From positions 11,033 through 75,032 of the forward strand of contig JAHFSY010000006.1 in the NCBI GenBank assembly GCA_023269615.1: DNA of 64,000 bases. Direction: 5' to 3'. The notes beneath the pieces are model-generated. The model had not been told where the DNA came from. It made no database searches and worked only from the letters and a program-made list of their open reading frames with translations. The position numbers and the translations under genes were made by a program. Shown here piece after piece: positions 1-64,000 of this stretch; within the stretch, counting starts at the first letter, position 1, and each line of letters starts with the position of its first letter. Origin of the DNA: Verrucomicrobiota bacterium. GTDB taxonomy: Bacteria; Verrucomicrobiota; Verrucomicrobiia; JABWAM01.

Positions 1-2
1 CG

Positions 3-875
3 CCGCGGGTGGCGTGGCGCGCGGCGCAGTGGATTTTTGCTGTTGGACTTCTCGGCCTGCCGTTCGCGCAACTGGTCACGATCCTGTTTTATGAAACAAC
101 GCTTTCCGATGGCACAGGGATCGAGCATGTGCTCGCTGAAAAATATCCGCGCATGATGAATGCCCATCTCGTCCGCGCGGGCCAGACACCAATGACCGTG
201 GATGCCTTGGGTGACACGGAGCGGTTGCGCACGGTGAGCCGTCAGATCATGGACCGGAAGTTGCTGCAGCGGGACCTCGTGCTGACGGGTTCATGCCTTT
301 CGCAGACGGGGTCAAGCCTGCCGAACGATCTCTATTTTTTTGCGAACGGCCCCGCAGCGTCGAAGCCCGTGTTCGGAACGCGTGGCGTGGCGATGGCGGA
401 GCATCCCTCGCTGCTACTTGACGTCGTGATGGGTTCGGGTTCGATCTATCCGATCTTTCCGTCACGCAGGCTTCCGGATTTTCCAGCAGCGGGCGCGAGC
501 GCGGAACTGGTGGATGGCGGTTTTGCGCACAACAGCCCGATCGAGGCGGCGATCCTGTGGGGGGCCACGCACATCGTTTTGATTGAAGCCTCTCCCGAGG
601 AACGTGGGCACACGGGGAATTTCCTCGAAAACATTTCCGAGGCGTTCAATCATCTTTACAGCCAGGCGCAGCTCACGGATGCCCATTCGCGCGGGCGCGT
701 GAGCATCTTTACTCTCGCCCCCAGCGCGCCGCACCTGTGCGTGATTGATTTTGCGGACAATCTGGTGGCCGCCTCGATTGAGAAAGGGTACGCGGAGGCG
801 GGAGGGGGGACATTCGCTCAACAGCCACATTTTCGAAAAGAATTAGGTGAACCTGTATTCTGGGAAGTGAAGTGA
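3..875 (+). CDS. patatin-like phospholipase, C-terminal part (5' end outside window)
   Basis: ORF is open to the window edge. VDGGFAHNSP block resembles the catalytic Asp (DGA/G) motif of the patatin fold. The N-terminal GxSxG part is not in the window. Confidence 0.55.
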   Translation, partial: PRVAWRAAQWIFAVGLLGLPFAQLVTILFYETTLSDGTGIEHVLAEKYPRMMNAHLVRAGQTPMTVDALGDTERLRTVSRQIMDRKLLQRDLVLTGSCLSQTGSSLPNDLYFFANGPAASKPVFGTRGVAMAEHPSLLLDVVMGSGSIYPIFPSRRLPDFPAAGASAELVDGGFAHNSPIEAAILWGATHIVLIEASPEERGHTGNFLENISEAFNHLYSQAQLTDAHSRGRVSIFTLAPSAPHLCVIDFADNLVAASIEKGYAEAGGGTFAQQPHFRKELGEPVFWEVK

Positions 876-940
876 CTTCCGGATTCTGGCTCCTGAATCC
901 TGTCTCCTGATCGCTCTTGTCGCGGGGCAGGGAATACGGA

Positions 941-2056
941 ATGTTGGGTGCAATGAATGAAGCCGAAGTAAAAATCCATGACGTCGCTTTTGGCGGCTCG
1001 GGCGTTGGGAAGTTGCCCGATGGCAAGGTTGTCTTTGTGCCCCGCACGCTTACGGGTGAAACGGTGCGCGTGAAGCTCGGGAAATCCCGCAAAGGATTTT
1101 CAGAGGCGGAATTGCTTGGAATTGTTTCACCTTCGCCTCATCGCGTTCCACCTCCCTGTGCTTATTTTGGAGCATGCGGCGGCTGCCAGTACCAGCATGC
1201 GTCGTACGACGAACAGGTTCGGATCAAGGAAAAGCAGGTGCGTGATACGCTCGCGCGAATCGGTGGCTTCAAGGAATTGCCGCCATCTCATTTCGAAGGT
1301 GCCCCGTCCCCATTCGGATATCGAAACAAGATATCCATCCATCGGGGCGAGGGGAGCGAGCTCGGTTTCATTGCGACGGACCATCGCACGGTGGTGGACG
1401 TCGAGAAGTGCCTGATCGCAAACGACTCGGTGAACGCCAAACTGATCACGCTTCGCAAGTCGTCCTACCGCGCCCCTCACGTCACGTTGAGCGATTCATC
1501 GCAGCGCGAAGGAAGTCCTGAGGGCAGTTTTCACCAGGTGAACAGCGCGATGGCGGCGAGGCTGTTGGAATGGGTACGCGGTCAGATCGGGGGTGCGACA
1601 TCCGCCCGGCTGCTCGATCTCTATAGCGGCTCGGGATTTTTCACCCTGGGGCTTGCAGATCTTTTTTCCGGGGTGCTCGGGGTGGACTACGATGCCCGGG
1701 CGATCCATGAGGCAACGGTGAACGCCCAAAAGCGGGGGGTCGCCCCCGCAAAATTTCTCGCGGCCGATGTGGGCGAACGCATCGACCCCCTGCTTGAAGA
1801 CACCTCGTTGGCCGGAGGCGTCATCCTCATTGACCCGCCGCGCGAAGGCCTTCCTCCAGCGGTCACCACCGCATTGTCCGCCAAGGGGAGCGAACGATTG
1901 ATTTATATTTCATGCAATCCCGCCACGCTTGCGCGCGATTTGAAAGGGCTGGCGGGTACGGGCAGCGGGCGGTATTCCTTCAAGGCACTGGGAATTTTTG
2001 ACATGTTTCCCCAGACGGCGCATATTGAGGCGGTGGCCGTGTTGCAACGAAAGTAA
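941..2056 (+). CDS. rlmD: 23S rRNA (uracil-C5)-methyltransferase, RumA/RlmD family
   Basis: TRAM-like N-terminus; Fe-S Cys cluster CAYFGACGGCQYQH; SAM-binding LDLYSGSGFF; ISCNPATLARD and DMFPQTAHIE C-terminal motifs. Track ORF starts at TTG 917; first ATG is at 941. Confidence 0.8.
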   Translation: MLGAMNEAEVKIHDVAFGGSGVGKLPDGKVVFVPRTLTGETVRVKLGKSRKGFSEAELLGIVSPSPHRVPPPCAYFGACGGCQYQHASYDEQVRIKEKQVRDTLARIGGFKELPPSHFEGAPSPFGYRNKISIHRGEGSELGFIATDHRTVVDVEKCLIANDSVNAKLITLRKSSYRAPHVTLSDSSQREGSPEGSFHQVNSAMAARLLEWVRGQIGGATSARLLDLYSGSGFFTLGLADLFSGVLGVDYDARAIHEATVNAQKRGVAPAKFLAADVGERIDPLLEDTSLAGGVILIDPPREGLPPAVTTALSAKGSERLIYISCNPATLARDLKGLAGTGSGRYSFKALGIFDMFPQTAHIEAVAVLQRK

Positions 2057-2061
2057 AACTC

Positions 2062-2979
2062 ATGTGGCATCGACTCATTTGGATCGGCGGCGCGGTCATC
2101 CTGCTGGAGACAGCCACCGCGGTTCGCTCGCAAACGGAGGTGACGTTGGAGGACGTGGTGTGGAACGATGCCCGCCAGAAGGAATTGAGCCGCAGGGGGG
2201 CGGAAGCGCTTTCTTTGGAGGGCATTGAGTGGCATCATGCCCAGACGGAGCATTTTGTCTTTCACTTCACCCAAAAGTGGATGGCTGAACGCGCCTCGTC
2301 GGAGGCGGAGACCTATTACACCCTCATCAAGAAGGATCTCAAGATCGAGGAGGACAAATGGGAGTTGAAAGGTCAGATTTTTATTTTTGAGACAGACGAG
2401 TCATGGAAAAGCTTCGTCGCAAAATCCTCGGTGGACCGCTGGAGCGGCGGAGTCTGCATCGGGAACGAGTTGTTTTTGCGTTCGCCCCCCGCCGCAACCC
2501 CGTTCACCGGCTCGGTGTTGCCGCACGAATTGTCGCACCTTGTGGTGAATCGTTTCGTGAAGGGGCGCATCCCGATCTGGCTCAACGAGGGTTTTGCCGA
2601 ACAGCAGTCCCGCAAGCATTTCACTGCGTACACGCGACCGAAGGGCTACACCTTCCTGCTTCGCCCCAACGTGGTGTCCGAGGAAAATTATTTTCCACTC
2701 GGCGAGCTGACATCGGCCAACGACTATCCGTCCGACGAGGCCCGCGTGCCTCACTTCTATGCCGAGTCGGTGCGGCTGGTGCAGTTCCTCATCGAGGACC
2801 ACCCAAAGCAAAACTTCCTTGAATTCGTTCAACACATGGCCGATGGCATGAAGTTTGAAAATGCGCTCGACCGCGTGTACGGCAACGTGTACCGCAACAT
2901 GGAAATGTTTGAGACTAGGTTCAAGGATGTCGCCATCTCCAAGGTGAAACTGGCAGAGGAGCCATCGGAAAAGAAATGA
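2062..2979 (+). CDS. putative secreted zinc metallopeptidase (peptidase MA-like)
   Basis: Hydrophobic N-terminus. HELSH followed by NEGFAE gives HExxH plus a downstream Glu (gluzincin signature). No closer family recognised. Confidence 0.6.
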   Translation: MWHRLIWIGGAVILLETATAVRSQTEVTLEDVVWNDARQKELSRRGAEALSLEGIEWHHAQTEHFVFHFTQKWMAERASSEAETYYTLIKKDLKIEEDKWELKGQIFIFETDESWKSFVAKSSVDRWSGGVCIGNELFLRSPPAATPFTGSVLPHELSHLVVNRFVKGRIPIWLNEGFAEQQSRKHFTAYTRPKGYTFLLRPNVVSEENYFPLGELTSANDYPSDEARVPHFYAESVRLVQFLIEDHPKQNFLEFVQHMADGMKFENALDRVYGNVYRNMEMFETRFKDVAISKVKLAEEPSEKK

Positions 2980-3569
2980 CCCGCATCGTTTCGATACGGG
3001 AGGATCCGCGCGCTGCAAGCGAGGATGCACTCGAGGCGCTCCAGGGCGGCGGCATCATTTTGTTCCCCACCGAAACGGTTTACGGTCTTGGCGTGGACCC
3101 CGCCAATACCGATGCGGTAAAACATCTTTACGTGTTCAAGGGACGTCCGAAGGAAAAGCCTTTCCAGTGGCTGATTGCCGACGCGAGTCAGGCGCGTGCG
3201 GTGTCGGGCGGATGGGATGAACGCGCTGAAAAACTGGCGCAGGCGTTTTGGCCGGGGCCCTTGACGCTCGTGGTGGCGGTTGAGGGGGAGACGGTGGGCT
3301 GGCGGGTTCCGGATCACGAATGGCTCCATGGCCTGCTTGTGAAGTTTGGTCGCCCGATGATTGCAACCAGCGCGAACCGATCGGGGGAGCCACCCGCAAA
3401 ATCATGCGCGGAAGCGTTTCAACATTTTGGATCCGACCTGGCGCTTGCCGTGGACGGCGGACTGATCAAGAAAGGCGTCGCCTCCACTGTCGTGTCGCTT
3501 GAACCCGGGGAGGTGAAGATTCTTCGGGAAGGGGCGATTTCCGAAGCGTCCATTCGTGGGGCGATCTGA
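2976..3569 (+). CDS. tsaC: L-threonylcarbamoyladenylate synthase (YrdC/TsaC type)
   Basis: ILFPTETVYGLGVDP and IATSANRSGEPP motifs of the YrdC/Sua5 domain. 4-nt overlap with the upstream gene. Confidence 0.8.
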   Translation: MTRIVSIREDPRAASEDALEALQGGGIILFPTETVYGLGVDPANTDAVKHLYVFKGRPKEKPFQWLIADASQARAVSGGWDERAEKLAQAFWPGPLTLVVAVEGETVGWRVPDHEWLHGLLVKFGRPMIATSANRSGEPPAKSCAEAFQHFGSDLALAVDGGLIKKGVASTVVSLEPGEVKILREGAISEASIRGAI

Positions 3570-3605
3570 GGATTGGACAAGGGAGGGGGTCGGCGGTGCC
3601 AACCT

Positions 3606-4916
3606 TCAGCCCATGTGCGCGATGATGTTGTCCCCGAACTCCGAACACTTGATTTCCTTCGCGCCCTCCATCTGGCGGGCAAAATCGTAGGTGACTTTTT
3701 TGGAACCGATCGCGCCGTTCAACCCCTTGATGATGAGGCCGGCCGCCTCGGTCCAGCCCATGTAGCGAAACATCATTTCGCCGGAGAGCACGACGGAGCC
3801 AGGGTTCACCTTGTCCTGATTTGCGTATTTGGGTGCGGTGCCGTGCGTGGCCTCGAAGATGGCGTGGCCGGTGAGGTAATTGATGTTGCCGCCGGGCGCG
3901 ATGCCGATCCCGCCCACCTGCGCGGCAAGCGCGTCGCTCAGGTAATCGCCGTTGAGATTGAGCGTGGCAATCACGTCGAAATCTTCCGGGCGCGTGAGCA
4001 CCTGCTGCAACGTGATGTCGGCGATGGCATCCTTGACAAGAATTCTGCCCTCTTTTTGGGCGGCCTTCATCTCCGAGTTGGCGGCTTCCTCGCCCTTGTC
4101 CCTTTTCGTTTGCTCCCAGATTTTCCACGAATAGGTTTCCTTGCCAAATTCACCATCGGCAAGAGCATAACCCCAGTCGCGGAAGGCGCCCTCGGTGAAC
4201 TTCATGATGTTGCCCTTGTGGACAAGCGTCACCGACCTGCGCTTGTTGGCAATCGCATACTGGATGGCGGAGCGGACGAGACGTTCCGTGCCGGGCTTGC
4301 TGACGGGTTTGAGTCCCACGCCAACCTCGACGGGGGATTGCTTCCCGAAGCGGATTTTTTTGAATTCCTTGGGAAACTCCTTTTCGAAAAACGCGAGCAG
4401 CTTGCCCGCTTCAGCTGAACCGGCGGCATACTCGATGCCGGCGTAAATGTCCTCTGTGTTTTCACGGAAGATCACCATCTCCACCTTCTCGGGGCGCTTC
4501 ACAGGGCTGGGCACACCGGTGAAATACTGGACGGGGCGCAGGCACACGTAGAGGTCAAGCATCTGGCGCAGGGCAACATTCAGGGAGCGGATGCCGCCGC
4601 CGACGGGCGTGGAGAGCGGGCCCTTGATGCCAACAAGAAAATCCTTGAACGCTTCCACGGTGTCATCGGGCAGCCAGTTGTCGAATTTCTCCTTCGCCGT
4701 CCCACCCGCAAACACCTCGAACCACGCGACCTTGCGCTTCCCCGCATAGGCCTTTTTCACCGCGGCATCAAACACGCGCTCGCTGGCGGCCCAGATGTCG
4801 GGCCCCGTGCCGTCACCGCGGATGAACGGGATGATCGGTTTGGCAGGTACGGTCAGTTTTCCATTCTTGATTGAGATCTTTTCGCCAGCAGGTGGTGTGA
4901 CAGTGGTGTACGGCAT
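3606..4916 (-). CDS. icd: NADP-dependent isocitrate dehydrogenase
   Basis: 436 aa. Motifs [33 protein letters not shown] and HGTAPKYA are typical of prokaryotic homodimeric IDH. Confidence 0.9.
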
Positions 4917-4950
4917 GGTGGATCAGAGTCGGATGGGTTCGTGTGCGGAT

Positions 4951-5622
4951 TTATTTTTTCATGAAGACGTGGGTTTGGAGCAACCCGGCGATGGAACCGC
5001 CGACGCAGGGACCCACGATGTAGATCCAGAAGTTGGGCCAATACCCGCTGGCCAACGCGGGTCCGAAACTGCGGGCGGGATTGAATGATGCACCTGTCAG
5101 CGGACCGAAGAACATGATGAGCGACGCGAGGCTCAGCCCGATGGCGAGGCCGGCCACATTGCCCGCGGTGCGACCATCCACGGCCGCTCCGAAGATGACG
5201 GTAAAGAAGAGAAACGTACCCATCGCTTCACATAGAAACCCGAGAGCGGGAGTGACGTTGCTTGCCAGAGAGGTGGCGCCAAGGTAGCCGGAGATGGGTC
5301 CCGAGCTGAAGAGCTGCTTCAACATGAACGCTGCCAAAGCCGCACCGATGAGCTGGGCGACGATGTACCCGATGGCATCAATCCAGCCAATCTTGCCGGA
5401 AACCTTCATGGCCACCGTGACGGCTGGGTTGATGTGGATGCCGGAGATGTGACCGAGGGCGTAGATCATGGTGGCGACAGTGAGACCGTGGGCCAGCCCC
5501 ACCGTGACAAGTCCCATGAGGCCAGGCGCGAGAACGCTCTTTTCATTGAGGAGGCAGACCGAGCCCGCCCCGACGAGGATGAGGGCGAAGGTTCCAATCA
5601 GTTCAGCGAGATATTTTTTCAT
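4951..5622 (-). CDS. MIP-family channel (aquaporin/glycerol facilitator)
   Basis: Six hydrophobic segments and two NPA boxes (HINPAVT, SFNPARS). Confidence 0.85.
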   Translation of the reverse strand: MKKYLAELIGTFALILVGAGSVCLLNEKSVLAPGLMGLVTVGLAHGLTVATMIYALGHISGIHINPAVTVAMKVSGKIGWIDAIGYIVAQLIGAALAAFMLKQLFSSGPISGYLGATSLASNVTPALGFLCEAMGTFLFFTVIFGAAVDGRTAGNVAGLAIGLSLASLIMFFGPLTGASFNPARSFGPALASGYWPNFWIYIVGPCVGGSIAGLLQTHVFMKK

Positions 5623-5741
5623 GGTTGAATTTGAAAATGGAGGACTGTTTCATCAAAAATGCCGTCAGGTTGCGGGTTGCAATCGCGGTACAATGCGGTT
5701 AGTAATGAGGTTTGCGCAAGACAAAATCCGATCCGCTTTGA

Positions 5742-6668
5742 ATGATGAGTGCCGAAATTACACTGGAGGTGGAAGGGCAACCCCCGCGAAAACTCCCTGT
5801 TGGTCCGCTTTTTGCGATGGGGAGAGGACTTTCCAACGACTTGGTGGTCAATGACGTCAAGGCGTCGCGCAACCACGCGGTCATCCGACTTCAGGGCGAC
5901 AAAACCTACTACCTCCTCGACCTCGGCAGTTCCAACGGCACGCTCCTCAACGGCCGCCGCGTCACCATCCCCAATGCGCTCAAGAGCGGGGACGAAATCC
6001 TGGTGGGCAACCATCTCATGAAGTTTGTGGACCATGCCAACGACGGCACGGGCGTCCAGGCCGGGCCGGTGGAGGAAATGCGTACCCAGGTGGATTTTTC
6101 CACGGAAACGGTTTCCATCCTTGTCGTGGACATCCGCAACTACACCCCGCTTTCGGAAAAACTCCCCCCCGAATACCTCTCAAAAATTGTCGGCGAGTGG
6201 TTCAAGGAGGTGCAGGTCATCATTGATCGCAATAACGGGAACATTGACAAGTTCATCGGCGACGCCGTAATGGCTTACTGGCTCAAGACGCGCACCGAGG
6301 GCAACCAGAATTACGTGATTGGTGCGCTCAAGTCCGCGATTGAAATGGTGGATCTGGCCGCGAAGTTTCACGAGCGCCTTTCCGCGGACTATCCTGATTT
6401 TGCTTTTCGCATCGGCTGCGGCCTCAACGCCGGCAAGGCCATCACGGGCAATGTTGGTGTGGATGCGCGCAGGGATTTCACTGCGGTCGGCGATTGCGTA
6501 AATGTAGCTTTTCGCATCGAAACGTTGAGCAAGGAGTTGAAACGCTCCATCATCCTCACCGAGGAGGTGGTCAAGGCGGCCGGCGACCAGTTTCAGTTCG
6601 AAGACCTCGGCTCCCACAAACTCAAAGGCAAGTCTCTCGAACAACGCGTCTTCACGGTCAAGGAGTAG
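5742..6668 (+). CDS. FHA domain - class III adenylate/guanylate cyclase
   Basis: FHA core SRNHAVIRLQGDKTYYLLDLGSSNGTLLNG, fused to cyclase catalytic motifs ILVVDIRNYTPLSE, KFIGDAVMAYW and GDCVNVAFRIE. Confidence 0.8.
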   Translation: MMSAEITLEVEGQPPRKLPVGPLFAMGRGLSNDLVVNDVKASRNHAVIRLQGDKTYYLLDLGSSNGTLLNGRRVTIPNALKSGDEILVGNHLMKFVDHANDGTGVQAGPVEEMRTQVDFSTETVSILVVDIRNYTPLSEKLPPEYLSKIVGEWFKEVQVIIDRNNGNIDKFIGDAVMAYWLKTRTEGNQNYVIGALKSAIEMVDLAAKFHERLSADYPDFAFRIGCGLNAGKAITGNVGVDARRDFTAVGDCVNVAFRIETLSKELKRSIILTEEVVKAAGDQFQFEDLGSHKLKGKSLEQRVFTVKE

Positions 6669-6670
6669 GA

Positions 6671-7417
6671 CTACCGGTTCAGAGGATCGAATGCCTTGCC
6701 GCCCCCGCGGATCTTTCCCCACCAGCGCTCCCAGCGTTTGTTCACCGAAAGGCTCGATTGCCAGATTCTCTCGAAGTCTGTCACAGACCACGCGGCAAGC
6801 TGTCCATGCAACGAATCGAGTTCCTTTTGCAACGCCTGCTCGAGTGACGCCGTGGATGCGCCGGCAAGAGCGGGGCCGAATCGCAGGAAAATGTGCGGGC
6901 GATCCTCACGCATGAATTCGTAACGGCAGGCCATGGGAATTGCGGACAGGTCCGCCCGGTGCTCGAGGATCCATTCCAGCCCGCGCCGAAACTTCAACGG
7001 ACGCTCGTGCGCCGATCCCATGCGACCCTGCGGATAAATCCAAAGCACAGGCTGACGTGTGACCGGCTGGGACGGCGCAAGGACCCGCAGCGCCGACCGC
7101 AGGGCCAGCGCCGACCGGCGCGGTGTCCCAAGATCGGCGTCAAACGCCCCCAGCCAGCGCAGGAACGGCGCTTCATCCAGGTTCTTCTTTTCCATCATCA
7201 CGTGGAGATCGAACCCGAAATGCTGCTCCAGCATGAAAGCCACAAAACCATCCCACCAGCCCGAGTGATTGGAAAAGACAACCGCGGGCCCGCGATGAAG
7301 TGCGTTCCGCAGATGTTCCGCCCCATGGGCATCCATCGAAAAAAAGAGCTGTCCCATCCGTCGGCGGATCCACGGACCGCCCACGCTGCGGGTGAAAAGC
7401 GGGGATTTACTGCTCAT
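6671..7417 (-). CDS. lysophospholipid/glycerol-phosphate acyltransferase (PlsC/LPLAT family)
   Basis: HX4D motif NHSGWWDG. ATG 7417 is preferred over the track start 7576 because the extra 53 codons run through a REP-like hairpin and look non-coding. Confidence 0.65.
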   Translation of the reverse strand: MSSKSPLFTRSVGGPWIRRRMGQLFFSMDAHGAEHLRNALHRGPAVVFSNHSGWWDGFVAFMLEQHFGFDLHVMMEKKNLDEAPFLRWLGAFDADLGTPRRSALALRSALRVLAPSQPVTRQPVLWIYPQGRMGSAHERPLKFRRGLEWILEHRADLSAIPMACRYEFMREDRPHIFLRFGPALAGASTASLEQALQKELDSLHGQLAAWSVTDFERIWQSSLSVNKRWERWWGKIRGGGKAFDPLNR

Positions 7418-7492
7418 CCGATGCAGTAAACCCGCAAAGCCAGACGCACGTCGAGCCGCTTTTCTCCCCCAACTGGATCCCCCCTGTTTTTG

Positions 7493-7563
7493 GTAGGAGC
7501 CGCTGTCAGCGGCGACCGGGAGAATGGGGCAATGCGGAGATCGCCGCTGACAGCGGCTCCTAC
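7493..7563. repeat. REP-like hairpin with 23-bp perfect arms (GTAGGAGCCGCTGTCAGCGGCGA ... TCGCCGCTGACAGCGGCTCCTAC)
   Basis: Arms at 7493..7515 and 7541..7563 are exact reverse complements with a 25-nt loop. Lies in a divergent intergenic region. Confidence 0.85.
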
Positions 7564-7651
7564 ACTTCAAACCCAAATGAGCTGCACAGCCATTCCCTCA
7601 TTGACAGACTCCAAAAACAGATGTATCGTACTTTCAGAAAGAACTGAAAGT

Positions 7652-8158
7652 ATGAATACATCCCTCAACGAGGCCAGGTCGCGGTTCCTTCAATGCTGGG
7701 GGGAGATGGGGTCCTGCTGGGGGATCAACAAGACGATGGCCCAGATCCACGCGCTCCTGATGGTCCACGAGGAGCCCCTGAGCACGGACGAGGTGATGCG
7801 CGAGCTCAACATCAGCCGCGGCAACGCGAACATGAACCTCCGCAGCTTGGTGGACTGGGGGCTCGTCCGCCGCAGCTTCAAAAAAGGGGAGCGCCGAGAG
7901 TACTTCCAGAGCGAAAAGGACGTCTGGCGGATGTTCTGCACGATCGCCCGCGAGCGCAAGAAACGCGAGATCGAGCCCGTGATCACCGCCCTCCAGGAAT
8001 GCCTGGCGATCGCGGGACGCGACCGCGACTGCGCCGCCTTCCGCAAACAGGTCGAGTCCATCCTTGAGTTTGTCAAGACCGCCGACCTGATGCTCGGAAA
8101 AATTTCCCAGCAGCAAAAGAGCCGGGTGCTCCCCCTGCTCGTCAGGCTGCTGGGATGA
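7652..8158 (+). CDS. GbsR/MarR-type winged-helix transcriptional regulator
   Basis: INKTMAQIHALLMVHEEPLSTDEVMRELNISRGNANMNLRSLVDWGLVRR followed by GERREYF matches the GbsR-like wHTH pattern. ATG 7652 chosen; the track start 7490 lies inside the hairpin. Confidence 0.7.
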   Translation: MNTSLNEARSRFLQCWGEMGSCWGINKTMAQIHALLMVHEEPLSTDEVMRELNISRGNANMNLRSLVDWGLVRRSFKKGERREYFQSEKDVWRMFCTIARERKKREIEPVITALQECLAIAGRDRDCAAFRKQVESILEFVKTADLMLGKISQQQKSRVLPLLVRLLG

Positions 8159-8172
8159 ACCAAGGAGACATC

Positions 8173-8334
8173 ATGAAACACGCAACCATGCACGACACCA
8201 AGGCCCACACACTGAAGGAAGCCGGGGACGCGATCCGCTTCCCCGTCGAAATCCTCCGCAAGCTCCGGATGCTCACCCACCTCCGCCGCCGCGAGGTGAA
8301 GCGCCTGCGGCGGTGGGCTTTTTTTGACCTCTAA
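8173..8334 (+). CDS. small hypothetical protein (53 aa)
   Basis: Below the track cut-off. AAGGAGA Shine-Dalgarno sits 4 nt upstream of ATG 8173. Translation MKHATMHDTKAHTLKEAGDAIRFPVEILRKLRMLTHLRRREVKRLRRWAFFDL. No family recognised. Confidence 0.35.
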   Translation: MKHATMHDTKAHTLKEAGDAIRFPVEILRKLRMLTHLRRREVKRLRRWAFFDL

Positions 8335-8381
8335 TTTCACAATTTCCTGAAACTTCAATAACAATCAACAAAAGGAAACAT

Positions 8382-8786
8382 ATGGTTACCCCCACGGTCT
8401 GGATGTACATCGCCTACCTCATCATCAGCGTCGGCCTCACCATCTGGGTGGCGAGGACGCTCCACGCGAACGGTCGCATCTTCCTGGTGGATTCGTTCCT
8501 CGGGAACGAGAAGCTGGCTGACTCGGTGAACCACCTCCTCGTGGTGGGGTTCTACCTCATCAACATCGGGTACGTGACGCTGGCGTTAAAATACGGCGGC
8601 AAGTCGGAAGACCTGCAGCAGGTATTCGAGACACTGAGCTCGAAGGTGGGATTCGTGCTGCTGGTGCTGGGCGTCATGCACTTCATGAACCTGCTGATCT
8701 TCTCGAAAATGCGCAAACGCGCGATGCTCCGCAACCAGCCGCCTCCACTGCCGCCTCAGGCCCACTTGGCCGTAAAAACCGCCTGA
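8382..8786 (+). CDS. hypothetical membrane protein (3 TM)
   Basis: Three hydrophobic helices. First gene of a tightly packed operon. Confidence 0.6.
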   Translation: MVTPTVWMYIAYLIISVGLTIWVARTLHANGRIFLVDSFLGNEKLADSVNHLLVVGFYLINIGYVTLALKYGGKSEDLQQVFETLSSKVGFVLLVLGVMHFMNLLIFSKMRKRAMLRNQPPPLPPQAHLAVKTA

Positions 8787-8789
8787 TCC

Positions 8790-9197
8790 ATGAAAACCCT
8801 CTACATCCTCTACGATGCGCAGTGCGGGTTCTGCTCGCACTGCCGTCGATGGCTGGAACAGCAACCGGGTTTTCTGGACCTTCGCTTTCTCCCGCGTGAC
8901 TCGCCCGAGATTGAATGCCGCTTCCCGGGATTTGTTCGCAGCCAGTATCCGGAGGAACTCGTGGTGATCAGCGACGAGGGTGGAATTTACTGGGGCGCCC
9001 ACGCATGGGTGATGGTCCTGTACGCGTTGGTCGAATACCGCGAATGGGCCGTGCGCCTGGCGCGCCCTGCGCTCCTGCCGCTCGCCCGCAAGGTGTGTGA
9101 ACTCATTTCAAAAAAACGCCGCGACCTCTCGTCATTGCTCGGTATGGAGAATGATGCGACCCTTGCGGCGGAAATCCGGAGGAACCATGAATGCTGA
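8790..9197 (+). CDS. thiol-disulfide oxidoreductase DCC family (DUF393)
   Basis: N-terminal YDAQCGFCSHC CxxC block typical of DCC/DUF393. Confidence 0.7.
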   Translation: MKTLYILYDAQCGFCSHCRRWLEQQPGFLDLRFLPRDSPEIECRFPGFVRSQYPEELVVISDEGGIYWGAHAWVMVLYALVEYREWAVRLARPALLPLARKVCELISKKRRDLSSLLGMENDATLAAEIRRNHEC

Positions 9198-9603
9198 AAC
9201 TTCACTGCTGATTGTCGCCGTCGTCCAGATCCTCATCGCCATCGTGAACCTGTTCCTCATTCGCATCCTGAAATGGGGACCGGACCTGGCACGCCTCCCA
9301 CTCCTCATTTACGAAGTGGTTCAGGTCCACAAGTGGTTCATCTCGATCATCCTTGCGATCTTCGCGGTCATGACATGGCGCTTCCGCGCGGAGATGTCCG
9401 CGGGAACCAACGCCGCGTGCGTGTGGCTCGCTGGCTGCATCGGCTGCTTCTGGCTTTTCCGCACATTCCTGCAGGTGTTTTATTACAGCAGCACCCACTG
9501 GCGCGGGCAAACGGGACGCACGCTGATCCACATCGCGTGCCTGCTGGTTTATGGGGGAATGTCAGCCGTGTATCTGGTAACGGCGTGGAAAGGAGTTCGG
9601 TGA
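9187..9603 (+). CDS. hypothetical membrane protein (4 TM)
   Basis: ATG 9187 overlaps the upstream stop by 11 nt. Four hydrophobic segments. Confidence 0.55.
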   Translation: MNAETSLLIVAVVQILIAIVNLFLIRILKWGPDLARLPLLIYEVVQVHKWFISIILAIFAVMTWRFRAEMSAGTNAACVWLAGCIGCFWLFRTFLQVFYYSSTHWRGQTGRTLIHIACLLVYGGMSAVYLVTAWKGVR

Positions 9604-9623
9604 TGAATGTGCGGGAAGGAATG

Positions 9624-9681
9624 CAGGAGTCAGGAGTCAGGAGTCAGAAGGATTTCAGGATCCAGAATTCAGAATCCAGAA
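9624..9681. repeat. tandem heptamer block (CAGGAGT x3, then CAGGAT/CAGAAT-type units)
   Basis: caggagtcaggagtcaggagtcag...ttcaggatccagaattcagaatccagaa, read directly. Intergenic, between 9603 and 9711. Confidence 0.8.
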
Positions 9682-9710
9682 CACCCTCCCTAGATCTGAG
9701 GGCTCGCGAA

Positions 9711-10460
9711 ATGAGCAACAAGCTCGACGTGGATGGCGGGGCCCTGTTCTTCGCCGACTGGGATCGCGCGCTGTTTTTTCATTTCGAGGTGGATGCCGAA
9801 ACACTTCAAAGGGAAATTTCCTTCGAGCTGCAACTCTTTGATGACAAGGCGTGGGTCAGCCTCGTCGCATTTACTCAAAATCATCTCCGTCCCGCTTGGG
9901 GTGGGCGTGCAACGGCATGGATGGGATATCCCGTGACCGATCATCCGTTCCTCAATGTCCGGACGTACGTACGTCATTGTGGCGAAACCGGGATTCATTT
10001 CATAGCCGAATGGGTGCCCAATCCCTTTGCGGCATTCATCGCGCCACGGCTTTTCGGCCTGCCGTACCGGCTCGGACGTCTGAATTATCGTCATGACCAT
10101 GAGTGCAACGAATTGAGCGGCGAGGTATTGGGTGACGGGCGTTTCAGATATCACGCACGGATCCCTGTCGGTGCGCGTTACGATGTGTGCGCACCGGGAA
10201 GTTTCGACGAAAGCATGATGGAATACTACACCGCGTTCACGGCATGCGGCGGCAAACAGCGCTATTTCCGGGTGTGGCACGAGCCCTGGCCTCAAACCCG
10301 GGTGGACGTGACGATCGAAGATGGGGGCTTGCTCGAAAAGGCATTTCCCTGGTTTCGCGGGGCCCGCCTGGCTGGCGCCAATTATTCACCCGGTGTGCGC
10401 GACGTGCGGATTGGATTTCCCCATTCAATCAAAGGTCAGCCGGAAAAACGACATGGATAA
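9711..10460 (+). CDS. DUF2071-like protein
   Basis: LFFADWDRALFFHF, WVSLVAF and NVRTYV resemble DUF2071 (COG3361). ATG 9711 follows the repeat block; the track start 9273 is unlikely. Confidence 0.55.
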   Translation: MSNKLDVDGGALFFADWDRALFFHFEVDAETLQREISFELQLFDDKAWVSLVAFTQNHLRPAWGGRATAWMGYPVTDHPFLNVRTYVRHCGETGIHFIAEWVPNPFAAFIAPRLFGLPYRLGRLNYRHDHECNELSGEVLGDGRFRYHARIPVGARYDVCAPGSFDESMMEYYTAFTACGGKQRYFRVWHEPWPQTRVDVTIEDGGLLEKAFPWFRGARLAGANYSPGVRDVRIGFPHSIKGQPEKRHG

Positions 10461-11367
10461 ACCACGCATTGTTTTGGCGGGAGGAAGCGGATTTCTCGGT
10501 CAGGAGCTGGCGCATGATTTGGTCGCGCTGGGATATGACCCAGTTATCCTGACCCGCTCCATGCGAGGAAAGACGGGGCGGGTGCGGCAGGTGCAGTGGG
10601 ACGGTAAAACGATTGGGAAATGGGCCATTGAATTGGATGGAGCGAAGGCCGTGGTTAACCTGACCGGCAAGAGCGTGAATTGCCGCTACACGCATGAAAA
10701 TCTTCGCGAGATCAACGAGTCGCGCGTGAATTCAGTTCGCGTGGTGGACGAAGCAATTTCAAAATGCACGCGCCCTCCGGAGGTATTGGTGCAGACCGCG
10801 TCGTTGGCCATTTACGGCGATGCGGGCAATCGACTGTGCGATGAAAACTCCCCGGCGGGCGATGGAATCCCGGTGGAAACCTGCCGGTTGTGGGAGGAGG
10901 CTTTTAACGAGGGAAAAACACCGTTCACGCGACGTATCATTTTGCGGATTGGATTCGTGCTTGGAAAAAGCGGGGGTGCCTTGGGGACGTTATCGAAACT
11001 GGTGAAATGTTTCCTGGGCGGGACGGTGGGCAGTGGACGCCAATATATCAGCTGGCTGCATGTGGCGGACATGAACCGGATGTTCTTGTGGGCCATCGAG
11101 AGGGATGACGTTCATGGTGTCTTCAACGCCACCAGTCCGAATCCGGTGACGAATGCGGAATTCATGCGCGAATTGCGGCGGGCCTTGCACCGTCCGTGGA
11201 GCCCGCCCACCCCGTCGTGGGCGGTTCATGTCGGCTCATGGTTCATGCGAACCGAACCCTGCCTGGCGCTGACCGGCCGGCGATGTGATCCGAAGCAATT
11301 TCTTCAGCATCGTTTCGAATTCAGGTTCCCTAATTTGCGGGAGGCGCTGGGAGATATTTATGAATGA
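10453..11367 (+). CDS. TIGR01777/YfcH-like NAD-dependent epimerase (DUF1731 C-terminus)
   Basis: Rossmann motif IVLAGGSGFLG at the N-terminus. C-terminal GRRCDPKQFLQHRFEFRFPNLREAL matches the DUF1731 pattern. 8-nt overlap with the upstream gene. Confidence 0.7.
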   Translation: MDKPRIVLAGGSGFLGQELAHDLVALGYDPVILTRSMRGKTGRVRQVQWDGKTIGKWAIELDGAKAVVNLTGKSVNCRYTHENLREINESRVNSVRVVDEAISKCTRPPEVLVQTASLAIYGDAGNRLCDENSPAGDGIPVETCRLWEEAFNEGKTPFTRRIILRIGFVLGKSGGALGTLSKLVKCFLGGTVGSGRQYISWLHVADMNRMFLWAIERDDVHGVFNATSPNPVTNAEFMRELRRALHRPWSPPTPSWAVHVGSWFMRTEPCLALTGRRCDPKQFLQHRFEFRFPNLREALGDIYE

Positions 11368-11770
11368 AAGGAGCACGCAACTTCCACGCAAGATCACCGT
11401 AATCTACGATGGGTCGTGCAATTTGTGCGCGGGAAATCTTCACTGGCTTCACCGCCTGGACTGGTGGCATCGGATGGAGGCGTTGCCTTTTCAGTCCGAC
11501 GAAGTGTTCGAGCGGTTTCCGAAACTCACCCGAGCAGAATGTGAGAAAGCGATGCAGGTAGTGCTTGAGGATGGACGCGTCGAATCGGGTGCCGCTGCGA
11601 TCCGCGAGGTGTTCCTCTGCATGCCCGCCACCTGGGTGGTTGGGATCGTGATGAGCATTCCACCCTTCGCTTGCATTCTGGACCGATTGTACCGGAAATG
11701 GGCTCCCTATCGCTACGCTTTCGCGGGAAGATGCCCTGTGGACTTAAACATAAAGAAGAGCCTTCGATGA
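11360..11770 (+). CDS. thiol-disulfide oxidoreductase DCC family (DUF393), second copy
   Basis: YDGSCNLCAGNLHW CxxC block. Overlaps the upstream stop. Confidence 0.7.
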   Translation: MNERSTQLPRKITVIYDGSCNLCAGNLHWLHRLDWWHRMEALPFQSDEVFERFPKLTRAECEKAMQVVLEDGRVESGAAAIREVFLCMPATWVVGIVMSIPPFACILDRLYRKWAPYRYAFAGRCPVDLNIKKSLR

Positions 11771-13161
11771 AATTTAAATTTTCTGATTGGTGGCGCTGGG
11801 GTGGAACGATCAACCGCGGGCACTACCTGTTGGCGGGGATTGTGCTCATGGCCATCAAGTACAACCTCGACCGTGCGGTGGCGTATTTTGGTTTTCATCG
11901 GGCGTGGTCGCTCATAAATTATCTCCAGCCGGATCATGCGGCCTCCTTTGTGGCGCTTGCGAAGGACGACTCGATATTTTACGCAACCATGGTTGCCATG
12001 GCGCTTCCCTTCATCTGGATCGGAGTGATGCTGACTTTCAAACGCTTGCGCGCCATCGGATTGCCGCTGTGGCTGGTCGTGCTGTTTTTCATTCCCGCGA
12101 TCAACCTGCTCTTTTTCGCCGTACTGTCGGTGCTTCCTTCGCGTTCGGCGCCTGTGTTTGAATCGCCGCCGAGAGGGTGGATCGGGCGGTTTCTCGACTG
12201 GGTTATTCCTAAGAGTGCCTGGGGAAGCGCCGCGATGTCGTTGTTTCTCACGGTATTTGCCGGTCTGTTCATCGCGTATTTTGGCACGTCGGTGCTGGAG
12301 CGCTACGGGTGGGGATTGTTTGTGGGTCTGCCGTTTGCCCTTGGCATGGGTGCGGCGCTGATCCACGGATATCATGAGGAGCGTACTTGTTGGGAATGCC
12401 TGGCAGTTGCGATTTTTTCCATGGTGCTTTTTGGCGCGTGGTTCCTGGCCTTTGGATTCGAAGGAATCGGCTGCCTGATCATGGCTGCTCCGCTTGGGCT
12501 GGTGATTGCGCTCCTGGGTGGTTTCGCGGGGTATGTGATCCAGGGCGTATGCCGTCGAAAGGAAACTGCCACGGCGCTTTTAATTTTGCTGACGGTGACG
12601 CCCGCAATGCTGGGAATGGAGCGAATGGCCGATCCCGAAGCGCCTCTGTTCGCGGTGCGCACGTCGGTGGAGATCAACGCCCCGCCGTCAAAGGTTTGGA
12701 AGCATGTCGTTTCTTTCACTGAACTGCCTGCGCCACGAGAGTGGCTGTTTCGCGCCGGCATTGCGTATCCCCTGCGCGCGGAGATCATCGGCCATGGAAA
12801 GGGTGCAAAGCGATTCTGCGTTTTTTCCACGGGCTCATTCGTGGAACCGATCGAGGTATGGGATGAGCCGCGGCTGCTGAAATTTTCGGTGACGTCCAAC
12901 CCGCCTCCCATGGAGGAATGGACTCCGTACCGGGAAATTCATCCGCCGCATCTGAATGGTTTTCTGGCTTCGAAGGGTGGACAGTTCCTGCTGACGCCGC
13001 TTGCCGATGGCCGCACGCGATTGGAGGGAACGACGTGGTATCATCACCACATGTGGCCTGCAGGGTACTGGAAACTCTGGTCGGATTTCATCATTCACCG
13101 CATTCATCTGCGGGTGCTTCAACATGTCAAAGACCTCACTGAACGGGAGAGCAACGGGTGA
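11767..13161 (+). CDS. multi-TM protein with C-terminal SRPBCC (lipid-binding/polyketide-cyclase-like) domain
   Basis: DUF805-like start (WWRWGGTINRGHY), about 8 TM segments, then VRTSVEINAPPSKVWKHVVSF...GKGAKRFCVFSTGSFVEPIEVWDEP, typical of SRPBCC. ATGA overlap with the upstream gene. Confidence 0.6.
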   Translation: MKFKFSDWWRWGGTINRGHYLLAGIVLMAIKYNLDRAVAYFGFHRAWSLINYLQPDHAASFVALAKDDSIFYATMVAMALPFIWIGVMLTFKRLRAIGLPLWLVVLFFIPAINLLFFAVLSVLPSRSAPVFESPPRGWIGRFLDWVIPKSAWGSAAMSLFLTVFAGLFIAYFGTSVLERYGWGLFVGLPFALGMGAALIHGYHEERTCWECLAVAIFSMVLFGAWFLAFGFEGIGCLIMAAPLGLVIALLGGFAGYVIQGVCRRKETATALLILLTVTPAMLGMERMADPEAPLFAVRTSVEINAPPSKVWKHVVSFTELPAPREWLFRAGIAYPLRAEIIGHGKGAKRFCVFSTGSFVEPIEVWDEPRLLKFSVTSNPPPMEEWTPYREIHPPHLNGFLASKGGQFLLTPLADGRTRLEGTTWYHHHMWPAGYWKLWSDFIIHRIHLRVLQHVKDLTERESNG

Positions 13162-14089
13162 CGCCAACACGCGTGAAGCGCGGTTGCGCGTGGCCGTGGC
13201 CGCTGCGATGCCGCTGTCGGGTTTGGTTGTCCTGTTCGCATTTCGAGATTCGTGGCAGCCGTGGCAGCGATTGGCGGGGGCGACTTTGGGGATGCTGTGC
13301 CTGATCAAGGCGGCGGTGTTTTTCAGGGAATCGCGCACGAAGTTTTCGGCGGTGGGGAAATGGATTTTCTTCACATGTTGGCCTGGAGTGGATCCGTCAC
13401 CGTTTGGTTTGGGATGTAGCCGCGTCCGCAAGGATGCGGGCGACGGAAGCCAAACCCTTGCGGATTCGGCTACATGTTCGGATTCCCTGAAGCTGATGGG
13501 GCGGGGGGCGATGGTAATGCTGATCGGGCTGGCGATGGTGGTTGCAGTGGCGTTCGGTGCCTCTCGGGAAAGTGACTGGATTGGATGGGTGGGAATCGCT
13601 GCCCTGTTCGTGACGCTTCACCTGGGATTTGCAAACGTGCTGACGGGTGCGGTGCGTTTAAATGGCTGGCCGGTGCGGCGGCTGTTCGAAAATCCTTTTC
13701 AAAGCCGGTCGCTGGGGGATTTCTGGGGGCGGCGCTGGAACCTGGCTTTTGTGGAGATGGATCGGATGTTGTTCATGCGTCCCTTGCGACGGGTGCTGGG
13801 CGCGAGAGGCGCGATCTTGGGAGTGTTTGTGATTTCCGGCTTTTTGCATGAGATGGCCATAAGTTATCCCGTGCAGGCGGGGTGGGGAGGTCCGATGGCG
13901 TACTTCGTGCTGCAGGGCGTGCTGGTTCTTTTCGAATCGCGATATCTCAAGCGCTGGCCGGTGGCCGCGTTGCGCGTATGGGCATGGTTTTGGATTTTCG
14001 CACCGCTTCCACTTCTGTTTCACGCGCCGTTCCGCGAAAGGTTGATCGTGCCACTTTTCAGAAATCTCAATCACTGGATATTCCCATGA
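13124..14089 (+). CDS. MBOAT_2 / wax-synthase-like membrane acyltransferase
   Basis: WPGVDP, FWGRRWNLAF and SGFLHE blocks; multi-TM. Start is uncertain. Contains an in-frame REP-like element at 13415..13474. Confidence 0.55.
   Translation: MSKTSLNGRATGDANTREARLRVAVAAAMPLSGLVVLFAFRDSWQPWQRLAGATLGMLCLIKAAVFFRESRTKFSAVGKWIFFTCWPGVDPSPFGLGCSRVRKDAGDGSQTLADSATCSDSLKLMGRGAMVMLIGLAMVVAVAFGASRESDWIGWVGIAALFVTLHLGFANVLTGAVRLNGWPVRRLFENPFQSRSLGDFWGRRWNLAFVEMDRMLFMRPLRRVLGARGAILGVFVISGFLHEMAISYPVQAGWGGPMAYFVLQGVLVLFESRYLKRWPVAALRVWAWFWIFAPLPLLFHAPFRERLIVPLFRNLNHWIFP
13415..13474. repeat. REP-like element TGTAGCCGCGTCCGCAAGG...CCTTGCGGATTCGGCTACA (copy inside a CDS)
   Basis: Near-identical copy at 28346..28402. 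Arms GTAGCCG/CGGCTAC and CCGCAAGG/CCTTGCGG are reverse complements. Confidence 0.8.
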
Positions 14090-14517
14090 ACATCGAATCC
14101 TGTTTCAACCTCGCGCTCTGGCTGGCGGGCATCGGACACTTCTGCATCCTCGGGGCGAGTTTCCAGGTTCCGCTTCGGCTCAACTGGAAGGAGGACCTTG
14201 AGAAGCTGGCCTCATTCAATCGCAAGCTGATGTGGGTGTACGGCACGTTCACCGTGGGGATGATTGTCAGCTTTGGCGTGCTGACGCTCATCCTGCATAA
14301 CGAATTATTGAGAGGCGACCGCGCCGCGCTGGGTCTCGCGTGCCTGATCGGGGGATTTTGGACAGCGCGGCTTCTGGTCGACTTTTTCTATTTCAGCCAC
14401 GAAGACTGGCCGAAGGGGAGATTCTTTGTGGTGGGGCATTGCATGCTGACAGGTCTCTTCATCGCGCTGGCGTTGACCTATCTGGGCTTGGTGGCGTGGC
14501 ATGTTGAATTCCGATGA
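14086..14517 (+). CDS. hypothetical membrane protein (4 TM)
   Basis: ATGA overlap with the upstream gene. Four hydrophobic segments. Confidence 0.55.
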   Translation: MNIESCFNLALWLAGIGHFCILGASFQVPLRLNWKEDLEKLASFNRKLMWVYGTFTVGMIVSFGVLTLILHNELLRGDRAALGLACLIGGFWTARLLVDFFYFSHEDWPKGRFFVVGHCMLTGLFIALALTYLGLVAWHVEFR

Positions 14518-14606
14518 ATTTTCACAAGCGCGGGCTCGCGCGCTTTTTTTGTCGTCTGTCGGGATGCGAGGGTCTAAAAAAAAATCGCATCCACTCCGCG
14601 TATCCC

Positions 14607-16811
14607 ATGAAAACCCGTTGCACGAAAAAAAAAGAGGATGGCCTGCCCTGGTGGCGAAAGCCCGTGCGCATGATGCGACGGGATTACATTTCGGATTTCT
14701 CACCCTTTCTCAGCTCCGACATGGACCGGATGGCGCGCGAGGCGAAGGAGCTCTGGCGGGTGAATTGTGAATGGGTGATGGCCACCCCCGGTTGCGCGCC
14801 GGGCACCGCACATCTCACCCTGTTCAATTCGCCCCAGTTCGACAAGATGCCCGGGTTGGGGTCGCGCGACCTTCTCCGTGAATATCTTCCGCACGCGCAC
14901 CGGCACGGCATCCGCGTGCTCGCCTACGTGAACATGCACTGGTACTCGTACGATTTTGCCAAAACGCATCCATGGGAGCAGTTGCTCGAGGACGGAACAG
15001 CGTACGGGCGCAAGCATCCGCTCTATGGCGGGGGAACGACGCTTTGCGTGAACAGCCCGTGGCGTGATTGGGCCTTTGAGCTGGTCCGCGAGGTGTTGTG
15101 CACGGGCGTGGACGGGTGCTTTTTGGACGGCCCGGTCATGTATCCCGGCGCCTGTTACTGCGACCGTTGCCGGAAACTTTTTCAGAAGGTGAGCGGCAGC
15201 AGGCGTCTTCCGAAGTTCGGCGACTGGCGTGATCCGCTCTGGAAACGATTTGCGGATTTCCGTGCTGATTCGTGGGCGCGGTTCATGCGCGACATGCGGG
15301 CCGTGGTGCGCCATGCCAATCCCGAGGCCGTCCTCTTCCTTAATGGCGGCGGCTTTGGATCGTACAATCTGTTGTTCGGATACGACACGGCGCGGATGGA
15401 GGATCACCAGACGTTCAACGGATCCGAGGAGTTTTTCCATTGCTCCGATGGTTTTCTCTCGCCGTATCGGACGCTCCACCTCGCCCGGTTTCTTTCGGCG
15501 GGGAAAAATCCCGGCGTGGTTTTCACAAACCACGGGCTTTCCACATGGCATTACACCCCGCTGCCCGCCGCCGAACTCTCCACCGCTCTCGCCCAGACAG
15601 TCGCGGGCGGGTCCAACACGTGGTTTGCCATTTTTCACGAAGCGATCAAGAAGGATTCAAATGAAGCGCTCACGGCGCTGAATGACATGGGGCAGTTCCT
15701 CGTGGACTGCGATCCCTTCACCGTGGCCGACCACACGGTTGCGGAAACGGCGGCGCTCATTTCAAATCAGACCGCTTATTATTATCTCAGCCGCCACCGC
15801 GGATTGTGCCGCGACGTGGGCAGCGGGCGGGAGGTGGGCCTGGTGGTGGACCAGGGCGGAGCGCAGCGGATGGGTGATTTGAAGGAGCGACGCGAGGCAT
15901 CAGCCCAAATCCTTGACCATGAAAATCAGGGATGTCTCGATGCCTGCACCTACGCCCATGTTCCCCTGCGTGTGCTGTGGGATGAGCATCTCACGCCGGA
16001 GAAGCTTCGTGGCGTCAAGGTGCTCACGCTCCCCAACGCGGCGTGCCTCTCAAACGGACAATTGGAAATGATCGACCAATTTGTGCGCGGCGGCGGCGGG
16101 CTGGTCGCCACGTTCGAGTCGGGGATGTACAACGAATGGGGCGATCCCGTGACGCGCAAACCGTGGCTGCGTTTCCTCGGCATCGAACGCGTCGAGGGCG
16201 TCTTCCTGCCGTCACGCACAGAGGACTACATGACGCTCACCACGCCGCTCGACCGGATTCCCGCCGGCACGCTCATCCCGCGGCCCGTAAACGCGCTTGG
16301 CGTACGCGCTGCGCATGATGCCGAGGTTCTGGCCCGTTATTTCAACCCGATCAACAAAGCATACATGCAACCGAAGGGAGTGTCCGATTACCCGGCAATT
16401 CTCATGGCACGACGCGGCAAGGGTCGCGTCGCGTACGTGGCTTCGCCACTTTTTGAAAGCTTCAGCCGCTTTCGCATCGACGTGCACAAGGACCTGGCGC
16501 GAGCCCTCATTCGCATGACGGCGGGGCATGGCGGTCTCCAGGTGGAAACAGACGCCCCCGGCAGCCTGGCCGTCGAAGTGCGGGCCCAGAAGGGAAGAAC
16601 GCTGGTGCACCTGGTGAACGTCACCTCCGACATGAAGCGCCCCATGGGGCGGCTCATCCCGCTGCATGATGTTTCAATTGCCGTGCGCGCCCAGGCGACG
16701 CGCGCGAAGTGTCTGCGTTCAGGACGGACATTGAAGCTCACACGAAAGGACGGTCTCATTTGCTTTCGTGTGCCGCTGATTCAGGATTACGAGATTGTGG
16801 CGTTAACTTGA
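14607..16811 (+). CDS. glycoside-hydrolase-like protein (GHL6/GH42-like N-domain + beta-galactosidase-trimerisation-like domain)
   Basis: Long uninterrupted ORF with good composition. TIM-barrel-like N-half (VLAYVNMHWY, GVDGCFLDGP) and a GATase-like middle domain (KVLTLPNAACLS). Family assignment is tentative. Confidence 0.6.
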   Translation: MKTRCTKKKEDGLPWWRKPVRMMRRDYISDFSPFLSSDMDRMAREAKELWRVNCEWVMATPGCAPGTAHLTLFNSPQFDKMPGLGSRDLLREYLPHAHRHGIRVLAYVNMHWYSYDFAKTHPWEQLLEDGTAYGRKHPLYGGGTTLCVNSPWRDWAFELVREVLCTGVDGCFLDGPVMYPGACYCDRCRKLFQKVSGSRRLPKFGDWRDPLWKRFADFRADSWARFMRDMRAVVRHANPEAVLFLNGGGFGSYNLLFGYDTARMEDHQTFNGSEEFFHCSDGFLSPYRTLHLARFLSAGKNPGVVFTNHGLSTWHYTPLPAAELSTALAQTVAGGSNTWFAIFHEAIKKDSNEALTALNDMGQFLVDCDPFTVADHTVAETAALISNQTAYYYLSRHRGLCRDVGSGREVGLVVDQGGAQRMGDLKERREASAQILDHENQGCLDACTYAHVPLRVLWDEHLTPEKLRGVKVLTLPNAACLSNGQLEMIDQFVRGGGGLVATFESGMYNEWGDPVTRKPWLRFLGIERVEGVFLPSRTEDYMTLTTPLDRIPAGTLIPRPVNALGVRAAHDAEVLARYFNPINKAYMQPKGVSDYPAILMARRGKGRVAYVASPLFESFSRFRIDVHKDLARALIRMTAGHGGLQVETDAPGSLAVEVRAQKGRTLVHLVNVTSDMKRPMGRLIPLHDVSIAVRAQATRAKCLRSGRTLKLTRKDGLICFRVPLIQDYEIVALT

Positions 16812-16857
16812 GGTCGCACGCTTGCATCAGGCTGATTTTTCTGCGAGTGAAAGGGGG

Positions 16858-17757
16858 ATGGCGAAAAAAACTTCATCTCGACCGGTCACGCTCGGGCTTG
16901 TGCAGATGAGCTGCGGGACGGACCCGAAGCGCAATCTTCTGAAGGCCGTGGAACGCGTCACGCAAGCGGCGAAGCGCGGGGCGCAGATTGTTTGTTTGCA
17001 GGAGCTTTTTTGCTCCCAATATTTTTGTCAGGACGAAGACCACGACAATTTCAAGCTGGCTGAGACAATTCCCGGGCCGAGCACGCGCGTTCTTTGCCCG
17101 TTGGCGAAAAAGCACAAGGTTGTGATCATTGCCTCGCTTTTCGAAAAGCGCGCGGAGGGGCTTTATCACAACACGGCGGTGGTGATTGACGCGGATGGGA
17201 AACTCCTCGGCAAGTATCGGAAGATGCATATTCCCGACGATCCGTTGTACTACGAGAAGTTTTATTTCACGCCGGGCGATCTGGGCTTCAAGGCGTGGAA
17301 AACGCGCTATGGGAAGATCGGCGTGCTGGTTTGCTGGGACCAATGGTATCCTGAAGGGGCGCGCCTGACGGCGCTGCAGGGGGCGGAGATTCTTTTTTAT
17401 CCGACGGCGATTGGCTGGCATCCGAAGGAGAAGGCGGAATATGGGAAGGCCCAGCACAGCGCATGGGAAACGATCCAGCGGAGCCATGCGGTGGCGAACG
17501 GATGCTTCGTGGCGGCCGTGAATCGCGTGGGACATGAGAAACCGATTGGCGGGGACGGGATCGAATTTTTCGGCCAGAGCTTCGTGACCGATACGTCGGG
17601 CCAGATCATCGCAAAGGCCGATGCGAAGCGGGAAGAAATTCTCATCGTGAAGGTGGATTTGAAGAAGGTGGACGTGACGCGGACCCATTGGCCTTTTTTG
17701 AGGGACCGCAGGGTGGATGCGTATGGCGGCATTACGAGGCGCTACCTGGACGAATGA
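16858..17757 (+). CDS. aguB: N-carbamoylputrescine amidase (CN-hydrolase)
   Basis: CN-hydrolase triad contexts (CLQELF, YRKMHIP, GVLVCWDQWYPE). AAGGGGG sits before ATG 16858. Paired with aguA. Confidence 0.85.
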   Translation: MAKKTSSRPVTLGLVQMSCGTDPKRNLLKAVERVTQAAKRGAQIVCLQELFCSQYFCQDEDHDNFKLAETIPGPSTRVLCPLAKKHKVVIIASLFEKRAEGLYHNTAVVIDADGKLLGKYRKMHIPDDPLYYEKFYFTPGDLGFKAWKTRYGKIGVLVCWDQWYPEGARLTALQGAEILFYPTAIGWHPKEKAEYGKAQHSAWETIQRSHAVANGCFVAAVNRVGHEKPIGGDGIEFFGQSFVTDTSGQIIAKADAKREEILIVKVDLKKVDVTRTHWPFLRDRRVDAYGGITRRYLDE

Positions 17758-17763
17758 ACAAAA

Positions 17764-17792
17764 CGCGGAGCGAGGAACGCGGAACGCGGAAT
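17764..17792. repeat. heptamer repeat (GGAACGC units), inverted copy of 18503..18531
   Basis: cgcggagcgaggaacgcggaacgcggaat, read directly. Confidence 0.8.
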
Positions 17793-17797
17793 TTTTT

Positions 17798-18172
17798 ATG
17801 AGCATGGAAAAGTCGGATTTACAGAAACGGACAAAAGAGTTTGCGGTTCGGGTGATTCGGATGGTCGATTCGCTGCCGAGGCATCGGACGGCCGATGTGC
17901 TCGACCGACAGCTGATCCGGTGTGCCACCTCGGTTGGAGCCAATTATCGTTCGGCAAAGCGGGCTAAGTCGCCCGCAGATTTCATCGCAAAGATGTCCAT
18001 TGTCGAAGAGGAAGCCGATGAATCCTGCTACTGGATGGAATTGATGACGGATATCAGCCTCATCAAGAAGGAGTCGCTGAAAGACCTGATGACCGAGTCC
18101 AATGAACTGGTCGCGATTGCAGTTTCGTCGGTGAAAACGGCGAGGAGCCGTCACGCCACCGCTGCTCGATGA
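17798..18172 (+). CDS. four-helix-bundle protein (23S rRNA intervening-sequence protein family, TIGR02436-like)
   Basis: LQKRTKEFAVRVIRMV, QLIRCATSVGANYRSA and EEADESCYWMELM motifs. ATGA overlap with aguA. Confidence 0.8.
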   Translation: MSMEKSDLQKRTKEFAVRVIRMVDSLPRHRTADVLDRQLIRCATSVGANYRSAKRAKSPADFIAKMSIVEEEADESCYWMELMTDISLIKKESLKDLMTESNELVAIAVSSVKTARSRHATAAR

Positions 18173-19245
18173 AGTCCGACTCTGAAACTCCGCGTTTATT
18201 GGGTTATCGTTTCCCGGCCGAATGGGAGTCCCATGCGGCGACATGGTTGACCTGGCCGCGCAAGGATGGGATCAGTTTTCCGGATCGTTATGACAACATT
18301 CCCGAATATTGGGTGACGATGTGCCGTCTGTTGAGCCCGCGCGAGGAGGTGCACATCAATGTATTCGACAAAAAGCACGAGGAAGAAGCGCGCGGGCATT
18401 TGGAGAGAGGAAAACTCAAAGTTGGAGAGAGGATTTTTCTCCATCGTTTCCCCGCCTACGAGCCGTGGTGCCGGGACCATGGGCCGATGTTCTTAAAACA
18501 AATTCCGCGTTCCGCGTTCCGCGTTCCGCGCTCGTCTCTCGCTGTTGTCGACTGGGGTTACAACGCCTGGGGAAACAAATACCCGCCTTGTGATCTGGAT
18601 GATGCGGTGCCCCAGCATGTGGCGAAGTTTTACGACCTGCCGCTTTTTTCGCCTGGCATTGTGATGGAAGGCGGAGCTTTGGAGGTGAATGGGAAAGGGA
18701 CGTTGCTTACCACGGAGAGCTGCCTGCTCAACAAGAACCGCAATCCGGACCTTTCAAAAAAGCAGATTGAGAAATATCTGAAGGATTTTCTTGGTGTGAC
18801 GAATATCCTCTGGCTTGGGGATGGAATTGAGGGGGATGACACGGACGGTCATGTGGATGACCTGACGCGGTTCGTGGACCCGACGACGGTGGTGACGGTG
18901 GTGGAGGAGGACCCGAAGGATGTAAACTACAAGCGGCTGCAGGATAATTTAAAGCGCTTGCGCAGGATGAAGGACCAGGATGGGCGGCCTTTCCGTGTGG
19001 TGGAACTGCCGATGCCCGGCGTGGTGGAATACCAGGGACAGAGATTGCCGGCGAGCTACGCGAATTTTTACATTGCGAACGGGATTGTGCTGCTGCCCGT
19101 GTACGGGCACCGCAACGACCGGGTGGCGCAGGAGATGTTGCAGGCATTGTTTCCGCAGCGGCAGGTGATTGCGATCAACTGCGTGGATTTGATCTGGGGG
19201 TTGGGCGCGTTCCATTGCATTACGCAGCAAATGCCGTTATGTTAG
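18169..19245 (+). CDS. aguA: agmatine deiminase
   Basis: FPAEWE, WLTWP, RDHGP, GGALEVNGKGTLLTTE, DGHVDD, ASYANFYIANG and GAFHCITQQ (catalytic Cys). Contains an in-frame heptamer block at 18503..18531. Confidence 0.85.
   Translation: MKSDSETPRLLGYRFPAEWESHAATWLTWPRKDGISFPDRYDNIPEYWVTMCRLLSPREEVHINVFDKKHEEEARGHLERGKLKVGERIFLHRFPAYEPWCRDHGPMFLKQIPRSAFRVPRSSLAVVDWGYNAWGNKYPPCDLDDAVPQHVAKFYDLPLFSPGIVMEGGALEVNGKGTLLTTESCLLNKNRNPDLSKKQIEKYLKDFLGVTNILWLGDGIEGDDTDGHVDDLTRFVDPTTVVTVVEEDPKDVNYKRLQDNLKRLRRMKDQDGRPFRVVELPMPGVVEYQGQRLPASYANFYIANGIVLLPVYGHRNDRVAQEMLQALFPQRQVIAINCVDLIWGLGAFHCITQQMPLC
18503..18531. repeat. tandem heptamer (TTCCGCG x4) inside the aguA coding sequence
   Basis: ttccgcgttccgcgttccgcgttccgcgc encodes PRSAFRVPRS. 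Confidence 0.85.
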
Positions 19246-19251
19246 GGGCGT

Positions 19252-21054
19252 ATGGAGACAACCCGCACAGGTCCACCCACGCGATGGTTTGCTTACGCCA
19301 TCATCGGATCCATCTTGGTGCATGTGGCGCTTTGGTTCTGGTTTGAACACACGCGCCTTCACCGGATGGCGTTGCCGTCGTATGAGAAACTGATGCTGCG
19401 CAAGTTCAAGCTCGAGCGCGTGGAGATCAACCCGAAGTGGAACGAGCCCAAGATGCCGCCGCCCCAGCACGTCTCTGTGACACCGGGACCCGACCGCGCC
19501 ACGCTCACGCCGACCGAGGAGAAGCGGTCCTTTGCCAGGATGCTTTCCGATGCGCCGTCCTCGCCCACGCTACCTGCGGGCTCGCCGGATATCCCGCAAC
19601 ACAAACCCGTCCCTGTGGTGGGCTCGCCTGACACGGCCGCCCTCGACGCCTCGATCCGCTCGCAGCTCGACCAGCAGCTCCAGGCGACGCGCGAGGAACA
19701 GTTCAACAAGTCAGCCAAGGCCTCGGCGAACGCGGGTCGCCCCCTTCTCAACTCCCCCGGAACGCCGGTGGCGCCCAGGTCCGGCTCCACCGAGGTGGGT
19801 TTGCCCACGCAGGGCAAGATTGGGCCGAGCGCAGGACCCGTGGTGGGAGAGGGTCTCAGCGGCTATACGGGATCGAGTCATCTGGAGGATTTTTTTGGAG
19901 CCGGCGGACTCCCGCCGCCCCCACCGCCCCCACCGCCCCCCGACAAGCCAAAAGTGACCGACACCACCGCGCTGGTGCCGCAGAGTTTGTTGAAGGACAA
20001 GCCGGTGACCACGCAGAAATTCGACTCGCTGAATCAATTCCTGAACGTCGAGCTTTTTACATACGAGCGTCCCGGCGCATCCGGCAAGGCGGAAGGATAT
20101 TTTCTCATCCGCATTTCGGCGAAGCCGAACCAGCAGCTGAACGTGATCCCGAAAGACGTGTATTTCATCATGGACGTGTCGAGCAGCATGGGCAGCGGTC
20201 GCATGGAGGCGGGCAGGGCGACCATCCTTGCGGCAATCGCCCAGTTGAATCCAGCCGACCGCTACAAGGTGATGGTGTTTCGCGACAAGCTGACGGCGTT
20301 TCGTCCCGACTGGACACCGGCAGCACATCCTGCGGCTGACGAGTTGAAGGAGTGGCTGGCGAAAATTGATTCGGGGGGCGTCACTGACTTTTATGACGGG
20401 CTGCGGCCGTTGACCGAGCACAAGCGCGAGGCGGGGCGGATGGCGATGGCGATGGTGTTGAGCGACGGGGTGCCGACGAAGGGATTGCTCGACAGCACGC
20501 AGATCATCGCGGACCTCTCGGAAGCGAACAACGACCGGTCATCCATCTTCACATTGAGCAGCGGCGTGGATGTGAACAACTTCCTGCTCGACCTGCTTTC
20601 CTACGGAAACCAGGGGCGCCTGCGTTACTCGAAGGACGTGGGGGCGTCGGCGCAAAGCTTCGGCGAGATGGTCCAGCAGGTGCGTAATCCGTTGTTTCTG
20701 AATCTGCGATTTCGTTTTGCGGGCGTGGAGGGGACGCAGGTTTATCCACAGAACCTGCCGAATTTGTACCAGGACAGCCCGCTGCTGCTTCTGGGCCGGT
20801 ACACGCCCGGGCAGACCGCGCCCATCAGCCTGCAGATTCTGGGAGAGAGCTTGAATTCGACCAAGGAGCTGCTTGTCCAGCTGCCGATTCCAAAGACTCC
20901 CCAGGGTCCCGAAATTTTGCCGTCCGAGTGGGCCCGCCAGCGAATTTACGATGTGCTCAGCCGCATGACGCGCTCCCGTCCCAGCCAGGACCGCATCATG
21001 GGCGAGGTGCGGAGGCTGAGCGAGGAGTACAAGGTGGAAGTGCCTTATTTCTGA
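19252..21054 (+). CDS. membrane-anchored VWA domain protein with Pro-rich linker
   Basis: N-terminal TM segment, PPPPPPPPPP linker, and VWA MIDAS region VYFIMDVSSSMGSGR...LSDGVPT. Confidence 0.7.
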   Translation: METTRTGPPTRWFAYAIIGSILVHVALWFWFEHTRLHRMALPSYEKLMLRKFKLERVEINPKWNEPKMPPPQHVSVTPGPDRATLTPTEEKRSFARMLSDAPSSPTLPAGSPDIPQHKPVPVVGSPDTAALDASIRSQLDQQLQATREEQFNKSAKASANAGRPLLNSPGTPVAPRSGSTEVGLPTQGKIGPSAGPVVGEGLSGYTGSSHLEDFFGAGGLPPPPPPPPPPDKPKVTDTTALVPQSLLKDKPVTTQKFDSLNQFLNVELFTYERPGASGKAEGYFLIRISAKPNQQLNVIPKDVYFIMDVSSSMGSGRMEAGRATILAAIAQLNPADRYKVMVFRDKLTAFRPDWTPAAHPAADELKEWLAKIDSGGVTDFYDGLRPLTEHKREAGRMAMAMVLSDGVPTKGLLDSTQIIADLSEANNDRSSIFTLSSGVDVNNFLLDLLSYGNQGRLRYSKDVGASAQSFGEMVQQVRNPLFLNLRFRFAGVEGTQVYPQNLPNLYQDSPLLLLGRYTPGQTAPISLQILGESLNSTKELLVQLPIPKTPQGPEILPSEWARQRIYDVLSRMTRSRPSQDRIMGEVRRLSEEYKVEVPYF

Positions 21055-21137
21055 TTTGAGATTTGAAATTTCAAATTTGAGATTGGCGGAGAGGGTCATT
21101 CGACGGAATTTCGGATTGCGGATTTCGGATTGCGGAA
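21054..21137. repeat. two tandem heptamer blocks (ATTTGAG-type at 21054..21085; GGATTGC-type at 21107..21137)
   Basis: gatttgagatttgaaatttcaaatttgagatt contains the palindrome ATTTGAAATTTCAAAT. ggaatttcggattgcggatttcggattgcggaacg matches copies at 39128 and 39613. Confidence 0.8.
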
Positions 21138-21150
21138 CGAAAGTCGGGGG

Positions 21151-21843
21151 ATGGCGGATGATGCGCAACTTTTGATTTCGGAGATTTATCTCAGCGTGCA
21201 GGGGGAGTCCACGCACGCGGGGTTGCCTTGCGTGTTTGTGCGGCTGACCGGATGCGATTTGCGATGCACGTATTGCGATTCCGCGTACGCGTTCAAGGGC
21301 GGAACAAAAATGGCGGTGCAGGATGTGGTCCGGAAGACGCTGGCGCTGGATTGTCCACTGGTGGAGATCACGGGGGGAGAACCCTTGTTGCAGAAGAACG
21401 TGCTGCCGCTGATGAAGCAGCTATGCGACGCGGGGAAAACCGTGCTGCTTGAGACGAGTGGCGCGCATGATGTTTCGAAGGTGGATCCGCGTGTCGTGAA
21501 GATTGTGGATTTCAAATGCCCGTCGAGCGGTGAATCGAGTCGCAACCTTCCAGCCAACCTGGCGCATTTGCGGCCGACAGATGAAATAAAGTTCGTGATT
21601 GGGACGCGGGAGGATTTCGAGTGGGCACGGGACCATGTGCGACGCCACATGTTGGATCGCAAGGTGAAGGCCGTGCTGTTTTCACCCGTTTTCAAGACGG
21701 CGGCCGCGACGGGGGAGACGAAAGGCCATGAAGGACTTGATCCCGAATTGCTCGTGAAATGGATTCTTGAGGAAAAAATACCGGTGCGGTTTCAGCTCCA
21801 GATTCACAAGTTCATCTGGGAGCCGACGTTGCGGGGAGTCTGA
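21151..21843 (+). CDS. queE: 7-carboxy-7-deazaguanine synthase (radical SAM)
   Basis: ISEIYLSVQGESTHAG, CDLRCTYCDS and ITGGEPLLQ. GGGGG sits before ATG 21151. Confidence 0.8.
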   Translation: MADDAQLLISEIYLSVQGESTHAGLPCVFVRLTGCDLRCTYCDSAYAFKGGTKMAVQDVVRKTLALDCPLVEITGGEPLLQKNVLPLMKQLCDAGKTVLLETSGAHDVSKVDPRVVKIVDFKCPSSGESSRNLPANLAHLRPTDEIKFVIGTREDFEWARDHVRRHMLDRKVKAVLFSPVFKTAAATGETKGHEGLDPELLVKWILEEKIPVRFQLQIHKFIWEPTLRGV

Positions 21844-21849
21844 AGGGAA

Positions 21850-22803
21850 TCAGAATTTCCAGAAGAATTTGATTTCACCGCCGGCGTTGGCAACCTTGTA
21901 ATCGCGGGTGGAGTTTACAGAGTTGTCGTAGCTGGCGAGGCTGAAGCCGCTGACCTGCAGCCATGGAAGGGGTTGCCAGACGGTCTGGAGGATCACGCTG
22001 CTCACCCATTCCTGGCGTCCATTCACGGGCAGGGCGGGGGGGCGGAAATCGTAAAACTGGTAATTCTGGCGGATCACGAGTTGGGAGAGGAGGTTGGACA
22101 TCCAGCTGTAGCCCGTTCCCATGTACACGGTGTGCTCGTCCCGCTCGAAGCCAACCGGGTTGGTAAATTTATGGTCGTACTCGTACCCGTAAAACCAGGT
22201 CAGGCGGTTGTCGAGATAGTTGTGGGACTGGGAGATGGTGGCGTACGGGTTGTTCTCACGGTACACCTCCACGCCCTGATGCGGAGCGGTGAGCCAGAGT
22301 CCGCGAACTCCGGTGCCGATCTGGAATTCCCACGGGAGCTTGTATGTGGTGCCGAATTCGGTGCTGTTCGCGTCGGTGTCGAGTGCCGGGTTTTCATCAT
22401 AGCGCGTGAGCTGGTAGTTGTAGCCGGCGAAGATCTGCCAGTCGCTGCTGAAGCGATAGCCGGCATTCAAGCCCTGGGTTTCGGTAAAAATGGTGTCCCC
22501 CTTTTCACTCTTGTTGGCGAGAAGCGCGTTGCTCGTCCAATATCCGCGCGCCGAGGCGAATGGCGTGACATACCAGGACTTGGAACGCTGGAGGGTGAGG
22601 ATTTTACCGAACTCGTCATCGTCACCGTCGAATTCCGCGTCAACCTCCCTGAGTCCCGGCAAAGCCTGTTGCTGAAGTTGCTTGTTTTTGATCTGGGCAT
22701 CCGGGTTCGGGCTGTTTTGAGCGAGAAGGCTGGAGGACAGCCACGCCACAAAAACAAGGGAGGCAAGATGGGGGCGGATGAAGGCAGGAGAGCGCATTTT
22801 CAT
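21850..22803 (-). CDS. putative outer-membrane beta-barrel protein
   Basis: Signal peptide from MKMRSPAFIRPHLASLVFVAWLSSSLLA, alternating aromatic pattern, and C-terminal KFFWKF. Confidence 0.55.
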   Translation of the reverse strand: MKMRSPAFIRPHLASLVFVAWLSSSLLAQNSPNPDAQIKNKQLQQQALPGLREVDAEFDGDDDEFGKILTLQRSKSWYVTPFASARGYWTSNALLANKSEKGDTIFTETQGLNAGYRFSSDWQIFAGYNYQLTRYDENPALDTDANSTEFGTTYKLPWEFQIGTGVRGLWLTAPHQGVEVYRENNPYATISQSHNYLDNRLTWFYGYEYDHKFTNPVGFERDEHTVYMGTGYSWMSNLLSQLVIRQNYQFYDFRPPALPVNGRQEWVSSVILQTVWQPLPWLQVSGFSLASYDNSVNSTRDYKVANAGGEIKFFWKF

Positions 22804-22843
22804 AGGCAAGAGTTGTACGCGTTGTAAAATTTCCATCGCAACG

Positions 22844-23989
22844 TCACTGGCGGGTGCCGCTGATGAGCTTGTCCTGGACGATGGGATCCGCGGGTGTGGT
22901 CAGCGTGCCCTGGAATGAATTTTGATTGTATGTTCCCTGACTGGCGGAGCCGCCAGAGCCGGTGGTCGTAAATGTTCCGTCGTTGTTGAGCTGGCCCGTA
23001 AATGTGAACCCAAAACCGTTGTCCGTTCCCACACCCGTCAACAGCCCGCTGTCTGAAACGGTGGTGACGAATGTTCCTGTGAGTGCACCAGGAGACGGAC
23101 CGCTTGGGCCTTGAACGCTGCGTCCCAGAAAGATGCCTCCAAAACGACTGGTGGCTGTCGATTGAACATTGATGGCACTGCTGCCGGTGACCTGTGCCGA
23201 CAGATTGCCATCCGCCTTGGCCACAACCTGGGCGCCTCCCTCTAATTCGCCGCTCTTGATTTCCGCCTGCTGCTTGACTTCGGTGCCATGGATTTCCTTC
23301 ACCGCACTCTCCGGCAGTTTGCTTTGGAATCCACCTTCCGCGTTCAACAGCGTGCTGGATTGCACAAAAACATCCACCGCGATGGTCAGGGGATCGGGCA
23401 GCCTGACGTCCATGGGATCAATGGTGATCATCTCACCCTGCTTCAGAGTTCGCTTTTCGCCGGTTTTAATCGAGGTGACGGTCACTGGCCCGCGCTCATC
23501 CTGGGAAAGGGCAACCACCTGGGTCACGCCCTTTTCGTCCACGCGCATGGCCACGACGTCGCCCAGGACGGCCACAGTCGCGGCGGGCGAGGAGATGGTG
23601 GCGCCCGAGAGATTGGGGGGGATATGGATGAGTGCCGAGCCCTTGCGCACTTCCATCTTGCGAGAGGTGGGATCAAAGCTGAAAATGGTGTTGGAGCCGA
23701 GGCGCGCGAGCGACTTGTCGGTGAATTCCAGCTCCGCCCGTGATTTCTTGTCCGTGCGGATGAAGTCATTTCCGGCAACGACATCTTTTTCAACAGCAGG
23801 ACGCTCTTCAAATTTGCTTTTTTCCACCTCCTTGCCAAGAAACACGTTGTTGTGCTTTTCGACCACGGTGGCAGACTTCAAGGGGCGCCCTTCAGCTGCG
23901 ACGACGGGATTCAGGGTTGACGCAAAAAGGCCCAGGGCGAAAACCCACAGGAAGGGATTTTTCTTCAGATGAAAGGTGGATGTTTGCAT
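22844..23989 (-). CDS. secreted FecR-domain protein with Gly/Thr-rich C-terminal region
   Basis: Signal peptide MQTSTFHLKKNPFLWVFALGLFASTLNPVVAAEG. FecR-like block RLGSNTIFSF...GSALIHIPP...VLGDVVAMRV. Confidence 0.55.
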   Translation of the reverse strand: MQTSTFHLKKNPFLWVFALGLFASTLNPVVAAEGRPLKSATVVEKHNNVFLGKEVEKSKFEERPAVEKDVVAGNDFIRTDKKSRAELEFTDKSLARLGSNTIFSFDPTSRKMEVRKGSALIHIPPNLSGATISSPAATVAVLGDVVAMRVDEKGVTQVVALSQDERGPVTVTSIKTGEKRTLKQGEMITIDPMDVRLPDPLTIAVDVFVQSSTLLNAEGGFQSKLPESAVKEIHGTEVKQQAEIKSGELEGGAQVVAKADGNLSAQVTGSSAINVQSTATSRFGGIFLGRSVQGPSGPSPGALTGTFVTTVSDSGLLTGVGTDNGFGFTFTGQLNNDGTFTTTGSGGSASQGTYNQNSFQGTLTTPADPIVQDKLISGTRQ

Positions 23990-24094
23990 GGCAATCCTCC
24001 GAAACGGGCATGAATTAAAGTTGTTAAATCGTTGGCTTGCAAGCACATTTACGCACACAAGTTGGTCGCCCTTCTTCCATCCAGGACAGGTTCC

Positions 24095-26833
24095 ATGCCA
24101 TTTCAAATGCCAAGGTGCGTGTGCGCGATTCAAGCGCTGGCCATTCTTTTTCTACTGTTGGAGATTCCGGCCATTCAGGCCGTTCCGGATGAGCGCAAGA
24201 TCTCCGAGGCGATTGCACAACTCGGGTCGGACACGCTGAAAGTGCGCGAGGATGCGACTCGTTTTCTCTGGGAGGCCGGCCGGGCGGCTGGGCCGGCGTT
24301 GCGCGAGGCGATGAAGAGTCCGGATGCCGAGGTGGCGTGGCGGGCGCGGCAGGTGCTCGAGCAACTCGAGTGCGGGATTCGTCCAGACACACCCGAGGAC
24401 ATCCAGAAGCTGGCACGCAAATATCGCACAGGCGATCGTGCCGCAAAAGAAGCTGTAGCGGCGGAACTGGCCGGAATGAAGGGCAGTGGGTATGCAGTGC
24501 TGCTGGCCATCCTTGCCTTGGAAAAGGACGACGATTTGCGACGGGAACTGGTAAACCGGTACATCGACCAGTTGTTTGGCACGGTGTCAGAGCACATGCT
24601 TGCCGGCGATGATGAACGCGCAGAAGCGATGATCGAGCTGGCTCTCGATTTTTCCCATGACCAGGCGCTTGATTATTACCCGGTTTTTTTCCTGACGCAT
24701 GGATCGTTGGACGGGAAAATTCATCAATTCCAGGTGGAGATGGAGAAATCCCCGAGCACGTGCACCGCGAGGGCTCTTGCGTATTTGCAGCGAATGGGCG
24801 GCGATTCGAAAGGCGCGTTGCAGATGGCTGAGAAAAGCGACGATGCAGCTTTGGTTCGATCCATTCTTTTCGAGCTCGGCGATTGGAAAAGGCTCGCGGA
24901 GATGCAGGCGAAAGCGGCTGTTGGGCCAGATGAAATCGCGAAACGCAAATTGACAGGAAATTTTCAGGGGATGTTTGGAAATAATCGTGAGGATCTCGAA
25001 AATGCCATCCACGTCGAGCAGCTTGGCTTTCTCGCAGCGTACCAGCGATTGGCGGGGAACGCCGAGGATGCCTCGAAGACGCTTGCACAAATTCAAAAGT
25101 CCAATGGTAAAGGAGCTTTGATCCAACTTGCCGCCCGCGGGCTCTTTTTGAACGAGCGCCCCACCGAAGCCATGGCCCTGCTGATTCAGAACAAGCAATA
25201 TGCCCAGGCATTCGACATGATGTCCGTGCAGATGCGGTACCGTGAGGCAATTGGCGTGCTGGAAAAAGCGCGGAATGAGATGGTGGGGGATGAGCTTTTT
25301 GCGATGGAGCTCCGCGCGGCGCGAATGTGGTGCGTACTGGGGGAGAAGGAAAAGGCTGCGGCGATCCTGGCGAAACTCGGAGCTGATGAGAAGAACAAGG
25401 CCAGTTTCGAAAAGACCCTTTATATCCTGTCCCTGGAGTCCGAGTCAGGACTGAGGGAGCAGGCGGTGAATCGCTTCATCGCGGCGTTTCCTGTGTTCAA
25501 TGATGAGCAGGGCGCAAAAGCCCTGCTTGGCGAGATGGTCTTCCGCCGCGGCTTGCAGGCCGACCATCCTTGGCGGACCTCGCATTCAAGGACTCCCGCC
25601 CCCGACGCAGCGTATTGGTGGAACCTCTTTCGTAAAAAATATCGATCGGAAGATCCCCGCGTTACAATGAAACGGGTGATGGACCTGATGAACCAGCTGG
25701 TTGCAGGCCGGGAATTGGAAGCATTGGTTGCGGAAGCCGAGACGGCAGCCGTCGGGTTGACGGCGGTACAGCAGGCTGAGTGGTTTAACGGAATTGCGGA
25801 GATCTTTCTTGCAACGGGGAATGAAGAAGCCGCCCTGGCTTATTTCAAGAAGTCGGACAAGGTCCTCCCCATCAGTGCCACGAGCACGGAGGTGGCGGAC
25901 ATTCTGGCAAAGCAAAAAAAATGGAAGGACGCGGTGGAATGGTATGCGCATGCAGGACAAGAGCAGCATCACACACCCAGCACGGTGTGGTTGCGCGGCT
26001 GGGCGCTTGAACAGGATGGGCAAAAAGAGGAGGGGCAGCGGCTCATGAACCTGGCCCATCAGATTTCTTTCGATCCAAGCGTAAGGCATGGACTGGCTGA
26101 CACCATGGTTGCGAGGGGATTCCCCGACGTGGCGTTTCGAGAGTACGAAGTCATCACGCGGATGGGCCAGCTCACAGAGTCCTGGTCCATCGGCTTCGCG
26201 ATGGAGCAGCTCACCAACGCGGCCATCCGCAAGAAGGATTTTGCAGCCGCGACTCACCTTTACCAACGACGCCTTCTCAACTTTCTCCATGCGGACGCCT
26301 ATGTCTCGAACGAATTGGGATTGATCGCGCCGAACTTCCTTCATTCCCTCATGGGACGCGAACATCTCGCAAAGGGAAGATTGGATGAGGCGATCCAGGA
26401 AGCCCGGAAGTGCCTCGATTTCATGCCGGGCGATACCGAGACCATCAACGCGATCGTGCCCGCACTCGAGAAGGCCGGGCGGAAAAAGGATGCCGATGAG
26501 ATGTTTTCCGGGGTGTTCGATCTTTACGACAAATTGTGCGTGGAGTATCCGAAATCGGCGATGCTCCACAACAACGTCGCGTGGATGGCTTCGCGCTGTC
26601 ATCGGGTTCTGGACCAGGCGCTGGCCCATGCGCAGAAGGCGGTCGAGCTGGAGCCGGACAATGCGGCGTATCTCGACACGCTGGCCGAGGTGCGCTTCCA
26701 GCGCGGCGAGAAGGACGCAGCCGTTGATTTGATGAAGCGATGCATCAAGATCGACGCGAAGAATGAATATTTTCAGAAACAACTGAAGCGGTTTGAGGCC
26801 GGGGATTTGGCCGTGCCGAATCCGCAGGAGTGA
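24095..26833 (+). CDS. large secreted TPR/HEAT-like repeat protein
   Basis: Signal-like N-terminus and helical repeats throughout. Clear TPR units at the C-terminus (NNVAWMASRC...ALAHAQKAVELEPDNAAYLDTLAEVRFQRGEKDAAV). Confidence 0.65.
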   Translation: MPFQMPRCVCAIQALAILFLLLEIPAIQAVPDERKISEAIAQLGSDTLKVREDATRFLWEAGRAAGPALREAMKSPDAEVAWRARQVLEQLECGIRPDTPEDIQKLARKYRTGDRAAKEAVAAELAGMKGSGYAVLLAILALEKDDDLRRELVNRYIDQLFGTVSEHMLAGDDERAEAMIELALDFSHDQALDYYPVFFLTHGSLDGKIHQFQVEMEKSPSTCTARALAYLQRMGGDSKGALQMAEKSDDAALVRSILFELGDWKRLAEMQAKAAVGPDEIAKRKLTGNFQGMFGNNREDLENAIHVEQLGFLAAYQRLAGNAEDASKTLAQIQKSNGKGALIQLAARGLFLNERPTEAMALLIQNKQYAQAFDMMSVQMRYREAIGVLEKARNEMVGDELFAMELRAARMWCVLGEKEKAAAILAKLGADEKNKASFEKTLYILSLESESGLREQAVNRFIAAFPVFNDEQGAKALLGEMVFRRGLQADHPWRTSHSRTPAPDAAYWWNLFRKKYRSEDPRVTMKRVMDLMNQLVAGRELEALVAEAETAAVGLTAVQQAEWFNGIAEIFLATGNEEAALAYFKKSDKVLPISATSTEVADILAKQKKWKDAVEWYAHAGQEQHHTPSTVWLRGWALEQDGQKEEGQRLMNLAHQISFDPSVRHGLADTMVARGFPDVAFREYEVITRMGQLTESWSIGFAMEQLTNAAIRKKDFAAATHLYQRRLLNFLHADAYVSNELGLIAPNFLHSLMGREHLAKGRLDEAIQEARKCLDFMPGDTETINAIVPALEKAGRKKDADEMFSGVFDLYDKLCVEYPKSAMLHNNVAWMASRCHRVLDQALAHAQKAVELEPDNAAYLDTLAEVRFQRGEKDAAVDLMKRCIKIDAKNEYFQKQLKRFEAGDLAVPNPQE

Positions 26834-26840
26834 AAAGGGG

Positions 26841-26874
26841 AAGCTGCAAGCCACAAGCTTTAAGCCTTAAGCTG
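26841..26874. repeat. tandem heptamer block (AAGCTGC AAGCCAC AAGCTTT AAGCCTT AAGCTG)
   Basis: Read directly. Related block at 43211..43245. Confidence 0.8.
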
Positions 26875-26927
26875 TTCATGAAAAACATGAGGAGCCTGCA
26901 GCATATTCATCGCGTGATCGGCGATGA

Positions 26928-26959
26928 CGACCTTTTGTCGCATATGCGATAAAAGGTCG
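26928..26959. repeat. 32-nt palindrome CGACCTTTTGTCGCAT|ATGCGATAAAAGGTCG (family copy 1)
   Basis: 16-nt arms with one G-T position. Related copies at 49151..49174 and 49223..49256. Confidence 0.8.
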
Positions 26960-27060
26960 CATGGTTGTTATGATGGAAAATGCGGAGGCCAAATTCTTGC
27001 GAATTCGGCTACGGCGAAAAGGCTCGCGATGGAAATCGAAACCTGCAAATTTCATTGGAT

Positions 27061-28344
27061 ATGCCTGAATCGAAGGAAATCGTCGGCGTGGTGGGGCTTG
27101 GCTATGTGGGGTTGCCGCTTGCTTGCGCGTTTGCGCGTCATGTCCACGTGGTCGGTTATGATCTCGATGTCCGCCGCATCGCGTCGTTGCGGAAGTTCAA
27201 CGATCCCACCGGCGAAACCGCCTCGGTGGATTTGCGACGGAAAAACCTTCGCTTCACGACCCGGCCTGCCGACCTGCGCCGGTGCACGGTGATCATCGTG
27301 GCGGTGCCGACACCCACGGACGAGGCGAAGAACCCCGACCTGCATCCGATCCGATCGGCGGCGGCCACGGTGGGACAAAATCTTTCGCGCGGCGTCCTCG
27401 TGGTTTTTGAGAGCACGGTGTACCCCGGGCTCACCGAGGAAATCTGCCTGCCGATCCTGGAAAAGGAATCCGGGCTCAAGCTTGGACAGTTCAGCCTGGG
27501 CTATTCGCCGGAACGCATCAACCCGGGAGACCGCGAGCACACGCTCGACAAGGTCGTGAAGGTTGTTTCCGGTCATGATCGCGCGGCGCTCGAGCGCACC
27601 TCGAAGCTCTATTCGCTCGTCACCCGCGCAGGCGTGCATCGCGCGCCGAACATCAAGACGGCCGAGGCGTCCAAGGTGATCGAGAACATCCAGCGTGACC
27701 TGAACATCGCCCTGATGAACGAGCTGTCGAAGATTTTTGCGCGCCTCGGCATTCGTACCAAGGACGTGCTCGATGCCGCGGGCACAAAATGGAATTTTCA
27801 CAAGTACCACCCCGGGCTCGTTGGCGGCCATTGCATCGGGGTGGATCCGTATTACCTGACACATCGCGCGATGGAGGCCGGCATCCATCCCCAGGTGATC
27901 CTCGCGGGGCGCTCACTCAACGACTCGATGGGGCAGTACGTGGGGGAGATGATTTTACGCGAGCTCATCCGCGCCGGAAAAAACCCCTCTCGCAGCACCG
28001 TGCTGTTGCTCGGCCTCACGTTCAAGGAAAACGTGCGCGACACGCGCAACTCGCGCGTGGTGGACACGATCCGCCACTTGCGCGGCTTCGGCATCAAGGT
28101 GGAGGGTTGCGATCCCAATCTCGGCCCGCACGTAAACCTGGAGGGCGTGAAGGTTTCCAATCGTCCGCTCTCGCGATTGGGCCGCGCGGATTGCGTGGTG
28201 CTGGTGAATCGTCACCGCCAGTTTGATTCACTGACGCTCGCTGGATTGCGCCGTTGCATGAACCCTCCCGTCCTTGTTGATCTCAAAAATCATTTTGATC
28301 CGTCGGAAGCCCGCCGTCTTGGGTTTCATTACAGCAGCCTTTGA
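27061..28344 (+). CDS. nucleotide-sugar 6-dehydrogenase (UDP-glucose/GDP-mannose dehydrogenase family; WecC/TviB-like)
   Basis: VVGLGYVGLP Rossmann motif, catalytic GGHCIGVDPYY, and C-terminal UDP-binding domain. Confidence 0.8.
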   Translation: MPESKEIVGVVGLGYVGLPLACAFARHVHVVGYDLDVRRIASLRKFNDPTGETASVDLRRKNLRFTTRPADLRRCTVIIVAVPTPTDEAKNPDLHPIRSAAATVGQNLSRGVLVVFESTVYPGLTEEICLPILEKESGLKLGQFSLGYSPERINPGDREHTLDKVVKVVSGHDRAALERTSKLYSLVTRAGVHRAPNIKTAEASKVIENIQRDLNIALMNELSKIFARLGIRTKDVLDAAGTKWNFHKYHPGLVGGHCIGVDPYYLTHRAMEAGIHPQVILAGRSLNDSMGQYVGEMILRELIRAGKNPSRSTVLLLGLTFKENVRDTRNSRVVDTIRHLRGFGIKVEGCDPNLGPHVNLEGVKVSNRPLSRLGRADCVVLVNRHRQFDSLTLAGLRRCMNPPVLVDLKNHFDPSEARRLGFHYSSL

Positions 28345-28345
28345 G

Positions 28346-28402
28346 TGTAGCTGCGTCCGCAAGGACGCGGCCCGGGGCCAAACGCTTGCGCGTTCGGCTA
28401 CA
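28346..28402. repeat. REP-like element TGTAGCTGCGTCCGCAAGG...GCTTGCGCGTTCGGCTACA (intergenic copy)
   Basis: Same family as 13415..13474. Lies immediately after the dehydrogenase stop codon. Confidence 0.8.
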
Positions 28403-28508
28403 ACTGAGGGTTAAAATCTTTTAACCCTGAATTAATGGCCGTTTAAGGCGGGGGGATTAGGGTGTTTCAAGATTTAAAAGCAACTTCATCCTCAACAGAA
28501 ACACTCCC

Positions 28509-29498
28509 ATGAACACGAGCATTCAAGCCATCAACGAATCAGTGCAGAAGTCCTCCTCCTGGGTGCGGCCGCTGCAGAACGAAATCGGGCGGATCATCAT
28601 CGGCCAGAAGTACATGATTGACCGCCTTCTGGTCGGCCTGATCGCCAACGGCCATATCCTCCTCGAGGGCGTGCCGGGCCTCGCCAAGACGCTGGCCATG
28701 AAAACACTGGCAGCGGCGATCCAGACCAAATTCCAGCGCCTGCAGTTCACGCCCGACATGCTTCCCGCCGACATTGTGGGGACACTGATTTATAATCCGC
28801 AGGAAGGAAAATTCAGCACGAAGCACGGTCCCATCTTCACCAACCTAGTGCTGGCGGATGAAATCAACCGCGCGCCCGCCAAGGTGCAGAGCGCGTTGCT
28901 CGAGGCGATGCAGGAGCGGCAGGTCACGATTGGCGACACGACTTTTCCGTTACCTGATCCGTTTCTTGTCCTGGCCACGCAAAACCCCATCGAGCAGGAA
29001 GGCACGTACCCGCTGCCCGAGGCGCAGGTGGACCGTTTCATGCTCAAGCTGCAGATCGGGTATCCCAGCCGGACCGAAGAGCGGGCGATTCTCGACCTCA
29101 TGGCCACCACCAATCCGCCCACGGACGTCACCGCAGCCGTGGAAATCGCGCACATCAAGGAGGCGCGCCAGGTGGTGAACACGATCTACATGGACGACAA
29201 GGTGAAGGATTACATCGTGGACCTGGTCTGGGCGACGCGCGATCCCAAGGCCTACAAGCTGGATCTTAATGGCTACATCCAGTTCGGGGCGTCGCCGCGC
29301 GCCACGATCAACCTCACCCTTGCTTCGAAGGCCTGGGCCTACCTGCAGGGACGTGGCTACGTCACGCCCCAGGACGTGAAGACCATCGGCATGGACGTGC
29401 TGCGCCATCGCGTGATCGTCAGCTACGAGGCCGAGGCCGAGAACATGAAGAGCGAGGACATCATCAAGAAAATCTTCGACACGGTGCCGGTGCCTTGA
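28509..29498 (+). CDS. MoxR-family AAA+ ATPase
   Basis: Walker A GVPGLAKT, Walker B LVLADEINRA, ATQNPIEQEGTYPLPEAQVDRF. Confidence 0.9.
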   Translation: MNTSIQAINESVQKSSSWVRPLQNEIGRIIIGQKYMIDRLLVGLIANGHILLEGVPGLAKTLAMKTLAAAIQTKFQRLQFTPDMLPADIVGTLIYNPQEGKFSTKHGPIFTNLVLADEINRAPAKVQSALLEAMQERQVTIGDTTFPLPDPFLVLATQNPIEQEGTYPLPEAQVDRFMLKLQIGYPSRTEERAILDLMATTNPPTDVTAAVEIAHIKEARQVVNTIYMDDKVKDYIVDLVWATRDPKAYKLDLNGYIQFGASPRATINLTLASKAWAYLQGRGYVTPQDVKTIGMDVLRHRVIVSYEAEAENMKSEDIIKKIFDTVPVP

Positions 29499-29645
29499 AT
29501 GAAAAATGCAAAATGAAGAATGAAGAAATCCCGGCATCGGAATCGGCATTCGGAAAAAATCTCATGAACTCGGACTTCATCACTCCACTTCAATGGTTTT
29601 CTGCCCATCATTCTTCATTTTTCATTCTTCATTTTTAATTTCTTC
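29498..29645. repeat. inverted pair of AATGAAG-type heptamer blocks flanking a CGGCATC/GGAATCG block
   Basis: 29498..29528 aatgaaaaatgcaaaatgaagaatgaagaaa is inverted relative to 29607..29645 catcattcttcatttttcattcttcatttttaatttcttc. Confidence 0.75.
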
Positions 29646-29646
29646 C

Positions 29647-30534
29647 ATGAACCCCAACCAAGCCAGGGAAATCCTCAAGAAGGTGCGCCAGATCGAGATC
29701 CGCACCCGCCGTCTCGTGACGGACTCGCTGGCGGGGCAATATCATTCCGTGTTCAAGGGGCGTGGGATTAATTTTGAGGATGTGCGCGAGTACAGCCCTG
29801 GCGACGAGGTGCGCACGATTGACTGGAACGTCACGGCGCGCACGGGGCGGCCCTTCGTGAAGAAATTCACCGAGGAGCGCGAGCTGACGATCCTGCTCAT
29901 GGTGGACGTGAGCGCGTCGGGAAACTTTGGATCCGGCGCTCAGAGCAAGCGGGAGCTGTCAGCCGAGCTGGCCAGCGTCCTCGCATTCTCGGCGATCCGC
30001 AACAATGACAAGGTGGGGCTGATCCTCTTTTCCGACCAGGTGGAGAAATACATCCCGCCCAAGAAGGGGCGCCGGCACGTGCTGCGCGTGGTGCGCGAGA
30101 TTCTTTTCTTCGAACCAAAGCAGAAGGGCACGGACATCGCCAACGCCCTGGACTTTGCCAACAAGGTGGTGACGCGCCGCGCCGTGGCGTTCCTGGTGTC
30201 GGACTTCCAGGCATCGGAATACCAGCAGGCGTTGCGAATGACCAACAAACGCCACGACACCGTGGCCGTGATGGTGGTGGACCCGCGCGAACGCGACATG
30301 CCGGATGTGGGATTGCTTGCGGTGGAGGATTCGGAAACAGGCGAGCTCATGGAGGTAAACACCTCGAGCCCGGACATTCGTTCCTACTTCTCCAACTCGT
30401 CACGGAATCGGCTGGATGTGATTCGAAGGGACCTGCGTTCGTCCGGCGTGGACGTGCTGGAACTTGACACCGGAAAGCCCTATATGCCGGCTCTGATGCA
30501 ATTTTTTGCGACAAGGGAGGCAAGGCGCGTATGA
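29647..30534 (+). CDS. DUF58 protein (MoxR partner, VWA-like)
   Basis: FEDVREYSPGDEVRTIDWNVTAR motif and MVDVSASG. ATG 29647 follows the repeat block. Confidence 0.85.
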   Translation: MNPNQAREILKKVRQIEIRTRRLVTDSLAGQYHSVFKGRGINFEDVREYSPGDEVRTIDWNVTARTGRPFVKKFTEERELTILLMVDVSASGNFGSGAQSKRELSAELASVLAFSAIRNNDKVGLILFSDQVEKYIPPKKGRRHVLRVVREILFFEPKQKGTDIANALDFANKVVTRRAVAFLVSDFQASEYQQALRMTNKRHDTVAVMVVDPRERDMPDVGLLAVEDSETGELMEVNTSSPDIRSYFSNSSRNRLDVIRRDLRSSGVDVLELDTGKPYMPALMQFFATREARRV

Positions 30535-31307
30535 GCCCTGTTCTCAATTCAGATTTTGGAGTCTTGCGCTGGATGCGCGCCGCCGTCGTGGCGGCCGCCA
30601 TGGGAGCCTTCGTGGCGGCCCACTCACAAACGCCCCCTCCCATCGCAGCGCCTCCATCCCCTCTCCCCACGATCGGCAATCCGTCCCAGGCTGCGGCACC
30701 GGCGAAGGCAGAGGAAGACATCCGGGATATCCGTGGGCCCCGCCACATTCCGTATTCGTGGCTCTGGGCCGCCTATCTCGCGGGCGGATTGGCCGCTGCG
30801 GGACTGCTCGCCTGGGCCTATCGCCGCTGGAAAAACCGCCCGAAAATTGTCGTGAAGCTGCCCCATGAGATCGCATTGGAACAATTGCAGGCGGCACTGG
30901 CTCTGATGAATCCCGGACAGACGCGCGAATTTTCCATCATGGTGTCGGATGCCGTGCGTGTGTACATCGAGGCGCGATTTGAGGCGAAGGCGGCGCATCG
31001 CACGACGGAGGAATTCCTGCACCAGCTGCTGTTCGAGGTGATGTCCCCCCTTGCCCCGTACTCCGACTCGCTCCGGGATTTCCTGCAGTATTGCGACCTG
31101 GCGAAATTTGCCAAGTGGTCGCTCTCCATGCCCGAGATGCAATCCATGCACGAGAGCGCGCGCAAATTCATCGAGGAAACAAAGCCGCAACCCGGCGCGG
31201 CGGCAGAACGAAAGCTCCCTCCGGAATTCGCGACACCACCCGCGGCCATGAATGGCGCGCGAACCCGCTCCCTCCCCCACACTCAGCCACCGATCCTCAA
31301 CCACTGA
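30531..31307 (+). CDS. DUF4381-like membrane protein of the Bat operon
   Basis: ATGA overlap, one TM (WLWAAYLAGGLAAAGLLAWAY), and its position between DUF58 and BatA. Confidence 0.6.
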   Translation: MSPVLNSDFGVLRWMRAAVVAAAMGAFVAAHSQTPPPIAAPPSPLPTIGNPSQAAAPAKAEEDIRDIRGPRHIPYSWLWAAYLAGGLAAAGLLAWAYRRWKNRPKIVVKLPHEIALEQLQAALALMNPGQTREFSIMVSDAVRVYIEARFEAKAAHRTTEEFLHQLLFEVMSPLAPYSDSLRDFLQYCDLAKFAKWSLSMPEMQSMHESARKFIEETKPQPGAAAERKLPPEFATPPAAMNGARTRSLPHTQPPILNH

Positions 31308-31317
31308 CCCTGATTTC

Positions 31318-32313
31318 ATGCGCTTTCAATATCCAGAACTCCTGTGGCTCCTGACGCTGCTCCCGCTCCTCGCCTTGTGGCTTGGGCGGAAGGGTGGGAC
31401 CGCATCCATCCAGTATTCGAGCGCGGAACTGGTTCGTGCCGTGTCGCGCGAAAGCCGTTCGAAGGCAGGACACTGGATGACGACGCTGCGCCTTCTGGCC
31501 CTTGCGCTGCTGGTGATCGCGCTGGCGCGTCCCCAGTTTGGGCGTGGCACCACCGAGGTACAGGCCAGTGGCATTGACATCGTGCTGGCCGTGGATATTT
31601 CCGGCTCCATGGAGGCGCTGGATTTCAAGGTGCGTGGCCAGCCCACGAGCCGCGTGGAGGTTGTGAAATCCGTGGTGGCCAAATTCATCGAGGCGCGTCC
31701 CAACGACCGGATTGGGATCGTTGCCTTCGCGGGCCGCCCATACCTCATCAGCCCGCTGACGCTTGATCATCAATGGCTTTTGCAAAACCTGGAGCGCCTT
31801 CACATCGGGCTTGTGGAGGATGGAACAGCCATCGGATCGGCCATCGCGTCGAGCGTGAACCGCCTGCGCGACCAACCCGCCAAATCGAAAATCGTGGTGC
31901 TCCTGACGGACGGGGTGAACAACGCGGGCAAGGCCTCCCCTGAAGCGGCTGCGGACGCGGCCCGGGCGTTTGGCATCAAGGTGTACACGATTGGCGCCGG
32001 GGTGAAGGGCGAAGCGCCGATGCCGGTGCGGGACCGGTTTGGAAACCGCGTCATGGCGATGGTGAAGGTCGACGTGGACGAACCGATGCTGAAGAAGGTT
32101 GCGGAGACGACGGATGCGCAATTCTACCGCGCCACGGACGTGGCATCACTGGAGTCCATCTACAGCCAGATTGACCGTCTTGAAAAAACCACGGCCACGA
32201 TGAAAAAATTCGAACATTACAACGAGCTTTTCGCCTGGGTCCTGATTCCGGGACTCATGGTGCTGGGAGCCGAGGTGCTGCTCGCCAACACATTTTTCCG
32301 ACGCCTACCATGA
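31318..32313 (+). CDS. batA: VWA domain protein BatA
   Basis: Two N-terminal TM segments, MIDAS region VLAVDISGSM...LLTDGVNN, and a C-terminal TM segment. Confidence 0.8.
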   Translation: MRFQYPELLWLLTLLPLLALWLGRKGGTASIQYSSAELVRAVSRESRSKAGHWMTTLRLLALALLVIALARPQFGRGTTEVQASGIDIVLAVDISGSMEALDFKVRGQPTSRVEVVKSVVAKFIEARPNDRIGIVAFAGRPYLISPLTLDHQWLLQNLERLHIGLVEDGTAIGSAIASSVNRLRDQPAKSKIVVLLTDGVNNAGKASPEAAADAARAFGIKVYTIGAGVKGEAPMPVRDRFGNRVMAMVKVDVDEPMLKKVAETTDAQFYRATDVASLESIYSQIDRLEKTTATMKKFEHYNELFAWVLIPGLMVLGAEVLLANTFFRRLP

Positions 32314-34325
32314 CCTTCGCCCAACCCATCTGGCTTGTCGCCGCCGCCCTCTCGGTGCCGGTTCTTCTATGGATCTTCCGAATTTTTGACCGGGGCCGCC
32401 AGGAGGCATTGAAGCGTTTTGCCTCCGAGCATCTCCTGGAACAGCTCACGGCCAGCGTGTCCATCCGCCGTCGCTGGATGAAGCGCTGGCTCTTCATTGC
32501 GGGAAGCGCACTCTGCCTGATCGCACTGGCACGTCCGCAAGTGGGTTTTCGGTGGGAGGAGGCCAAACGCAAGGGCATTGACATCCTGTTTGCCGTGGAT
32601 ACCTCGCGCAGCATGCTGGCGACCGACGTGAATCCCGATCGCCTGACGCGCGCCAAGATGGCGGTGCTGGACTTGCTTGCAAAATTGCCGGGGGACCGCG
32701 TGGGACTGGTGGCTTTTGCGGGCCACGCATTTTTGCAATGTCCGCTGACGCTGGATTACGACGCATTTCGGCAGTCGGTGGAAGCGCTGGACACGGCAAT
32801 CATCCCGAAAGGCGGCACGAATGTGGCGGCAGCCATCCGCGAAGCCGAGAGCGCCTACGGCGCGGAAGGCAGGCATCACAAAATCCTGGTGCTGATCACG
32901 GACGGCGAGGACTTGGAGGCAAACGGGATCGCGGCGGCAAAGGCGGCGGCGCAACGCGACGTGAAAGTGTTCACGGTGGGCGTGGGGACCACGTCCGGCG
33001 AATTGATACCGTTGCGCAACGAAACGGGCGGCGTGGAATATGTCAAGGACGACAAGGGGCAGGTGGTGAAGTCGCGCCTCGACGAGAGCACGCTGCGGCA
33101 GATTGCCGAGGCGACGGGCGGCCTGTACGAGCCGCTTGGGCAGCGTGGTGAGGGACTTGAATCCATCTACGAGCGCGGTCTCAAGACCCTGCCGAAACAG
33201 GAACTTTCGGCGCGCATGAACAAAGTGTACATTGATCGCTTCCAGTGGCCCCTTGCGCTGGGCCTCCTTTGCCTGGCGCTTGAAATGTTGCTCGGCGATT
33301 GCAGGCGCGTGCGCAAATCTGCGCCCGCGGTTTCCCGGTTGAAATTTTCGGTGGCGCCCGCCCTCGCCCTGGTGATGCTGGCCCATGCGGGGTCTGCATG
33401 GGCCTCGCCGCAAAGCGCGGAGACCGCGTACCAAAAAGGAAAGTTCAACGAGGCGCTTTCACTCTACAAGAAGGCGGCGGAAAAAAATCCGAAGAAGGCC
33501 GAGTTGCAATACAATCTCGGTGCGGCCGCCTACAAGAACGGGCAGTTCCCGGAGTCGGCCGAGGCGTTCCAAAAAGCATTGCAGACAGACCAGGTTGGCC
33601 TGCAGCAACAGACCTTCTACAATCTCGGCAATGTGCAATACCGCCTCGGGCAACCCACCGAAAAAACCAACCCCCAGCAAACGATCCAAGTCTGGCAGCA
33701 GGCGCTGAAATCCTATGAAAACGCAATGCAGTTGAAGAAGGACGACAAGGACGCCAAATTCAATTACGATCTCGTAAAGAAAAAACTTGAGGAACTCCAA
33801 AAGCAGAATCCCCCGCCACCGCAGGATGACAAGGACAAGAAGGACGACAAGGACAAGAAAGATCCAAAAGACAACAAAGGCCAAAAGGACCCGCAGGAAA
33901 ACAAAGACCAAAAAGACGGCAAGGATCCGTCCAAGGGCAATCAGCAAAACCAACAGGGTGGCGACAAGGATGGGAAGGATCAAAAAGACAAACCCAATCC
34001 CGACCAGCAGAAGCAACAGGCGAAAAATGGCAGGGATGGCAAGGACCAGAAAGATCAGCAGCAGCCAAACGCTGGAAACCAGCAGCCTGATAACAAGCAG
34101 AATGGAAAAGACAAACAGCAACCCCAGCCCTCGGGTGATGAAAAGGGCGGGAATGAACAGAAGCAGGCCGGGACTGAACCCCAGCCTTTGCCGGGACAGA
34201 TGAGCAAAGAGGAAGCCCGTAATCTTCTCGATTCCTTGAAGGGAGATGAGAAAAAGATGCCTGCCTCGCCTGCCAATGCCAGCGTCCAGGCCGGTGGTGA
34301 TGAGCCGCCGCAACGTGATTGGTGA
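32310..34325 (+). CDS. batB: VWA + TPR protein (BatB-BatC-like fusion) with Lys/Asp/Gln-rich tail
   Basis: ILFAVDTSRSM...LITDGED VWA domain, TPR units (YQKGKFNEALSLYKKAAEKNP...), and a low-complexity tail of about 150 aa (DKDKKDDKDKKDPKDNKGQKD). Confidence 0.8.
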   Translation: MTFAQPIWLVAAALSVPVLLWIFRIFDRGRQEALKRFASEHLLEQLTASVSIRRRWMKRWLFIAGSALCLIALARPQVGFRWEEAKRKGIDILFAVDTSRSMLATDVNPDRLTRAKMAVLDLLAKLPGDRVGLVAFAGHAFLQCPLTLDYDAFRQSVEALDTAIIPKGGTNVAAAIREAESAYGAEGRHHKILVLITDGEDLEANGIAAAKAAAQRDVKVFTVGVGTTSGELIPLRNETGGVEYVKDDKGQVVKSRLDESTLRQIAEATGGLYEPLGQRGEGLESIYERGLKTLPKQELSARMNKVYIDRFQWPLALGLLCLALEMLLGDCRRVRKSAPAVSRLKFSVAPALALVMLAHAGSAWASPQSAETAYQKGKFNEALSLYKKAAEKNPKKAELQYNLGAAAYKNGQFPESAEAFQKALQTDQVGLQQQTFYNLGNVQYRLGQPTEKTNPQQTIQVWQQALKSYENAMQLKKDDKDAKFNYDLVKKKLEELQKQNPPPPQDDKDKKDDKDKKDPKDNKGQKDPQENKDQKDGKDPSKGNQQNQQGGDKDGKDQKDKPNPDQQKQQAKNGRDGKDQKDQQQPNAGNQQPDNKQNGKDKQQPQPSGDEKGGNEQKQAGTEPQPLPGQMSKEEARNLLDSLKGDEKKMPASPANASVQAGGDEPPQRDW

Positions 34326-34326
34326 T

Positions 34327-36237
34327 ATGAAAACATGGAAACACACATGGTTGGCTGTCCCGTGCGCGTGGGCGCTTTTCGGGGCATTCCCCTCCGCTGC
34401 CCTGGCTGACGGAATCCGCGCGTCCGCGGCCATACAGCCCGTGGAAATTTCTTTTGGCGAGACAGCCCAGTTGAACATCGTCATCGAGGGATCCGTGAAT
34501 GTTCCCGCACCCAGGATGCCGGAGGTGGATGGGCTGAAAATGGTGCATGTCGGGAACTCCTCCAGTTTTCAATTCATCAATGGGGCGATGTTCGCCAGCG
34601 TGACGCATGTGTACCAGGTCCTGCCCCGCAAGGAGGGGACGTTCAAGATTCCTGAAATTTCCATCACGGTTGACCAGGCGACGGCCAAGACTGCTGCATT
34701 GACGCTGAAGGTGGGAAAAGGAACGCCGTCATATTCCGTGCCAACAGCGCCATCCTCTCCAGGCTCTGTGACTTCATCGGGCATGTCGAGTCCATCCGTC
34801 GCGCAAGCTGATCCGGCGCAGGCTCCCCCGCCCGAATCATCCGAGGATGGAATGGTGCAACTGATTTATCCGAAGCGCGATTTTTATGTGGGCGAGCTGA
34901 TCCCCACCGACATCAAGATCTATCTTGGGCAGGAGCAGCGTATCATCCACATCAACCTGCCCACCCTTTCCAGCACGGCGTTCACGATAGGAAAGCTTGG
35001 AAACAAGTTTGAGCAAGGCATGGAAATGGTGCGTGGCGTGCCTTACTCGGTGTTGACGTGGCACACGGCGATTGCGGCGGTCAAGGCGGGCGAGCATCCA
35101 CTCGGGGCACAATTTGAATACACGAAGATGGTCCGTGTGAATGCACGGCCGTCGGGAGGCGGGTTATTGGACGAAAGGTTTGACCGATTTTTTGGCAGCG
35201 AGAAAGAGCAACAGACATCCCTTTCCAGCCCGGAGGCGACTGTGAAAATCCTTTCCCTGCCTGCGGAGGGGCGTCCACCGGATTTTTCGAGCGCAATCGG
35301 GCGGTTTGAAATAGGCGCGACGCTGCTTCCCAACGAAGTAACGGCGGGCGATCCCACGACACTCCAACTCACGGTAACCGGCACGGGAAACTTTGATCGT
35401 GTGACGGACCTGAAGCTGGGGGAGAACCAGGGTTTTAAGACTTACAAGCCGAGCGTTCGTTTTGAGCCTTCAAATGAGTCAGGGTATATTGGCCGGAAGA
35501 TCTTCGAGCAGGTGATTGTTCCCCAGAGTGCGGAGATCAAGGAGGTTCCACCGGTGCATTTGAGTTTTTTTGATCCCGAGAGCCGCAAGTATGTCACCCT
35601 CTCGACGCCGGCCATTCCGATCAACGTGCTGCCGGGTCACGGTGGAAGTGCGCCCGATCCGTCCGCGCACGGGGGTGGTGTCGTGACGTCGGTTCCCAAT
35701 CCTGCGACTGCCTTGCGTGGAATGTCTGCTGGCGCGGCGGAACTGGTTCCAAACAAACTGGATTTTGGATCGCCTCTTCGGTTTCTCCCGGTGACTTCGA
35801 GCCCGTGGTTTTATGGAGTGCAATCCGTGCCGCTGGCGGCGCTGGCGATCGCGTGGGGGCTTGCGCGGCGTCGCGCGCGGCTGGAGAACGATCCGACGTT
35901 TGCGCGGGAGGTGAGTGCGGGACGCGAGGTGCGGGCGCAAGTGACTGCGATGGACGGCGCGTTGAAGGCCCATGACCCGGCCGCATTTTTCTCCGCGGCC
36001 CGCCGCGCGTTGCAGGAGAGGCTGGCCCAGGGAACTGGATGCAGGGCGGACACCATCACCCTTTCCGAGGCGGAACCATGTGGCATCCGCGACCCGGCGC
36101 TATTGGAGGGCGTGCGAAAGATTTTTGAGACGGCGGATGCCATCGCGTATTCGGGGCAACATTACAGCCACGAGGAGCTGGCCGGCTGGAGACAGCATGT
36201 GCTGGACGCCCTGAAAAAACTGGAGGCAACTCCATGA
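34327..36237 (+). CDS. batD: BatD-like oxygen-tolerance protein
   Basis: Signal peptide, long beta-rich ectodomain, single C-terminal TM (PWFYGVQSVPLAALAIAWGLARRR), and operon position. Confidence 0.7.
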   Translation: MKTWKHTWLAVPCAWALFGAFPSAALADGIRASAAIQPVEISFGETAQLNIVIEGSVNVPAPRMPEVDGLKMVHVGNSSSFQFINGAMFASVTHVYQVLPRKEGTFKIPEISITVDQATAKTAALTLKVGKGTPSYSVPTAPSSPGSVTSSGMSSPSVAQADPAQAPPPESSEDGMVQLIYPKRDFYVGELIPTDIKIYLGQEQRIIHINLPTLSSTAFTIGKLGNKFEQGMEMVRGVPYSVLTWHTAIAAVKAGEHPLGAQFEYTKMVRVNARPSGGGLLDERFDRFFGSEKEQQTSLSSPEATVKILSLPAEGRPPDFSSAIGRFEIGATLLPNEVTAGDPTTLQLTVTGTGNFDRVTDLKLGENQGFKTYKPSVRFEPSNESGYIGRKIFEQVIVPQSAEIKEVPPVHLSFFDPESRKYVTLSTPAIPINVLPGHGGSAPDPSAHGGGVVTSVPNPATALRGMSAGAAELVPNKLDFGSPLRFLPVTSSPWFYGVQSVPLAALAIAWGLARRRARLENDPTFAREVSAGREVRAQVTAMDGALKAHDPAAFFSAARRALQERLAQGTGCRADTITLSEAEPCGIRDPALLEGVRKIFETADAIAYSGQHYSHEELAGWRQHVLDALKKLEATP

Positions 36238-37040
36238 ACACCAGGGGGGATTATTTTCGGAAGTGGTGCGGACGTTTTCTCCTGTTGGCGGGTGCGCACT
36301 GGTGCATGGCGGGACCCTCGGATGCCGACCAGTTTGCGCAGGGGAACGTGGCGTTTGCGGCGGGGAAATATGCGGATGCGATCCATGAATACGAGGCTCT
36401 GCAGGCGAAGGGAGAGTGTTCCGTGCCGCTGCTTTATAATCTGGCCAACGCGTGTTACCGTGACGGTCGGATCGGTGCCGCGATCCTGAATTATGAGCGG
36501 GCGCAGTGGTTTGCGCCCGGAGACCCGGACATACGGGCCAACCTGCAATTTGCCCGGCGATCCGCCGGACTTTTTGAGCCGGCACCAGGGGCCATGGAGA
36601 AGGTTGCCGATTTCCTGAGCTTGAACGCCTGGGCGTGGATTTTCACACTGCTGCTGGCTCTACTTTGTGCAAGCCAGATCTTGCGAATGCTGAGGCGGGG
36701 AGCTGCGGGGAATGCCCGACCCGTGACCCTTCTGCTCGCACTGGCATGTGGCATTTCCCTTGCCGCGGTGTTCACGCGCATGATGGAAACGAATCGCGCG
36801 GTGATCATTTCACCCGAGACTCCCTTGATGGTTGCCCCTCTTGAAGGATCACCCTCTTCCTACGCCCTGGCGGCGGGGAGCCTGGTCCGGGTGGACAAAC
36901 AGCGGGATCATTTCCTTTTTGTGCGGACGGAGGAGGGCAGAAGAGGATGGATTTCTGATACCCACCTCGAACCCGTGGTCACTCAAAAGTTTCGCGATAG
37001 TCATCCGTCGGAAGTGCCTCATACGGATGTCCGCAGATGA
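36234..37040 (+). CDS. BatE-like TPR + SH3-like domain protein
   Basis: ATGA overlap, TPR unit (GNVAFAAGKYADAIHEYEAL...YNLANACYRDGRIGAAILNYERA), TM segments, and a C-terminal SH3-like domain (GSLVRVDKQRDHFLFVRTEEGRRGWI). Confidence 0.6.
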   Translation: MNTRGDYFRKWCGRFLLLAGAHWCMAGPSDADQFAQGNVAFAAGKYADAIHEYEALQAKGECSVPLLYNLANACYRDGRIGAAILNYERAQWFAPGDPDIRANLQFARRSAGLFEPAPGAMEKVADFLSLNAWAWIFTLLLALLCASQILRMLRRGAAGNARPVTLLLALACGISLAAVFTRMMETNRAVIISPETPLMVAPLEGSPSSYALAAGSLVRVDKQRDHFLFVRTEEGRRGWISDTHLEPVVTQKFRDSHPSEVPHTDVRR

Positions 37041-37108
37041 GGTTGGCAATATTCAGAACGAACAAGCAACAGCCAATCAGAGCCACATGGCTCTGAGGAA
37101 AAAGCAGA

Positions 37109-37140
37109 AAACCCCGTTCCGATTTCTCGGAACGGGGTTT
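37109..37140. terminator. bidirectional rho-independent terminator
   Basis: Perfect 14-bp stem AAACCCCGTTCCGA-TTTC-TCGGAACGGGGTTT with T-rich flanks on both strands. Lies between convergent genes ending at 37040 (+) and 37184 (-). Confidence 0.75.
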
Positions 37141-37183
37141 CTGGTTTGTCTCCGAGTGCTCGGAGAAGTTGGTGTCAGTTTGC

Positions 37184-38668
37184 TTAGAACGAGTAAACCA
37201 GGTTCACAGCAACGGTGTCCTGCGTCTGACGAATGTCGCTGCCCGCAATGCCCGTGGCGCTGGTGCCAGCGGAACCGAAGCCAACGGCTCCAGCGGTCGT
37301 CCAGTCGCGGCGCCATTCGAGGCGGATCAGCGTGTCTTTCCACACGTTGAAAGCCTGGGTCAGCGTGAAGCTGAAGTTGTCAGTCTTCTGCGGAATGAAA
37401 CCGTTCACACCTGCAACTGAGGGAACTGCCAGGGGCCCAAGGCTCTCCTGGGTAACAGCTCCACCAACACCGCTGCTCACATTCGCATTCTTGTACCATG
37501 AGTAGCTGAAGCGGCCTGACGAAGTCAGCCACTTGTTCCAGTCCCACTTGCCGTAAGCGCTGAGCGCCGAGGCGTCAATGTTGGCAAACGATGTGGCCGC
37601 AGGGGTTCCTGCATAACCTTGCAGATTTGCAGTTTCCGAGCGATACAGGTAGTCAATGCCGAGGGCCATTTCCTTGACTTCAAACGGCTTGTTCCAGGTG
37701 CCACCGATGTTCCAGATGAACTGTTCACCAGTGCTGAATGTGGTCGCAGCAGGCACGCCCGTGCCAGCCACAACCGTGCTCGGAGACACAATGTCATTGC
37801 CATACAGGGAGGCGACAAACGCGTTGAACTCGCCAATGCTCGTCTTGGGTGCGGAAGCATCCAAGCGACCAATGAAGCTCAGGTTTTGATCGCGGTTTCC
37901 AGAACCAATGATCGTGTTGGCGGCGGTAGCATTGCCGGTGCCCGAGGTGCTATCCCAGCCGTTGATGACGCCCACGGTGCTCGTGAGGTAGTCATTCCAC
38001 TTGTAGCCGAGGGTGACGCCGGTCTGGGTCATGGGAGCCAGGCGGAAGGCATCAGAGCGGGAGAACTGCCAGTTGGCAGGGCTCTCGATCACTTCGTAGC
38101 CGAGGAGGGTGACCATCTTGCCGAACTTGACGTCCACGCCGTTACCGATCGGAACGCCGAGGGTGATGTAGGCCTGCTCGACAGCGAATTCACTGTCGTT
38201 GGCCGCAGCGCCCTGATTGTTGCTGCCGTTGATCACGGTGGCATCGTTGCCATAGATCGTGTCCACGCGGAAACCAGCAGGGAATTTGCTGGTGTCTTTG
38301 TCCTTCTCGATGGTGAGCTTGACGGCGTTCAGGTTGAACGAGTCAAACTGGCGATCGAACACGCGTCCGGTGTTGCCCGGGCCCGTGGTTGTTCCAGCCA
38401 CGCCGGACACGACTTGCGAACCACCAGCGCTGGGGCCCGAGTTGTCTTTATCGGCGAGGTTGACTGTATAAGAGGTGTCCACATAGCCACTGATTTTGAT
38501 GCCGGAGCCTTTGACGCCGGTGTAGCCTGTGTCTTTGAGTTTGGCTTCGAGTTCCTGGATGCGGTTCTCGAGCGACTTCTTTCCACCGCCACTATCATCG
38601 GCGTACATGGAAGAAACGCTCATCGCAGCCACGAGTGAAAGCCCGAGGATTTTCTTGGTGAGGTTCAT
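37184..38668 (-). CDS. outer-membrane porin-like beta-barrel with N-terminal coiled coil
   Basis: Signal peptide MNLTKKILGLSLVAAMSVSSMYA, coiled segment LENRIQELEAKLKD, alternating beta pattern, and C-terminal VNLVYSF. Confidence 0.7.
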   Translation of the reverse strand: MNLTKKILGLSLVAAMSVSSMYADDSGGGKKSLENRIQELEAKLKDTGYTGVKGSGIKISGYVDTSYTVNLADKDNSGPSAGGSQVVSGVAGTTTGPGNTGRVFDRQFDSFNLNAVKLTIEKDKDTSKFPAGFRVDTIYGNDATVINGSNNQGAAANDSEFAVEQAYITLGVPIGNGVDVKFGKMVTLLGYEVIESPANWQFSRSDAFRLAPMTQTGVTLGYKWNDYLTSTVGVINGWDSTSGTGNATAANTIIGSGNRDQNLSFIGRLDASAPKTSIGEFNAFVASLYGNDIVSPSTVVAGTGVPAATTFSTGEQFIWNIGGTWNKPFEVKEMALGIDYLYRSETANLQGYAGTPAATSFANIDASALSAYGKWDWNKWLTSSGRFSYSWYKNANVSSGVGGAVTQESLGPLAVPSVAGVNGFIPQKTDNFSFTLTQAFNVWKDTLIRLEWRRDWTTAGAVGFGSAGTSATGIAGSDIRQTQDTVAVNLVYSF

Positions 38669-38836
38669 TTGTTACTTTTTTTGTGTGCTAAGGAGCCGGC
38701 TTTCCTTGATGAGCCAACGGATGTTTCACGCGTCGTGAACCACCCTTTTCCTTAATGTATGCGTGGGAAAATACCAGAAGTCCCGGTCCTGTCAAGCGCC
38801 AATGACAACTTTTTTTATAAAACGTTCAAAATATTT

Positions 38837-39700
38837 TCATGTTTTTTTGGCCCCCTCCAGAAGCCTCGCGAGAACGTCATTCATATCGTCTGGCAATCGT
38901 GCCTCCAAAACCAAGGGTTGACGGGTGATCGGGTGCAAGAACTGAAGAGATGACGCATGCAAACACAACCGACGCACTCCCATGGTCTGGCGAAGCAGCC
39001 TATTAAGGGGGAAATTCCCGTAAACGCGGTCGCCTGCGACAAAATGTCGCTTTGCAGCAGCCTGAACGCGAATCTGGTGGGTGCGGCCTGTGAGAAGAGT
39101 AATTTTTAGCAGGGAGAGCGAGGACAATTTCGGATTGCGGATTGCGGATTGCGGAATGGGAAATGTGGAGAGGGTTTTGTAATCGAGTTCGGCGTTGGGA
39201 GGACGGCGGGGGATGATGATGGAGCGGACCATGCCTTTTCCTGATTGTTTTTGAAAATGATCTCTCCAATGGCCGGAAGGCGGAGAGGGCTTTCCTGCGA
39301 CGAGCGCAAAATAAATTTTGTGGATTTGTTGTTCCTCAAAGAGAACCCGACACAGCTTCGCGACGTGTTCGGATTTTGCCGCGAGCAGCACCCCCGAGGT
39401 GTCCTGGTCGAGGCGGTGCACAAGCCAGATCGGCCCGGACGGCGTGTCAAAGCGTCGGGCGTCCAAATCATAACTCCCTTCGAACGCGCAACGGGATGCG
39501 CGGGGCGCGGGCTTCCCATGGGAAAGTGGATTGGGATGGGAGAGAACGCCCTCGGGCTTGTGGATGGCAACCAGCCACGCGTCCTCGTGGAGGATGGGAT
39601 GGCGGGAGGGCAATTTCGGATTGCGAGTTGCGGATTGAGGAATGGGGAAAACGGAATTCGGATCCTGAAAATCGGAGTTTGTTGTTGGGAAATCGTTCAT
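38837..39700 (-). CDS. RluA-family pseudouridine synthase
   Basis: VHRLDQDTSGVLL (catalytic Asp) and LLTGRTHQIRVQ. Alternative TTG start at 39613 would exclude the N-terminal repeat-encoded segment. Internal repeat-encoded insertion at 39128..39158. Confidence 0.75.
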   Translation of the reverse strand: MNDFPTTNSDFQDPNSVFPIPQSATRNPKLPSRHPILHEDAWLVAIHKPEGVLSHPNPLSHGKPAPRASRCAFEGSYDLDARRFDTPSGPIWLVHRLDQDTSGVLLAAKSEHVAKLCRVLFEEQQIHKIYFALVAGKPSPPSGHWRDHFQKQSGKGMVRSIIIPRRPPNAELDYKTLSTFPIPQSAIRNPKLSSLSLLKITLLTGRTHQIRVQAAAKRHFVAGDRVYGNFPLNRLLRQTMGVRRLCLHASSLQFLHPITRQPLVLEARLPDDMNDVLARLLEGAKKT

Positions 39701-39817
39701 TGTGTTCGTCTTCGCTACTGGAATGGAGCGGGGAAAACGAGGAGGATTTTGGAATCGCTGATGGATATTCCGAAACGTCGGATGATGCCCGGGATCCCAA
39801 ACCGTTTGCTTCCGGCG

Positions 39818-39846
39818 TTGACATGCCTTGCACGACTCCGTATTTC
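39818..39846 (+). promoter_or_regulatory. sigma70-like promoter for rpmH
   Basis: TTGACA (39818..39823), 17-nt spacer, then TATTTC (39841..39846), 12 nt upstream of the rpmH ATG. Confidence 0.4.
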
Positions 39847-39857
39847 TTTCGGTTCAC

Positions 39858-39998
39858 ATGAAACGCACGTATCAACCATCCAAGCGTGTGCGCAAGCGCC
39901 GCCACGGATTTCTCAGCAGGACCCGCACCAAGGCCGGACGGGCCACACTCGCCCGTCGCCGCAAGAAGGGTCGCAAACGTTTAACACCGAAGATGTAA
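39858..39998 (+). CDS. rpmH: 50S ribosomal protein L34
   Basis: Not in the track (46 aa). Translation [46 protein letters not shown] is a canonical L34. Confidence 0.95.
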
Positions 39999-40044
39999 CA
40001 AACTTTCAATGTACCGCCATTCGGGATGATGAGCGGGTTTCGAC

Positions 40045-40410
40045 GTGATGAATCAGCGCCTGCCCAAGTCGTTGCGAATTCAGCAATCCGCCGAAATCCG
40101 AAACATCCTGAAAACGGGACGCAAATACACCGGGAACCACCTCATTCTTTACTGCCTGCCCCCAGCCGAACCCGCCGCCGCCCGCGCCGGGTTTCTTTCG
40201 CCCAAGCGGCTGGGAAAAGCCACGCGCCGCAACCGGCTCCGACGATGGATGCGCGAGGCGTATCGAAGGCACCGTGAGGAATTGAGCGGTTCCCCCCAAA
40301 TCCTCATGATGGGACGAACCTCCGCCATGCAAGCCGGCTACCAGGCCTTGCACGATGATTTCCTGCAGCTCTGCCGGAAGGCGCGTCTCCTGCCGTCGCG
40401 TGATTCGTAA
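40045..40410 (+). CDS. rnpA: ribonuclease P protein component
   Basis: Follows rpm[23 protein letters not shown]... and [21 protein letters not shown] (RNR motif). Confidence 0.85.
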
Positions 40411-40663
40411 ATTCCTGCTGCTCCTCATCCGTTTCTACCAGCTTGCCATCTCGCCCTGGCTCGGGCGCTGGTGCCGCTTCGATCCCTCGTGCAGCCAATA
40501 CGCCCGCCAGGCCATCGAGCAGCACGGCTCGGCCCGCGGCGCGCGGCTCGCCCTGTGCCGTATCGCCCGATGTCATCCCTTTTGCGACGGCGGGCATGAT
40601 CCTGTGCCTCCCGCGACGCATCGCGTCGGCCCGCTCCATTCCCACCCTTCCTCCCATGGATAG
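40400..40663 (+). CDS. yidD: membrane protein insertion efficiency factor YidD
   Basis: [35 protein letters not shown]...[16 protein letters not shown] 40400 chosen. Confidence 0.85.
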
Positions 40664-42461
40664 GAAATCACTTCCGCTCATCATCCTGCTCGTGTTATTG
40701 CTCCTGTTCTACCGGAGCATCCTGGAAAAAATCTGGCCGACACCGCCGGGCGCCCACTCCGGGGGGACCAACCAGGTGAGCCAGGTGCAGAGCCCGGCCA
40801 ACACATCCACCAATGCGGTTGCACCGGTGCCGACACGTGCGGAGGGGCTGGTCGCCATGGTTCGCCCCACGCCATCCACGCCGCCGCAGGTCGAAATTCT
40901 GAAAAACGACCAGTGTGACGTTGAGTTTTCAAGCCAGGGCGGCGGCATCGAGAAGGTCACGCTTCACCATTTTTCTGGCGACGACCACGTCTCCATCGTA
41001 CTCAACGCGCAAAGCCCTCTGCCCATCGGCGCTGTCTCGGCAGGGGGAACGTCGTTCTGGATCCCATGCCAGATGAGCGCTGTCTCCAACCAGGTGCGTG
41101 CTGTGAGCCAGTCATCCAATGGACTGGTCATCACCCGCGAATACACGTTGAAGCCGGATTACCAGATCACGGAGAACGTGATGCTGAAAAACGCCGGCAC
41201 GAATGCGTTCGACCGGATGGCAGTGCGGCTGGCGCTGGGCATGTCCGAACCCATGGGTGGCCGCGCCAGCGGGAACTCCTTTGCCTTTCTATGGAAATTG
41301 TTCGGCAGGGTTCCGCCGATGAGCGAGAGCGAGCGGGGCGACCATCTTGGCTTCTCCTTCATGCTGGATGGTGAGAAATCAGTGCATCAGGCCCTGCCGG
41401 GATTGAAGGCGCAGGTGGCACAACAACAGCAGCCGTTCGAGCGCCTCGCGCCGATCAGCTGGGCCGCGGTCAAGAACCAGTACTTCACCCAACTTGTCAC
41501 TCCGGAGAGCCCCTTCGCCGCGCTGCATGCCGCGCCGTTCGCCCTGCCCCAGGACAAGGATCCGGGCGTGCCAAAAAATTCGGGGGGGGTGCTTGCCGTG
41601 GCCACAACCCCAACCTTCAGCCTTGCCGCCGGCGCATCCACCAACCTGACGTTCAGCATTTACGCGGGGCCGAAGGAATATAAAATTCTGACCCTGCTCG
41701 ACAAGGGACAGGACGACCTCCTCGAGCTGGAAGTCTGGGGGCTGGGTATTTTCAAGCCGTTCTCCCGCGCGCTTCTCTGGATGCTCGATATTTTCCACGC
41801 GATTTTCCACAACTGGGGCATCGCCATCATCGTGGTCACCATCGTCATCAAGATTCTCTTCTGGCCGCTCACCGCCATCAGCACGCGCAGCATGAAGAAA
41901 ATGCAGGCGCTCGCGCCGAAAATGAACGCGATCAAGGAGAAGTACAAGGGCGACCAGCAGAAGCAGAACGAGGAGATCATGAAGATGTACCGGGATTACA
42001 AGATCAATCCCATGGCCGGATGCCTGCCCGTTCTCGTCCAGATCCCCATTTTCATCGCCTTCTACAACCTCCTGCGCACCGCGATTGAATTGCGCGGCGC
42101 AAGCTTCCTGTGGATCCATGACCTTTCCATGCCGGACACCGTGTACACCATCCCCGGCATTGATTTTCCCATCAATCTCATGCCGCTCATCATGGTCGTC
42201 ACCATGGTCATCCAGATGCGCGTCACGCCCCAGGCGCCCAATGTGGATCCCTCCATGAAAATGATGATGTGGATCATGCCCGTGATGTTCCTCTGGATTT
42301 GCTACGGATACTCCTCCGGGCTTTCGCTCTACTGGACGTTCCAGAATTTTCTCACGATTGTTCAAACTTATCTCACACGGGACCAGCCCGTGGAGCCGCC
42401 GCAGAAAGTAAAGCGCAAGGCAGGCTTCACGTTCAGCCGCCCCACTGACAGGAAAAAATAA
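40656..42461 (+). CDS. yidC: membrane protein insertase YidC
   Basis: N-terminal TM segment, large periplasmic domain, and conserved 60-kDa IMP core ([19 protein letters not shown]...[19 protein letters not shown]...[12 protein letters not shown]...LYWTFQN). Confidence 0.9.
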
Positions 42462-42478
42462 ACGAAAGGAGTTGCCCC

Positions 42479-43207
42479 ATGGAAACCGAGTTATCCGGCG
42501 CACCCACCCCCTCACCCACGCCCGCACCCGTCAGCCAGCCCCCGGATCCGCCCCCGGACCTCAACCTCCTCGCCGAGGAAGCCAGGCAGATCCTCGCCGA
42601 AATGCTTCCGCTGCTCTCGCTCGACGTCAGGATGACATCCTCCCACGACAACAACAACGTGCGCATCCAGATGAAATGCGAGGATGCCGCGCTCCTCATC
42701 GGTCGGCGTGGTTCCACCATCAACGAGCTGCAGTTTCTCGTAAATCGCATCATGCAGCGCCGCCACAAAATCGTGCCGCGCTTCTTTCTTGATGTGGACG
42801 CAGGCCCCAAGCCCCAGGCGCAACCGCAGCCCCAGGAGCAGCCGAAGGCAGCCCAGCCGATGCCTCCTCAGGAATCCCGGCACCAGCCGCCGCAGCGAAG
42901 GCAGGTTGCGCAGCATCAGCAGCAACAGCGAAGGGACCAATGGGAACCCGCTGCGCCGACCCCCAAGCCAGCTCCCGCGATCGCAGAAGCGCCGCCCACT
43001 CTTGTCGCAACCGATCCATTCGAGGATCGGATGAAGGCCGCAGCCAACAAAGTGCGCCGCTGGGGCGAACCGCTCGACCTCGGCCCCATGAGTGCCGAGG
43101 AGCGCCAGTCCGTCCAGGATTATTTCGCGCGCGACCGCGAGATCGAAGCCGTCGTCGTGGAAACCAAGCACGGCCCCCAGATCCGCCTCCAGTCAAAACA
43201 ACAATAG
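42479..43207 (+). CDS. jag: Jag/KhpB-like RNA-binding protein (KH + R3H)
   Basis: Position after yidC. KH-like LLIGRRGSTINELQFLVNRIM. Pro/Gln-rich linker. C-terminal R3H-like MSAEERQSVQDYF. Confidence 0.7.
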   Translation: METELSGAPTPSPTPAPVSQPPDPPPDLNLLAEEARQILAEMLPLLSLDVRMTSSHDNNNVRIQMKCEDAALLIGRRGSTINELQFLVNRIMQRRHKIVPRFFLDVDAGPKPQAQPQPQEQPKAAQPMPPQESRHQPPQRRQVAQHQQQQRRDQWEPAAPTPKPAPAIAEAPPTLVATDPFEDRMKAAANKVRRWGEPLDLGPMSAEERQSVQDYFARDREIEAVVVETKHGPQIRLQSKQQ

Positions 43208-43210
43208 GGG

Positions 43211-43347
43211 AAGCTTTAAGCCGTAAGCTTTACGCCTTAAGTTTTCAGCAGAGGAAGGCAGGATGTTTTGACAGAATGGACAGAATTTAGGAGCCCGGGC
43301 TCACTTGGTTCAGAAATATTCTGTCGATTCTGTTCATTCTGTCAAAA
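43211..43347. repeat. heptamer block (AAGCTTT AAGCCGT AAGCTTT ACGCCTT AAG) plus an inverted pair of GACAGAAT-type repeats
   Basis: 43266..43286 ttttgacagaatggacagaat is inverted relative to 43318..43347 attctgtcgattctgttcattctgtcaaaa. Confidence 0.8.
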
Positions 43348-43411
43348 AACACCGGGATATTGATGTCGCATCCAAATTGATTTTCCGCCTGGTTTCTGCC
43401 ATGTTTGCCTC

Positions 43412-44269
43412 ATGCTCATGCCACGAAGCATCTGGCTTCTTTTGATTCTCGTTGCGGCTCCCATCCTCCGTGCTGAAAAAATGGTGGTGGAGGTATATCC
43501 GCTCGACCTCGCCGATTTCGAAACTGCCTCTCAACTCGCCGCCGCCATGGTGTCCAAGGAGGCCAAGCTCGTCTCCGACAAGGAGAACAACCGCCTCATC
43601 GTGTATGATTTCCCGGAGCGGCAGGCCGCCCTGCGCAAGGCGCTCATGAAAGTAAGCGCCCCCGCGAACAATGTGCGCATCCAGGTCGCGTTCAAGGACC
43701 AGTCCAGCCTGCAGCAGAATTCGGCGGGCGTGGAGGGTCGCTTTCGAGCGGGGGGCGTGACGGTCGGGACGTCGCGCTCGACCGTGAACGGGGTGAATGT
43801 GCATGCCGACCAGGTAAACGTCATGCGCGATTCCAACGTCCAGCAGGAACTCATCGTGGTCAGCGGTGGAAAGGCAAAACTCCGGGTTGGCACCGACCTC
43901 CCCTACGCCGACTGGTTCTGGAGCTACGGCATCCAGCAGGGCCTCTGGAACGGCGGCGTGAAATGGAAGGAAGTGGGCGCGCAGATGATCGTGGAACCCT
44001 ACGTCATCGGCGGCAAAATCCGCGTGCGCCTTACTCCTGAATTCAGCTACGTGGTGGACGGGAAGACCCTCGCCACCGCCATCGAGAAACTGACCACCGA
44101 GGTCATCGTCGACGACGGCCAGGAAATCAGCCTGGGCGGTCTGCCGGTCTCCGACAGCGAATTCTTCTCCCGCTTCCTCATCGGCTACGACCACGCCGGC
44201 GAAAAACGCTCCCTGCACATCACGCTCAAGCCCACGATCGAACCCGCCACCCGGCCTATGCAGCAATAA
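43412..44269 (+). CDS. secretin-like outer-membrane protein (short)
   Basis: Signal peptide MLMPRSIWLLLILVAAPILRAEK, NolW-like N-domain pattern (VYPLDLADFETASQLAAAM...NNRLIVYDFPERQAALRKAL), and a secretin-like end (VVDDGQEISLGGL). Tentative. Confidence 0.45.
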   Translation: MLMPRSIWLLLILVAAPILRAEKMVVEVYPLDLADFETASQLAAAMVSKEAKLVSDKENNRLIVYDFPERQAALRKALMKVSAPANNVRIQVAFKDQSSLQQNSAGVEGRFRAGGVTVGTSRSTVNGVNVHADQVNVMRDSNVQQELIVVSGGKAKLRVGTDLPYADWFWSYGIQQGLWNGGVKWKEVGAQMIVEPYVIGGKIRVRLTPEFSYVVDGKTLATAIEKLTTEVIVDDGQEISLGGLPVSDSEFFSRFLIGYDHAGEKRSLHITLKPTIEPATRPMQQ

Positions 44270-44353
44270 TTTCTGCGGCCGGCTGATGCCGCATTTGGGG
44301 TTGTTTTCCTTCCCTCGATGAAATATCCCGGGTGAATCACGCGATTCATCCCT

Positions 44354-45418
44354 GTGCAAACCATCATCCCACCTGCGGGCGCCGCATCCGAGCCGTCTGC
44401 CTCGATGTCGGTTGCCCTTCCGGAACTCCTTCTCGTCCATGCACAATCCCGTTTCTGCGAACTGGGGCTGGCTTCATCCGAGGCGACGGAATGGCGCTGG
44501 GAGCCGATCACGCATGGCGGCTCGGATCGCGATTTTTACCGGGTGCGGTGCGATGGCGGGCGAAGCTGGGTGGTGATGAGCTATTCGGACGCGCGGGAGG
44601 AGAATGCGCTTTACGCGGCGATCGCTGAATTTTTGCGCGACCAGGGAATCCGCGCGCCTCAACTTCATTTTCACGACGCCTCGTCGCGCCTCATCGGTCT
44701 CGAGGACCTGGGCGATTGCAGCCTCTACAGCATGGCGAACGGACCCGGTGGGATGGCCCATGCCGAGTCTTTGTACCGCGAGGCCCTGGAACAGGTGCTG
44801 CGGCTCCACAAGCACGCATCGGCGCCCGTGCCGATCATGGGCGGATTTGATGACAAGCTTTATCGTTGGGAGCGGCTTTACTTCCTCGAAAATCTCGTTG
44901 AGCGGTGGGCAGGCATTCGTCTCACCGAAGCGGAGCGCGCAACCCTCGATCGCGAGGGCGAGGAGATGGCGGGGCGGCTGCTCGCGGCGCCGCGATGCCT
45001 CATCCACCGCGATTTTCAGTCACAAAACCTGATCGTGCGCGACGGCGGGGTGTGGATGATTGATTTCCAGGGGATGCGGCTTGGCCATGCGGCCTACGAC
45101 GTGGCATCGCTGCTCTACGATCCCTACGTGGACGTGGGGGCGGAGCGGCGCGAGGCGTTGCTGGCGGTGTATGCGGCGCGAGGCGTGGGGAAGAGCGATG
45201 ATTTTCGCGGGACATTTTACCGCGCAGCGGCCCAGCGGCTGATGCAGGCTCTCGGCGCATACGGATTTCTCGGATTGGTGAAGGGAAAGAAGGATTTCCT
45301 GCGTCATATCCCCCGCGGGCTGGCCCACCTTTCCGACGCGCTTGATCGCATGGGTGAAATGCCGGGGACACGAGAGTTGGTGAAACGAATAGGGATTGAA
45401 TCGGCGCGCCGTCTTTGA
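44354..45418 (+). CDS. aminoglycoside-phosphotransferase-fold kinase (AmgK/MurNAc-GlcNAc kinase-like)
   Basis: LIHRDFQSQNLIV catalytic loop and MIDFQGMRLGHAAYDVASLLYD. Start is uncertain. Confidence 0.65.
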   Translation: MQTIIPPAGAASEPSASMSVALPELLLVHAQSRFCELGLASSEATEWRWEPITHGGSDRDFYRVRCDGGRSWVVMSYSDAREENALYAAIAEFLRDQGIRAPQLHFHDASSRLIGLEDLGDCSLYSMANGPGGMAHAESLYREALEQVLRLHKHASAPVPIMGGFDDKLYRWERLYFLENLVERWAGIRLTEAERATLDREGEEMAGRLLAAPRCLIHRDFQSQNLIVRDGGVWMIDFQGMRLGHAAYDVASLLYDPYVDVGAERREALLAVYAARGVGKSDDFRGTFYRAAAQRLMQALGAYGFLGLVKGKKDFLRHIPRGLAHLSDALDRMGEMPGTRELVKRIGIESARRL

Positions 45419-45441
45419 GAAGGTGGCACCTTCTCAATCCA

Positions 45442-46215
45442 ATGGAACAGCTGACCTTCAAGACGGGGGAATTGATCATCAAGCAGGGCGACCTGGGCTG
45501 CAACGCGTACCGTATCACTCGCGGACAAGTGGAGGTTTTCCTTTCCCGCAGCAAAAAGAGCTTCGTGCTTGGGCGGCTTGGTGCGGGTGAATTTTTTGGC
45601 GAGATGGGGATGATCGAGGACAAGCCGCGGTCCGCCTCGGTGCAGGCGGTGGAGCCGACGGACGTGGAGGTGATCACGCCGCGCGATTTCAACGAATTCA
45701 TCCTCAAGAACCCGGACAAGCTCATCCCGTACCTCAAGTCCTTCTTTGAGCGCCTGCGCCGGGCAAACGAGCTTTCATTTTTTCAACTGCCGTCGTCCGA
45801 GCCCCCCACCGAATCGTCCGGCTCGTCGTCGGAAATTGATCCCGGCACGGTGCGCATGGCGGCGCAGACCGAGGAGCTTCGCCGTCGGATTCCCAAGCCT
45901 GAAGTGTTGATCCACAAGTTTCCGTACCGCATCGGGCGCTGGAGCGAGAACGTGCAGGCGGATGTATTTGTGTCGAATGACCTGCTGATCCGTGACGAAT
46001 CGCCCTACCAGATTTCACGCAATCATTGCGCCATCGAGCGCGAGGGAGACCACTACTGCGTGCTCGACCGCGGTAGCGCACAGGGCACGGCGGTCAACGG
46101 CAAGCGCATCGGCGGAATCGAGAACCAGATGATCGCCCCGCTGCATTCCGGCGAGAATGAAGTCCTGCTCGGGGGCGAAAACAGCGCCTACCGCTTCAAG
46201 GTTGTGGTGAGCTGA
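45442..46215 (+). CDS. cyclic-nucleotide-binding domain + FHA domain protein
   Basis: cNMP-binding FFGEMGMIEDKPRSASV, and FHA ISRNHCAIEREGDHYCVLDRGSAQGTAVNGK. Confidence 0.75.
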   Translation: MEQLTFKTGELIIKQGDLGCNAYRITRGQVEVFLSRSKKSFVLGRLGAGEFFGEMGMIEDKPRSASVQAVEPTDVEVITPRDFNEFILKNPDKLIPYLKSFFERLRRANELSFFQLPSSEPPTESSGSSSEIDPGTVRMAAQTEELRRRIPKPEVLIHKFPYRIGRWSENVQADVFVSNDLLIRDESPYQISRNHCAIEREGDHYCVLDRGSAQGTAVNGKRIGGIENQMIAPLHSGENEVLLGGENSAYRFKVVVS

Positions 46216-46231
46216 GCCCTGAACCCGGCCG

Positions 46232-46336
46232 TCACTTTGACGCGGATTTTTTCTTCGGGGATGCCGCCGTTTTTTTGCGTTTCAGGTAGGCGACGCGCCG
46301 GCGGCGCTTGATGACGTTGTTGTATGGTTTGCTCAT
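46232..46336 (-). CDS. possible very basic 34-aa peptide
   Basis: Translation MSKPYNNVIKRRRRVAYLKRKKTAASPKKKSASK. No clear SD and no family recognised. Confidence 0.2.
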   Translation of the reverse strand: MSKPYNNVIKRRRRVAYLKRKKTAASPKKKSASK

Positions 46337-46484
46337 GCCATCAGGTGTTGCCGCAAATTCACCATGCGAAGCAAGCGTGAATTATGAGGGTTTGGGAATG
46401 ACGCTGCCCGGTCAGCGGGGGGATTGGGACTATCATTCCATTCGCCTTTCGATTATGCTCCGCACATTACAAGACAATGCCATA

Positions 46485-46581
46485 GGAGAGTGAAGGGTGC
46501 CTGGTGGCCCTCGCGGTCTTCAAAACCGCCGTCGGCCCGTTTTACGGGGCGAGGTGGGTTCGATTCCCACCCTCTCCGCCA
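46485..46581 (+). tRNA. selC: tRNA-Sec (anticodon UCA)
   Basis: 97 nt. GGAGAG.../...CTCTCC-G-CCA acceptor. Anticodon arm GCGGT-CTTCAAA-ACCGC with anticodon TCA. Long variable arm (GGCCCGTTTTACGGGGC). T-arm GGTGGG-TTCGATT-CCCACC. Sits directly upstream of selD. Confidence 0.9.
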
Positions 46582-46657
46582 TTTTCACCACGGACTTGCG
46601 ATCTTCGAATTCGCAGGGTAATCCAAAATCAGACATTGCCAGAAGGAGGTGATGAAC

Positions 46658-47710
46658 ATGACCCGTGAGCGAATCTTGAAACTGACATCGCTTTCATCCT
46701 GTGCTGGATGAGCTTCAAAACTCAGCCAAAAGGCTCTGGCGCAAGTTTTGCGCCAGCTACCCCGAACGCATGACCGGAACCTGCTGGTGGGCATCGCCAC
46801 CGGCGACGACGCCGGCGTGTATCGCATTGACCGTGACCGGGCGCTGGTCCAGACGGTGGATTTTTTCACGCCCATCGTGGACGACGCATTCTCCTATGGA
46901 CAGATCGCCGCGGCCAACGCCCTCTCGGATGTTTACGCCATGGGTGGCCGTCCGCTCACGGCCATGAATCTCATGGGCGTTCCAACCGACCGTGTTCCTC
47001 CGCGGATCATCAACCAGATTCTGCGCGGCGGCGCGGCCAAGCTCAAGGAGGCGCGCTGTGTCCTTGTCGGCGGCCACACCATCCGCAATCCGGAACCCAT
47101 CTATGGCCTTTCGGTCACCGGCATGGTCTCGCCACGCCGCATGCTGACGAATGCCGCCGCGCGCGCAGGCGACCTGCTGGTGCTCACCAAGCCGCTCGGA
47201 ACCGGGGTGGTCACGACGGGAATCAAACGGGGCATCACATCACGGCCTCTGAAACAAAAGGCCGTTGCCCTCATGTGCCATCTCAATCTGGTCGGGACGG
47301 AGGTTGCCGAGCAGGGGCTTGTCCGCGCGGCAAGCGATGTGACGGGTTTTGGACTGCTTGGCCAGCTTGGAACCATGTGCCGCGCAAGCGGTGTGGGCGC
47401 GGAAGTGTTTGCGGGTTGTGTGCCCGTGATCAGTGATGAAGTGCTTGCCCTCATCTCACGAGAATGCATTCCCGGCGGAACCCGCGACAATCTTGCGCAC
47501 GCCGGCAAATTCGTGAAATGGAACCAAGGCGACGTCCGCTTGAAAATCCTGCTTGCCGACGCTCAAACCAGCGGCGGCCTTCTCCTCTGTGTACCGCCGC
47601 GCCATCTGCCCGCCGTTTTAAAGGTCCTGAAGCGGCATCGTGCGCCATGCGCGGCTGTGATGGGTCGGATCGTGCGCTCGTCGAAACCGATCATTGGGAT
47701 CAGACCATGA
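46658..47710 (+). CDS. selD: selenide, water dikinase SelD, Sec-containing (in-frame TGA at 46709..46711)
   Basis: AGGAGG lies 8 nt before ATG 46658. Translation MTRERILKLTSLSSCAG-U-ASKLSQKAL; U18 aligns with catalytic Cys17 of E. coli SelD (GAGCGCK). Downstream GDDAGVYRI and DFFTPIVDD. The track only shows the part from 46748. Confidence 0.9.
46736..46756 (+). promoter_or_regulatory. SECIS-like hairpin of selD
   Basis: CTGGCGCAA-GTT-TTGCGCCAG, a perfect 9-bp stem, starts 25 nt after the TGA. Confidence 0.6.
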
Positions 47711-49062
47711 AGCCAGCATCCTTGCGCTCCATCCCGGCGGTCGAAAAAGTGCTCCAGGCCCTCGGCACCCACGACCTGTCGCGCCCGGTCGTCGTTGCGG
47801 TTGTCCGACGCGAATTGGCGGCGCTGCGATCATCAAGGAAAGTTCCTGGCCTGGACACCGTCCTCGCCCGCATCCGCCATTCGCTCGAATTCCTGCGTCG
47901 CGCCCGAATCCAGCCTGTTGTGAACGGCACGGGCATTCTCGTCCACACCAACCTGGGCCGTTCGCCGCTCGCGCCGGCGGCGGTCGAAACGCTCACCGCC
48001 ATTGGCTCCAGCTACAACAACGTTGAATACGACCTGTCGGACGGTGAACGCGGCAAGCGCGCTTCCTATCTCGAGCACAATCTCGCCATCCTTTGCAGGG
48101 CCGAGGCTGCCACCGTGGTGAACAACAACGCCGCCGCACTCGTGTTGATCCTGCGGCACCTTTGCGCCGCACCGAAGTGCGACGTGGTGATCTCCCGTGG
48201 CGAACTGGTTCAAATTGGAGGCGAATTTCGAATTCCTGACATTCTTGAGGCAAGCGGCGCGCGTTTGCGGGAGGTGGGCACGACCAACAAGACCTTGATT
48301 TGCGACTATGAAAAAGCCATCCGACGGGAGACCGCGCTGGTCCTGAAGGTCCACCGCAGCAATTTTTTCATGGAAGGTTTTGTCGAGTCACCACCCACGG
48401 AACAAATCGCGGCGCTGGCGCGCAGAAAACGTGTTCCCCTGGTCGAGGATCTTGGCAGCGGGGCGGTGACGGAAACAGAAAAACTGGCTGGACTCGAACA
48501 TGAGCCGACTCCCGCCGAGGTATTGCGGCACGGGGCGGACCTGGTCTGTTTCAGCGGCGACAAACTCCTGGGCGGGCCGCAAGCGGGCATCATTGCCGGA
48601 AATGCGCGACGGGTCGCCGCTCTGAAGCGTGAGCCATTCTTTCGAGCGTTGCGCTGTGACAAGCTGATCCTCTCAGCCCTGCAAACGACCGTGGATCTCC
48701 ACCTCAAGGGTGACTCGCTGGACATCCCGGTGCTGTCCATGTCTGGCATTTCAATGGATGAACTGCGCACCCGCGCGGAACACATCGTGATTGCGCTTGC
48801 GGGTCTTCCCTTGAAGGCCGGCATCGGCGCTGGCCGGGCGCAAATGGGAGGTGGCACGCTCCCGCGGTCGGTGATCCCATCCGTCACCGTCGATCTCACC
48901 CCGGAAAAAGTCGCTCTCCCGGAATTCGCAAAACGCCTGCGTGAAAGCGTTCCGCCCGTCATCGGTTATATTTCGGGCGGACGTTTCAAACTCGACCTGC
49001 GCACGATTTTCCCACGACAGGACCAGGACCTCGTTCGCGCGATTCGACTGCTGAGCTTGTAG
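47707..49062 (+). CDS. selA: L-seryl-tRNA(Sec) selenium transferase
   Basis: ATGA overlap with selD. FSGDKLLGGPQAGIIAG contains the PLP-binding Lys motif. N-terminal MKPASLRSIPAVEKVL is typical. Confidence 0.9.
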   Translation: MKPASLRSIPAVEKVLQALGTHDLSRPVVVAVVRRELAALRSSRKVPGLDTVLARIRHSLEFLRRARIQPVVNGTGILVHTNLGRSPLAPAAVETLTAIGSSYNNVEYDLSDGERGKRASYLEHNLAILCRAEAATVVNNNAAALVLILRHLCAAPKCDVVISRGELVQIGGEFRIPDILEASGARLREVGTTNKTLICDYEKAIRRETALVLKVHRSNFFMEGFVESPPTEQIAALARRKRVPLVEDLGSGAVTETEKLAGLEHEPTPAEVLRHGADLVCFSGDKLLGGPQAGIIAGNARRVAALKREPFFRALRCDKLILSALQTTVDLHLKGDSLDIPVLSMSGISMDELRTRAEHIVIALAGLPLKAGIGAGRAQMGGGTLPRSVIPSVTVDLTPEKVALPEFAKRLRESVPPVIGYISGGRFKLDLRTIFPRQDQDLVRAIRLLSL

Positions 49063-49150
49063 GGGCAAGCGGCATGCCTGCTGTTCCGCTGTAGCCGGGG
49101 TCGTTGACCTCGTGGGGAGTCGCATCTCCGAGTTATCGGCGATCCACGAA

Positions 49151-49174
49151 CTTTTATCGCATATGCGCGAAAAG
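49151..49174. repeat. degenerate copy of the CGACCTTTT..GCATATGC..AAAAGGTCG palindrome (family copy 2)
   Basis: cttttatcgcatatgcgcgaaaag, preceded by atcggcgat as in copy 1. Confidence 0.6.
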
Positions 49175-49222
49175 CTGGTCGGGGCGGCTGCTGGCGCCCT
49201 TGGCATGAACCACCGGAGCCCA

Positions 49223-49256
49223 ACGACCTTTTTGCTCATATGCGCAAAAAGGTCGT
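49223..49256. repeat. 34-nt palindrome ACGACCTTTTTGCTCAT|ATGCGCAAAAAGGTCGT (family copy 3)
   Basis: 17-nt arms with one mismatch. Confidence 0.8.
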
Positions 49257-49482
49257 CGAACCATCGTGGCGAAGGATGATGCCGTGGCGCCAACGACAAC
49301 TCGGAGATGCGCGCCAGTGGGAGGGAGCAGGGCTTCATGCTGGCCCCGGTGCCCCTGCAATTCCAAGAAGTTCCACGGAAGATCGTGTGCGTTACTTTTC
49401 CATCTCACACCCAGAACGAAGGGTGGGTGGAATTGACGCTGTGTTGTGAATGCGGTAGGCTGTTGGGCAAGGAGACAATCCC

Positions 49483-49719
49483 ATGAGCTTGGAAATCACC
49501 ATCGAATATTGCAGCTCTTGAAGCTACGAACCGAAAGCCGTCGGTCTGGCGGAAAAACTTCTGGCGCTCAAGAGGCAGATCGGCTCCGTCAAGTTGATCC
49601 CTTCGGGCGGCGGCGTCTTTGAAATCTGCGTCAATGGAAAAAAGATTTATTCCAAAAAGGAAGCAGGACGGTTTCCCGATTTCGACGCCATTGTCAAAGA
49701 GATCAAGGCCCAGTTGTGA
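49483..49719 (+). CDS. SelW/Rdx-family selenoprotein (in-frame TGA at 49519..49521)
   Basis: Absent from the track. AAGGAGA lies 7 nt before the ATG. Translation MSLEITIEYCSS-U-SYEPKAVGLAEKLLALKRQIGSVKLIPSGGGVFEICVNGKKIYSKKEAGRFPDFDAIVKEIKAQL. CxxU motif plus the GGxFE...GRFP pattern of Rdx proteins. Confidence 0.8.
49538..49552 (+). promoter_or_regulatory. SECIS-like hairpin of the SelW-like gene
   Basis: CCGTC-GGTCT-GGCGG (5 bp including one G-U, GGUCU loop) starts 16 nt after the TGA. Weaker than the others. Confidence 0.4.
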
Positions 49720-49845
49720 CTTTGCCGTTCGGACGGGAGCGCGGGCGTCCCGCCCGCGTTTCAAAACCGATGGCGGGCAGGATGCCCGCCCTCCCGTCCA
49801 CGATGATTGCTTTGGCCCCTTCCTGATCGGTGTCGTTCAAGCTTT

Positions 49846-51876
49846 ATGACCGCCCGCCATTTCATCCTGGCCACTGCAGGCCACGTGGATCACGGCAAGA
49901 GCGCCCTGGTGAAAGCCCTGACCGGCACCGATCCCGATCGGTTGCCCGAGGAGAAGGCGCGGGGCATCACCATTGACCTCGGTTTTGCACATCTGGAATT
50001 GCAAGCGGCAGCGATGAGCAATCAGCGATCAGCAGTCAGCCATCAGCCATCAGCCGACGGTCCACATCCTTCATCCTTCATCCCTCATCCCTCATTCCTC
50101 TCTCTGGGCATCGTGGATGTTCCCGGGCACGAGGATTTTGTCAAAAACATGGTGGCCGGTGTCGGCTCAATCGATCTCGCGTTGCTGGTGGTGGCGGCGG
50201 ATGACGGCTGGATGCCTCAAACCGAGGAACACCTGCAAATTCTCATTCATCTGGGTGTCACGCGAGCCGTGGTCGCGCTCACCAAGATGGACCTGGCGCA
50301 AGGCGACGAAGCGCCGATCGTCGATGCCATCCGCGAAAAATTACGCGGCACGACCATTGCCGATGCCCCGATCATCGGAACCTCCGTGCTCAACGGTCGC
50401 GGCCTTGACGAGCTGAAAGCAGCGCTGGCCCGCGTGCTGGAAGGCGCTCCGTCTCAACCCGACATCGGCAAGCCGCGCCTGCCCGTGGATCGTGTGTTCA
50501 CCTTGCGCGGGGTTGGCACCGTGGTCACCGGCACGCTCACGGGCGGGATCCTCCGTCGTGGCCAGGCGGTGGTGGTCCAGCCTTCCGGCAAAACGGCCCA
50601 CGTCCGCGGCATCCAGAGCCACAACCGTGACGTCGAGTTCATTGGCCCAGGCACGCGCACCGCGTTGAGTCTCCCGGATCTTGCCGTTTCCGTGAAGGGT
50701 CATTCCGCGGTTGGCGACGAAGGTATCCACCGGGGCGATGTCATCACAGGGGCCGATTTCGGTGGGCCAAACACCACGCTGGGAGTGCTTCTGAAAACAT
50801 CGCCCCGTCCGCTGGAGGGCAGGGCGGGGGCGGCGCGCCCGCTCAAGGATGGAACGCTTGTTCACATCCATCATGGAAGCGGCCGTGTTTCGGCGCGCAT
50901 TCATCTGCTGGGCCAAAAGGAGCTAAACGCCGGTCAAGACAGTGTCGCCTTGCTGCATCTCGACACACCCATCTTCGCTTTCGCGGGCGACCGGTTCATC
51001 GTGCGCGACTGGCCGGAGCAACGCACGCTGGCCGGAGGCGTGGTGCTTGACCCCGATGCGGATCAAAAGCATGTCCGTGGCGAAATGCTCCACAAATTTC
51101 TGAAACGGAGGGCGGAAACGCCGGACCAGGCATCTGCTTTTATCATCTCCCAACTCGCGCGTGATGGCACGCTCCAGCGGTCCGCCCTGCTCGTCAAGTC
51201 GAGGTTCAGCGCCGTGGAAATTTCCGATGTCCTCGCGCAACTGTCGAAGGAAGGCAAGGCTGTCTGCTTCGGCGCATGGGCAGCGGATGCCTCATGGTGG
51301 CAAAAGCAACGGCGGATTGCGGTTGAGGCGATCGAAGAAGAGCACCGCGTTCATCCGGAGCGGACGGGATTGTCCCTGAACGCGCTGCGGCAGAAACTGG
51401 GGAGCGACGCTCATTCGACGGATGTGTTTGACGCGATGGTTGACGATCTTTGCAACAAAGACTTCATCCGCGTTGGCGCGGCGATCCGTCGGGTGACTCA
51501 TCGGCCCGCACTCCCGCCGCACCTTCAGGCGGCAGGAGCCAGGGTGCGCTCGGCTCTGGCGGCAAAACCATTTGACCCGCCTTCACGGAAGGAACTGGCA
51601 CCAGACGCCGTCACGCAGCAGGCGCTGCGGTTCCTGCTCGATACCGGTGAAGCAGCCGAGATCGGCGGTGAAGCTGTCCTGCTGGCGGAAAATTTTGCCC
51701 GTGCGACGGCCATCATCAAAAAATTCCTCGTGGATCATCGGGCGGCGACCGTCAGCGAGCTGCGACAGGCGGTTGGAACCAGCCGCAGAATTCTTGTGCC
51801 GTTGCTTGAGCGTCTCGACCGTGAAGGCGTCACGCTGCGCCAGGGCGACCGGCGCGTGCTGCGGCCGGGCCGGTGA
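49846..51876 (+). CDS. selB: selenocysteine-specific elongation factor SelB
   Basis: [19 protein letters not shown] (G1), DVPGHEDF (G3), LTKMD (G4), and C-terminal winged-helix [37 protein letters not shown]. Carries an insertion of about 30 aa encoded by heptamer repeats. Confidence 0.9.
50017..50100. repeat. two tandem heptamer blocks inside selB (ATCAGCN units at 50017..50055; CATCCTT/CATCCCT units at 50064..50100)
   Basis: gagcaatcagcgatcagcagtcagccatcagccatcagcc ... acatccttcatccttcatccctcatccctcattcctc encodes [28 protein letters not shown]. Confidence 0.85.
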
Positions 51877-51896
51877 GCTTCTTGTTAAAAAAACGA

Positions 51897-52035
51897 AGGG
51901 ACACGCTCTCGCCTCGCCGAAGCCTATCCGACTACGCCAAAGCGCTTCGTCGCGACGGCGAGCGGCGTAGCGCGGGCCGTCGTGTCCACCCACGTCACGA
52001 ATGGATCACAAATGGACACGACGGAGCGTGTCCCT
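51897..52035. repeat. nested inverted repeats downstream of selB
   Basis: Outer pair AGGGACACGCTC (51897..51908) / GAGCGTGTCCCT (52024..52035). Inner pair CCGTCGTGTCC (51977..51987) / GGACACGACGG (52014..52024). Confidence 0.65.
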
Positions 52036-52068
52036 CCGTTGCCCTGAGAGAACGATGAAGCAAAGAAT

Positions 52069-53292
52069 TTGGCTTTTGTTCCTCCACGCTTGTGCTATGG
52101 AAGGATCGTGAAACATGGACGATACGCCGTGTGGGTGACGGGGTCCTTTCTCCTTCTGGCCTTCGTGTTTCCACGACATGTCGTGGCAGGTCCTGCCGAG
52201 GAGTATCAGAGCTTGGTGAAGGAATACGATGCCGCCATGCAGGAGTTTTACAAGGTTTATGGCGAGGCCAAGACAGAAGAAGCAAAAGCGAAGGCATATG
52301 AAAAGTGTCCACGGAACGAGAGCTATACCGGTCGTTTTCTTGCGCTGGCCGAAAAACATCCCAAGGAGCCGCTGGCCCTCGACGCGCTCCAATGGGTCAT
52401 CCTTCACACGCAGCATGGCCCAGAGTTCGAGAAGGCGTTAAAAATCATTGCCGACGTCCACATCCAAAATGAAAAAATCGGGCCGATCTGCGAACTGTTG
52501 ACGAATCTCCCGATTCCCATGAGCGAACAACTGCTCCGCGGAATTTTGGAGAAGAACACTTACCACGAAGCCAAAGGCTATGCGGCCTTGAGCCTGGGCC
52601 AATTTCTCAAAAATGAATCCGCCGTGGCTCATTACTTGAAGGAATTGAATCCTGCCTCCCTGGCTGGCCATGAGCGGTATTATGGGAAGGATGGCGTGGA
52701 AAAGATGCTGCACAGCGATCCAAAAAAACTAACCGAGGAAGCCGAGAAATCTTTTGAGCAGGTGATCGAAAAATACGGCGACATCAAGTTCGGTGAACGC
52801 ACTCTTGCTGATTTTGCCAAAGCGGAATTGTTTGAAATCCGCAACCTGACGATTGGCAAGGTGGCGCCGGAAATCGAAGGGGTGGATGTTGATGGCAAGG
52901 CTTTCAAGCTGAGCGACTACCGAGGGAAGGTTGTGGTGCTCGATTTCTGGGGGGATTGGTGAGGCCCCTGCCGGGGCATGTACCCACACGAGCGGTCGCT
53001 CGTGGCACGACTGAAGGACAAACCCTTCGTGATCCTTGGGATCAATAGCGATCCGAAGGAGAATCTCAAGAAGGCGATCGAGCGGGAAAAAATGACCTGG
53101 CGCTCATGGTGGGATGGAGGCAATCCGAACGGTCCGATTGCAAGCAAATGGAACGTCAGTGGCTGGCCGACGGTTTATGTCCTCGATCACAAGGGAGTCA
53201 TCCGCTACAAGGAGGCCGAGCTTGATGAAGCCGTGGACACGCTCCTCAAGGAGCTTGATCAGGAAGCCAAGGTGGACCAAGGGAAGAAATGA
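52069..53292 (+). CDS. exported TlpA/thioredoxin-fold selenoprotein (in-frame TGA at 52960..52962; W-U-G-P-C)
   Basis: Track ORFs 52069..52962 and 52978..53292 share one frame. The junction reads VVVLDFWGDW-U-GPCRGMYPHERSLVARLKDKPFVILGINSD, the TlpA/ResA motif FWAxWCxPC with Sec in place of the first Cys. Signal/anchor segment and a helical N-domain of about 250 aa. Start is TTG 52069 or GTG 52108. Confidence 0.8.
52987..53004 (+). promoter_or_regulatory. SECIS-like hairpin of the TlpA-like gene
   Basis: CACGAGC-GGTC-GCTCGTG, a perfect 7-bp stem with a GGUC loop, starts 25 nt after the TGA. Confidence 0.6.
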
Positions 53293-53300
53293 ATTCTCTT

Positions 53301-54290
53301 TCAGGGAGAAGGTGTTGATCCTTGGGCGACGTTTGCGGCCTTGCGAAGATAGAGCCAGACCCAGCCGTGATATTCCGTGTTTGCACCGGATGAACTGGCA
53401 AAATCGCCGACGAGGAGATCCATGCGACCGTCGCCATTCCAATCGGTCACGCAGATTTTTGCGCGGATGCTCCCTTCGGGAAGTTTTAGAAGAATCACCG
53501 GGGCATCCAGCTTGGGTGCCCCCTTCTCGCCGATGTTGCGAAACCACGACACGCTTCCATCTCCCGCTCCGACAAGAAGGTCTGGTTTCCCGTCTCCGTC
53601 CCAGTCCGTCACACAGGGGCCCGCATCGCCGGAAACCATGAGTTTTCCACTCGGCAGCAGGGGCTGGGCCTGGCCAAAGGCGGGTTTTTCGCGGGTTCCT
53701 TCGTTCGGAATCAAAAACACCTTTCCCTGGATGTTGCCAACCAGAAGATCAAGATCGCCGTCGCCATCCCAATCCACGGAAAAAGGCACGGCAGCCGTCT
53801 GCTTGATCGGACTGCCCTTGGAATCCTTCAAGATTTCGCCCGCGGCGAATTGCCCGTCTGCTTGTTGGCGGAAAAGGTACAGCTCGCCTGGCGAATAGGA
53901 ACCCGTCAAGACATCAGGCTTCCCGTCGTTATCGAAGTCCACAAACTGTGGACTGAAGCCGACGCATCACCCAGTTGGAACTTTGGCGTCCGCGCCCCCG
54001 GCCTTGAGGTAGCTGAAGCTGCCAAAGGAAGGTTTCTCATTGGTGCCTTCGTTCCGGTAGATGCGCAGCCTGCCGCGAAATTCACCCGCGAGCAGGTCGA
54101 ATTTTCCGTCTCCATCAAAATCGGCAACAAAAGGCGCTGCGTGCCCGATCTCGCTGCCGAGATCGATCGGCTTTCCACCCGCCTCGATTTTCACCGGAGC
54201 GGAAAACTCATCGCCAGCTCCCGCAAAGAGCATGCCGGCCGTGAAGGCCAGGCCGAAGGTGCTCAAGAATTGTTTGCTTCCCGGTTTCAT
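53301..54290 (-). CDS. exported FG-GAP/VCBS-repeat protein with in-frame TGA (53967..53969): candidate selenoprotein
   Basis: Track ORFs 53967..54425(-) and 53301..53942(-) are one frame. Read-through gives ...GADAKVPTG-U-CVGFSPQFVDFDNDGKPDVL..., inside one of five D[FW]D(G/N)DG repeat units. Signal peptide MKPGSKQFLSTFGLAFTAGMLFAGA from ATG 54290. Confidence 0.6.
53937..53953 (-). promoter_or_regulatory. SECIS-like hairpin of the FG-GAP gene
   Basis: On the minus strand, GUCCACA-GUU-UGUGGAC is a perfect 7-bp stem starting 14 nt after the TGA. The GUU triloop closed by A-U matches the selD hairpin. Confidence 0.5.
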
Positions 54291-54460
54291 GAATGCCGCT
54301 CTCGGTTCAGTGACGGGTAAACACTCGCAGAAGACCCTCGATTTGTCAACCTGACGGCTGGAATAAACTGTTACGCTCTGCGTATATGTTTGACTTTGAA
54401 CTTTCACCATTATAACGATTCTCAATCAGGTTCGTCAGATAATTCATTTCCACTCAGACC

Positions 54461-54916
54461 ATGGACCTCCTCAAAATAAGAATGTTTCTGGCATTGGTCA
54501 TCTGGTGTGGCGTGGTAGGGATGCCGGCCAGCCTTCGTGGAAGGTGAGGACCGTCTACGGGGAGCGGGTCCCGCTCTCAACCAGCAAAGAGTCCTTCCAC
54601 AGCGGGCAGTCTTTCCGCCAAATTTGCCGCGGCCAAACAGCGCGATTTCCAGGAGAAGGCTGAGCAAGAATCGCGCGCTGCGAAACAAAACACCGATGCG
54701 AATCCAAACGCGGCCGCCGGAGAACAGGCCGCCCACCCGAATCGAGCGACGATTGTGAAAGCCTGCAACCTTGCGATGGAACACGGAAGCGTCGGGGTCA
54801 ACGTTGGAATCACTGTGAAAGTCCTTGAGGTCGTTGGCGATCAGGTTTTGGTTCAAGTAGAATCATTCAAAGGGAAAATTCCCATTTCCTGCACCGACTT
54901 GAAAAAGCAGGGTTAA
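54461..54916 (+). CDS. small secreted protein with in-frame TGA (54545..54547): candidate selenoprotein or pseudogene
   Basis: Not in the track. Translation MDLLKIRMFLALVIWCGVVGMPASLRGR-U-GPSTGSGSRSQPAKSPSTAGSLSAKFAAAKQRDFQEKAEQESRAAKQNTDANPNAAAGEQAAHPNRATIVKACNLAMEHGSVGVNVGITVKVLEVVGDQVLVQVESFKGKIPISCTDLKKQG. Signal peptide and mature part are in frame. Composition is more protein-like than the antisense track ORF 54422..54856. No clear SD. Confidence 0.35.
54562..54576 (+). promoter_or_regulatory. SECIS-like hairpin after the 54545 TGA
   Basis: GAGCGG-GTC-CCGCTC, a perfect 6-bp stem, starts 15 nt after the TGA. Confidence 0.35.
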
Positions 54917-54960
54917 AATTCCGTCCTGGGAGTGGTCGCCGTTGCCCGGAATCGCGACGG

Positions 54961-55938
54961 TCAGGAACCGTGCGGATCGTTCGTGCGACGGAACGTGAAC
55001 TCGGTTTCCGTCTTCACGGTTTTCCCATCCACTTCGAGAACTGGATAAACCAGGAAATTGATCGCTCCTCCGGCGGGTCCTGGTTCCACGACCAAATCGC
55101 GCCCCGTGCTGAACTCGAAACGGTTGGCGGGATGGTGGCCAAAATAGTAAGCCGCCATTTTTGGATGTTTTGCCGCCTCGCTGATATCGACTGGAATCCA
55201 GCGCCCGTCCGCAAGGAATTCCGCCCAGCAATGATAGCCCCCAATGACCCCGTCGTTCTTGTCGGCCGGAATCGTGGCGCCAATCTCAAAGCGCGCGGGA
55301 ATGCCGGCGGCGCGTGCGAGTGCGATGAAGTAGGCGTGAAAATCCGTGCAGTTTCCGGCCCGGGCTTCGCAGGCATGGACGGCGTCACCATAGCCCCATC
55401 CCGTGCCGCTTTTATCGTAACGCATGCGCTGCCGCACATGGTCGTAAAGCGCCCGCCCACGCTCCAGGTCTCCCTTCTTCCCTCGCACCGCTTCCAGCGC
55501 GAGGCCGCGAAAGGTTTTATTCACCGGCACGAGGTGGTCCGGACGCAGATAACGGGACGGATCGGAAGCCTTGTCATCATCGTAGGAGGTCTTTTCAAGG
55601 CGCTTCACCTGATATGTTACCTCGATGATCCCGTCGCTCTCGTCCGAGCCCGGAGCTAGGAACAGGATGTCATTGCCGTAGTCGCGATCACCCAGCTTTT
55701 TCCACCGCCCTGGAGCCGTGATCTTCTTCACCTTCACGGTCTGGTAGGAATCCGATTTCGCAAGTGGCATCCACAGGCGTCCAGCCCCGGCGATCCTGGG
55801 CAGCTTCACCCGATAGACGAATTCAAACTGGTCGGTTCCGTGCACCATTTCCGACTCGTCCGTCGGAGCGGCTGCGACCGTTTCCATTCGGAAAAGAGAC
55901 AGGAAACCAACGAGGATGAGGGCGTGGGCGACCGACAT
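54961..55938 (-). CDS. exported transglutaminase-like (Cys-protease-fold) protein
   Basis: Signal peptide MSVAHALILVGFLSLFRMETVAAAP. Transglutaminase core GNCTDFHAYFIALARAAGIPARF...GYHCWAEF...WIPVD (Cys-His-Asp). Confidence 0.75.
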   Translation of the reverse strand: MSVAHALILVGFLSLFRMETVAAAPTDESEMVHGTDQFEFVYRVKLPRIAGAGRLWMPLAKSDSYQTVKVKKITAPGRWKKLGDRDYGNDILFLAPGSDESDGIIEVTYQVKRLEKTSYDDDKASDPSRYLRPDHLVPVNKTFRGLALEAVRGKKGDLERGRALYDHVRQRMRYDKSGTGWGYGDAVHACEARAGNCTDFHAYFIALARAAGIPARFEIGATIPADKNDGVIGGYHCWAEFLADGRWIPVDISEAAKHPKMAAYYFGHHPANRFEFSTGRDLVVEPGPAGGAINFLVYPVLEVDGKTVKTETEFTFRRTNDPHGS

Positions 55939-56049
55939 GCCTCCTGCTTGGACTCCCTTTCTGGCAAAGTCAATTCACTTTGGGCGCCGCTCACCCGGCC
56001 GTCAGGAAATGCTCTTGACTGCCCAAATACAAATCAAAAGAGTGAGGGG

Positions 56050-57681
56050 ATGGAGCGTTGGAAACCGGATTCGGAAGTTCTTGGAAAGGGGGGCACAGCC
56101 GGCGTTTCCAGCCCGAAAGCTTCGGCAGCACCCCCGTCGGATGGAGTTGACGACGAAAGCTTGTTTGGGTCGCAAACGGGGTCATTCAGTTTTTACGTCC
56201 TGGTTCCGGAAACCTCGTTCGCGATCGCCTTCGTGGGGGGCATCGTGGGATCCATCATCGTCGGTGTGATCATATCAAAAATCCGGTCCATGGATGATGG
56301 GCTTGCTGTTGGGCTCAGTGGAAGCATTCTCACGTTCCTGGTGGTGGTGGTAACTTATTTTATTCTTAGATTTCGCAAAGTTTCTGTCTTGATGTTTGAG
56401 CACGGCGTCGAATTTGTCCGGGCAAAACGCAGGACGAGGATGCACGTGCTGGAAATCCGTGATCTCCGCCTGGCGGAATATCCGGGCGTCCGAAGTGGTG
56501 CGGGGATGGATCGCAAATTGAAGCTCGCCACCGAAACGTTTCGAATGGGATTGGAATCGCGAACCCTGCTTTCAGCGACGGACCCGCTACTTGATCTCCA
56601 TCAATTCCTGGCTTCGAAATGCGCAACGGTTTTCACGGTGTTTGCGGAACGGGGAAGGGTGCTTCGCGGCCAGGGCTGGGTGTTGTCAAAGGCTGGCCTG
56701 GCCGTCCCGGATCGAAACGAAGTGCTTTCCCTGACGCAGATTGATTTTGTGGGCGAGTTTGACGGGAAAGTGGGGTTTTATAGAAAAGGGGAACAGGAGC
56801 CTTGCGTTGCGTTTCCTTCAACAAGTTCCAACATCCATGTTCTGATGGAGATTGTCAGGAACGCCCTGAAGGCGCAGAACCGGACGCGAGAGGCATCTTT
56901 CGCATCGGGAAATCTGGGGCGTGTATTGTTTAGCAAGATGCTGCTTGGTCCGAAGCTGGGCTGGTTGAAGGTTGTCTCCTGGATGCTGGTTTTGTTTGCG
57001 GCATGGCTCATCGGTTTTGGAATTTCCGCCGGACTGAGAGAATGGCTTTTCGGTTTCAAGGGCCCTCCCAATGCCTTGGTTGACTGGACCATCACGCTCC
57101 TGCCCCAGGCGGCCTCATTCACGGGCATGATTTTTCTGATGCGAATGGGGGAGCGCTGTGTCTTGAGGTGCCATGAGAAGGGGATTTTTCGAAAGACCAT
57201 GTTTTCGGAGCGCGAGTTGCGTTATGAGGAGATGACCGCATTTACCCACAAGATGACCAAAACGTACTACCACGGCGTCTATGCGGGCACCTCGTTGTCC
57301 ATGGTGTTTGAATGCGAGCCCAGAAAAATCAAGATTCGTTATTCCGCTAGTGTTCGCGGAGCGGATGCCGATTTGGACAAATTGAGGGACGAGGTTTCCC
57401 TTCACGTCGCCCGACACCTCCTTTCCGAGATCAAGGCGGGAAAGAAGGTTCTTTGGGGGAAGGTGCAAATGCAGGAAGAGGGCTTTGTCCTCCCCCGGAG
57501 CAGATGGAAACCCTCTGCCACCCCCGTAACGGTGCGGTTTGCTGACGTCCGGTTTGTTGTGCAAAACGGGTCACTCTATCTTTTCTGGAGTGGAGGCAAG
57601 AAGTCAGACCTTGCCATCGTGTGCGGCGCGAGGAACTTCTGGCCCTGCTTTCTCATCATGCAGGGAACCGTGAAAGGCTGA
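56050..57681 (+). CDS. hypothetical membrane protein with internal duplication (2 x [2 TM + soluble domain of about 170 aa])
   Basis: GAGGGG sits before ATG 56050. Two TM pairs (about aa 45-100 and 345-400) are each followed by similar segments (SVLMFEHGVEFVRAKRR...LEIRDL versus CVLRCHEKGIFRKTMFS...YEEMTAF). No family recognised. Confidence 0.55.
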   Translation: MERWKPDSEVLGKGGTAGVSSPKASAAPPSDGVDDESLFGSQTGSFSFYVLVPETSFAIAFVGGIVGSIIVGVIISKIRSMDDGLAVGLSGSILTFLVVVVTYFILRFRKVSVLMFEHGVEFVRAKRRTRMHVLEIRDLRLAEYPGVRSGAGMDRKLKLATETFRMGLESRTLLSATDPLLDLHQFLASKCATVFTVFAERGRVLRGQGWVLSKAGLAVPDRNEVLSLTQIDFVGEFDGKVGFYRKGEQEPCVAFPSTSSNIHVLMEIVRNALKAQNRTREASFASGNLGRVLFSKMLLGPKLGWLKVVSWMLVLFAAWLIGFGISAGLREWLFGFKGPPNALVDWTITLLPQAASFTGMIFLMRMGERCVLRCHEKGIFRKTMFSERELRYEEMTAFTHKMTKTYYHGVYAGTSLSMVFECEPRKIKIRYSASVRGADADLDKLRDEVSLHVARHLLSEIKAGKKVLWGKVQMQEEGFVLPRSRWKPSATPVTVRFADVRFVVQNGSLYLFWSGGKKSDLAIVCGARNFWPCFLIMQGTVKG

Positions 57682-57827
57682 TTGGGGAGACCCTTGCCAA
57701 TGGATATCGCGGTTTCGATCTCCTCCATTTGGCCACATCCCTGCATTTGGGCGCGCGAGAGTTTCTGACCTTCGACGCCAACCAGAAAAAACTCGCCCGG
57801 GCGGAGGGGCTGCGGACACCTCTTTGA
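57678..57827 (+). pseudogene. C-terminal remnant of a PIN-domain (VapC-like) toxin gene
   Basis: GYRGFDLLHLATSLHLGAREFLTFDANQKKLARAEGL matches the last ~45 aa of VapC/PIN proteins. The N-terminal two thirds are absent; a stop lies upstream in this frame and the region is occupied by another CDS. Confidence 0.5.
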
Positions 57828-57832
57828 GGGGA

Positions 57833-57858
57833 GCATTCAGCATTCAGCGATCAGCCGA
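57833..57858. repeat. tandem heptamer block (GCATTCA GCATTCA GCGATCA GCCGAT)
   Basis: Related to selB block A (ATCAGCGATCAGC). Confidence 0.75.
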
Positions 57859-57971
57859 TATCGCTCTTCGTCTCTCGTTCAAGGTCGGGCCAAGCCGCTT
57901 GAATTCCATCACAAACGGGTTAGATTAGGAGTCAGCCTGCGAATGGGAAATCGTTTGCCTGGCAATACCTC

Positions 57972-58853
57972 ATGGCGTCCCTTCTTCCATCGCGCGGGTT
58001 GTTCGCCGTGGCGCTCCTGTGGGTCACATGGAACGCGCAGGCGGCTCCGGTTTCGGAGAAGGAGCGGGCCGGGGCGAAGAAGTTGATCCAGGAAATCATG
58101 GAACATCCCGTGGCTTACACTCAAATGTGCGGGGCGCCCACCCTGCCAGCGGAAGAGGTGAGCCTTTGCGGATTTCATCGCTGGGATGGATTTATCGCCG
58201 TCAAGGATTTCAAGCGCCTGCGCGACGCGAGGGAATCTGTGATCGCCGTCATTATTCAGAATTTTGAGGTCATACTCCAGCGCAAAGAGTTTGCCCTGAA
58301 CGTGATGGTCCACAAGATGGAGGACGATTATGAAAGCCAGATGATGATGCTCATTGATCTCAACGGCGTGGAGGCGCTGCCTTCGATGGTCCGGTTGCTG
58401 GACGCCGTGGAGGAAAAGCAGGGGGCGATTCAACGGACTCCTCCTCGCAAGGATGTTTATGATTCTGTGCCAAGTCAGGTTGCCGACCTCCGTTCCGCAA
58501 TCCTGAGCACCATCTTCGCCATTCTTCGGCAGGAACGCTACGAACCGCTTTTGAAATCCGAGATGGAAGGCAAACACAAGAAGTGGATTGAGCAGAATCG
58601 GGACGATCTCTTGAAAAACATGACGGAAAGGGAGTTGAAGGGGCGCATTGAAAAGGGAGAATTTGACTTCTGCAGGGTGGACCCGATTTACAATATCCCG
58701 TGCCGCTACTTTATGGGAAATGGTTGCACGGTACCCCTTACGCCCGAACTCTCGAAAACCATCCGGAGCTGGGCGAGCGATTATCTGGCCAAGACTCCGG
58801 AGAAGCAGCGCAAGGGGGTGACCGGGATGTCGCCCCGTCCGATCATGCGATGA
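57972..58853 (+). CDS. hypothetical secreted protein
   Basis: Signal peptide MASLLPSRGLFAVALLWVTWNAQAAP. ATGA overlap with the downstream FGE-family gene. No family recognised. Confidence 0.55.
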   Translation: MASLLPSRGLFAVALLWVTWNAQAAPVSEKERAGAKKLIQEIMEHPVAYTQMCGAPTLPAEEVSLCGFHRWDGFIAVKDFKRLRDARESVIAVIIQNFEVILQRKEFALNVMVHKMEDDYESQMMMLIDLNGVEALPSMVRLLDAVEEKQGAIQRTPPRKDVYDSVPSQVADLRSAILSTIFAILRQERYEPLLKSEMEGKHKKWIEQNRDDLLKNMTERELKGRIEKGEFDFCRVDPIYNIPCRYFMGNGCTVPLTPELSKTIRSWASDYLAKTPEKQRKGVTGMSPRPIMR

Positions 58854-59869
58854 ACGTGAACCGAACTTCCATGGCGTTGAAGCTCGCCGGTGCGGCAGCC
58901 CTTCTGGCCGTGTTGATGATCACCGCCATCCTTCTCCTGAGCGAGCCCAAGGCACCGGTCGCGGCGTCGATTCCGAAAATCGATCTCGCCGAACCCCCCA
59001 TGCAGCAGATGTGCAATACCGATTCTAAAATCGATCTGGCTGAAGCCATCACGCTCCAGATGTGCAAAAGACCTCTGGCTTCTGAAACACCCGACAACGG
59101 GCATGTGTTTGTGCGCGTTCCAGCCGGAACATATTCTCTTGGCGAAAAAGAACACCGGCGCAATCCGCGTCATGCGGTGAAACTCAAGGCATTTGAAATC
59201 GCCACGACCGAGACGACCAATGCGCAGTTTGCACGATTTGTGAAGGCGACCGGATATGTGACGGATGCCGAGAAGAATGGCGAGGCGCCTTCGTTTCACG
59301 AAGGGATGATGGATTGGGAGTGGACGCCGACGAAGGGGGCGTACTGGCGTTTTCCATTTGGGCCTGAGCGACCGGGTATCGAGGACAAGATGGATCATCC
59401 CGTCACGCAGATCAGCGCCACGGATGCGGAGGCTTATTGCAGGTGGGCGGGAGTCCGTCTGCCGATGCTTGATGAATGGGAGGCGGCGGCGCGCGCGGGC
59501 AGTGACACCCTTTATCCGTGGGGCGACGAAAAGATGCCCAAGGGAAAACCGATGGCGAATTTCTGGCAGGGAAAGACCCACGCGAAGAACACGATGGAGG
59601 ACGGATTTCTTTACACGGCGCCGGTGGGTTCGTTTCCGCCGAACAAGTGGGGCTTGTACGATGTGGTTGGCAACGTGTTCGAGTATTGCACAAGCGACCC
59701 GATGCCGGCCTGGGTGCATTCGAAAAATGCCTGCGTGGGACGTGGCGGATCGTGGTGGTGCTCGAGCGGCACGTGCTCGTTTTTCAACCTCGTGGATATC
59801 GGACAGATGAACAGGAAGGCGTCATTCCCCAACCAGGGATTCCGCGTTGCGCGAGATGCTAAAAAGTAG
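58850..59869 (+). CDS. formylglycine-generating-enzyme (SUMF1/FGE) family protein, membrane-anchored
   Basis: TM anchor LAGAAALLAVLMITAILLL. FGE-sulfatase motifs FEIATTETTNAQFARFV, RLPMLDEWEAAAR, YPWGD, GNVFEYC and RGGSWW. Confidence 0.8.
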   Translation: MNVNRTSMALKLAGAAALLAVLMITAILLLSEPKAPVAASIPKIDLAEPPMQQMCNTDSKIDLAEAITLQMCKRPLASETPDNGHVFVRVPAGTYSLGEKEHRRNPRHAVKLKAFEIATTETTNAQFARFVKATGYVTDAEKNGEAPSFHEGMMDWEWTPTKGAYWRFPFGPERPGIEDKMDHPVTQISATDAEAYCRWAGVRLPMLDEWEAAARAGSDTLYPWGDEKMPKGKPMANFWQGKTHAKNTMEDGFLYTAPVGSFPPNKWGLYDVVGNVFEYCTSDPMPAWVHSKNACVGRGGSWWCSSGTCSFFNLVDIGQMNRKASFPNQGFRVARDAKK

Positions 59870-59924
59870 CTGCGATCGCAAGAGCGCAGCCGGCTGCCGA
59901 TGATGTGGAATTTCGGAAGGTTCT

Positions 59925-60081
59925 CGCAAAGACGCAAAGGCGCAAAGTTTCTGTAAGCTGTTCCGGAGCCACGGTCCCAAGCGTGCCATCGCGGTGGAAA
60001 GCAGCGCTTTCCACCGCGATGGCACGCTTTGCTGCTCTTCGGAGTCCCCTCTTCCAAACTTTGCGCCTTTGCGTCTTTGCG
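59925..60081. repeat. nested inverted-repeat element (26-bp outer IR, 22-bp inner perfect hairpin)
   Basis: Outer pair CGCAAAGACGCAAAGGCGCAAAGTTT (59925..59950) / AAACTTTGCGCCTTTGCGTCTTTGCG (60056..60081). Inner pair GCGTGCCATCGCGGTGGAAAGC (59981..60002) / GCTTTCCACCGCGATGGCACGC (60006..60027). Lies between convergent genes. Confidence 0.85.
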
Positions 60082-60106
60082 CGAAACCCTCCGAAAATCG
60101 GGAGCT

Positions 60107-61192
60107 TTATGCCTTCGCTTTGGATGCGGCTTGCGCGGCTTCGGCTTCCTTGGGGGCGAGGCGTTTGGCGTGGATGGCGGCGACGATTTTTTCGGTGATG
60201 GGCGGGTTTTCCTTGAGGAAAAGCCTGGCGGCCTCGCGTCCCTGCCCGATCATTTCGCCACCGAAGGCGAGCCACGCGCCTTTCTTCTCGACGACGTCGA
60301 TCTCCGTGGCGAGGTCGAGAACGGAGTTCTCCCTGGAAATTCCCTCGTTGTAGAGGATGTCGAATTCGCATTCCGTGAATGGCGCCGCGACTTTGTTTTT
60401 GACGACCTTCACCTTGACGTGGTTGCCGACGACGGTTCCCACCGGGTCCTTGATCTGGTCCTTGCGGCGGATGTCGAGCCGCACGGAGGCGTAGAATTTC
60501 AGGGCCCTGCCGCCGGGCTGTGTTTCCGGGCTGCCGTACATGACGCCGATTTTTTCGCGGATCTGGTTGGTGAAGAGGAGGCAGGTCTTGGACTTGTGGA
60601 GGGCGCCGGTCAATTTGCGCATGGCCTGCGACATGAGCCGCGCCTGGGCCCCGACGGTGGCGTCGCCCATCTGGCCTTCGAGTTCGGCGCGCGGCGTGAG
60701 GGCCGCCACGGAATCCACGACGATGACGTCGAGGGCGTTCGAGCGGATCAACGTCTCCGCGATCGTGAGAGCCTCTTCGCCCGAGCCGGGCTGGGAGAGG
60801 AGAAGGTCCTTCATGTTCACGCCGATGCGGGTGGCGTAGGCGGTGTCAATGGCATGCTCGGCGTCAATGAACGCCGCGAGTCCGCCGGTGGTCTGTGCGT
60901 TCTTGATGATGTGGAGCATGAGCGTGGTCTTGCCCGAGGATTCGGGGCCGTAGATTTCGACGATGCGTCCGCGGGGAACACCGCCGGTGCCCAGCGCGAT
61001 GTCGAGCGTAAGCGAGCCCGTGGGGATCACCTGGATGGGGATCTTGGCGTGCCCATCGCCGAGGCGCATGATGGCGCCGTCGCCGAACTGCTTGGTGATG
61101 GAACTCAGCGCCGCATCGAGTTCCCGACTGCGGGTGGCGGCGGCTTTGGAATGTTCGTCGGTGTTTTTATCAGAGGCAGATGCTTTGGCCAT
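60107..61192 (-). CDS. recA: recombinase RecA
   Basis: GPESSGKTT Walker [47 protein letters not shown]. Confidence 0.95.
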
Positions 61193-61298
61193 GGGAATTT
61201 CCTTGTTGTGTGATGGAAAATCACAGCGTAGCCGCTCCGCCTGAAAACCGTCAAACCTTCTTATTGCGGACGATATACTCTTTCAGAACATTGCTGAA

Positions 61299-61399
61299 GG
61301 TAGGGCGCGATCGCCGAGCGCGCCGATGTGGTGGCTCATGGAATGCGAACATGTGATTTCGAATGAGAACGACGGCGCGCTCGGCGATCGCGCCCTACC
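61299..61399. repeat. REP-like hairpin with 27-bp perfect arms (GGTAGGGCGCGATCGCCGAGCGCGCCG ... CGGCGCGCTCGGCGATCGCGCCCTACC)
   Basis: Arms at 61299..61325 and 61373..61399 with a 47-nt loop. Same GTAGG...CCTAC end style as 7493..7563. Confidence 0.85.
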
Positions 61400-61421
61400 T
61401 CCGAATCCGGACAGCGCGTGG

Positions 61422-61994
61422 TTACAGCGCCGCGAGGATGGCGCTGAGGACTTTCATCGGCTGCTGCGTGGCGTCCACGGTGACGGTAAGGTCCTTGCCA
61501 TAATAATCCAGAATGGGACGCGACTCGCTTTCATAGACATCGAGGCGGGTGCGGATGGTTTCCTCATTGGCGTCGTCGAGGCGGTTGTCCTTGAGCGCGC
61601 GGCGCTTGAGGCGCTCGACGAGTTTGCTGCGGTCGGGGCAGGTGAGGTGAAACAGTTTTTTCACCTCGATGCGGTCGGTCATGATTTTTGCCTGCTGCAC
61701 GTTGCGCGGGATGCCATCGAGCACGAGGGTGTCGCGCGAGGGGTCGAAGCGCTTGGTGCTTGTCATGCCCTCGATGGCGTTGTGCCAGAGGCGGACGGTG
61801 AATTCATCGGGGACGAGCGCGCCCTTGCTGGAGTATTCGAGGAAGATGCGCCCCACTTCGCTGGAGAGGTCGAGGCTTCGGAAGACATCGCCGCACGCGC
61901 AGTGAAAATAACCCGGCACCTGGCCCAGGATTTTTCCCTGGGTGCCCTTGCCGCTGCCGGGCGCGCCGAAAATGAGGACGGTGTTCAGCTTCAT
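61422..61994 (-). CDS. adk: adenylate kinase
   Basis: P-loop IFGAPGSGKGTQ, LVLDGIPRNVQQA, and a short-lid type. ATG 61994 chosen. Confidence 0.85.
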   Translation of the reverse strand: MKLNTVLIFGAPGSGKGTQGKILGQVPGYFHCACGDVFRSLDLSSEVGRIFLEYSSKGALVPDEFTVRLWHNAIEGMTSTKRFDPSRDTLVLDGIPRNVQQAKIMTDRIEVKKLFHLTCPDRSKLVERLKRRALKDNRLDDANEETIRTRLDVYESESRPILDYYGKDLTVTVDATQQPMKVLSAILAAL

Positions 61995-62060
61995 CCGTTC
62001 TTTCCTGTTATCTTTTCCCGATCTTGAAGGCAACAGAAAATCATGGACTTTTGCGCCGGC

Positions 62061-62846
62061 TCAATCCTCCTCGGCCCCTTCGCTGCCCTCGGGGCGGAGT
62101 TTCATGCGGCAGGCGTTGGAAGCCAGGATGAAGAAAATGGTGTAGCACATGAAATAGACCAGGCCGTAATTGACATGGTTGAAGCGGATGGTCCCGTAGG
62201 TCGCGATGATGATGCAGCCCGGCGTCAGGGAGAAAATGGCGATGTTGAACAGTTGCGGGAATGTGAAGTTCGGGGCCAGGGTGCGCTCCATGAAGCCGGA
62301 GAGCGACGAGAAGAAGAATGCCTGGAGCAATCCCACCAGCAGGATGCCCAGCCAGAAGAGCACGAACACAATGGGGGTGGCCATGAGCGTTTCACGCTGG
62401 ATCTCCTCCAGGTAGGCACGGTTCACAGTGCCGTCCGGCAGTCCCATCCAGCGTTGTTTCAACGTGGGATAACCCTCCTTCCAGAATATCATCTCGTTTC
62501 TGCGGATGACGATGCCGGCGGGAAAGTCTTTTTCCACGGTTTTCAGCGTGTCCTTCAAGTCCAGGATCATGGGGAACTGGTTGGTGTTGGAAAAGTAGGG
62601 CTGGGGAAGCGAGGAATACGCAACGCCGTTGGAGAGGCTGAATTCGGGCAGATATTTCTCGGCGCTCTCGACCACGGGTGGAAATCCGGTTTCAAAGAAT
62701 TCGATGGCATTGAAGAGGGCAACCGCTCCGAGGATCGCCGAGAGCATCGCCCAATAACCCAGGGCGCGCCACATCGGCAGGTCGAGAAATTCAACATACG
62801 TGCGGAACCCGCTGCACGAAAGCCAGATGTACCGGAGAAAAGTCAT
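62061..62846 (-). CDS. DUF1189-like membrane protein
   Basis: One N-terminal TM segment, a soluble loop of about 110 aa, then four TM segments. This architecture resembles DUF1189. Tentative. Confidence 0.5.
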   Translation of the reverse strand: MTFLRYIWLSCSGFRTYVEFLDLPMWRALGYWAMLSAILGAVALFNAIEFFETGFPPVVESAEKYLPEFSLSNGVAYSSLPQPYFSNTNQFPMILDLKDTLKTVEKDFPAGIVIRRNEMIFWKEGYPTLKQRWMGLPDGTVNRAYLEEIQRETLMATPIVFVLFWLGILLVGLLQAFFFSSLSGFMERTLAPNFTFPQLFNIAIFSLTPGCIIIATYGTIRFNHVNYGLVYFMCYTIFFILASNACRMKLRPEGSEGAEED

Positions 62847-62921
62847 GGCCGGCTAGAATCCAGAAATGGGGTGCGGTAATCCAGAACATTCAGTTGTGCA
62901 GACGCGGCCGCATGGGATGGA

Positions 62922-63143
62922 TCATCCCTTTTCAGGAGGCTCCTTCTTTTCCTCCCCTGCCTTCCGCGTCTTCCACACCCCAAGGCGGACGCTCTGCCAG
63001 AGCACGAAGGCCCAGCCGATGACGAACACGGGCAGGAAATACCAGAGCTGGAACGCGGCCAGCACCAGGAGAAATGCGACGAGGCTGAGCGTGAAGCATC
63101 CCCCGACGACCACGTTTTCCTTGAACTGGCGGCTCGGCGGCAT
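62922..63143 (-). CDS. small membrane protein (2 TM)
   Basis: Two hydrophobic helices (GGCFTLSLVAFLLVLAAF, YFLPVFVIGWAFVLW) and a charged tail. Confidence 0.4.
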   Translation of the reverse strand: MPPSRQFKENVVVGGCFTLSLVAFLLVLAAFQLWYFLPVFVIGWAFVLWQSVRLGVWKTRKAGEEKKEPPEKG

Positions 63144-63254
63144 GCCGATACTTCAAAGCATGTGCAGGCCCGTTCGCCAAACCTTTTCCATCCGGCATCA
63201 AAACCGCCATCGGCCGGGCGTTGACACCCTCGTGATCTTCGGTATCGTGCCGGA

Positions 63255-64000
63255 ATGTTTTCCCTCAAGAACAAGACGGCATTGGTGACCGGCTCCACCT
63301 TTGGAATCGGCCTGGGCATCCTCCAGGTCCTGGCCCGCGCCGGGGCCAACGTGGTGATGAACGGCCGCAAGACGCCGCCCGATCTCGACCAATTGCTGAA
63401 AGAACTTTCGTCCCACGGAAACCGCGCGATTTTCATCCCGGCCGACGTCAGCCAGGCGAAGGATCGCGAGAGGCTGTTTCAGGAATCCCTCAAGGCCTTC
63501 GGGCGGTTTGACATCCTGGTCAACAACGCCGGCTCTTTTTTTGACAGCGGATGGGATCGGCTGAACGAGGAGACGTTCGACAGCACGATGAACCTGAATG
63601 TCAAAGCCACGTTTTTCATGTCGAAGCGGGTGATTGATCACTGTCGGGAATTGAAACAGAAGGGGAGCATCGTGCTCGTGGCCTCGACCAATTCGTTCGC
63701 CGCCGAGCGCGGCTCGCCTTGTTACGACACCTCCAAGGGCGCGTTGCTGATGATGACCCGGTCCCTTGCAGTCCAGACTTTCAAGGATTCCGTCAACGTC
63801 AACGCGCTTTGTCCGGGCCTGGTGGATACTCCCCTGGTGCGAAAGCTTGCCGGGGACGATGCCACGTTCAACATGATCGGCAGGAATGTTCCCAAGGGGC
63901 GGTTCTGCACCATCGAGGAATGCGGTTATGCGGTCCTTTACATGGTCAGTGACGAAGGGCAGTACATGACCGGGCAGCACATCACGCTGGACGGCGGCAT
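63255..64000 (+). CDS. short-chain dehydrogenase/reductase (3' end outside window)
   Basis: Not in the track because there is no stop inside the window. TGSTFGIGLG, NNAG, and the YDTSKGAL catalytic YxxxK. Confidence 0.8.
   Translation, partial: MFSLKNKTALVTGSTFGIGLGILQVLARAGANVVMNGRKTPPDLDQLLKELSSHGNRAIFIPADVSQAKDRERLFQESLKAFGRFDILVNNAGSFFDSGWDRLNEETFDSTMNLNVKATFFMSKRVIDHCRELKQKGSIVLVASTNSFAAERGSPCYDTSKGALLMMTRSLAVQTFKDSVNVNALCPGLVDTPLVRKLAGDDATFNMIGRNVPKGRFCTIEECGYAVLYMVSDEGQYMTGQHITLDGG

Follow-up and report, generated by a model that had tools for sequence, protein, structure and literature searches.

Candidate selenoprotein genes clustered with the selenocysteine-decoding genes of a Verrucomicrobiota bacterium

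The decoding genes and their surroundings

The window, the whole 64-kb stretch of DNA from a Verrucomicrobiota bacterium analyzed here, carries the genes for selenocysteine (Sec) decoding on its forward strand. The first is selC (46485..46581), a tRNA-Sec with anticodon UCA identified by ARAGORN and by the Rfam model RF01852 (62.9 bits, E 2e-10; gathering score 47). It is followed by selD (46658..47710; TIGR00476, 366 bits), encoding selenophosphate synthetase, and selA (47707..49062; TIGR00474, 480 bits; PF03841, 392 bits), encoding selenocysteine synthase; the selD stop and selA start codons overlap in the sequence ATGA. A gene for a SelW-like protein of the Rdx family (49483..49719; PF10262, 72.5 bits; TIGR02174, 62 bits) lies between selA and selB. 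The selB gene (49846..51876; TIGR00475, 313 bits; PF09107, PF09106 and PF25461) encodes the Sec-specific elongation factor, which has winged-helix SECIS-binding domains at its C-terminus and, compared with its relatives, an extra insertion of ~20 residues in the G domain. The scores for selD, selA and selB all exceed the equivalog cut-offs of NCBIfam (366 against 125, 480 against 268 and 313 against 242 bits, respectively). Together with the ARAGORN and Rfam matches, they bear out the claim of an earlier note on this DNA that the block holds a full decoding set (tRNA-Sec, SelA, SelB and SelD). The selD-selA-selB synteny is found in 59-65 of 80 related loci, and the SelW-like gene accompanies it in 24.

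Downstream of selB lie genes for a TlpA/ResA-like thiol:disulfide oxidoreductase (52108..53292, forward strand), a short, predicted secreted FG-GAP/VCBS beta-propeller protein (53301..54290, reverse strand), a small, putatively secreted orphan protein (54461..54916, forward strand) and a probably exported transglutaminase-like protein (54961..55938, reverse strand). The alternating strands imply separate transcription units. The locus had been described as an operon followed by a run of exported genes; the sel genes are present as described, but the strand changes do not agree with one operon plus a gene run.

Five in-frame TGA codons, at 46709 (selD), 49519 (SelW-like), 52960 (TlpA-like), 53969 on the reverse strand (FG-GAP) and 54545 (small protein), had been proposed, and all five were read directly at these positions. 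No other credible internal TGA was identified in the 64 kb by a frame-aware scan, which is weak for Sec near the N-terminus. Two further scan hits were rejected as merely adjacent genes.

As in canonical Sec insertion (E. coli fdhF), the window has all four components and SECIS elements within the coding sequence just past the UGA. It differs in the order selC-selD-selA-(SelW-like)-selB within one cluster, and in that SelD is itself a predicted selenoprotein. SelD would produce selenophosphate, SelA would convert Ser-tRNA-Sec to Sec-tRNA-Sec, and SelB would bring the latter to ribosomes paused at UGA, recruited by a hairpin in the coding sequence with an apical G-U 20-33 nt downstream.

Hairpins downstream of the UGA codons

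A hairpin with G-U in its apical loop follows each TGA. The stems for selD, the SelW-like gene, the TlpA-like gene, the FG-GAP gene and the small ORF consist of 9, 5, 7, 8 and 8 bp, and the loops, in the same order, are GUU, GGUCU, GGUC, GUU and GUC. These loops are the ones originally claimed; the spacing from TGA to stem, given as 13-25 nt, is corrected to 12-24 nt, and the distance from UGA to loop at the five sites is 20-33 nt. In loop, stem and spacing all five hairpins agree with the published bSECIS model, which describes a hairpin in the coding sequence just past the UGA and a small apical loop, 16-37 nt from the UGA, that contains G-U (PMC13188914). Among the 2109 TGA trinucleotides in the window, 9.2% are followed at such a distance by a GU-loop hairpin of at least 5 bp, and 3.1% by one of at least 7 bp. 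By this chance background a hairpin alone is weak evidence, and the comparative data bear the weight. In relatives the hairpins are conserved or covarying, the comparison for the small ORF being with one second lineage.

SelD and the SelW-like protein

The TGA of selD (46709-46711) corresponds to U at codon 18 in the context SCAG-U-ASK, and the hairpin CUGGCGCAA-GUU-UUGCGCCAG occupies 46736-46756. The corresponding column in relatives is TGA in 37 and Cys in 15. Three pairs of the hairpin covary among 38 Sec-form relatives, and the G-U in the loop is invariant.

In the SelW-like gene the TGA (49519-49521) falls in the motif C-S-S-U and precedes a small hairpin, CCGUC-GGUCU-GGCGG, at 49538-49552. 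Alone, this hairpin folds at -5.7 kcal/mol, weaker than the -7.5 kcal/mol of the published model. The U column is TGA in all 23 aligned relatives that adjoin sel genes, and the block GCCGUCRGUYUGGCG is kept across 24 sequences.

The TlpA-like protein

The TlpA-like gene (AhpC-TSA, 78 bits; Redoxin, 65 bits) may start at GTG 52108 or TTG 52069. The protein consists of an N-terminal signal or anchor, a ~230-aa domain that matches no family, and a thioredoxin fold with the motif W-U-G-P-C, where U is the TGA at 52960-52962. It scores far below the cut-offs of the Sec-specific NCBIfam subfamilies (WAxxUGC_long, 35 against 300 bits; TUGYCR, 17 against 100). The TGA is retained in four lineages at 43-53% identity (L001, L002, L003 and L041), while Cys takes its place in L004 and in more distant homologues. 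The 18-nt hairpin, CACGAGC-GGUC-GCUCGUG at 52987-53004, is identical in all six lineages, synonymous sites included, such that the codons CAC GAG CGG TCG CTC GTG are invariant; L004 retains the identical hairpin even in its Cys form. The protein may reduce disulfides in the periplasm through its U-x-x-C motif.

The FG-GAP propeller

The FG-GAP gene (FG-GAP_3, 128 bits) has its TGA at 53969..53967 on the reverse strand, in the motif P-T-G-U-C-V-G-F, followed by the hairpin AGUCCACA-GUU-UGUGGACU at 53954..53936. In 68 of the best 120 homologues the U column is Cys, and another 27 are gene calls that begin 1-16 residues past it; lineages with such shortened calls proved to have TGA in 8 of 8 tested. 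Among the 80 closest genome loci, the U column is TGA in at least 44, and the 52 distinct Sec forms come from Planctomycetota, Verrucomicrobiota, Gemmatimonadota, Desulfuromonas and Fermentibacteraceae. An identical C-terminal call of the gene occurs in two further assemblies from other samples. The core helix of the hairpin is retained, with a compensatory change at pair 21-29 (AU in 40 sequences, GC in 6), and the hairpin is lost in Cys forms. At column 30, which is four-fold degenerate, all 48 Sec forms have G and all 5 Cys forms have C.

This propeller is an under-described candidate selenoprotein family that is absent from the current catalogue. The neighboring U and C suggest either a vicinal selenylsulfide or the binding of a soft metal, and the Sec-Cys pair would stand at the start of blade 2; the register of the sequence repeats, rather than coordinates, would put the Sec near the mouth of the central channel. 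In having Sec directly beside Cys the protein resembles the Cys-Sec dyads, a likeness by motif only; mammalian thioredoxin reductase, for example, has a C-terminal GCUG. Selenoproteins with such adjacent dyads, of 'CU' or 'GxUC' motif, have been tabulated (PMC13188914). The propeller differs from them in the order U-C and in its scaffold, predicted to be a secreted beta-propeller of Ca-binding type.

The small, putatively secreted protein

The small ORF starts at 54461 and encodes 151 aa: a predicted signal peptide, the sequence L-R-G-R-U, a ~70-aa disordered linker and a ~50-aa C-terminal beta domain with two conserved Cys. No Pfam or NCBIfam match was obtained, and the structure model is poor. 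The TGA (54545-54547) lies in the context LRGR-U-GPS, and the hairpin GGGAGCGG-GUC-CCGCUCUC is at 54560-54578. The sole homologue is P0121 on L023/L024, where the upstream region likewise encodes this signal peptide, followed by LRGG, an in-frame TGA and GSGSRSQ. A 23-nt block over the hairpin is 100% identical in the two lineages and the flanks differ at many positions, an identity that is inseparable from conservation of the peptide GSGSRSQ.

It is unlikely that this ORF encodes something other than a selenoprotein. In that case the region would either be non-coding or encode a leader of 28 residues that stops at the TGA, with the hairpin serving as a regulatory or structural RNA element and with separate initiation of the C-terminal domain (at GTG 54755; at ATG 3270 in L023). 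The codon score fits this reading, being weak (~0 to 0.08 per codon, against 0.25-0.35 in neighboring genes), both before the TGA and across the linker. The ORF also has no gene call on the 354-kb contig and the caller took an internal ATG in L023, no Cys-containing homologue was found and only two lineages are known, and such hairpins follow 3% of all TGAs by chance. However, in both lineages an ATG-started ORF resembling a signal peptide enters the TGA in the same frame, which continues without a stop for 122 or 141 codons across an in-frame length difference of 24 nt, and the flanks of the TGA are conserved as LRG-x / x-P-x-x-GSGSRSQ. The hairpin, with 8 bp and a GUC loop 20 nt from the UGA, has the geometry of the four validated SECIS elements of the locus; with no U-tract 3' of it, it is not an intrinsic terminator. 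Moreover, the C-terminal domain would be left without a signal peptide if there were no read-through. We consider the small protein a new candidate selenoprotein family, in which the Sec may be exposed ~5 residues from the mature N-terminus.

Reading of the in-frame UGA codons

Similarity to homologues continues on both sides of each TGA, with Cys or TGA at each U column. Cys forms exist for selD, the TlpA-like gene and the FG-GAP gene; for the small ORF the comparison comprises one second lineage and no Cys form. The TGAs have virtually no chance of being artefacts or of carrying another meaning, whether as assembly errors, recent pseudogenes or UGA codons reassigned to Trp or Gly. The independent assembly L019, one of the two with the identical FG-GAP call, differs from the window at 1 of 5861 nt and has the three downstream TGAs, which disposes of assembly error there. 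The TGA is kept at the same column in lineages that are 43-75% identical, the aligned residue in homologues is Cys, neither Trp nor Gly, and ordinary genes in this DNA, such as selD and the SelW-like gene, also end in TGA. Reassignment and artefact are effectively refuted. Judged from the sequence comparisons, the locus is very probably a Sec-decoding locus, from an uncultured member of the PVC group, in which five UGAs are read as Sec and whose genes cluster through co-inheritance or co-regulation.

The transglutaminase-like neighbor and the clustering of the genes

The catalytic residue of the transglutaminase-like protein (PF01841, Transglut_core, 93.8 bits) is encoded by a Cys codon (GNCTDFH). 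Although the protein is not a selenoprotein, its gene is a recurrent neighbor of sel genes: of 80 selB loci, 10 have a family member no more than 10 kb from selB, compared with none of 80 control loci, and in L041, L101 and L103 the gene stands between selA and selB. The N-termini of this protein and of the TlpA-like, FG-GAP and small proteins are basic, followed by a 12-residue hydrophobic stretch and then small residues, with Kyte-Doolittle hydropathy of 1.8-2.7, against ~1.1 in SelD, SelA and SelW. By this heuristic the signal peptides or anchors that the earlier note assigned to the four proteins, and hence their export, are plausible; the three downstream selenoproteins would thus be exported.

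A redox module linked to the sel operon had also been proposed, and the four proteins might act together in one extracytoplasmic, selenium-dependent redox or selenium-handling pathway. Such a pathway would accord with their shared signal-peptide-like N-termini and with the frequency of the transglutaminase-like family near selB. In the Verrucomicrobia MAG AV5 (L041), the TlpA-like gene, in its Sec form, lies within the sel cluster, as does the transglutaminase-like gene, and some Acidobacteriota loci have, in the 5 kb upstream of selD, a TlpA-like gene of Cys type together with a transglutaminase-like one. However, no FG-GAP or small-protein homologue was found within 10 kb of selB in the 80 related loci. 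Other island genes were found neither near eight FG-GAP Sec homologues nor at the locus of the small-protein homologue, and these loci share no common neighbor. Four of the five TlpA-like orthologue loci lack sel genes, and the same four lack the FG-GAP and transglutaminase-like genes. The separate transcription units implied by the strands also count against a single pathway, which we regard as quite unlikely. The part of the proposal that stands is the link seen in L041; one conserved functional module is not supported. Most likely, the cluster arose by co-inheritance or co-regulation of genes that would be useless without the Sec machinery, and probably does not represent one pathway.

Relation to known selenoprotein clusters

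Catalogued selenoprotein families include SelD with UxxK, SELENOW-like proteins with CxxU, and thiol:disulfide oxidoreductases of TlpA/redoxin types with UxxC (PMC13188914). The Sec of selD, the SelW-like gene and the TlpA-like gene falls at these motif positions, and the TlpA-like protein differs from the catalogued types in its additional ~230-aa N-terminal domain. Clusters of unrelated selenoprotein genes are also known, in the SAO system and in the Tso operon with adjacent unrelated ones (PMC13188914). Like these, the window has several selenoprotein genes side by side, some of them otherwise unrelated; unlike them, its cluster is attached to the decoding machinery and its genes are on alternating strands. 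A family profile search identified no SAO or Tso families in the window.

In planctomycete P2, consecutive gene identifiers for selD, selA, transglut_core and selB were reported in 2016, and candidates from P1/P2 include 'ASPIC UnbV / FG-GAP repeat' proteins and thiol-disulfide isomerase-like thioredoxins (PMC4807772). The closest homologue of the ASPIC/UnbV FG-GAP candidates has Gly at the aligned residue (PMC4807772). The family described here is a short propeller (~330-450 aa) whose U-C dyad aligns with Cys, and it is set apart from those candidates by description only. The idea that this combination had not been described before goes too far, given the transglut_core gene in a planctomycete selD-selA-selB operon and the FG-GAP candidates (PMC4807772), and the known clusters of unrelated selenoproteins (PMC13188914).

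On the sequence evidence, the selenoprotein island is real and belongs to a kind already known, with its UGAs in selD and in the SelW-like, TlpA-like, FG-GAP and small-protein genes predicted to be read as Sec. Three of its families are already catalogued, and to these the island adds two candidate selenoprotein families, one of them under-described and the other new.

The selenocysteine-decoding locus

The window contains a complete bacterial system for decoding selenocysteine (Sec, U), as an earlier note on this DNA had proposed. The tRNA-Sec gene selC (46485–46581, forward strand), with a UCA anticodon and a long variable arm, was recognized by ARAGORN as tRNA-SeC and by the Rfam model RF01852 (62.9 bits against a gathering score of 47). 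Directly 3' of it on the same strand follow selD (46658–47710; TIGR00476, 366 bits, cut-off 125), selA (47707–49062, overlapping the selD stop; TIGR00474, 480 bits, cut-off 268), a SelW-like gene, and selB (49846–51876; TIGR00475, 313 bits, cut-off 242), each of which passes the threshold of a curated family. The C-terminal winged-helix domains of SelB match PF09107 and PF09106.

The island is a system of a known kind that uses the standard SelB/SECIS mechanism. The catalogue of selenoprotein families already includes SelD, SELENOW-like proteins and UxxC thiol:disulfide oxidoreductases (PMC13188914, Table 1), and clusters of selenoprotein genes, including otherwise unrelated members, have already been described (PMC13188914, section 9). 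Judged from sequence, this is a genuine Sec-decoding locus with five predicted selenoprotein genes, four of them well supported and one probable.

SelB carries an insertion of approximately 20 residues in its G domain (residues ~52–75, after a conserved FAHLEL) that is absent from its six closest relatives. The 420-nt spacer between selA and the SelW-like gene contains a 45-nt element twice (window 49121–49311), the copies being 76% identical and 77 nt apart. Each is a palindrome centred on CATATGCGC, and both are nested in an 18-nt inverted repeat (49121–49138 with 49294–49311); the repeat may be an operator or a REP-like element. The spacer between the SelW-like gene and selB forms a long, nearly perfect extended hairpin (49731–49801; MFE −66.7 kcal/mol for 129 nt, z-score −5.5), which has a weak, non-significant tRNA-Sec-like Rfam match (21.5 bits, E 1.7).

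In-frame UGA codons and their hairpins

On direct translation, five genes each contain a single in-frame TGA, at the positions reported in the earlier note: 46709 in selD (SCAG-U-ASK), 49519 in the SelW-like gene (C-S-S-U), 52960 in a TlpA/ResA-like gene (W-U-G-P-C) and 54545 in a small ORF (LRGR-U-GPS), all on the forward strand, and 53969 on the reverse strand in an FG-GAP gene (PTG-U-CVGF). The apical loops described there were also recovered, on stems of 5–9 bp and 20–33 nt from the UGA. For selD the loop is GUU (9-bp stem, 33 nt from UGA to loop, −13.8 kcal/mol), for the SelW-like gene GGUCU (5 bp, 21 nt, −5.7 kcal/mol), for the TlpA-like gene GGUC (7 bp, 31 nt, −10.5 kcal/mol), for the FG-GAP gene GUU (8 bp, 20 nt, −10.0 kcal/mol) and for the small ORF GUC (8 bp, 20 nt, −11.8 kcal/mol), all energies being those of the hairpin only. 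[quoted passage not shown] All five hairpins agree with its loop, stem and spacing terms, and only that of the SelW-like gene, folded alone, falls short of the energy term.

A hairpin by itself is weak evidence for Sec, because hairpins of this form with stems of at least 5 bp follow 9.2% of the 2109 TGA trinucleotides in the window and those with stems of at least 7 bp follow 3.1%. Rfam searches at the gathering threshold and at E-values up to 10 returned no bacterial SECIS family, only the tRNA-Sec and spurious miRNA-like matches. In all five genes similarity to homologues continues on both sides of the UGA. The earlier note had suggested looking for Cys or Sec in homologues at each U, and the aligned columns of selD and of the SelW-like, TlpA-like and FG-GAP genes do hold Cys, TGA or both. 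For the small ORF this is true in part: a TGA is present in one other lineage, but a Cys form was not found. A refined codon-usage scan for further internal TGAs gave only tlpA, the FG-GAP gene and two pairs of adjacent genes.

The window derives from a 354-kb metagenome contig, and the earlier note had allowed that the TGAs might be assembly errors. This is ruled out by two further assemblies from other samples, which carry an identical call of the FG-GAP C-terminal gene. One of them (L019), read at the DNA level, differs from the window at 1 of 5861 nt and has the three downstream TGAs.

By a hydropathy heuristic the TlpA-like, FG-GAP, small and transglutaminase-like proteins have signal-peptide-like N-termini, in agreement with the signal peptides or anchors first assigned to them. 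SelD, SelA and SelW have none by the same heuristic.

selD, SelW-like and TlpA-like genes

Among relatives in 80 loci fetched with SelB, the Sec column of selD is TGA in 37 and Cys in 15. Its hairpin shows three covarying pairs and an invariant loop G-U.

The SelW-like gene (49483–49719, forward strand) encodes 78 residues with C-S-S-U at residues 10–13, the N-terminal CxxU of the SELENOW-like/Rdx fold. It matches PF10262 (72.5 bits, cut-off 22.6) and TIGR02174 (62.3 bits, cut-off 34.2) and scores just below the cut-off of NF041051 (82.9 against 88). The TGA is present in all 23 aligned relatives, and the sequence block GCCGUCRGUYUGGCG is conserved.

The TlpA-like protein begins with a basic and then hydrophobic N-terminus, continues for ~230 residues with no family match and ends in an AhpC-TSA/Redoxin thioredoxin fold (PF00578, 78 bits; PF08534, 65 bits). 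Its W-U-G-P-C aligns with W-C-G-P-C of Cys forms, so that U takes the first position of the CxxC, as in TlpA/ResA-type UxxC oxidoreductases. It is thus of the catalogued UxxC thiol:disulfide oxidoreductase kind, and Kim et al. 2016 (PMC4807772, S9 table) include thiol-disulfide isomerase-like thioredoxins among their selenoprotein candidates. However, its motif, WUGPC, differs from those of the curated Sec-specific subfamilies WAxxUGC_long (NF041054; 35.3 bits against 300) and TUGYCR (NF053656; 17.2 against 100), and it belongs to neither.

W-TGA-GPC is retained in orthologues from three Planctomycetota MAGs and one Verrucomicrobia MAG at 43–53% identity. In total the U column holds five TGAs and many Cys codons, the latter in a fifth orthologue (L004) and in more distant homologues. 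The hairpin codons CAC GAG CGG TCG CTC GTG are identical in six lineages down to degenerate third positions. L004 has TGC at the U column and yet keeps the complete 18-nt SECIS hairpin nucleotide for nucleotide (5758–5823); the intact hairpin beside TGC suggests a fossil SECIS left by a recent change from Sec to Cys.

A family of predicted FG-GAP selenoproteins

The FG-GAP gene belongs to a broad family with both Sec and Cys forms. Among the 120 database proteins closest to it, 68 have Cys at the U column and 27 are gene calls that start 1–16 residues past it; in all eight lineages with such late starts that were fetched, an in-frame TGA lies exactly at the column. A TGA is found there in at least 44 of the 80 closest loci in species-representative genomes, and 52 distinct Sec forms were collected in total. 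These come from Planctomycetota, Verrucomicrobiota, Gemmatimonadota, Desulfuromonas and Fermentibacteraceae, with the motifs G-U-C-[VI]-GF, IY-U-CIGSSPQ, NW-U-CIGLSPQ, GVW-U-CTSSTPQ and G-U-CTGATNPQ.

The core hairpin UCCAC-AGUUN-GUGGA is kept throughout the Sec forms. Pair 21–29 is A-U in 40 sequences, G-C in 6 and mismatched in 2, and the G-C cases combine a synonymous CCA-to-CCG change with GUG-to-GCG. G occupies the stem-paired third position of the Val/Ala codon in 48 of 48 Sec forms; in the Cys forms it is C (5 of 5), and these five lack the hairpin. The compensatory pairs and this contrast between Sec and Cys forms are strong evidence that selection acts on the hairpin as RNA, in step with the presence of the TGA.

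The protein matches PF13517 in five stretches (128 bits), with the repeated units and DxDxDG loops of an FG-GAP/VCBS beta-propeller. An AlphaFold2 model of a Cys homologue (P0004; pLDDT 91) has an all-beta repeat core and a helical insertion with no counterpart in the window protein. Its best PDB matches are FG-GAP propellers (TcB of Tc toxins, ITFG2 of the KICSTOR complex and CRTAC1) at low TM-scores of 0.3–0.4; the fold search returned generic propellers only and no clue to function. Blades start with x-x-x-P-x-V-x-D-[FW]-D-G-D-G, and the U-C dyad lies 4–5 residues before the Pro of blade 2. This repeat register would place the dyad near the mouth of the central channel. The adjacency of Sec and Cys suggests either a selenylsulfide redox couple or a site for a soft metal.

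No FG-GAP/VCBS entry is present among the 119 families of the 2026 catalogue of prokaryotic selenoproteins (PMC13188914, Table 1), no NCBIfam model specific to such a selenoprotein matched, and no paper in the searchable literature combines 'selenocysteine' with 'VCBS'. The sole prior mention that we found of FG-GAP selenoproteins is by Kim et al. 2016 (PMC4807772), whose S9 table includes 'ASPIC UnbV / FG-GAP repeat' proteins among its candidates. In those, the closest homologue has Gly at the aligned residue, whereas the family described here has Cys; by this description they may be a different subfamily. What is new is the broad definition of a family of short secreted FG-GAP proteins with a U-C dyad, comprising 52 Sec forms and a covarying SECIS that the Cys forms have lost.

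On one groundwater contig (L020; 1953–7005 and 9647–10687) a formate dehydrogenase cluster, with an NADH-binding subunit, a molybdopterin subunit and FdhD, is located 3 kb from the FG-GAP Sec gene. Formate dehydrogenase is another typically Sec-dependent enzyme.

A small secreted candidate

The small ORF has no family match and a weak codon score, it is missing from the gene calls of the 354-kb contig, and a word-indexed protein search returned no homologue. It was initially regarded as unsupported. This view was overturned by an exhaustive phmmer search, which gave one real homologue (P0121, from loci L023 and L024; 48% identity, E 1e-15), and by the sequence upstream of it, MKTSVKRAMALSIILPFLVGVTANLRGG-TGA-PPPSGSGSRSQ, which has the same architecture. 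Read through, the P0121 locus encodes a signal peptide followed by L-R-G-x; the in-frame TGA comes next, and the frame then stays open into the conserved C-terminal domain. The hairpin lies within 23 nt, CGGGGAGCGGGUCCCGCUCUCAA, that do not differ between the two sequences, against many differences in the flanks.

Neither a third lineage nor a Cys form was found. Profile-derived scans of metagenome and genome contigs returned L023 only, a profile protein search P0121 only, and an exact scan for the hairpin DNA ten matches, all unrelated and due to chance. We consider the small ORF quite probably a selenoprotein. A low-confidence model (pLDDT 51) predicts ~66 disordered residues after Sec and then a beta domain of ~50 residues, in which two Cys are conserved. 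It is a new orphan candidate, with its Sec next to the predicted signal-peptide cleavage site.

The transglutaminase-like gene and the proposed redox module

The island had been read as a single extracytoplasmic, selenium-dependent redox module tied to the sel operon. Its downstream genes alternate in strand (tlpA forward, FG-GAP reverse, small ORF forward, transglutaminase-like reverse) and so form separate transcription units. We compared 80 loci anchored on SelB, mostly from Verrucomicrobiota and Acidobacteriota with SelB identities of 50–63%. selA is syntenic in 65 and selD in 59, a SelW-like gene is present in 24, and none has a homologue of the FG-GAP or the small protein. Conversely, the other island genes are missing from the FG-GAP Sec-form loci and from the locus of the small-protein homologue, and these loci have no neighbour in common. 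Four TlpA-like orthologue loci are without sel genes.

The transglutaminase-like gene (54961–55938, reverse strand) behaves differently. It matches PF01841 (93.8 bits, cut-off 23) as a Transglut_core protein with a catalytic Cys, and the Cys of its G-N-C-T-D-F-H is conserved in all ten sel-linked homologues, encoded by a Cys codon and not TGA. The family occurs within 10 kb of selB in 10 of the 80 loci and in none of 80 control loci of similar phyla. In three MAGs it is flanked by selA and selB (L041, Verrucomicrobia MAG AV5, 8941–9915; L101, 9057–9992; L103, 8702–9577). The order in L041 is tlpA-like(U), SelW-like, tRNA-Sec, selD, a HEAT-repeat gene, selA, transglutaminase-like and selB. Kim et al. 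2016 (PMC4807772) had already reported one planctomycete whose selD-selA-selB operon includes a transglut_core gene, described at that time as absent from other known genomes. The present loci are evidence that the gene is a recurrent companion of sel operons, which is new.

The module thus stands in part only. Linkage to sel genes in relatives extends to the transglutaminase-like gene and, in L041, to the TlpA-like(U) gene, but not to the FG-GAP gene or the small ORF, and a single module as a conserved unit is not supported. On a far more speculative reading, which we think improbable, the exported transglutaminase-like protein, encoded between selA and selB in several lineages and enriched near selB, would be a missing part of the apparatus by which PVC bacteria and Acidobacteriota acquire or deliver selenium. 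The window would then show it assembled with extracytoplasmic partners, namely the Sec-dependent TlpA-like reductase, the U-C propeller and the small protein with N-terminal Sec, in a periplasmic selenium-handling pathway feeding SelD.

In several loci of Acidobacteriota type (L038, L054 and L057, ~6720–6960; L048, 4117–4308) tRNA-Sec and selD are directly preceded by a Cys-type TlpA-like gene (WATWCAPC), and a transglutaminase-like gene of 27% identity lies a few kb further upstream.

Other features of the window

A small gene at 8787–9197 (forward strand), starting MKTLYILYDAQCGFCSHC, is in frame with the preceding membrane-protein gene after a TGA. Its product presumably resembles a DCC/DUF393-type thiol-disulfide oxidoreductase. 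The TGA was considered as a recoding site and rejected as an ordinary stop between two genes. Beside the island, two forward-strand ORFs of 543 and 293 aa (56050–57681 and 57972–58853) have no Pfam or NCBIfam match, and an FGE-sulfatase gene follows them at 58700–59869.

Implications

All five selenoprotein genes are split or missed by gene callers. The FG-GAP family shows the scale of such misannotation: in species-representative genomes the majority of its closest homologues are Sec forms that have been annotated as two fragments. That the transglutaminase-like gene recurs in sel operons suggests an uncharacterised factor connected with selenium use, and the small protein, with Sec near its mature N-terminus, may represent a new kind of secreted selenoprotein. 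The FG-GAP family would add to the selenoprotein catalogue a secreted beta-propeller with a U-C dyad, outside the thioredoxin fold, and its dozens of members in PVC bacteria and beyond make its chemistry testable.

What the first reader, a model, noticed from the sequence alone, without database searches (positions are those of the whole stretch)
52069..53292. TlpA/thioredoxin-fold protein with W-U-G-P-C active site, split in the ORF track
ORFs 52069..52962 and 52978..53292 are in the same frame and separated by TGA plus 5 sense codons. Joined, they read KVVVLDFWGDW-U-GPCRGMYPHERSLVARLKDKPFVILGINSD...WPTVYVLDHKGVIRY. This is a textbook TlpA/ResA-type thioredoxin fold in which the first active-site Cys of WCxPC is replaced by the TGA codon. 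A perfect hairpin CACGAGC-GGUC-GCUCGUG starts 25 nt after the TGA. Thioredoxin-fold UxxC selenoproteins are established in bacteria, so Sec is the most economical reading. The helical N-terminal extension of about 250 aa and the export signal are less usual.
Basis: partly seen in the sequence, partly recalled or inferred. Interest (0 to 1): 0.65.

Follow-up and report, generated by a model that had tools for sequence, protein, structure and literature searches.

The report
Selenocysteine TlpA-like oxidoreductase beside sel genes
The two "split" ORFs are one gene for an exported TlpA-type thiol-disulfide oxidoreductase whose first active-site cysteine is selenocysteine (UGA); it sits directly downstream of the selenocysteine machinery genes and belongs to a widespread, usually mis-annotated but already catalogued kind of bacterial selenoprotein.

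Summary
ORFs 52069..52962 and 52978..53292 share a frame and are joined by TGA plus five codons, reading ...DFWGDW-U-GPC.... Cys fills the TGA column in 111 of 117 homologues. At least 97 species-level genomes, mostly Planctomycetota and Verrucomicrobiota, carry the same in-frame TGA. The hairpin CACGAGC-GGUC-GCUCGUG meets every published bacterial SECIS criterion. Its codons (H-E-R-S-L-V) are frozen at synonymous sites in 64 of 64 Sec-form genes (CGG and TCG 64/64, against 20–24% background), while neighbouring codons vary freely. tRNA-Sec, selD, selA and selB lie immediately upstream. An independent metagenome assembly reproduces the TGA. The N-terminal 250 residues are a confidently modelled helical-repeat domain behind a signal or anchor sequence. 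UxxC TlpA-like ("thiol-disulfide isomerase-like") selenoproteins have been catalogued since 2005 and were listed for Planctomycetes in 2016, so this is a new member of a known kind. Extras: three more in-frame UGA genes lie in the same 8 kb (selD, a SelW-like protein, and an FG-GAP protein with a U-C motif). Cys-form relatives keep a partly decayed SECIS. The selB–tlpA leader is strongly structured and unexplained.

The parts
52108..53292 (+). Complete TlpA-like selenoprotein gene (394 codons from GTG 52108; alternative starts TTG 52069 or GTG 52129); terminal stop TGA 53290-53292
   Evidence: frame continuity. (Pfam AhpC-TSA 78.2, Redoxin 64.6, Thioredoxin_8 49.4 bits, all above cutoff, with U read as C). 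(full-length homologues).
52108..52191 (+). Signal peptide or N-terminal membrane anchor (MKHGRYAVWVTGSFLLLAFVFPRHVVAG)
   Evidence: Read from the sequence: positive n-region, then a 15-residue hydrophobic core. Low pLDDT and a short helix at residues 10-18 in the AF2 model. Homologue consensus has a hydrophobic N-terminus. Cleavage versus anchoring not determined.
52192..52845 (+). All-alpha helical-repeat (TPR-like) N-terminal domain, 12 helices (H29-53 to H233-246)
   Evidence: AF2 with 59-sequence alignment, pLDDT mostly 93-99. Foldseek against PDB gives no significant match (best E 0.05; TPR-type BamD/YbgF and designed helical repeats). No Pfam or NCBIfam hit.
52855..53289 (+). TlpA/ResA-type thioredoxin-fold domain
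   Evidence: Pfam residues 262-387. (closest solved structures: 2LRN/4GRF 1.9e-19, DsbE 3GL3, ResA 4NMU, TlpA 1JFU, CycY 1KNG).
52960..52962 (+). UGA decoded as selenocysteine; first residue of the W-U-G-P-C redox motif
   Evidence: Cys in 111/117 homologues. Same in-frame TGA in at least 97 genomes and twice in one two-module protein. An identical contig from an independent run covers it.
52969..52971 (+). TGC, the resolving Cys of the UxxC motif
   Evidence: nearly invariant column (Cys in over 90% of homologues).
52987..53004 (+). Bacterial SECIS hairpin: 7-bp stem CACGAGC/GCUCGUG, apical loop GGUC, 31 nt between UGA and loop; encodes H-E-R-S-L-V
   Evidence: -10.5 kcal/mol as a bare hairpin. 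Criteria taken from PMC13188914. Synonymous-site invariance in 64 Sec forms against background codon usage. No variants in about 20 community contigs.
53167..53169 (+). cis-Pro codon of the conserved WPT loop of the thioredoxin fold
   Evidence: Sequence GWPTVYVLD. P is invariant or nearly invariant in the homologue alignments.
46485..46581 (+). tRNA-Sec (anticodon UCA)
   Evidence: ARAGORN. Rfam RF01852 62.9 bits against gathering score 47.
46652..47710 (+). selD (selenophosphate synthetase), itself with an in-frame UGA at 46709-46711 at the catalytic Cys/Sec position (SSCAG-U-ASK)
   Evidence: TIGR00476 335.9 bits. Upstream frame read. SECIS-type hairpin CUGGCGCAA-GUU-UUGCGCCAG at -13.8 kcal/mol, 33 nt after the UGA.
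47704..49062 (+). selA (selenocysteine synthase); its start lies 7 nt before the end of selD, so the two genes overlap
   Evidence: TIGR00474 480 bits, Pfam SelA 391.8 bits.
49483..49719 (+). SelW-like/Rdx protein with CxxU motif (EYCSS-U); UGA at 49519-49521
   Evidence: Pfam Rdx 72.5 bits. TIGR02174 62.3 bits against cutoff 34.2. Weak hairpin CCGUC-GGUCU-GGCGG at -5.5 kcal/mol.
49846..51876 (+). selB (Sec-specific elongation factor); the ORF opens at TTG 49807, and the ATG at 49846 begins [19 protein letters not shown]
   Evidence: TIGR00475 313 bits against cutoff 242. Pfam SelB beta-barrel and winged-helix domains.
51892..52040 (+). Strongly structured selB-tlpA intergenic leader (nested inverted repeats); function unknown
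   Evidence: Fold -95.5 kcal/mol, z = -3.86, 0/200 shuffles as good. Inverted repeats 51892-51908/52024-52040 and 51977-51988/52013-52024. No Rfam hit.
53301..54290 (-). Convergent neighbour: FG-GAP/VCBS-repeat protein with in-frame UGA at 53969-53967 (…KVPTG-U-CVGFSPQF…); a probable further selenoprotein, and a possible (speculative) partner
   Evidence: Pfam FG-GAP_3 127.9 bits. Cys at the U column in 68 of 82 informative homologues (CC motif). TGA plus the same hairpin GUCCAC-AGUUN-GUGGAC in L115 and L132. Hairpin -10.0 kcal/mol, about 20 nt after the UGA.

Best explanation
52108(52069)..53292 is a single gene. The UGA at 52960 is recoded as selenocysteine by SelB bound to Sec-tRNA(Sec), recruited by the hairpin 52987-53004, a bacterial SECIS lying 31 nt downstream inside the coding sequence. 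The product is an exported or membrane-anchored protein of about 390 residues: a signal or anchor segment, a helical-repeat (TPR-like) domain of about 220 residues, and a TlpA/ResA-type thioredoxin-fold domain with active site W-U-G-P-C. By analogy with CxxC TlpA-family reductases, the selenolate of Sec is the exposed nucleophile. It attacks a substrate disulfide (or sulfenate) to form a mixed selenenylsulfide. The downstream Cys then resolves this into an intramolecular Se-S bond, which a membrane electron relay re-reduces. The helical domain most likely selects the client protein. Shown here: one reading frame; the Cys/Sec pair; the family-wide in-frame TGA; a hairpin that meets the SECIS criteria and is under selection; the complete Sec machinery next door; the TlpA-like fold. 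Inferred: actual Sec insertion, periplasmic location, reductase direction, the role of the helical domain, and the identity of substrate and reductant.
For: Frame and motif.
Cys at the TGA column in 111/117 homologues.
A two-module protein has TGA at both active sites.
bSECIS criteria quoted from PMC13188914 are all met: loop 4 nt (allowed 3-9), stem 7 bp (4-16), G in the first loop position followed by G, spacing 31 nt (16-37), -10.5 kcal/mol (<= -7.5). Background rate for such a hairpin is 1.8%.
Synonymous-site freezing in 64 distinct Sec-form genes: CAC 63, GAG 64, CGG 64, TCG 64, CTC 63 of 64. Usage elsewhere in the same genes is CGG 20%, TCG 24%, CTC 36%. Flanking GGN/CCN/GCN/CCN codons and the third base of Val vary freely.
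The perfect hairpin is kept in 62/64 Sec forms but only 4/8 Cys forms encoding the same peptide.
tRNA-Sec, selD, selA and selB pass curated cutoffs and end 231 nt upstream.
An independent run assembles an identical contig across the TGA. About 20 other community contigs vary around the TGA and hairpin but not within them.
Fold assignment. N-domain model.
Against: There is no expression, proteomic or 75Se evidence; only DNA metagenomes hold the sequence. The hairpin sequence encodes a peptide (HERSLV) that is also conserved in Cys forms, and most of the hairpin persists in Cys forms, so part of its conservation may not be due to SECIS function. The Cys control is small (n = 8). The type-A stem shows no covariation because it is invariant. 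The hairpin starts 24 nt after the UGA, further than the 11 nt I recall for E. coli fdhF, though within the published 16-37 nt range. NCBIfam equivalog models for ResA, TlpA and DsbE score well below their cutoffs, so the specific physiological role cannot be transferred. No DsbD/CcdA-type reductant was found among the flanking genes examined.
Confidence: 0.93

Rival explanations
1. The gene is a pseudogene, or the TGA is an assembly or sequencing error: a TGC/TGT Cys codon mutated or misread to TGA, so the protein is truncated and inactive.
For: A single-base change (TGC to TGA) would suffice. Gene callers do split the gene (P0001).
Against: The identical TGA at the identical residue occurs in at least 97 species-level genomes, with intact, conserved downstream reading frames. 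An independent run reproduces it exactly. The Sec machinery is adjacent. The downstream RNA hairpin is under selection.
Confidence: 0.01
2. There are two separately translated proteins: a 284-297-aa helical protein ending at ...DFWGDW, and an independent 104-aa protein starting at ATG 52978.
For: An ATG lies 15 nt after the TGA. This arrangement appears in automated annotation here and in L001 and the P0106 contig.
Against: The ATG encodes an internal conserved Met of Cys-form homologues. No Shine-Dalgarno-like sequence precedes it (ggcccctgccggggcATG). Neither half would contain a complete thioredoxin fold: beta1 and the active site are split from the cis-Pro loop. In some Sec forms the codon at that position is not Met (Leu, Gln or Thr in 4 of 64).
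Confidence: 0.02
3. The UGA is read through, but by something other than Sec (near-cognate Trp or Cys, or a suppressor tRNA), or the organism uses a code in which UGA is a sense codon.
For: Two database homologues show W or R at this column (P0076 WWGPC, P0009 WRGPC). These could be alternative-code translations or point mutants.
Against: UGA terminates selB, selW-like and this gene itself. A dedicated tRNA-Sec with selA, selB and selD is adjacent. The aligned residue is the catalytic Cys, the classic Cys/Sec pair. A hairpin meeting the SECIS criteria sits at the correct distance.
Confidence: 0.03

Closest known systems
'Thiol-disulfide isomerase-like protein' selenoprotein family (cd02966 TlpA-like, UxxC). 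Predicted from the Sargasso Sea metagenome (PMC1088965) and listed in the 2026 catalogue (PMC13188914, Table 1). 'Thiol-disulfide isomerase-like thioredoxin' candidates were listed for Planctomycetes P1 in PMC4807772, Table S9.
   Same: TlpA-like thioredoxin fold. Sec replaces the first Cys of CxxC (UxxC). Cys homologues are widespread. Annotated as two adjacent genes. Occurs in Planctomycetes, with Singulisphaera Cys homologues as nearest hits.
   Different: I could not retrieve the exemplar sequences (for example MGB1650493.1), so whether they share the 250-aa helical N-domain, the W-U-G-P-C...PHERSLV motif and this SECIS is untested. Two of the 2016 Planctomycetes candidates were reported without a detectable SECIS, whereas a clear one is present here.
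Bradyrhizobium TlpA, Bacillus ResA, CcmG/DsbE and CycY: periplasmic CxxC reductases for cytochrome c, cytochrome oxidase and copper-chaperone maturation.
   Same: Same fold and the same WCxPC-type active-site position. N-terminal export or anchor segment. Closest solved structures by sequence.
   Different: Sec replaces the nucleophilic Cys. An extra helical-repeat domain of about 220 aa lies between the anchor and the Trx domain. Scores are far below the NCBIfam equivalog cutoffs (ResA 63 vs 170; TlpA 48 vs 230; DsbE 44 vs 123). No cytochrome-maturation genes were found among the neighbours examined.
'Prx-like thiol:disulfide oxidoreductase' selenoprotein (PF00578, UxxC/UxxU; Kryukov and Gladyshev 2004, as listed in PMC13188914).
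   Same: Best Pfam hit here is also PF00578 AhpC-TSA (78.2 bits). UxxC motif.
   Different: Architecture and taxonomy may differ, as the exemplar is from Geobacter. Not compared directly.
[quoted passage not shown]
   Same: TlpA-like fold containing Sec.
   Different: The motif is U-G-C, not U-G-P-C. Score is 35 bits against a cutoff of 300. Not a member.
E. coli fdhF-type bacterial SECIS and the general bSECIS model (PMC13188914, Fig 2).
   Same: Intragenic hairpin just 3' of the UGA with a small apical loop starting G-G/U. The GGUC loop here resembles the GGUC core of the fdhF loop (from my memory of fdhF, not tested here).
   Different: The stem begins 24 nt after the UGA, not about 11 nt. 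There is no bulged U. The element is embedded in, and co-evolved with, a conserved peptide motif (HERSLV).

Membership tests
Bacterial selenoprotein gene (SelB/SECIS-dependent UGA recoding) | In-frame UGA aligned to Cys in homologues (Cys/Sec pair) | tested here: met
   Cys in 111/117 aligned homologues.
Bacterial selenoprotein gene (SelB/SECIS-dependent UGA recoding) | Other organisms have UGA-containing orthologues with a conserved downstream frame | tested here: met
   At least 97 in-frame cases in species-representative genomes. L001 has a double-Sec protein.
Bacterial selenoprotein gene (SelB/SECIS-dependent UGA recoding) | bSECIS: loop 3-9 nt, stem 4-16 bp, G in the first two loop positions, 16-37 nt from the UGA, MFE <= -7.5 kcal/mol (PMC13188914) | tested here: met
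   Loop GGUC (4 nt), 7-bp stem, spacing 31 nt, -10.5 kcal/mol. Synonymous sites frozen. bSECISearch itself was not run.
Bacterial selenoprotein gene (SelB/SECIS-dependent UGA recoding) | Genome encodes tRNA-Sec, SelA, SelB and SelD | tested here: met
   All four lie within 46485-51876, above curated cutoffs.
Bacterial selenoprotein gene (SelB/SECIS-dependent UGA recoding) | Selenium physically present in the protein (75Se labelling or MS) | not testable with these tools
   Only DNA metagenomes are available.
TlpA-like thioredoxin-fold superfamily (cd02966; Pfam AhpC-TSA/Redoxin/Thioredoxin_8) | Domain model match above the curated threshold | tested here: met
   AhpC-TSA 78.2 vs 26; Redoxin 64.6 vs 26.6; Thioredoxin_8 49.4 vs 27. 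PDB hits to TlpA, ResA and DsbE. The cd02966 model itself was not available.
TlpA-like thioredoxin-fold superfamily (cd02966; Pfam AhpC-TSA/Redoxin/Thioredoxin_8) | W-C/U-x-x-C active site at the N-terminus of helix alpha1, and a cis-Pro loop | tested here: met
   W-U-G-P-C at 52957-52971 and GWPT at 53161-53172, in conserved columns.
ResA, TlpA or DsbE/CcmG orthologue (NCBIfam equivalogs/subfamilies) | Score above the curated family cutoff | tested here: not met
   ResA 63.1 vs 170; TlpA 48.3 vs 230; DsbE 43.6 vs 123; StoA 28.9 vs 210.
ResA-like WAxxUGC selenoprotein (NF041054) | WAxxUGC motif and model score >= 300 | tested here: not met
   35.3 bits. The motif here is FWGDWUGPC.
Peroxiredoxin (Prx) selenoprotein | PxxxTxxC/U peroxidatic motif | tested here: not met
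   The active site is a thioredoxin-type UxxC with no TxxU/C context. The Pfam AhpC-TSA hit reflects the shared fold only.

The most novel reading that the evidence does not exclude
The locus may be a compact 'selenium island' containing four UGA-Sec genes (selD, selW-like, tlpA-like, and an FG-GAP/VCBS protein with a vicinal U-C motif) and a structured RNA leader. Three less ordinary readings remain open. (1) The FG-GAP G-U-C-[VI]-G-F protein represents a selenoprotein family absent from the 2026 catalogue. Only ASPIC/UnbV-type FG-GAP candidates appear in a 2016 supplementary table. It may be a redox partner or client of the convergent TlpA-U protein, an adjacency seen again in L115. (2) The PVC helical-TlpA family is ancestrally Sec-encoding and has undergone repeated Sec-to-Cys reversions that leave 'fossil' SECIS hairpins. 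This would run against the stated view that Sec-to-Cys change is rare in bacteria. (3) The structured selB-tlpA leader is a regulatory RNA that couples expression to selenium or SelB status.
Probability: 0.3. Interest if true: 0.6.

Novelty: new member of a known kind. Interest (0 to 1): 0.38.

Why it matters
For this gene, the practical point is annotation. A large PVC-group family of exported thiol-disulfide oxidoreductases is routinely split into a "hypothetical protein" and a short thioredoxin fragment. The invariant 18-nt SECIS (CACGAGCGGUCGCUCGUG, encoding HERSLV) is a simple, specific search key for these genes. It is also a clean natural example of one sequence serving as both a conserved peptide and an RNA signal. 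Direct linkage of the gene to tRNA-Sec, selD, selA and selB, with further UGA genes interleaved, makes this locus a convenient self-contained cassette for testing Sec insertion from an uncultured lineage in a heterologous host. Persistence of the hairpin in Cys forms gives a handle on the direction and frequency of Sec/Cys exchange in bacteria.

Tried and rejected
1. Metagenome-wide scan for Cys-form genes encoding WCGPCRAMYPHE, intended as a large codon control. It returned only 2 loci, neither encoding HERSLV. I fell back on 8 Cys-form loci fetched one at a time, so the control is small.
2. Cys-form paralogues within the 120 fetched loci: essentially none.
3. Synteny of tlpA-U with sel genes in other genomes: 0 of 95 loci. 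The linkage is specific to this window, so it supports Sec competence but not a conserved operon.
Only the N-terminal ORF was modelled, so domain packing is unknown.
5. Foldseek of the N-domain against PDB: no significant hit. "TPR-like" describes the shape and is not a family assignment.
6. Rfam at gathering and at E<=1: nothing except tRNA-Sec.
7. Promoter and terminator scan between selB and the gene: no plus-strand signals. Co-transcription is unresolved.
8. RNA-seq evidence: no RNA runs hold the sequence.
9. A permissive window-wide scan for in-frame TGA with redox-like context was mostly noise, with 312 hits. Only 46709, 49519, 52960 and 53969 (minus strand) stood up.
10. A frame slip on my part (52110 instead of 52108) was corrected.
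11. Whole-region folding free energy is not significant, so I do not use it as evidence.
12. Considered and rejected: a code 4/25 reassignment, because TGA terminates neighbouring genes, and a peroxiredoxin assignment, because the motif is wrong.
Full report
OBSERVATION. ORF 52069..52962 (+) ends with TGA at 52960-52962. ORF 52978..53292 is in the same frame, and the 15 intervening bases encode G-P-C-R-G. The joined product reads ...GKVVVLDFWGDW-[TGA]-GPCRGMYPHERSLVARLKDKPFVILGINSD...GWPTVYVLDHKGVIRY.... The hairpin CACGAGC-GGUC-GCUCGUG lies at 52987-53004. With U read as C, the protein hits Pfam AhpC-TSA (78.2 bits), Redoxin (64.6) and Thioredoxin_8 (49.4), all above threshold. Its closest solved relatives are periplasmic TlpA/ResA/DsbE/CycY-type oxidoreductases (2LRN/4GRF at 1.9e-19).

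GENOMIC CONTEXT. A tRNA-Sec gene lies at 46485-46581 (ARAGORN; Rfam RF01852 62.9 bits). It is followed on the same strand by selD (TIGR00476, 336 bits), selA (TIGR00474, 480 bits) and selB (TIGR00475, 313 bits). selB ends at 51876, 231 nt before the candidate's most likely start. TGA is still an ordinary stop here: it ends selB, the SelW-like gene and the candidate itself. A reassigned code is therefore excluded.

CYS/SEC PAIR. A search of 5.8 billion proteins returned 2897 hits at E<=1e-10. The top hits are about 400-aa proteins covering 86-94% of the query, so they include the N-terminal extension. Those with source names are called TlpA-family proteins from Planctomycetota such as Paludisphaera, Singulisphaera and Gemmataceae. 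In a MAFFT alignment of the best 120, the TGA column is Cys in 111 of 117 informative sequences, most often as WCGPC. Three entries stop at exactly ...DFWG[DH]W: the window's own product and two others (P0015, P0106).

INDEPENDENT TGA ORTHOLOGUES. The contig encoding P0015 (L001) carries a two-module version of the protein, with TGA at the W-x-G-P-C position of both modules. A DNA-pattern scan of one genome per GTDB species for W-G-x-W-TGA-G-P-C stopped at its 120-locus limit. Of these, 97 are in-frame thioredoxin-fold read-throughs with long upstream and roughly 100-aa downstream frames. They come overwhelmingly from Planctomycetota and Verrucomicrobiota MAGs, plus the cultured Rohdeia mirabilis Pla163. 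Pseudogene and sequencing-error readings are therefore untenable. In addition, an independent run from the same groundwater study assembles a 706-nt contig identical to the window across the TGA. About 20 other community contigs align only over 52903-53007. They vary at 52936-52956, 52968 and 52976 but show no listed difference at the TGA or in the hairpin.

SECIS. The published bacterial SECIS model requires a 3-9 nt apical loop, a 4-16 bp stem, a G in the first two loop positions, 16-37 nt between the UGA and the loop, and MFE <= -7.5 kcal/mol (PMC13188914). The hairpin here has a 4-nt loop (GGUC), a 7-bp stem, 31 nt spacing and -10.5 kcal/mol. Only 1.8% of the 2109 TGA trinucleotides in the window are followed by an equally good simple hairpin.

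The hairpin is made of the codons for H-E-R-S-L-V (CAC GAG CGG UCG CUC GUG), a peptide that is also conserved in Cys forms. Protein conservation therefore had to be separated from RNA conservation. In 64 distinct Sec-form genes encoding HERSLV, the codons are CAC 63/64, GAG 64/64, CGG 64/64, TCG 64/64 and CTC 63/64. The third base of Val, which lies at the stem end, is free (GTG 44, GTA 7, GTT 7, GTC 6). The flanking Gly, Pro, Ala and Pro codons use three or four synonymous codons each. Elsewhere in the same 64 genes, CGG is 20% of Arg codons, TCG 24% of Ser and CTC 36% of Leu. This is selection on RNA and not codon bias.

Among eight Cys-form genes encoding the same peptide, the exact hairpin survives in four. 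It is broken by synonymous changes in the other four (CGC...CTA; GAA; CTG twice). The comparison is 62/64 intact against 4/8 intact. The direction fits relaxation after loss of Sec, but the sample is small.

Other Sec-form subfamilies (PHEK[STA]LV.R) lack this hairpin. They have a shifted one, NCGC-UCGUGAA-GCGN, whose stem covaries: GUCGC/GCGAC, GACGC/GCGUC, GGCGC/GCGCC, AGCGC/GCGCU. That is what one expects if a SECIS of some kind is needed after each of these UGAs.

PROTEIN ARCHITECTURE AND LIKELY MECHANISM. The best start is GTG 52108, giving MKHGRYAVWVTGSFLLLAFVFPRHVVAG-: a positively charged n-region followed by a hydrophobic core. TTG 52069 and GTG 52129 remain possible. An AlphaFold2 model of the window's own N-terminal ORF, built with 58 homologues, is confident (mean pLDDT 90.8, pTM 0.83). 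It shows 12 helices between residues 29 and 246, followed by the first strands of the thioredoxin domain. Foldseek against PDB finds only insignificant similarity to TPR-type proteins (BamD, YbgF) and designed helical repeats, so this is a helical-repeat domain of unassigned family.

I infer an exported or anchored oxidoreductase. In it the Sec selenolate attacks client disulfides, and Cys in U-G-P-C resolves the mixed selenenylsulfide. The helical domain provides client recognition. The scores against ResA, TlpA and DsbE equivalog models are far below cutoff, and the neighbours give no client or reductant. Those neighbours are a KH-domain protein, a secretin-like protein, an APH-type kinase, a cNMP/FHA protein, a transglutaminase-like protein and an unknown 613-aa protein.

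COMPARISON WITH WHAT IS KNOWN. UxxC selenoproteins of the TlpA-like fold are already catalogued. [quoted passage not shown] A 2016 analysis of Planctomycetes genomes lists "thiol-disulfide isomerase-like thioredoxin" selenoprotein candidates annotated as two genes, with Singulisphaera Cys homologues (PMC4807772, Table S9). The same paper notes a Planctomycetes sel operon accompanied by a Transglut_core gene. This window also has such a gene, at 54961..55938 on the minus strand. The window's gene is not the WAxxUGC family (35 vs 300 bits). I therefore rate it a new member of a known kind. No NCBIfam model specific to this W-U-G-P-C subfamily matched, which is consistent with its systematic mis-annotation.

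SIDE FINDINGS.
(a) selD has an in-frame UGA at 46709-46711 at the catalytic position (SSCAG-U-ASK), with a -13.8 kcal/mol hairpin 33 nt downstream. This is a known phenomenon.
(b) Between selA and selB lies a 78-codon SelW-like/Rdx gene (49483-49719) with C-S-S-U (Pfam Rdx 72.5 bits; TIGR02174 62.3 bits).
(c) An FG-GAP/VCBS-repeat gene (54290..53301, minus strand) is convergent with the candidate, and the ends of the two genes are 8 nt apart. It has an in-frame UGA at 53969-53967, in ...KVPTG-U-CVGFSPQFVDFDNDG.... Homologues carry a vicinal CC motif, with Cys at the U column in 68 of 82 informative sequences, and many database entries are fragments that restart just after this point. Two further genomes have TGA at the same place followed by the same hairpin GUCCAC-AGUUN-GUGGAC (L115, 39% identity, next to its own tlpA-U gene; and L132). 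The 2026 catalogue has no FG-GAP or VCBS entry, and full-text searches found nothing relevant. [quoted passage not shown] The U-C/CC form may be distinct.
(d) The selB-tlpA leader (51892-52040) folds at -95.5 kcal/mol for the 234-nt intergenic stretch (z = -3.86, 0/200 shuffles as good). It has nested inverted repeats, no Rfam match and no copies elsewhere in the window. It is unexplained.
(e) A crude NJ tree of 97 Sec and 111 Cys thioredoxin domains needs at least 8 Sec/Cys changes. One Cys form with an intact hairpin (P0097/L129) has only Sec forms as nearest neighbours. This hints at Sec-to-Cys reversion with a fossil SECIS. The review describes such reversion as rare in bacteria.

VERDICT. 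The probability that this is a genuine Sec-encoding TlpA-like gene is about 0.93. The remaining uncertainty is the lack of any protein-level evidence. Interest is moderate to low for the finding itself (0.38). The neighbourhood, especially the FG-GAP U-C gene, the fossil SECIS pattern and the structured leader, is more interesting than the assigned gene.

Noticed in passing
window 46652-47710 (+), UGA at 46709-46711: selD is itself a probable selenoprotein: an in-frame TGA at the catalytic Cys/Sec position (LTSLSSCAG-U-ASKLSQKAL), with hairpin CUGGCGCAA-GUU-UUGCGCCAG at -13.8 kcal/mol, 33 nt downstream. The ORF track shows only the part after the TGA.
   Followed up: partly
window 49483-49719 (+), UGA at 49519-49521: An unannotated 78-codon SelW-like/Rdx gene with a CxxU motif (EYCSS-U) lies between selA and selB (Pfam Rdx 72.5 bits; TIGR02174 62.3 bits). 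Its best SECIS-type hairpin is weak (-5.5 kcal/mol).
   Followed up: partly
window 53301-54290 (-), UGA at 53969-53967; also L115 about 3831-4960 and L132 149-1177: An FG-GAP/VCBS-repeat protein is split by an in-frame TGA (…KVPTG-U-CVGFSPQF…). Homologues have a vicinal CC motif (Cys at the U column in 68/82). Two other genomes share the TGA and the hairpin GUCCAC-AGUUN-GUGGAC. It is not in the 2026 selenoprotein catalogue; only ASPIC/UnbV-type FG-GAP candidates appear in a 2016 supplementary table. It is convergent with the tlpA-U gene here and adjacent to one in L115.
   Followed up: partly
window 51892-52040 (+): The selB-tlpA intergenic leader is very strongly structured (234-nt stretch folds at -95.5 kcal/mol, z = -3.86). 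It has nested inverted repeats 51892-51908/52024-52040 and 51977-51988/52013-52024, no Rfam match, and no dispersed copies. Function unknown.
   Followed up: partly
L001 676-2922 (+): A two-module homologue (two helical domains and two TlpA domains in one 748-codon frame) has TGA at both W-U-G-P-C sites and identical SECIS hairpins. This is a double-Sec protein called as three genes.
   Followed up: partly
L124-L131 (Cys-form homologues): Cys-form genes encoding ...PHERSLV keep most or all of the SECIS hairpin at synonymous sites: 4/8 exact and 4/8 with one or two synonymous breaks. Sec and Cys forms are interleaved on a crude tree. This suggests fossil SECIS elements after Sec-to-Cys change, or a hairpin that predates Sec.
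   Followed up: partly
L007, L028, L050, L054, L059, L067, L071, L107, L113, L115 (Sec forms with PHEK[STA]LV.R): A second SECIS architecture in the same family: a hairpin shifted about 9 nt downstream, NCGC-UCGUGAA-GCGN, with visibly covarying stem pairs. Further subfamilies (GTW-U-GPC...VP[HK]LKEL and EFWG[YFH]W-U-GPC..GSLP) have other downstream sequences.
   Followed up: no
P0076 (WWGPC), P0009 (WRGPC), P0011 and P0032 (WSGPC/WSNAC): A few database homologues have W, R or S at the Sec/Cys column. W and R are one base away from TGA (TGG, CGA). These could be alternative-code translations of TGA, point mutants or inactive forms.
   Followed up: no
window 54961-55938 (-): A transglutaminase-like (Transglut_core, 93.8 bits) gene lies next to the sel/selenoprotein cluster. 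A Transglut_core gene was also drawn beside the unusual sel operon of a Rhodopirellula-like planctomycete (PMC4807772, Fig 6).
   Followed up: no
window 52056-52109 (+): A short 17-codon ORF (ATG 52056, MKQRIWLLFLHACAMEGS*) lies in another frame and overlaps the start region of the tlpA-like gene. It looks like the start of a signal peptide, so a frameshift or a uORF cannot be excluded. The true start of the main gene is unresolved.
   Followed up: no
window 49807-51876 (+), residues about 66-100 of the ORF: SelB carries an insertion of about 30 residues of low complexity ([33 protein letters not shown]) inside the GTPase domain. The TIGR00475 match is reported in two stretches, the best starting at residue 91.
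   Followed up: no

Follow-up and report, generated by a model that had tools for sequence, protein, structure and literature searches.

An FG-GAP/VCBS propeller protein with a probable in-frame selenocysteine codon: an apparently uncatalogued bacterial selenoprotein family

Of the bacterial selenoproteins known so far, nearly all are thioredoxin-fold or metal-cofactor oxidoreductases. The FG-GAP/VCBS propeller is known from adhesion and ligand binding; in Planctomycetota and Verrucomicrobiota it is very common and functionally obscure. The gene described here, on the minus strand of a 64-kb stretch of DNA (the window), would place selenocysteine (Sec) in such a propeller. With E. coli fdhF-type genes, and with the selD gene of the window itself, it has in common an in-frame UGA and a short hairpin whose loop starts with G-U 16-37 nt downstream. 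Decoding by tRNA-Sec, SelA, SelB and SelD would be shared as well, as is the existence of Cys-containing homologues. It differs from fdhF-type genes in the host protein, which is an FG-GAP beta-propeller and not an oxidoreductase of a known selenoprotein family.

The propeller has familiar counterparts. Integrin alpha subunits, CRTAC1, ITFG2 and the Psathyrella lectin PVL are likewise built from repeats with DxDxDG calcium loops, but none of these FG-GAP propellers is known to carry Sec or a conserved vicinal Cys-Cys at the loop that is of interest here. Integrin alpha subunits and PVL have seven blades, as against five in the present protein. A propeller of another kind, the eight-bladed PQQ-dependent methanol dehydrogenase, is an enzyme outside the FG-GAP type whose active site contains a vicinal Cys-Cys disulfide, a rare feature.

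For the Sec residue and its neighbour, a Cys, the C-terminal Gly-Cys-Sec-Gly centre of thioredoxin reductase presumably offers a likeness, namely adjacent Cys and Sec between Gly residues. The two residues of the window protein are adjacent and Gly-flanked, and an eight-membered vicinal selenenylsulfide ring is therefore possible. The order in the window protein is, however, U-C (a Victivallales relative, L049, has G-C-U-G, as in thioredoxin reductase), and the pair lies in an internal propeller loop instead of a flexible C-terminal tail. Again unlike thioredoxin reductase, the protein has no flavoprotein domain and is probably extracytoplasmic; the combination that marks the thioredoxin-reductase type, a C-terminal GCUG with a pyridine-nucleotide disulfide oxidoreductase, was not found in it.

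Adjacent Cys and Sec have also been described in CopZ-like 2Fe-2S proteins (GxUC or CU), HgcA, MerB-like SaoL, MbdU, SaoC and KCU-star (PMC13188914). These share the vicinal dipeptide with the window protein and several of them handle metals or organometals, but instead of calcium-binding propellers they are small proteins of metal-binding or corrinoid/lyase kinds, and have no kinship with it in sequence or fold. The hairpins that direct Sec insertion in bacteria (bSECIS elements) follow a consensus in which the apical loop measures 3-9 nt, the stem 4-16 bp and the distance from UGA to loop 16-37 nt, with a G among the first two loop positions, usually followed by G or U, and a minimum free energy of -7.5 kcal/mol or lower (PMC13188914).

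The gene and its surroundings

The reading frame extends on the minus strand from an ATG at 54290..54288 to a TGA at 53303..53301, and its sole internal stop is the TGA at 53969..53967. Read through this codon, the coding sequence (53301..54290, including the terminal TGA at 53301..53303) specifies 329 residues. An initial annotation of this DNA had regarded two minus-strand open reading frames as a single frame split by a TGA alone, and the frame check agrees. The internal TGA corresponds to residue 108, the candidate Sec. It is followed directly by a UGC codon (53964..53966, minus strand) for Cys109, as the same annotation had pointed out, which gives a U-C pair within the motif G-U-C-[IV]-G-[FS]. 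In the window protein this motif takes the form G-U-C-V-G (residues 107-111 of 329), and the read-through product around it is ...AKVPTG-U-CVGFSPQFVDFDNDGKPD... The tryptic peptide that had been put forward for detection ends in ...DNDGK and the next residue is Pro; trypsin probably leaves a Lys before Pro uncut.

At the N-terminus lies a putative signal peptide, MKPGSKQFLSTFGLAFTAGMLFAGAG (54213..54290, minus strand), recognised by its basic residues and the hydrophobic stretch that follows; homologues have equivalent N-termini. Because of this signal-peptide-like start, the protein is probably exported. All five of the FG-GAP-type units listed in the initial annotation are present on the minus strand, each marked by a calcium-loop motif. 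DFDGDG of blade 1 (54105..54122) is backed by sequence, Pfam match and homologue alignment. DFDNDG of blade 2 (53922..53939) has its first codon, GAC, within the 3' arm of the hairpin described below. DWDGDG occurs twice, in blade 3 (53757..53774) and in blade 4 (53589..53606); D173 and D181 of the former and D229, W230, D233 and D237 of the latter are invariant in the homologue alignment. DWNGDG of blade 5 (53427..53444) is assigned from sequence and homologue alignment. The read-through protein matches Pfam FG-GAP_3 (PF13517) in five stretches (E=2e-37; 127.9 bits against a cut-off of 26.9) and FG-GAP (PF01839) with 72 bits against a cut-off of 22.1. A Pfam scan of the window protein returned no oxidoreductase domain, and the gene has no paralogue within the 64-kb window.

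The genes for Sec synthesis and insertion lie 1.4-7.5 kb away, all on the plus strand. A tRNA-Sec with anticodon UCA (46485..46581) was detected by ARAGORN and by Rfam (RF01852, 62.9 bits against a cut-off of 47). The protein genes were assigned by scores above the NCBIfam curated cut-offs: selD, encoding selenophosphate synthetase (46658..47710; TIGR00476, 336 bits against 125), selA, encoding L-seryl-tRNA(Sec) selenium transferase (47710..49062; TIGR00474, 480 bits against 268), and selB, encoding the Sec-specific elongation factor (49807..51876; TIGR00475, 313 bits against 242). The selD gene is itself a Sec form: its sequence contains an in-frame TGA of its own (46709..46711) and, downstream, a hairpin with a GUU triloop (46738..46754).

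On the opposite strand a TlpA-like open reading frame, with its own in-frame TGA in the motif W-U-G-P-C, ends at 53292. The coordinates agree with the earlier description of the two genes as convergent and 8 bp apart, measured from the stop of the FG-GAP gene. As a pairing, the arrangement did not hold up in other genomes: tblastn places a TlpA-like gene near two other loci only, and weakly, and a Pfam scan of 78 flanking open reading frames showed no family in more than two of them that could count as a conserved gene partner. The adjacency probably comes from the gathering of selenoprotein genes near the sel locus and not from joint function. At two other loci (L148 and L136) a Sec-form member of the FG-GAP family directly follows selD and tRNA-Sec, and at a third (L165) a 5'-truncated member abuts tRNA-Sec, the truncation hiding the Sec site. 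By a rough estimate, about 0.1 cases of a family gene beside sel genes would be expected by chance among the approximately 170 loci with flanks of 1.5-3 kb.

A hairpin downstream of the UGA

The bSECIS-type hairpin of the window gene, AGUCCACA-GUU-UGUGGACU, occupies 53936..53954 on the minus strand; its stem has 8 bp and its loop, GUU (53944..53946), lies 20 nt after the UGA. The perfect 7-bp hairpin GUCCACA-GUU-UGUGGAC of the initial annotation is real, and the GUCCACA stem does begin at the 14th nucleotide after the UGA, but the stem is one pair longer than had been stated, with an extra A-U pair one nucleotide earlier. The likeness that had been seen between its A-U-closed GUU triloop and that of selD is present in the selD sequence (GGCGCAA-GUU-UUGCGCC). 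With a loop of 3 nt, 8 bp, a spacing of 20 nt and -10.6 kcal/mol, the hairpin lies within all the bSECIS limits quoted above, and the 61-nt region around it folds with z = -3.3 relative to shuffles. When the relatives were folded as narrow 28-nt fragments, 36 of 49 lay within all the limits, and the remaining 13 missed either the -7.5 kcal/mol threshold or the stem requirement. An Rfam scan of the window at gathering thresholds returned tRNA-Sec as its sole match, and no SECIS family.

An ungapped alignment of 45 Sec loci shows stem pairing in 85% of cells. In six of the eight stem pairs both partners have changed, as in CCA/GUG to CCG/GCG and CC..GG to CU..AG. None of 500 shuffles matched the observed values for pairing and compensatory change, and registers slid by 1-3 columns reached a pairing of only 25-48%. 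Some single-sequence folds also contain a candidate lower helix between the codons just after the UGA and the DxDG codons; in the alignment only 28% of its cells pair, in a register that is displaced by one column for the window sequence and clipped at the alignment end.

The stem region encodes a conserved peptide, P-Q-[FL]-V-D, and part of the conservation of the hairpin therefore stems from the protein. Because of this overlap, synonymous positions were tested. The Pro codon in the stem is CCA in 35 of 43 cases (81%), as against 9.7% elsewhere in the same genes, and the Val codon is GTG in 38 of 38, as against 33% elsewhere in the same genes; the codon preceding that for Pro ends in T at 43 of 48 loci. 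Where relatives keep this peptide but have Cys or Gly at the Sec position, the codons differ and the hairpin is absent. The median energy of the hairpin fragment is -10.5 kcal/mol in 88 Sec loci and -5.15 kcal/mol in the non-Sec relatives, a modest group of 24 loci in all, 10 of them Cys-Cys (Mann-Whitney p = 5e-10). A check for a SECIS element thus favours the initial annotation: the hairpin keeps to the published bSECIS limits, is conserved and, judged by its covariation, the constraint on synonymous sites and its absence from Cys forms, is an RNA structure under its own selection.

Relatives and competing readings

More than 2,500 relatives came out of a protein search. The nearest relatives belong to metagenome-assembled genomes of Planctomycetota and Verrucomicrobiota. 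Full-length relatives of about 400 aa, which align from Met1, have Cys opposite the TGA, often doubled to Cys-Cys (for instance VPSGCCVGFTPQ). A further Cys, Cys280, is conserved as well. Of about 90 homologues without an interruption, 66 have Cys at position 108, and in these Cys forms the pair at 108-109 is CC in 37, CR in 9 and CQ in 6, followed by H, Y, N and others at 109. In a few distant relatives position 108 is Gly ('G-C' forms), and more distant FG-GAP paralogues with the motif LEMIVP... lack both Cys and TGA at the Sec site. A further set of protein entries is short (about 210-236 aa) and starts just after the Sec position. In the DNA behind these entries an FG-GAP open reading frame of about 100 aa lies upstream in frame, with a single TGA in between, and then TGC or TGT.

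DNA-level scans covered one genome per GTDB species together with JGI metagenomes, with tblastn alignments anchoring each match on the Sec column. TGA-TGY was found in this column at 88 distinct loci, compared with 10 that have Cys-Cys. Within Planctomycetota the hosts of Sec-form loci are Gemmataceae, Pirellulales, Phycisphaerae and Sedimentisphaerales; the others are Verrucomicrobiota (Roseibacillus and others), Victivallales, Armatimonadota (Chthonomonadaceae), WOR-3 and KSB1. The initial annotation had looked to homologues for Cys-Cys or Sec-Cys at this site, and this is what the alignment gives: Cys, often Cys-Cys, in uninterrupted homologues, with TGA-TGY kept across many phyla. The Cys after Sec is almost always kept in the Sec forms, whereas the second position varies in the Cys forms. 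Rare relatives have altered pairs: C-U in L049, G-U-L in L163, U-C-C in L153 and U-G in L100 and L112; L143, L144 and L147 have U-A or U-G, with no Cys after.

We read 54290..53301 of the minus strand as one propeller protein of 329 residues, probably exported, whose internal UGA is decoded as Sec by the ordinary bacterial route, with a probability of roughly 0.88. That the UGA at 53969..53967 encodes Sec is, from the sequence evidence, very likely. By this route SelD would produce selenophosphate and SelA would turn Ser-tRNA(Sec) into Sec-tRNA(Sec). SelB, in complex with Sec-tRNA(Sec), would bind the hairpin at 53954..53936, with its GUU loop 20 nt past the UGA, and bring Sec to the ribosome, competing there with release factor 2. 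The product would then fold as a five-bladed, calcium-binding FG-GAP/VCBS beta-propeller.

Other readings of the UGA are open to comparison with the same evidence. The codon might be read through without Sec, by near-cognate insertion of Trp, Cys or Arg, the hairpin being a general stimulator of read-through. Downstream hairpins are able to act in this way in other systems, and sequence alone cannot tell which amino acid is inserted. Yet the residue that homologues align to this position is Cys, the classic counterpart of Sec, the hairpin fits the bSECIS model and matches that of selD in this organism, and Sec machinery is adjacent in the window as well as at L148 and L136; we regard non-Sec insertion as improbable. 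Every database entry has the gene divided by gene callers at this codon, as it would be if the UGA were a true stop separating two proteins (107 aa and about 213 aa) or the two members of a termination-reinitiation pair. This is more doubtful still, given that Cys-form homologues are single polypeptides, that conservation continues in one frame across the TGA, that the called starts of the downstream piece vary among orthologues and sit inside conserved sequence, and that the modelled closed propeller of five blades requires both parts.

A nonsense mutation would be conceivable from a single window, and two metagenomic relatives, L110 and L142, do carry extra disruptions. Against a pseudogene or a sequencing or assembly error, however, stands the presence of the same codon in the same aligned column at 88 distinct loci. 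Scattered stops, as expected of a pseudogene, are not what the best alignments show (median span residues 23-299): 85 of 87 loci have exactly one internal stop, and on this ground gene decay is ruled out. Both halves are strongly conserved at the protein level, and the Sec-form orthologues are 35-86% identical, so they are not copies of one contaminating sequence. The gene, TGA included, is identical in an independent assembly of the same organism from another sample, and the TGA is therefore not an assembly error. Taken together, decay or error has a negligible share of the probability. Equally negligible is a global reassignment of UGA to Trp or Gly (genetic code 4 or 25), for which the Gly at position 108 of the few 'G-C' forms might be invoked: among the 52 open frames of the window that reach 300 codons or more, 36 end in TGA, and so does this gene, which excludes genome-wide reassignment, and the tRNA with a UCA anticodon is tRNA-Sec by both ARAGORN and Rfam.

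Fold, possible chemistry and significance

The structure was modelled with AlphaFold2 on a Cys homologue, P0004, which is 52% identical to the window protein, using a 101-sequence alignment. The model (pLDDT 92.3, pTM 0.89; residues 1-20 with low pLDDT) consists of five four-stranded blades that form one propeller from the sequence on both sides of the TGA. A helical hairpin is inserted before the final strand; most homologues have this insertion, which is absent from the window protein and its close relatives. The TGA falls midway through one domain, and therefore neither half alone could close the propeller. This accords with the initial annotation, which had placed the stop away from any domain boundary and judged that the halves would not make stand-alone proteins. 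Searches of the PDB by fold and by sequence returned generic FG-GAP propellers only (ITFG2, CRTAC1, integrins, PVL and TcB), and the best matches by sequence and fold are CRTAC1, ITFG2, integrins and PVL, with TM-scores of just 0.33-0.39.

In P0004 the CC pair is at residues 100-101, in a well-modelled 20-residue loop between strand 81-86, the last of blade 1, and strand 107-109, the first and innermost of blade 2, after which comes the DxDxDG loop. Transferred from this model, Sec108-Cys109 of the window protein would be located in the long loop that connects blade 1, at its outer strand, with the inner strand of blade 2. In integrin-type propellers, the ligand-binding face is made up of the loops between strand 4 of a blade and strand 1 of the blade that follows, and the calcium loops lie opposite; ligand-binding or active sites of propeller proteins are usually near the central axis on that face. 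From strand order and by analogy, we infer that the Sec-Cys loop lies on the face opposite the calcium loops, near the central axis.

As to what the pair may do there, we suggest that Sec108 could be the reactive residue of an extracytoplasmic site, either redox-active or binding soft metals or metalloids, with Cys109 as the partner that would close a vicinal selenenylsulfide. The conservation of position 108, together with a Cys that is kept after Sec and variable in Cys forms, agrees with a reactive Sec whose protection or recycling runs through a vicinal selenenylsulfide. Several of the vicinal Cys/Sec proteins mentioned above handle metals, so that soft-metal binding is plausible as an alternative to redox catalysis. 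This chemistry, whether redox or the binding of soft metals or selenium, is put forward tentatively and has somewhat less than an even chance of being right.

No selenoprotein model in NCBIfam (June 2026) matches the window protein, nor does NCBIfam hold a model for the family. Among the 119 families and subfamilies in the 2026 inventory of prokaryotic selenoproteins there is no FG-GAP, VCBS or propeller entry, and the sole U-C motif listed there belongs to a CopZ-like 2Fe-2S protein (PMC13188914). An FG-GAP selenoprotein family is unmentioned in the main text of the BSepDB paper and in the deep-Sep paper, and a search of the full-text literature outside subscription journals gave nothing relevant on FG-GAP, VCBS or beta-propeller selenoproteins. 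The proposal in the initial annotation of a new selenoprotein family is consistent with its absence from the 119-family catalogue, from the text of the BSepDB paper and from NCBIfam; that the family has already been reported somewhere is rather unlikely. It is, apparently, a genuine and widespread selenoprotein family that has gone uncatalogued. The novelty lies in the protein family and its fold; the recoding follows the standard mechanism throughout.

There are consequences for annotation. All database copies of the Sec-form genes are split into two open reading frames, which means that at least 88 distinct loci are mis-annotated and that selenoproteome counts for the PVC group and several candidate phyla are too low. 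The motif G-U-C-[IV]-G-[FS]-x-P-Q combined with the hairpin GUCCAC-N(3-5)-GUGGAC is sufficiently specific for an annotation model.

A Sec residue in a propeller of the FG-GAP/VCBS type broadens the range of structures found among selenoproteins, and the Sec site provides a concrete reactive residue with which the role of this group of propellers can be probed. It is possible, though we think it less likely than the alternative, that this is the first beta-propeller selenoprotein, with the Sec-Cys pair at the propeller mouth as a catalytic redox centre or as a capture site for selenium or soft metals. If so, the placement of the gene by selD or tRNA-Sec, in the window and at L148, L136 and L165, would reflect a role in extracytoplasmic selenium handling or oxidative stress, and the 88 Sec loci against 10 with Cys-Cys would make Sec the default state of the family and not an occasional substitution.

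Variation of the putative reactive pair and of the C-terminus

The usual U-C pair is altered in several relatives at the alignment position of window Sec108 (the Sec column). The order is reversed to C-U in L049, which also carries a four-codon insertion; L163 reads G-U-L, so that the second position is Sec; and L153 reads U-C-C. In L100 and L112 the pair is replaced by U-G, while in L143, L144 and L147 Sec is followed by Ala or Gly, with no Cys after it. The hairpin is retained in those pair-variant relatives that were inspected.

A second region of variation precedes the family's final β-strand (HGxVWLYLRK). Most homologues carry a helical hairpin of ∼55 residues between the strands of blade 5 and this final strand (alignment A1/A4; residues 334–388 of P0004, a Cys homologue), and in a further homologue, P0003, the insert is far longer and coiled-coil-like. 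No such insert is present in the protein of the window or in the Sec-form relatives nearest to it.

Paralogues and loci with additional disruptions

Some genomes contain two to three Sec-form paralogues on separate contigs: L032, L037 and L039 are found in a single MAG (MAG_CPA_17), and L044 and L049 in a single Victivallales MAG. Two metagenome Sec-form loci (L110 and L142) have additional stops or frameshifts, which could reflect either genuine decay or errors of sequencing in contigs with low coverage.

Genomic neighborhood and linkage to the sel locus

The FG-GAP gene is preceded, on its own strand, by a transglutaminase-like gene (54961..55938, minus strand; PF01841, E = 1e-26). A transglut_core gene was described in 2016 within a Sec-insertion operon of a Rhodopirellula-like genome (Planctomycetes; PMC4807772).

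The TlpA/redoxin-like gene (52069..53292, plus strand) has an in-frame TGA (52960..52962) within a W-U-G-P-C (UxxC) motif, and the halves on either side each match AhpC-TSA/Redoxin. A hairpin (CACGAGC-GGUC-GCUCGUG, 52987..53004, plus strand) lies 31 nt past the TGA; the 61-nt fold is no better than that of shuffled sequences (z = −0.6). The gene is probably a member of a catalogued thiol-disulfide isomerase/redoxin selenoprotein family.

The window holds a compact, single sel locus in the order tRNA-Sec, selD, selA, selB. Its selD (46658..47710, plus strand) is itself of Sec form (…SSCAG-U-ASK…; TGA 46709..46711, plus strand), with a 7-bp, GUU-triloop hairpin (46738..46754, plus strand) 33 nt past the UGA.

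Elsewhere, some family members directly adjoin sel genes. In two metagenome loci (L148:264-2700 and L136:2-2700) a Sec-form gene with the motif SVSYA-U-CQGAAPQ lies immediately 3′ of selD and tRNA-Sec, and in a third (L165:1-969) a 5′-truncated member adjoins tRNA-Sec. Together these arrangements indicate a recurrent linkage of the FG-GAP selenoprotein family to the sel locus.
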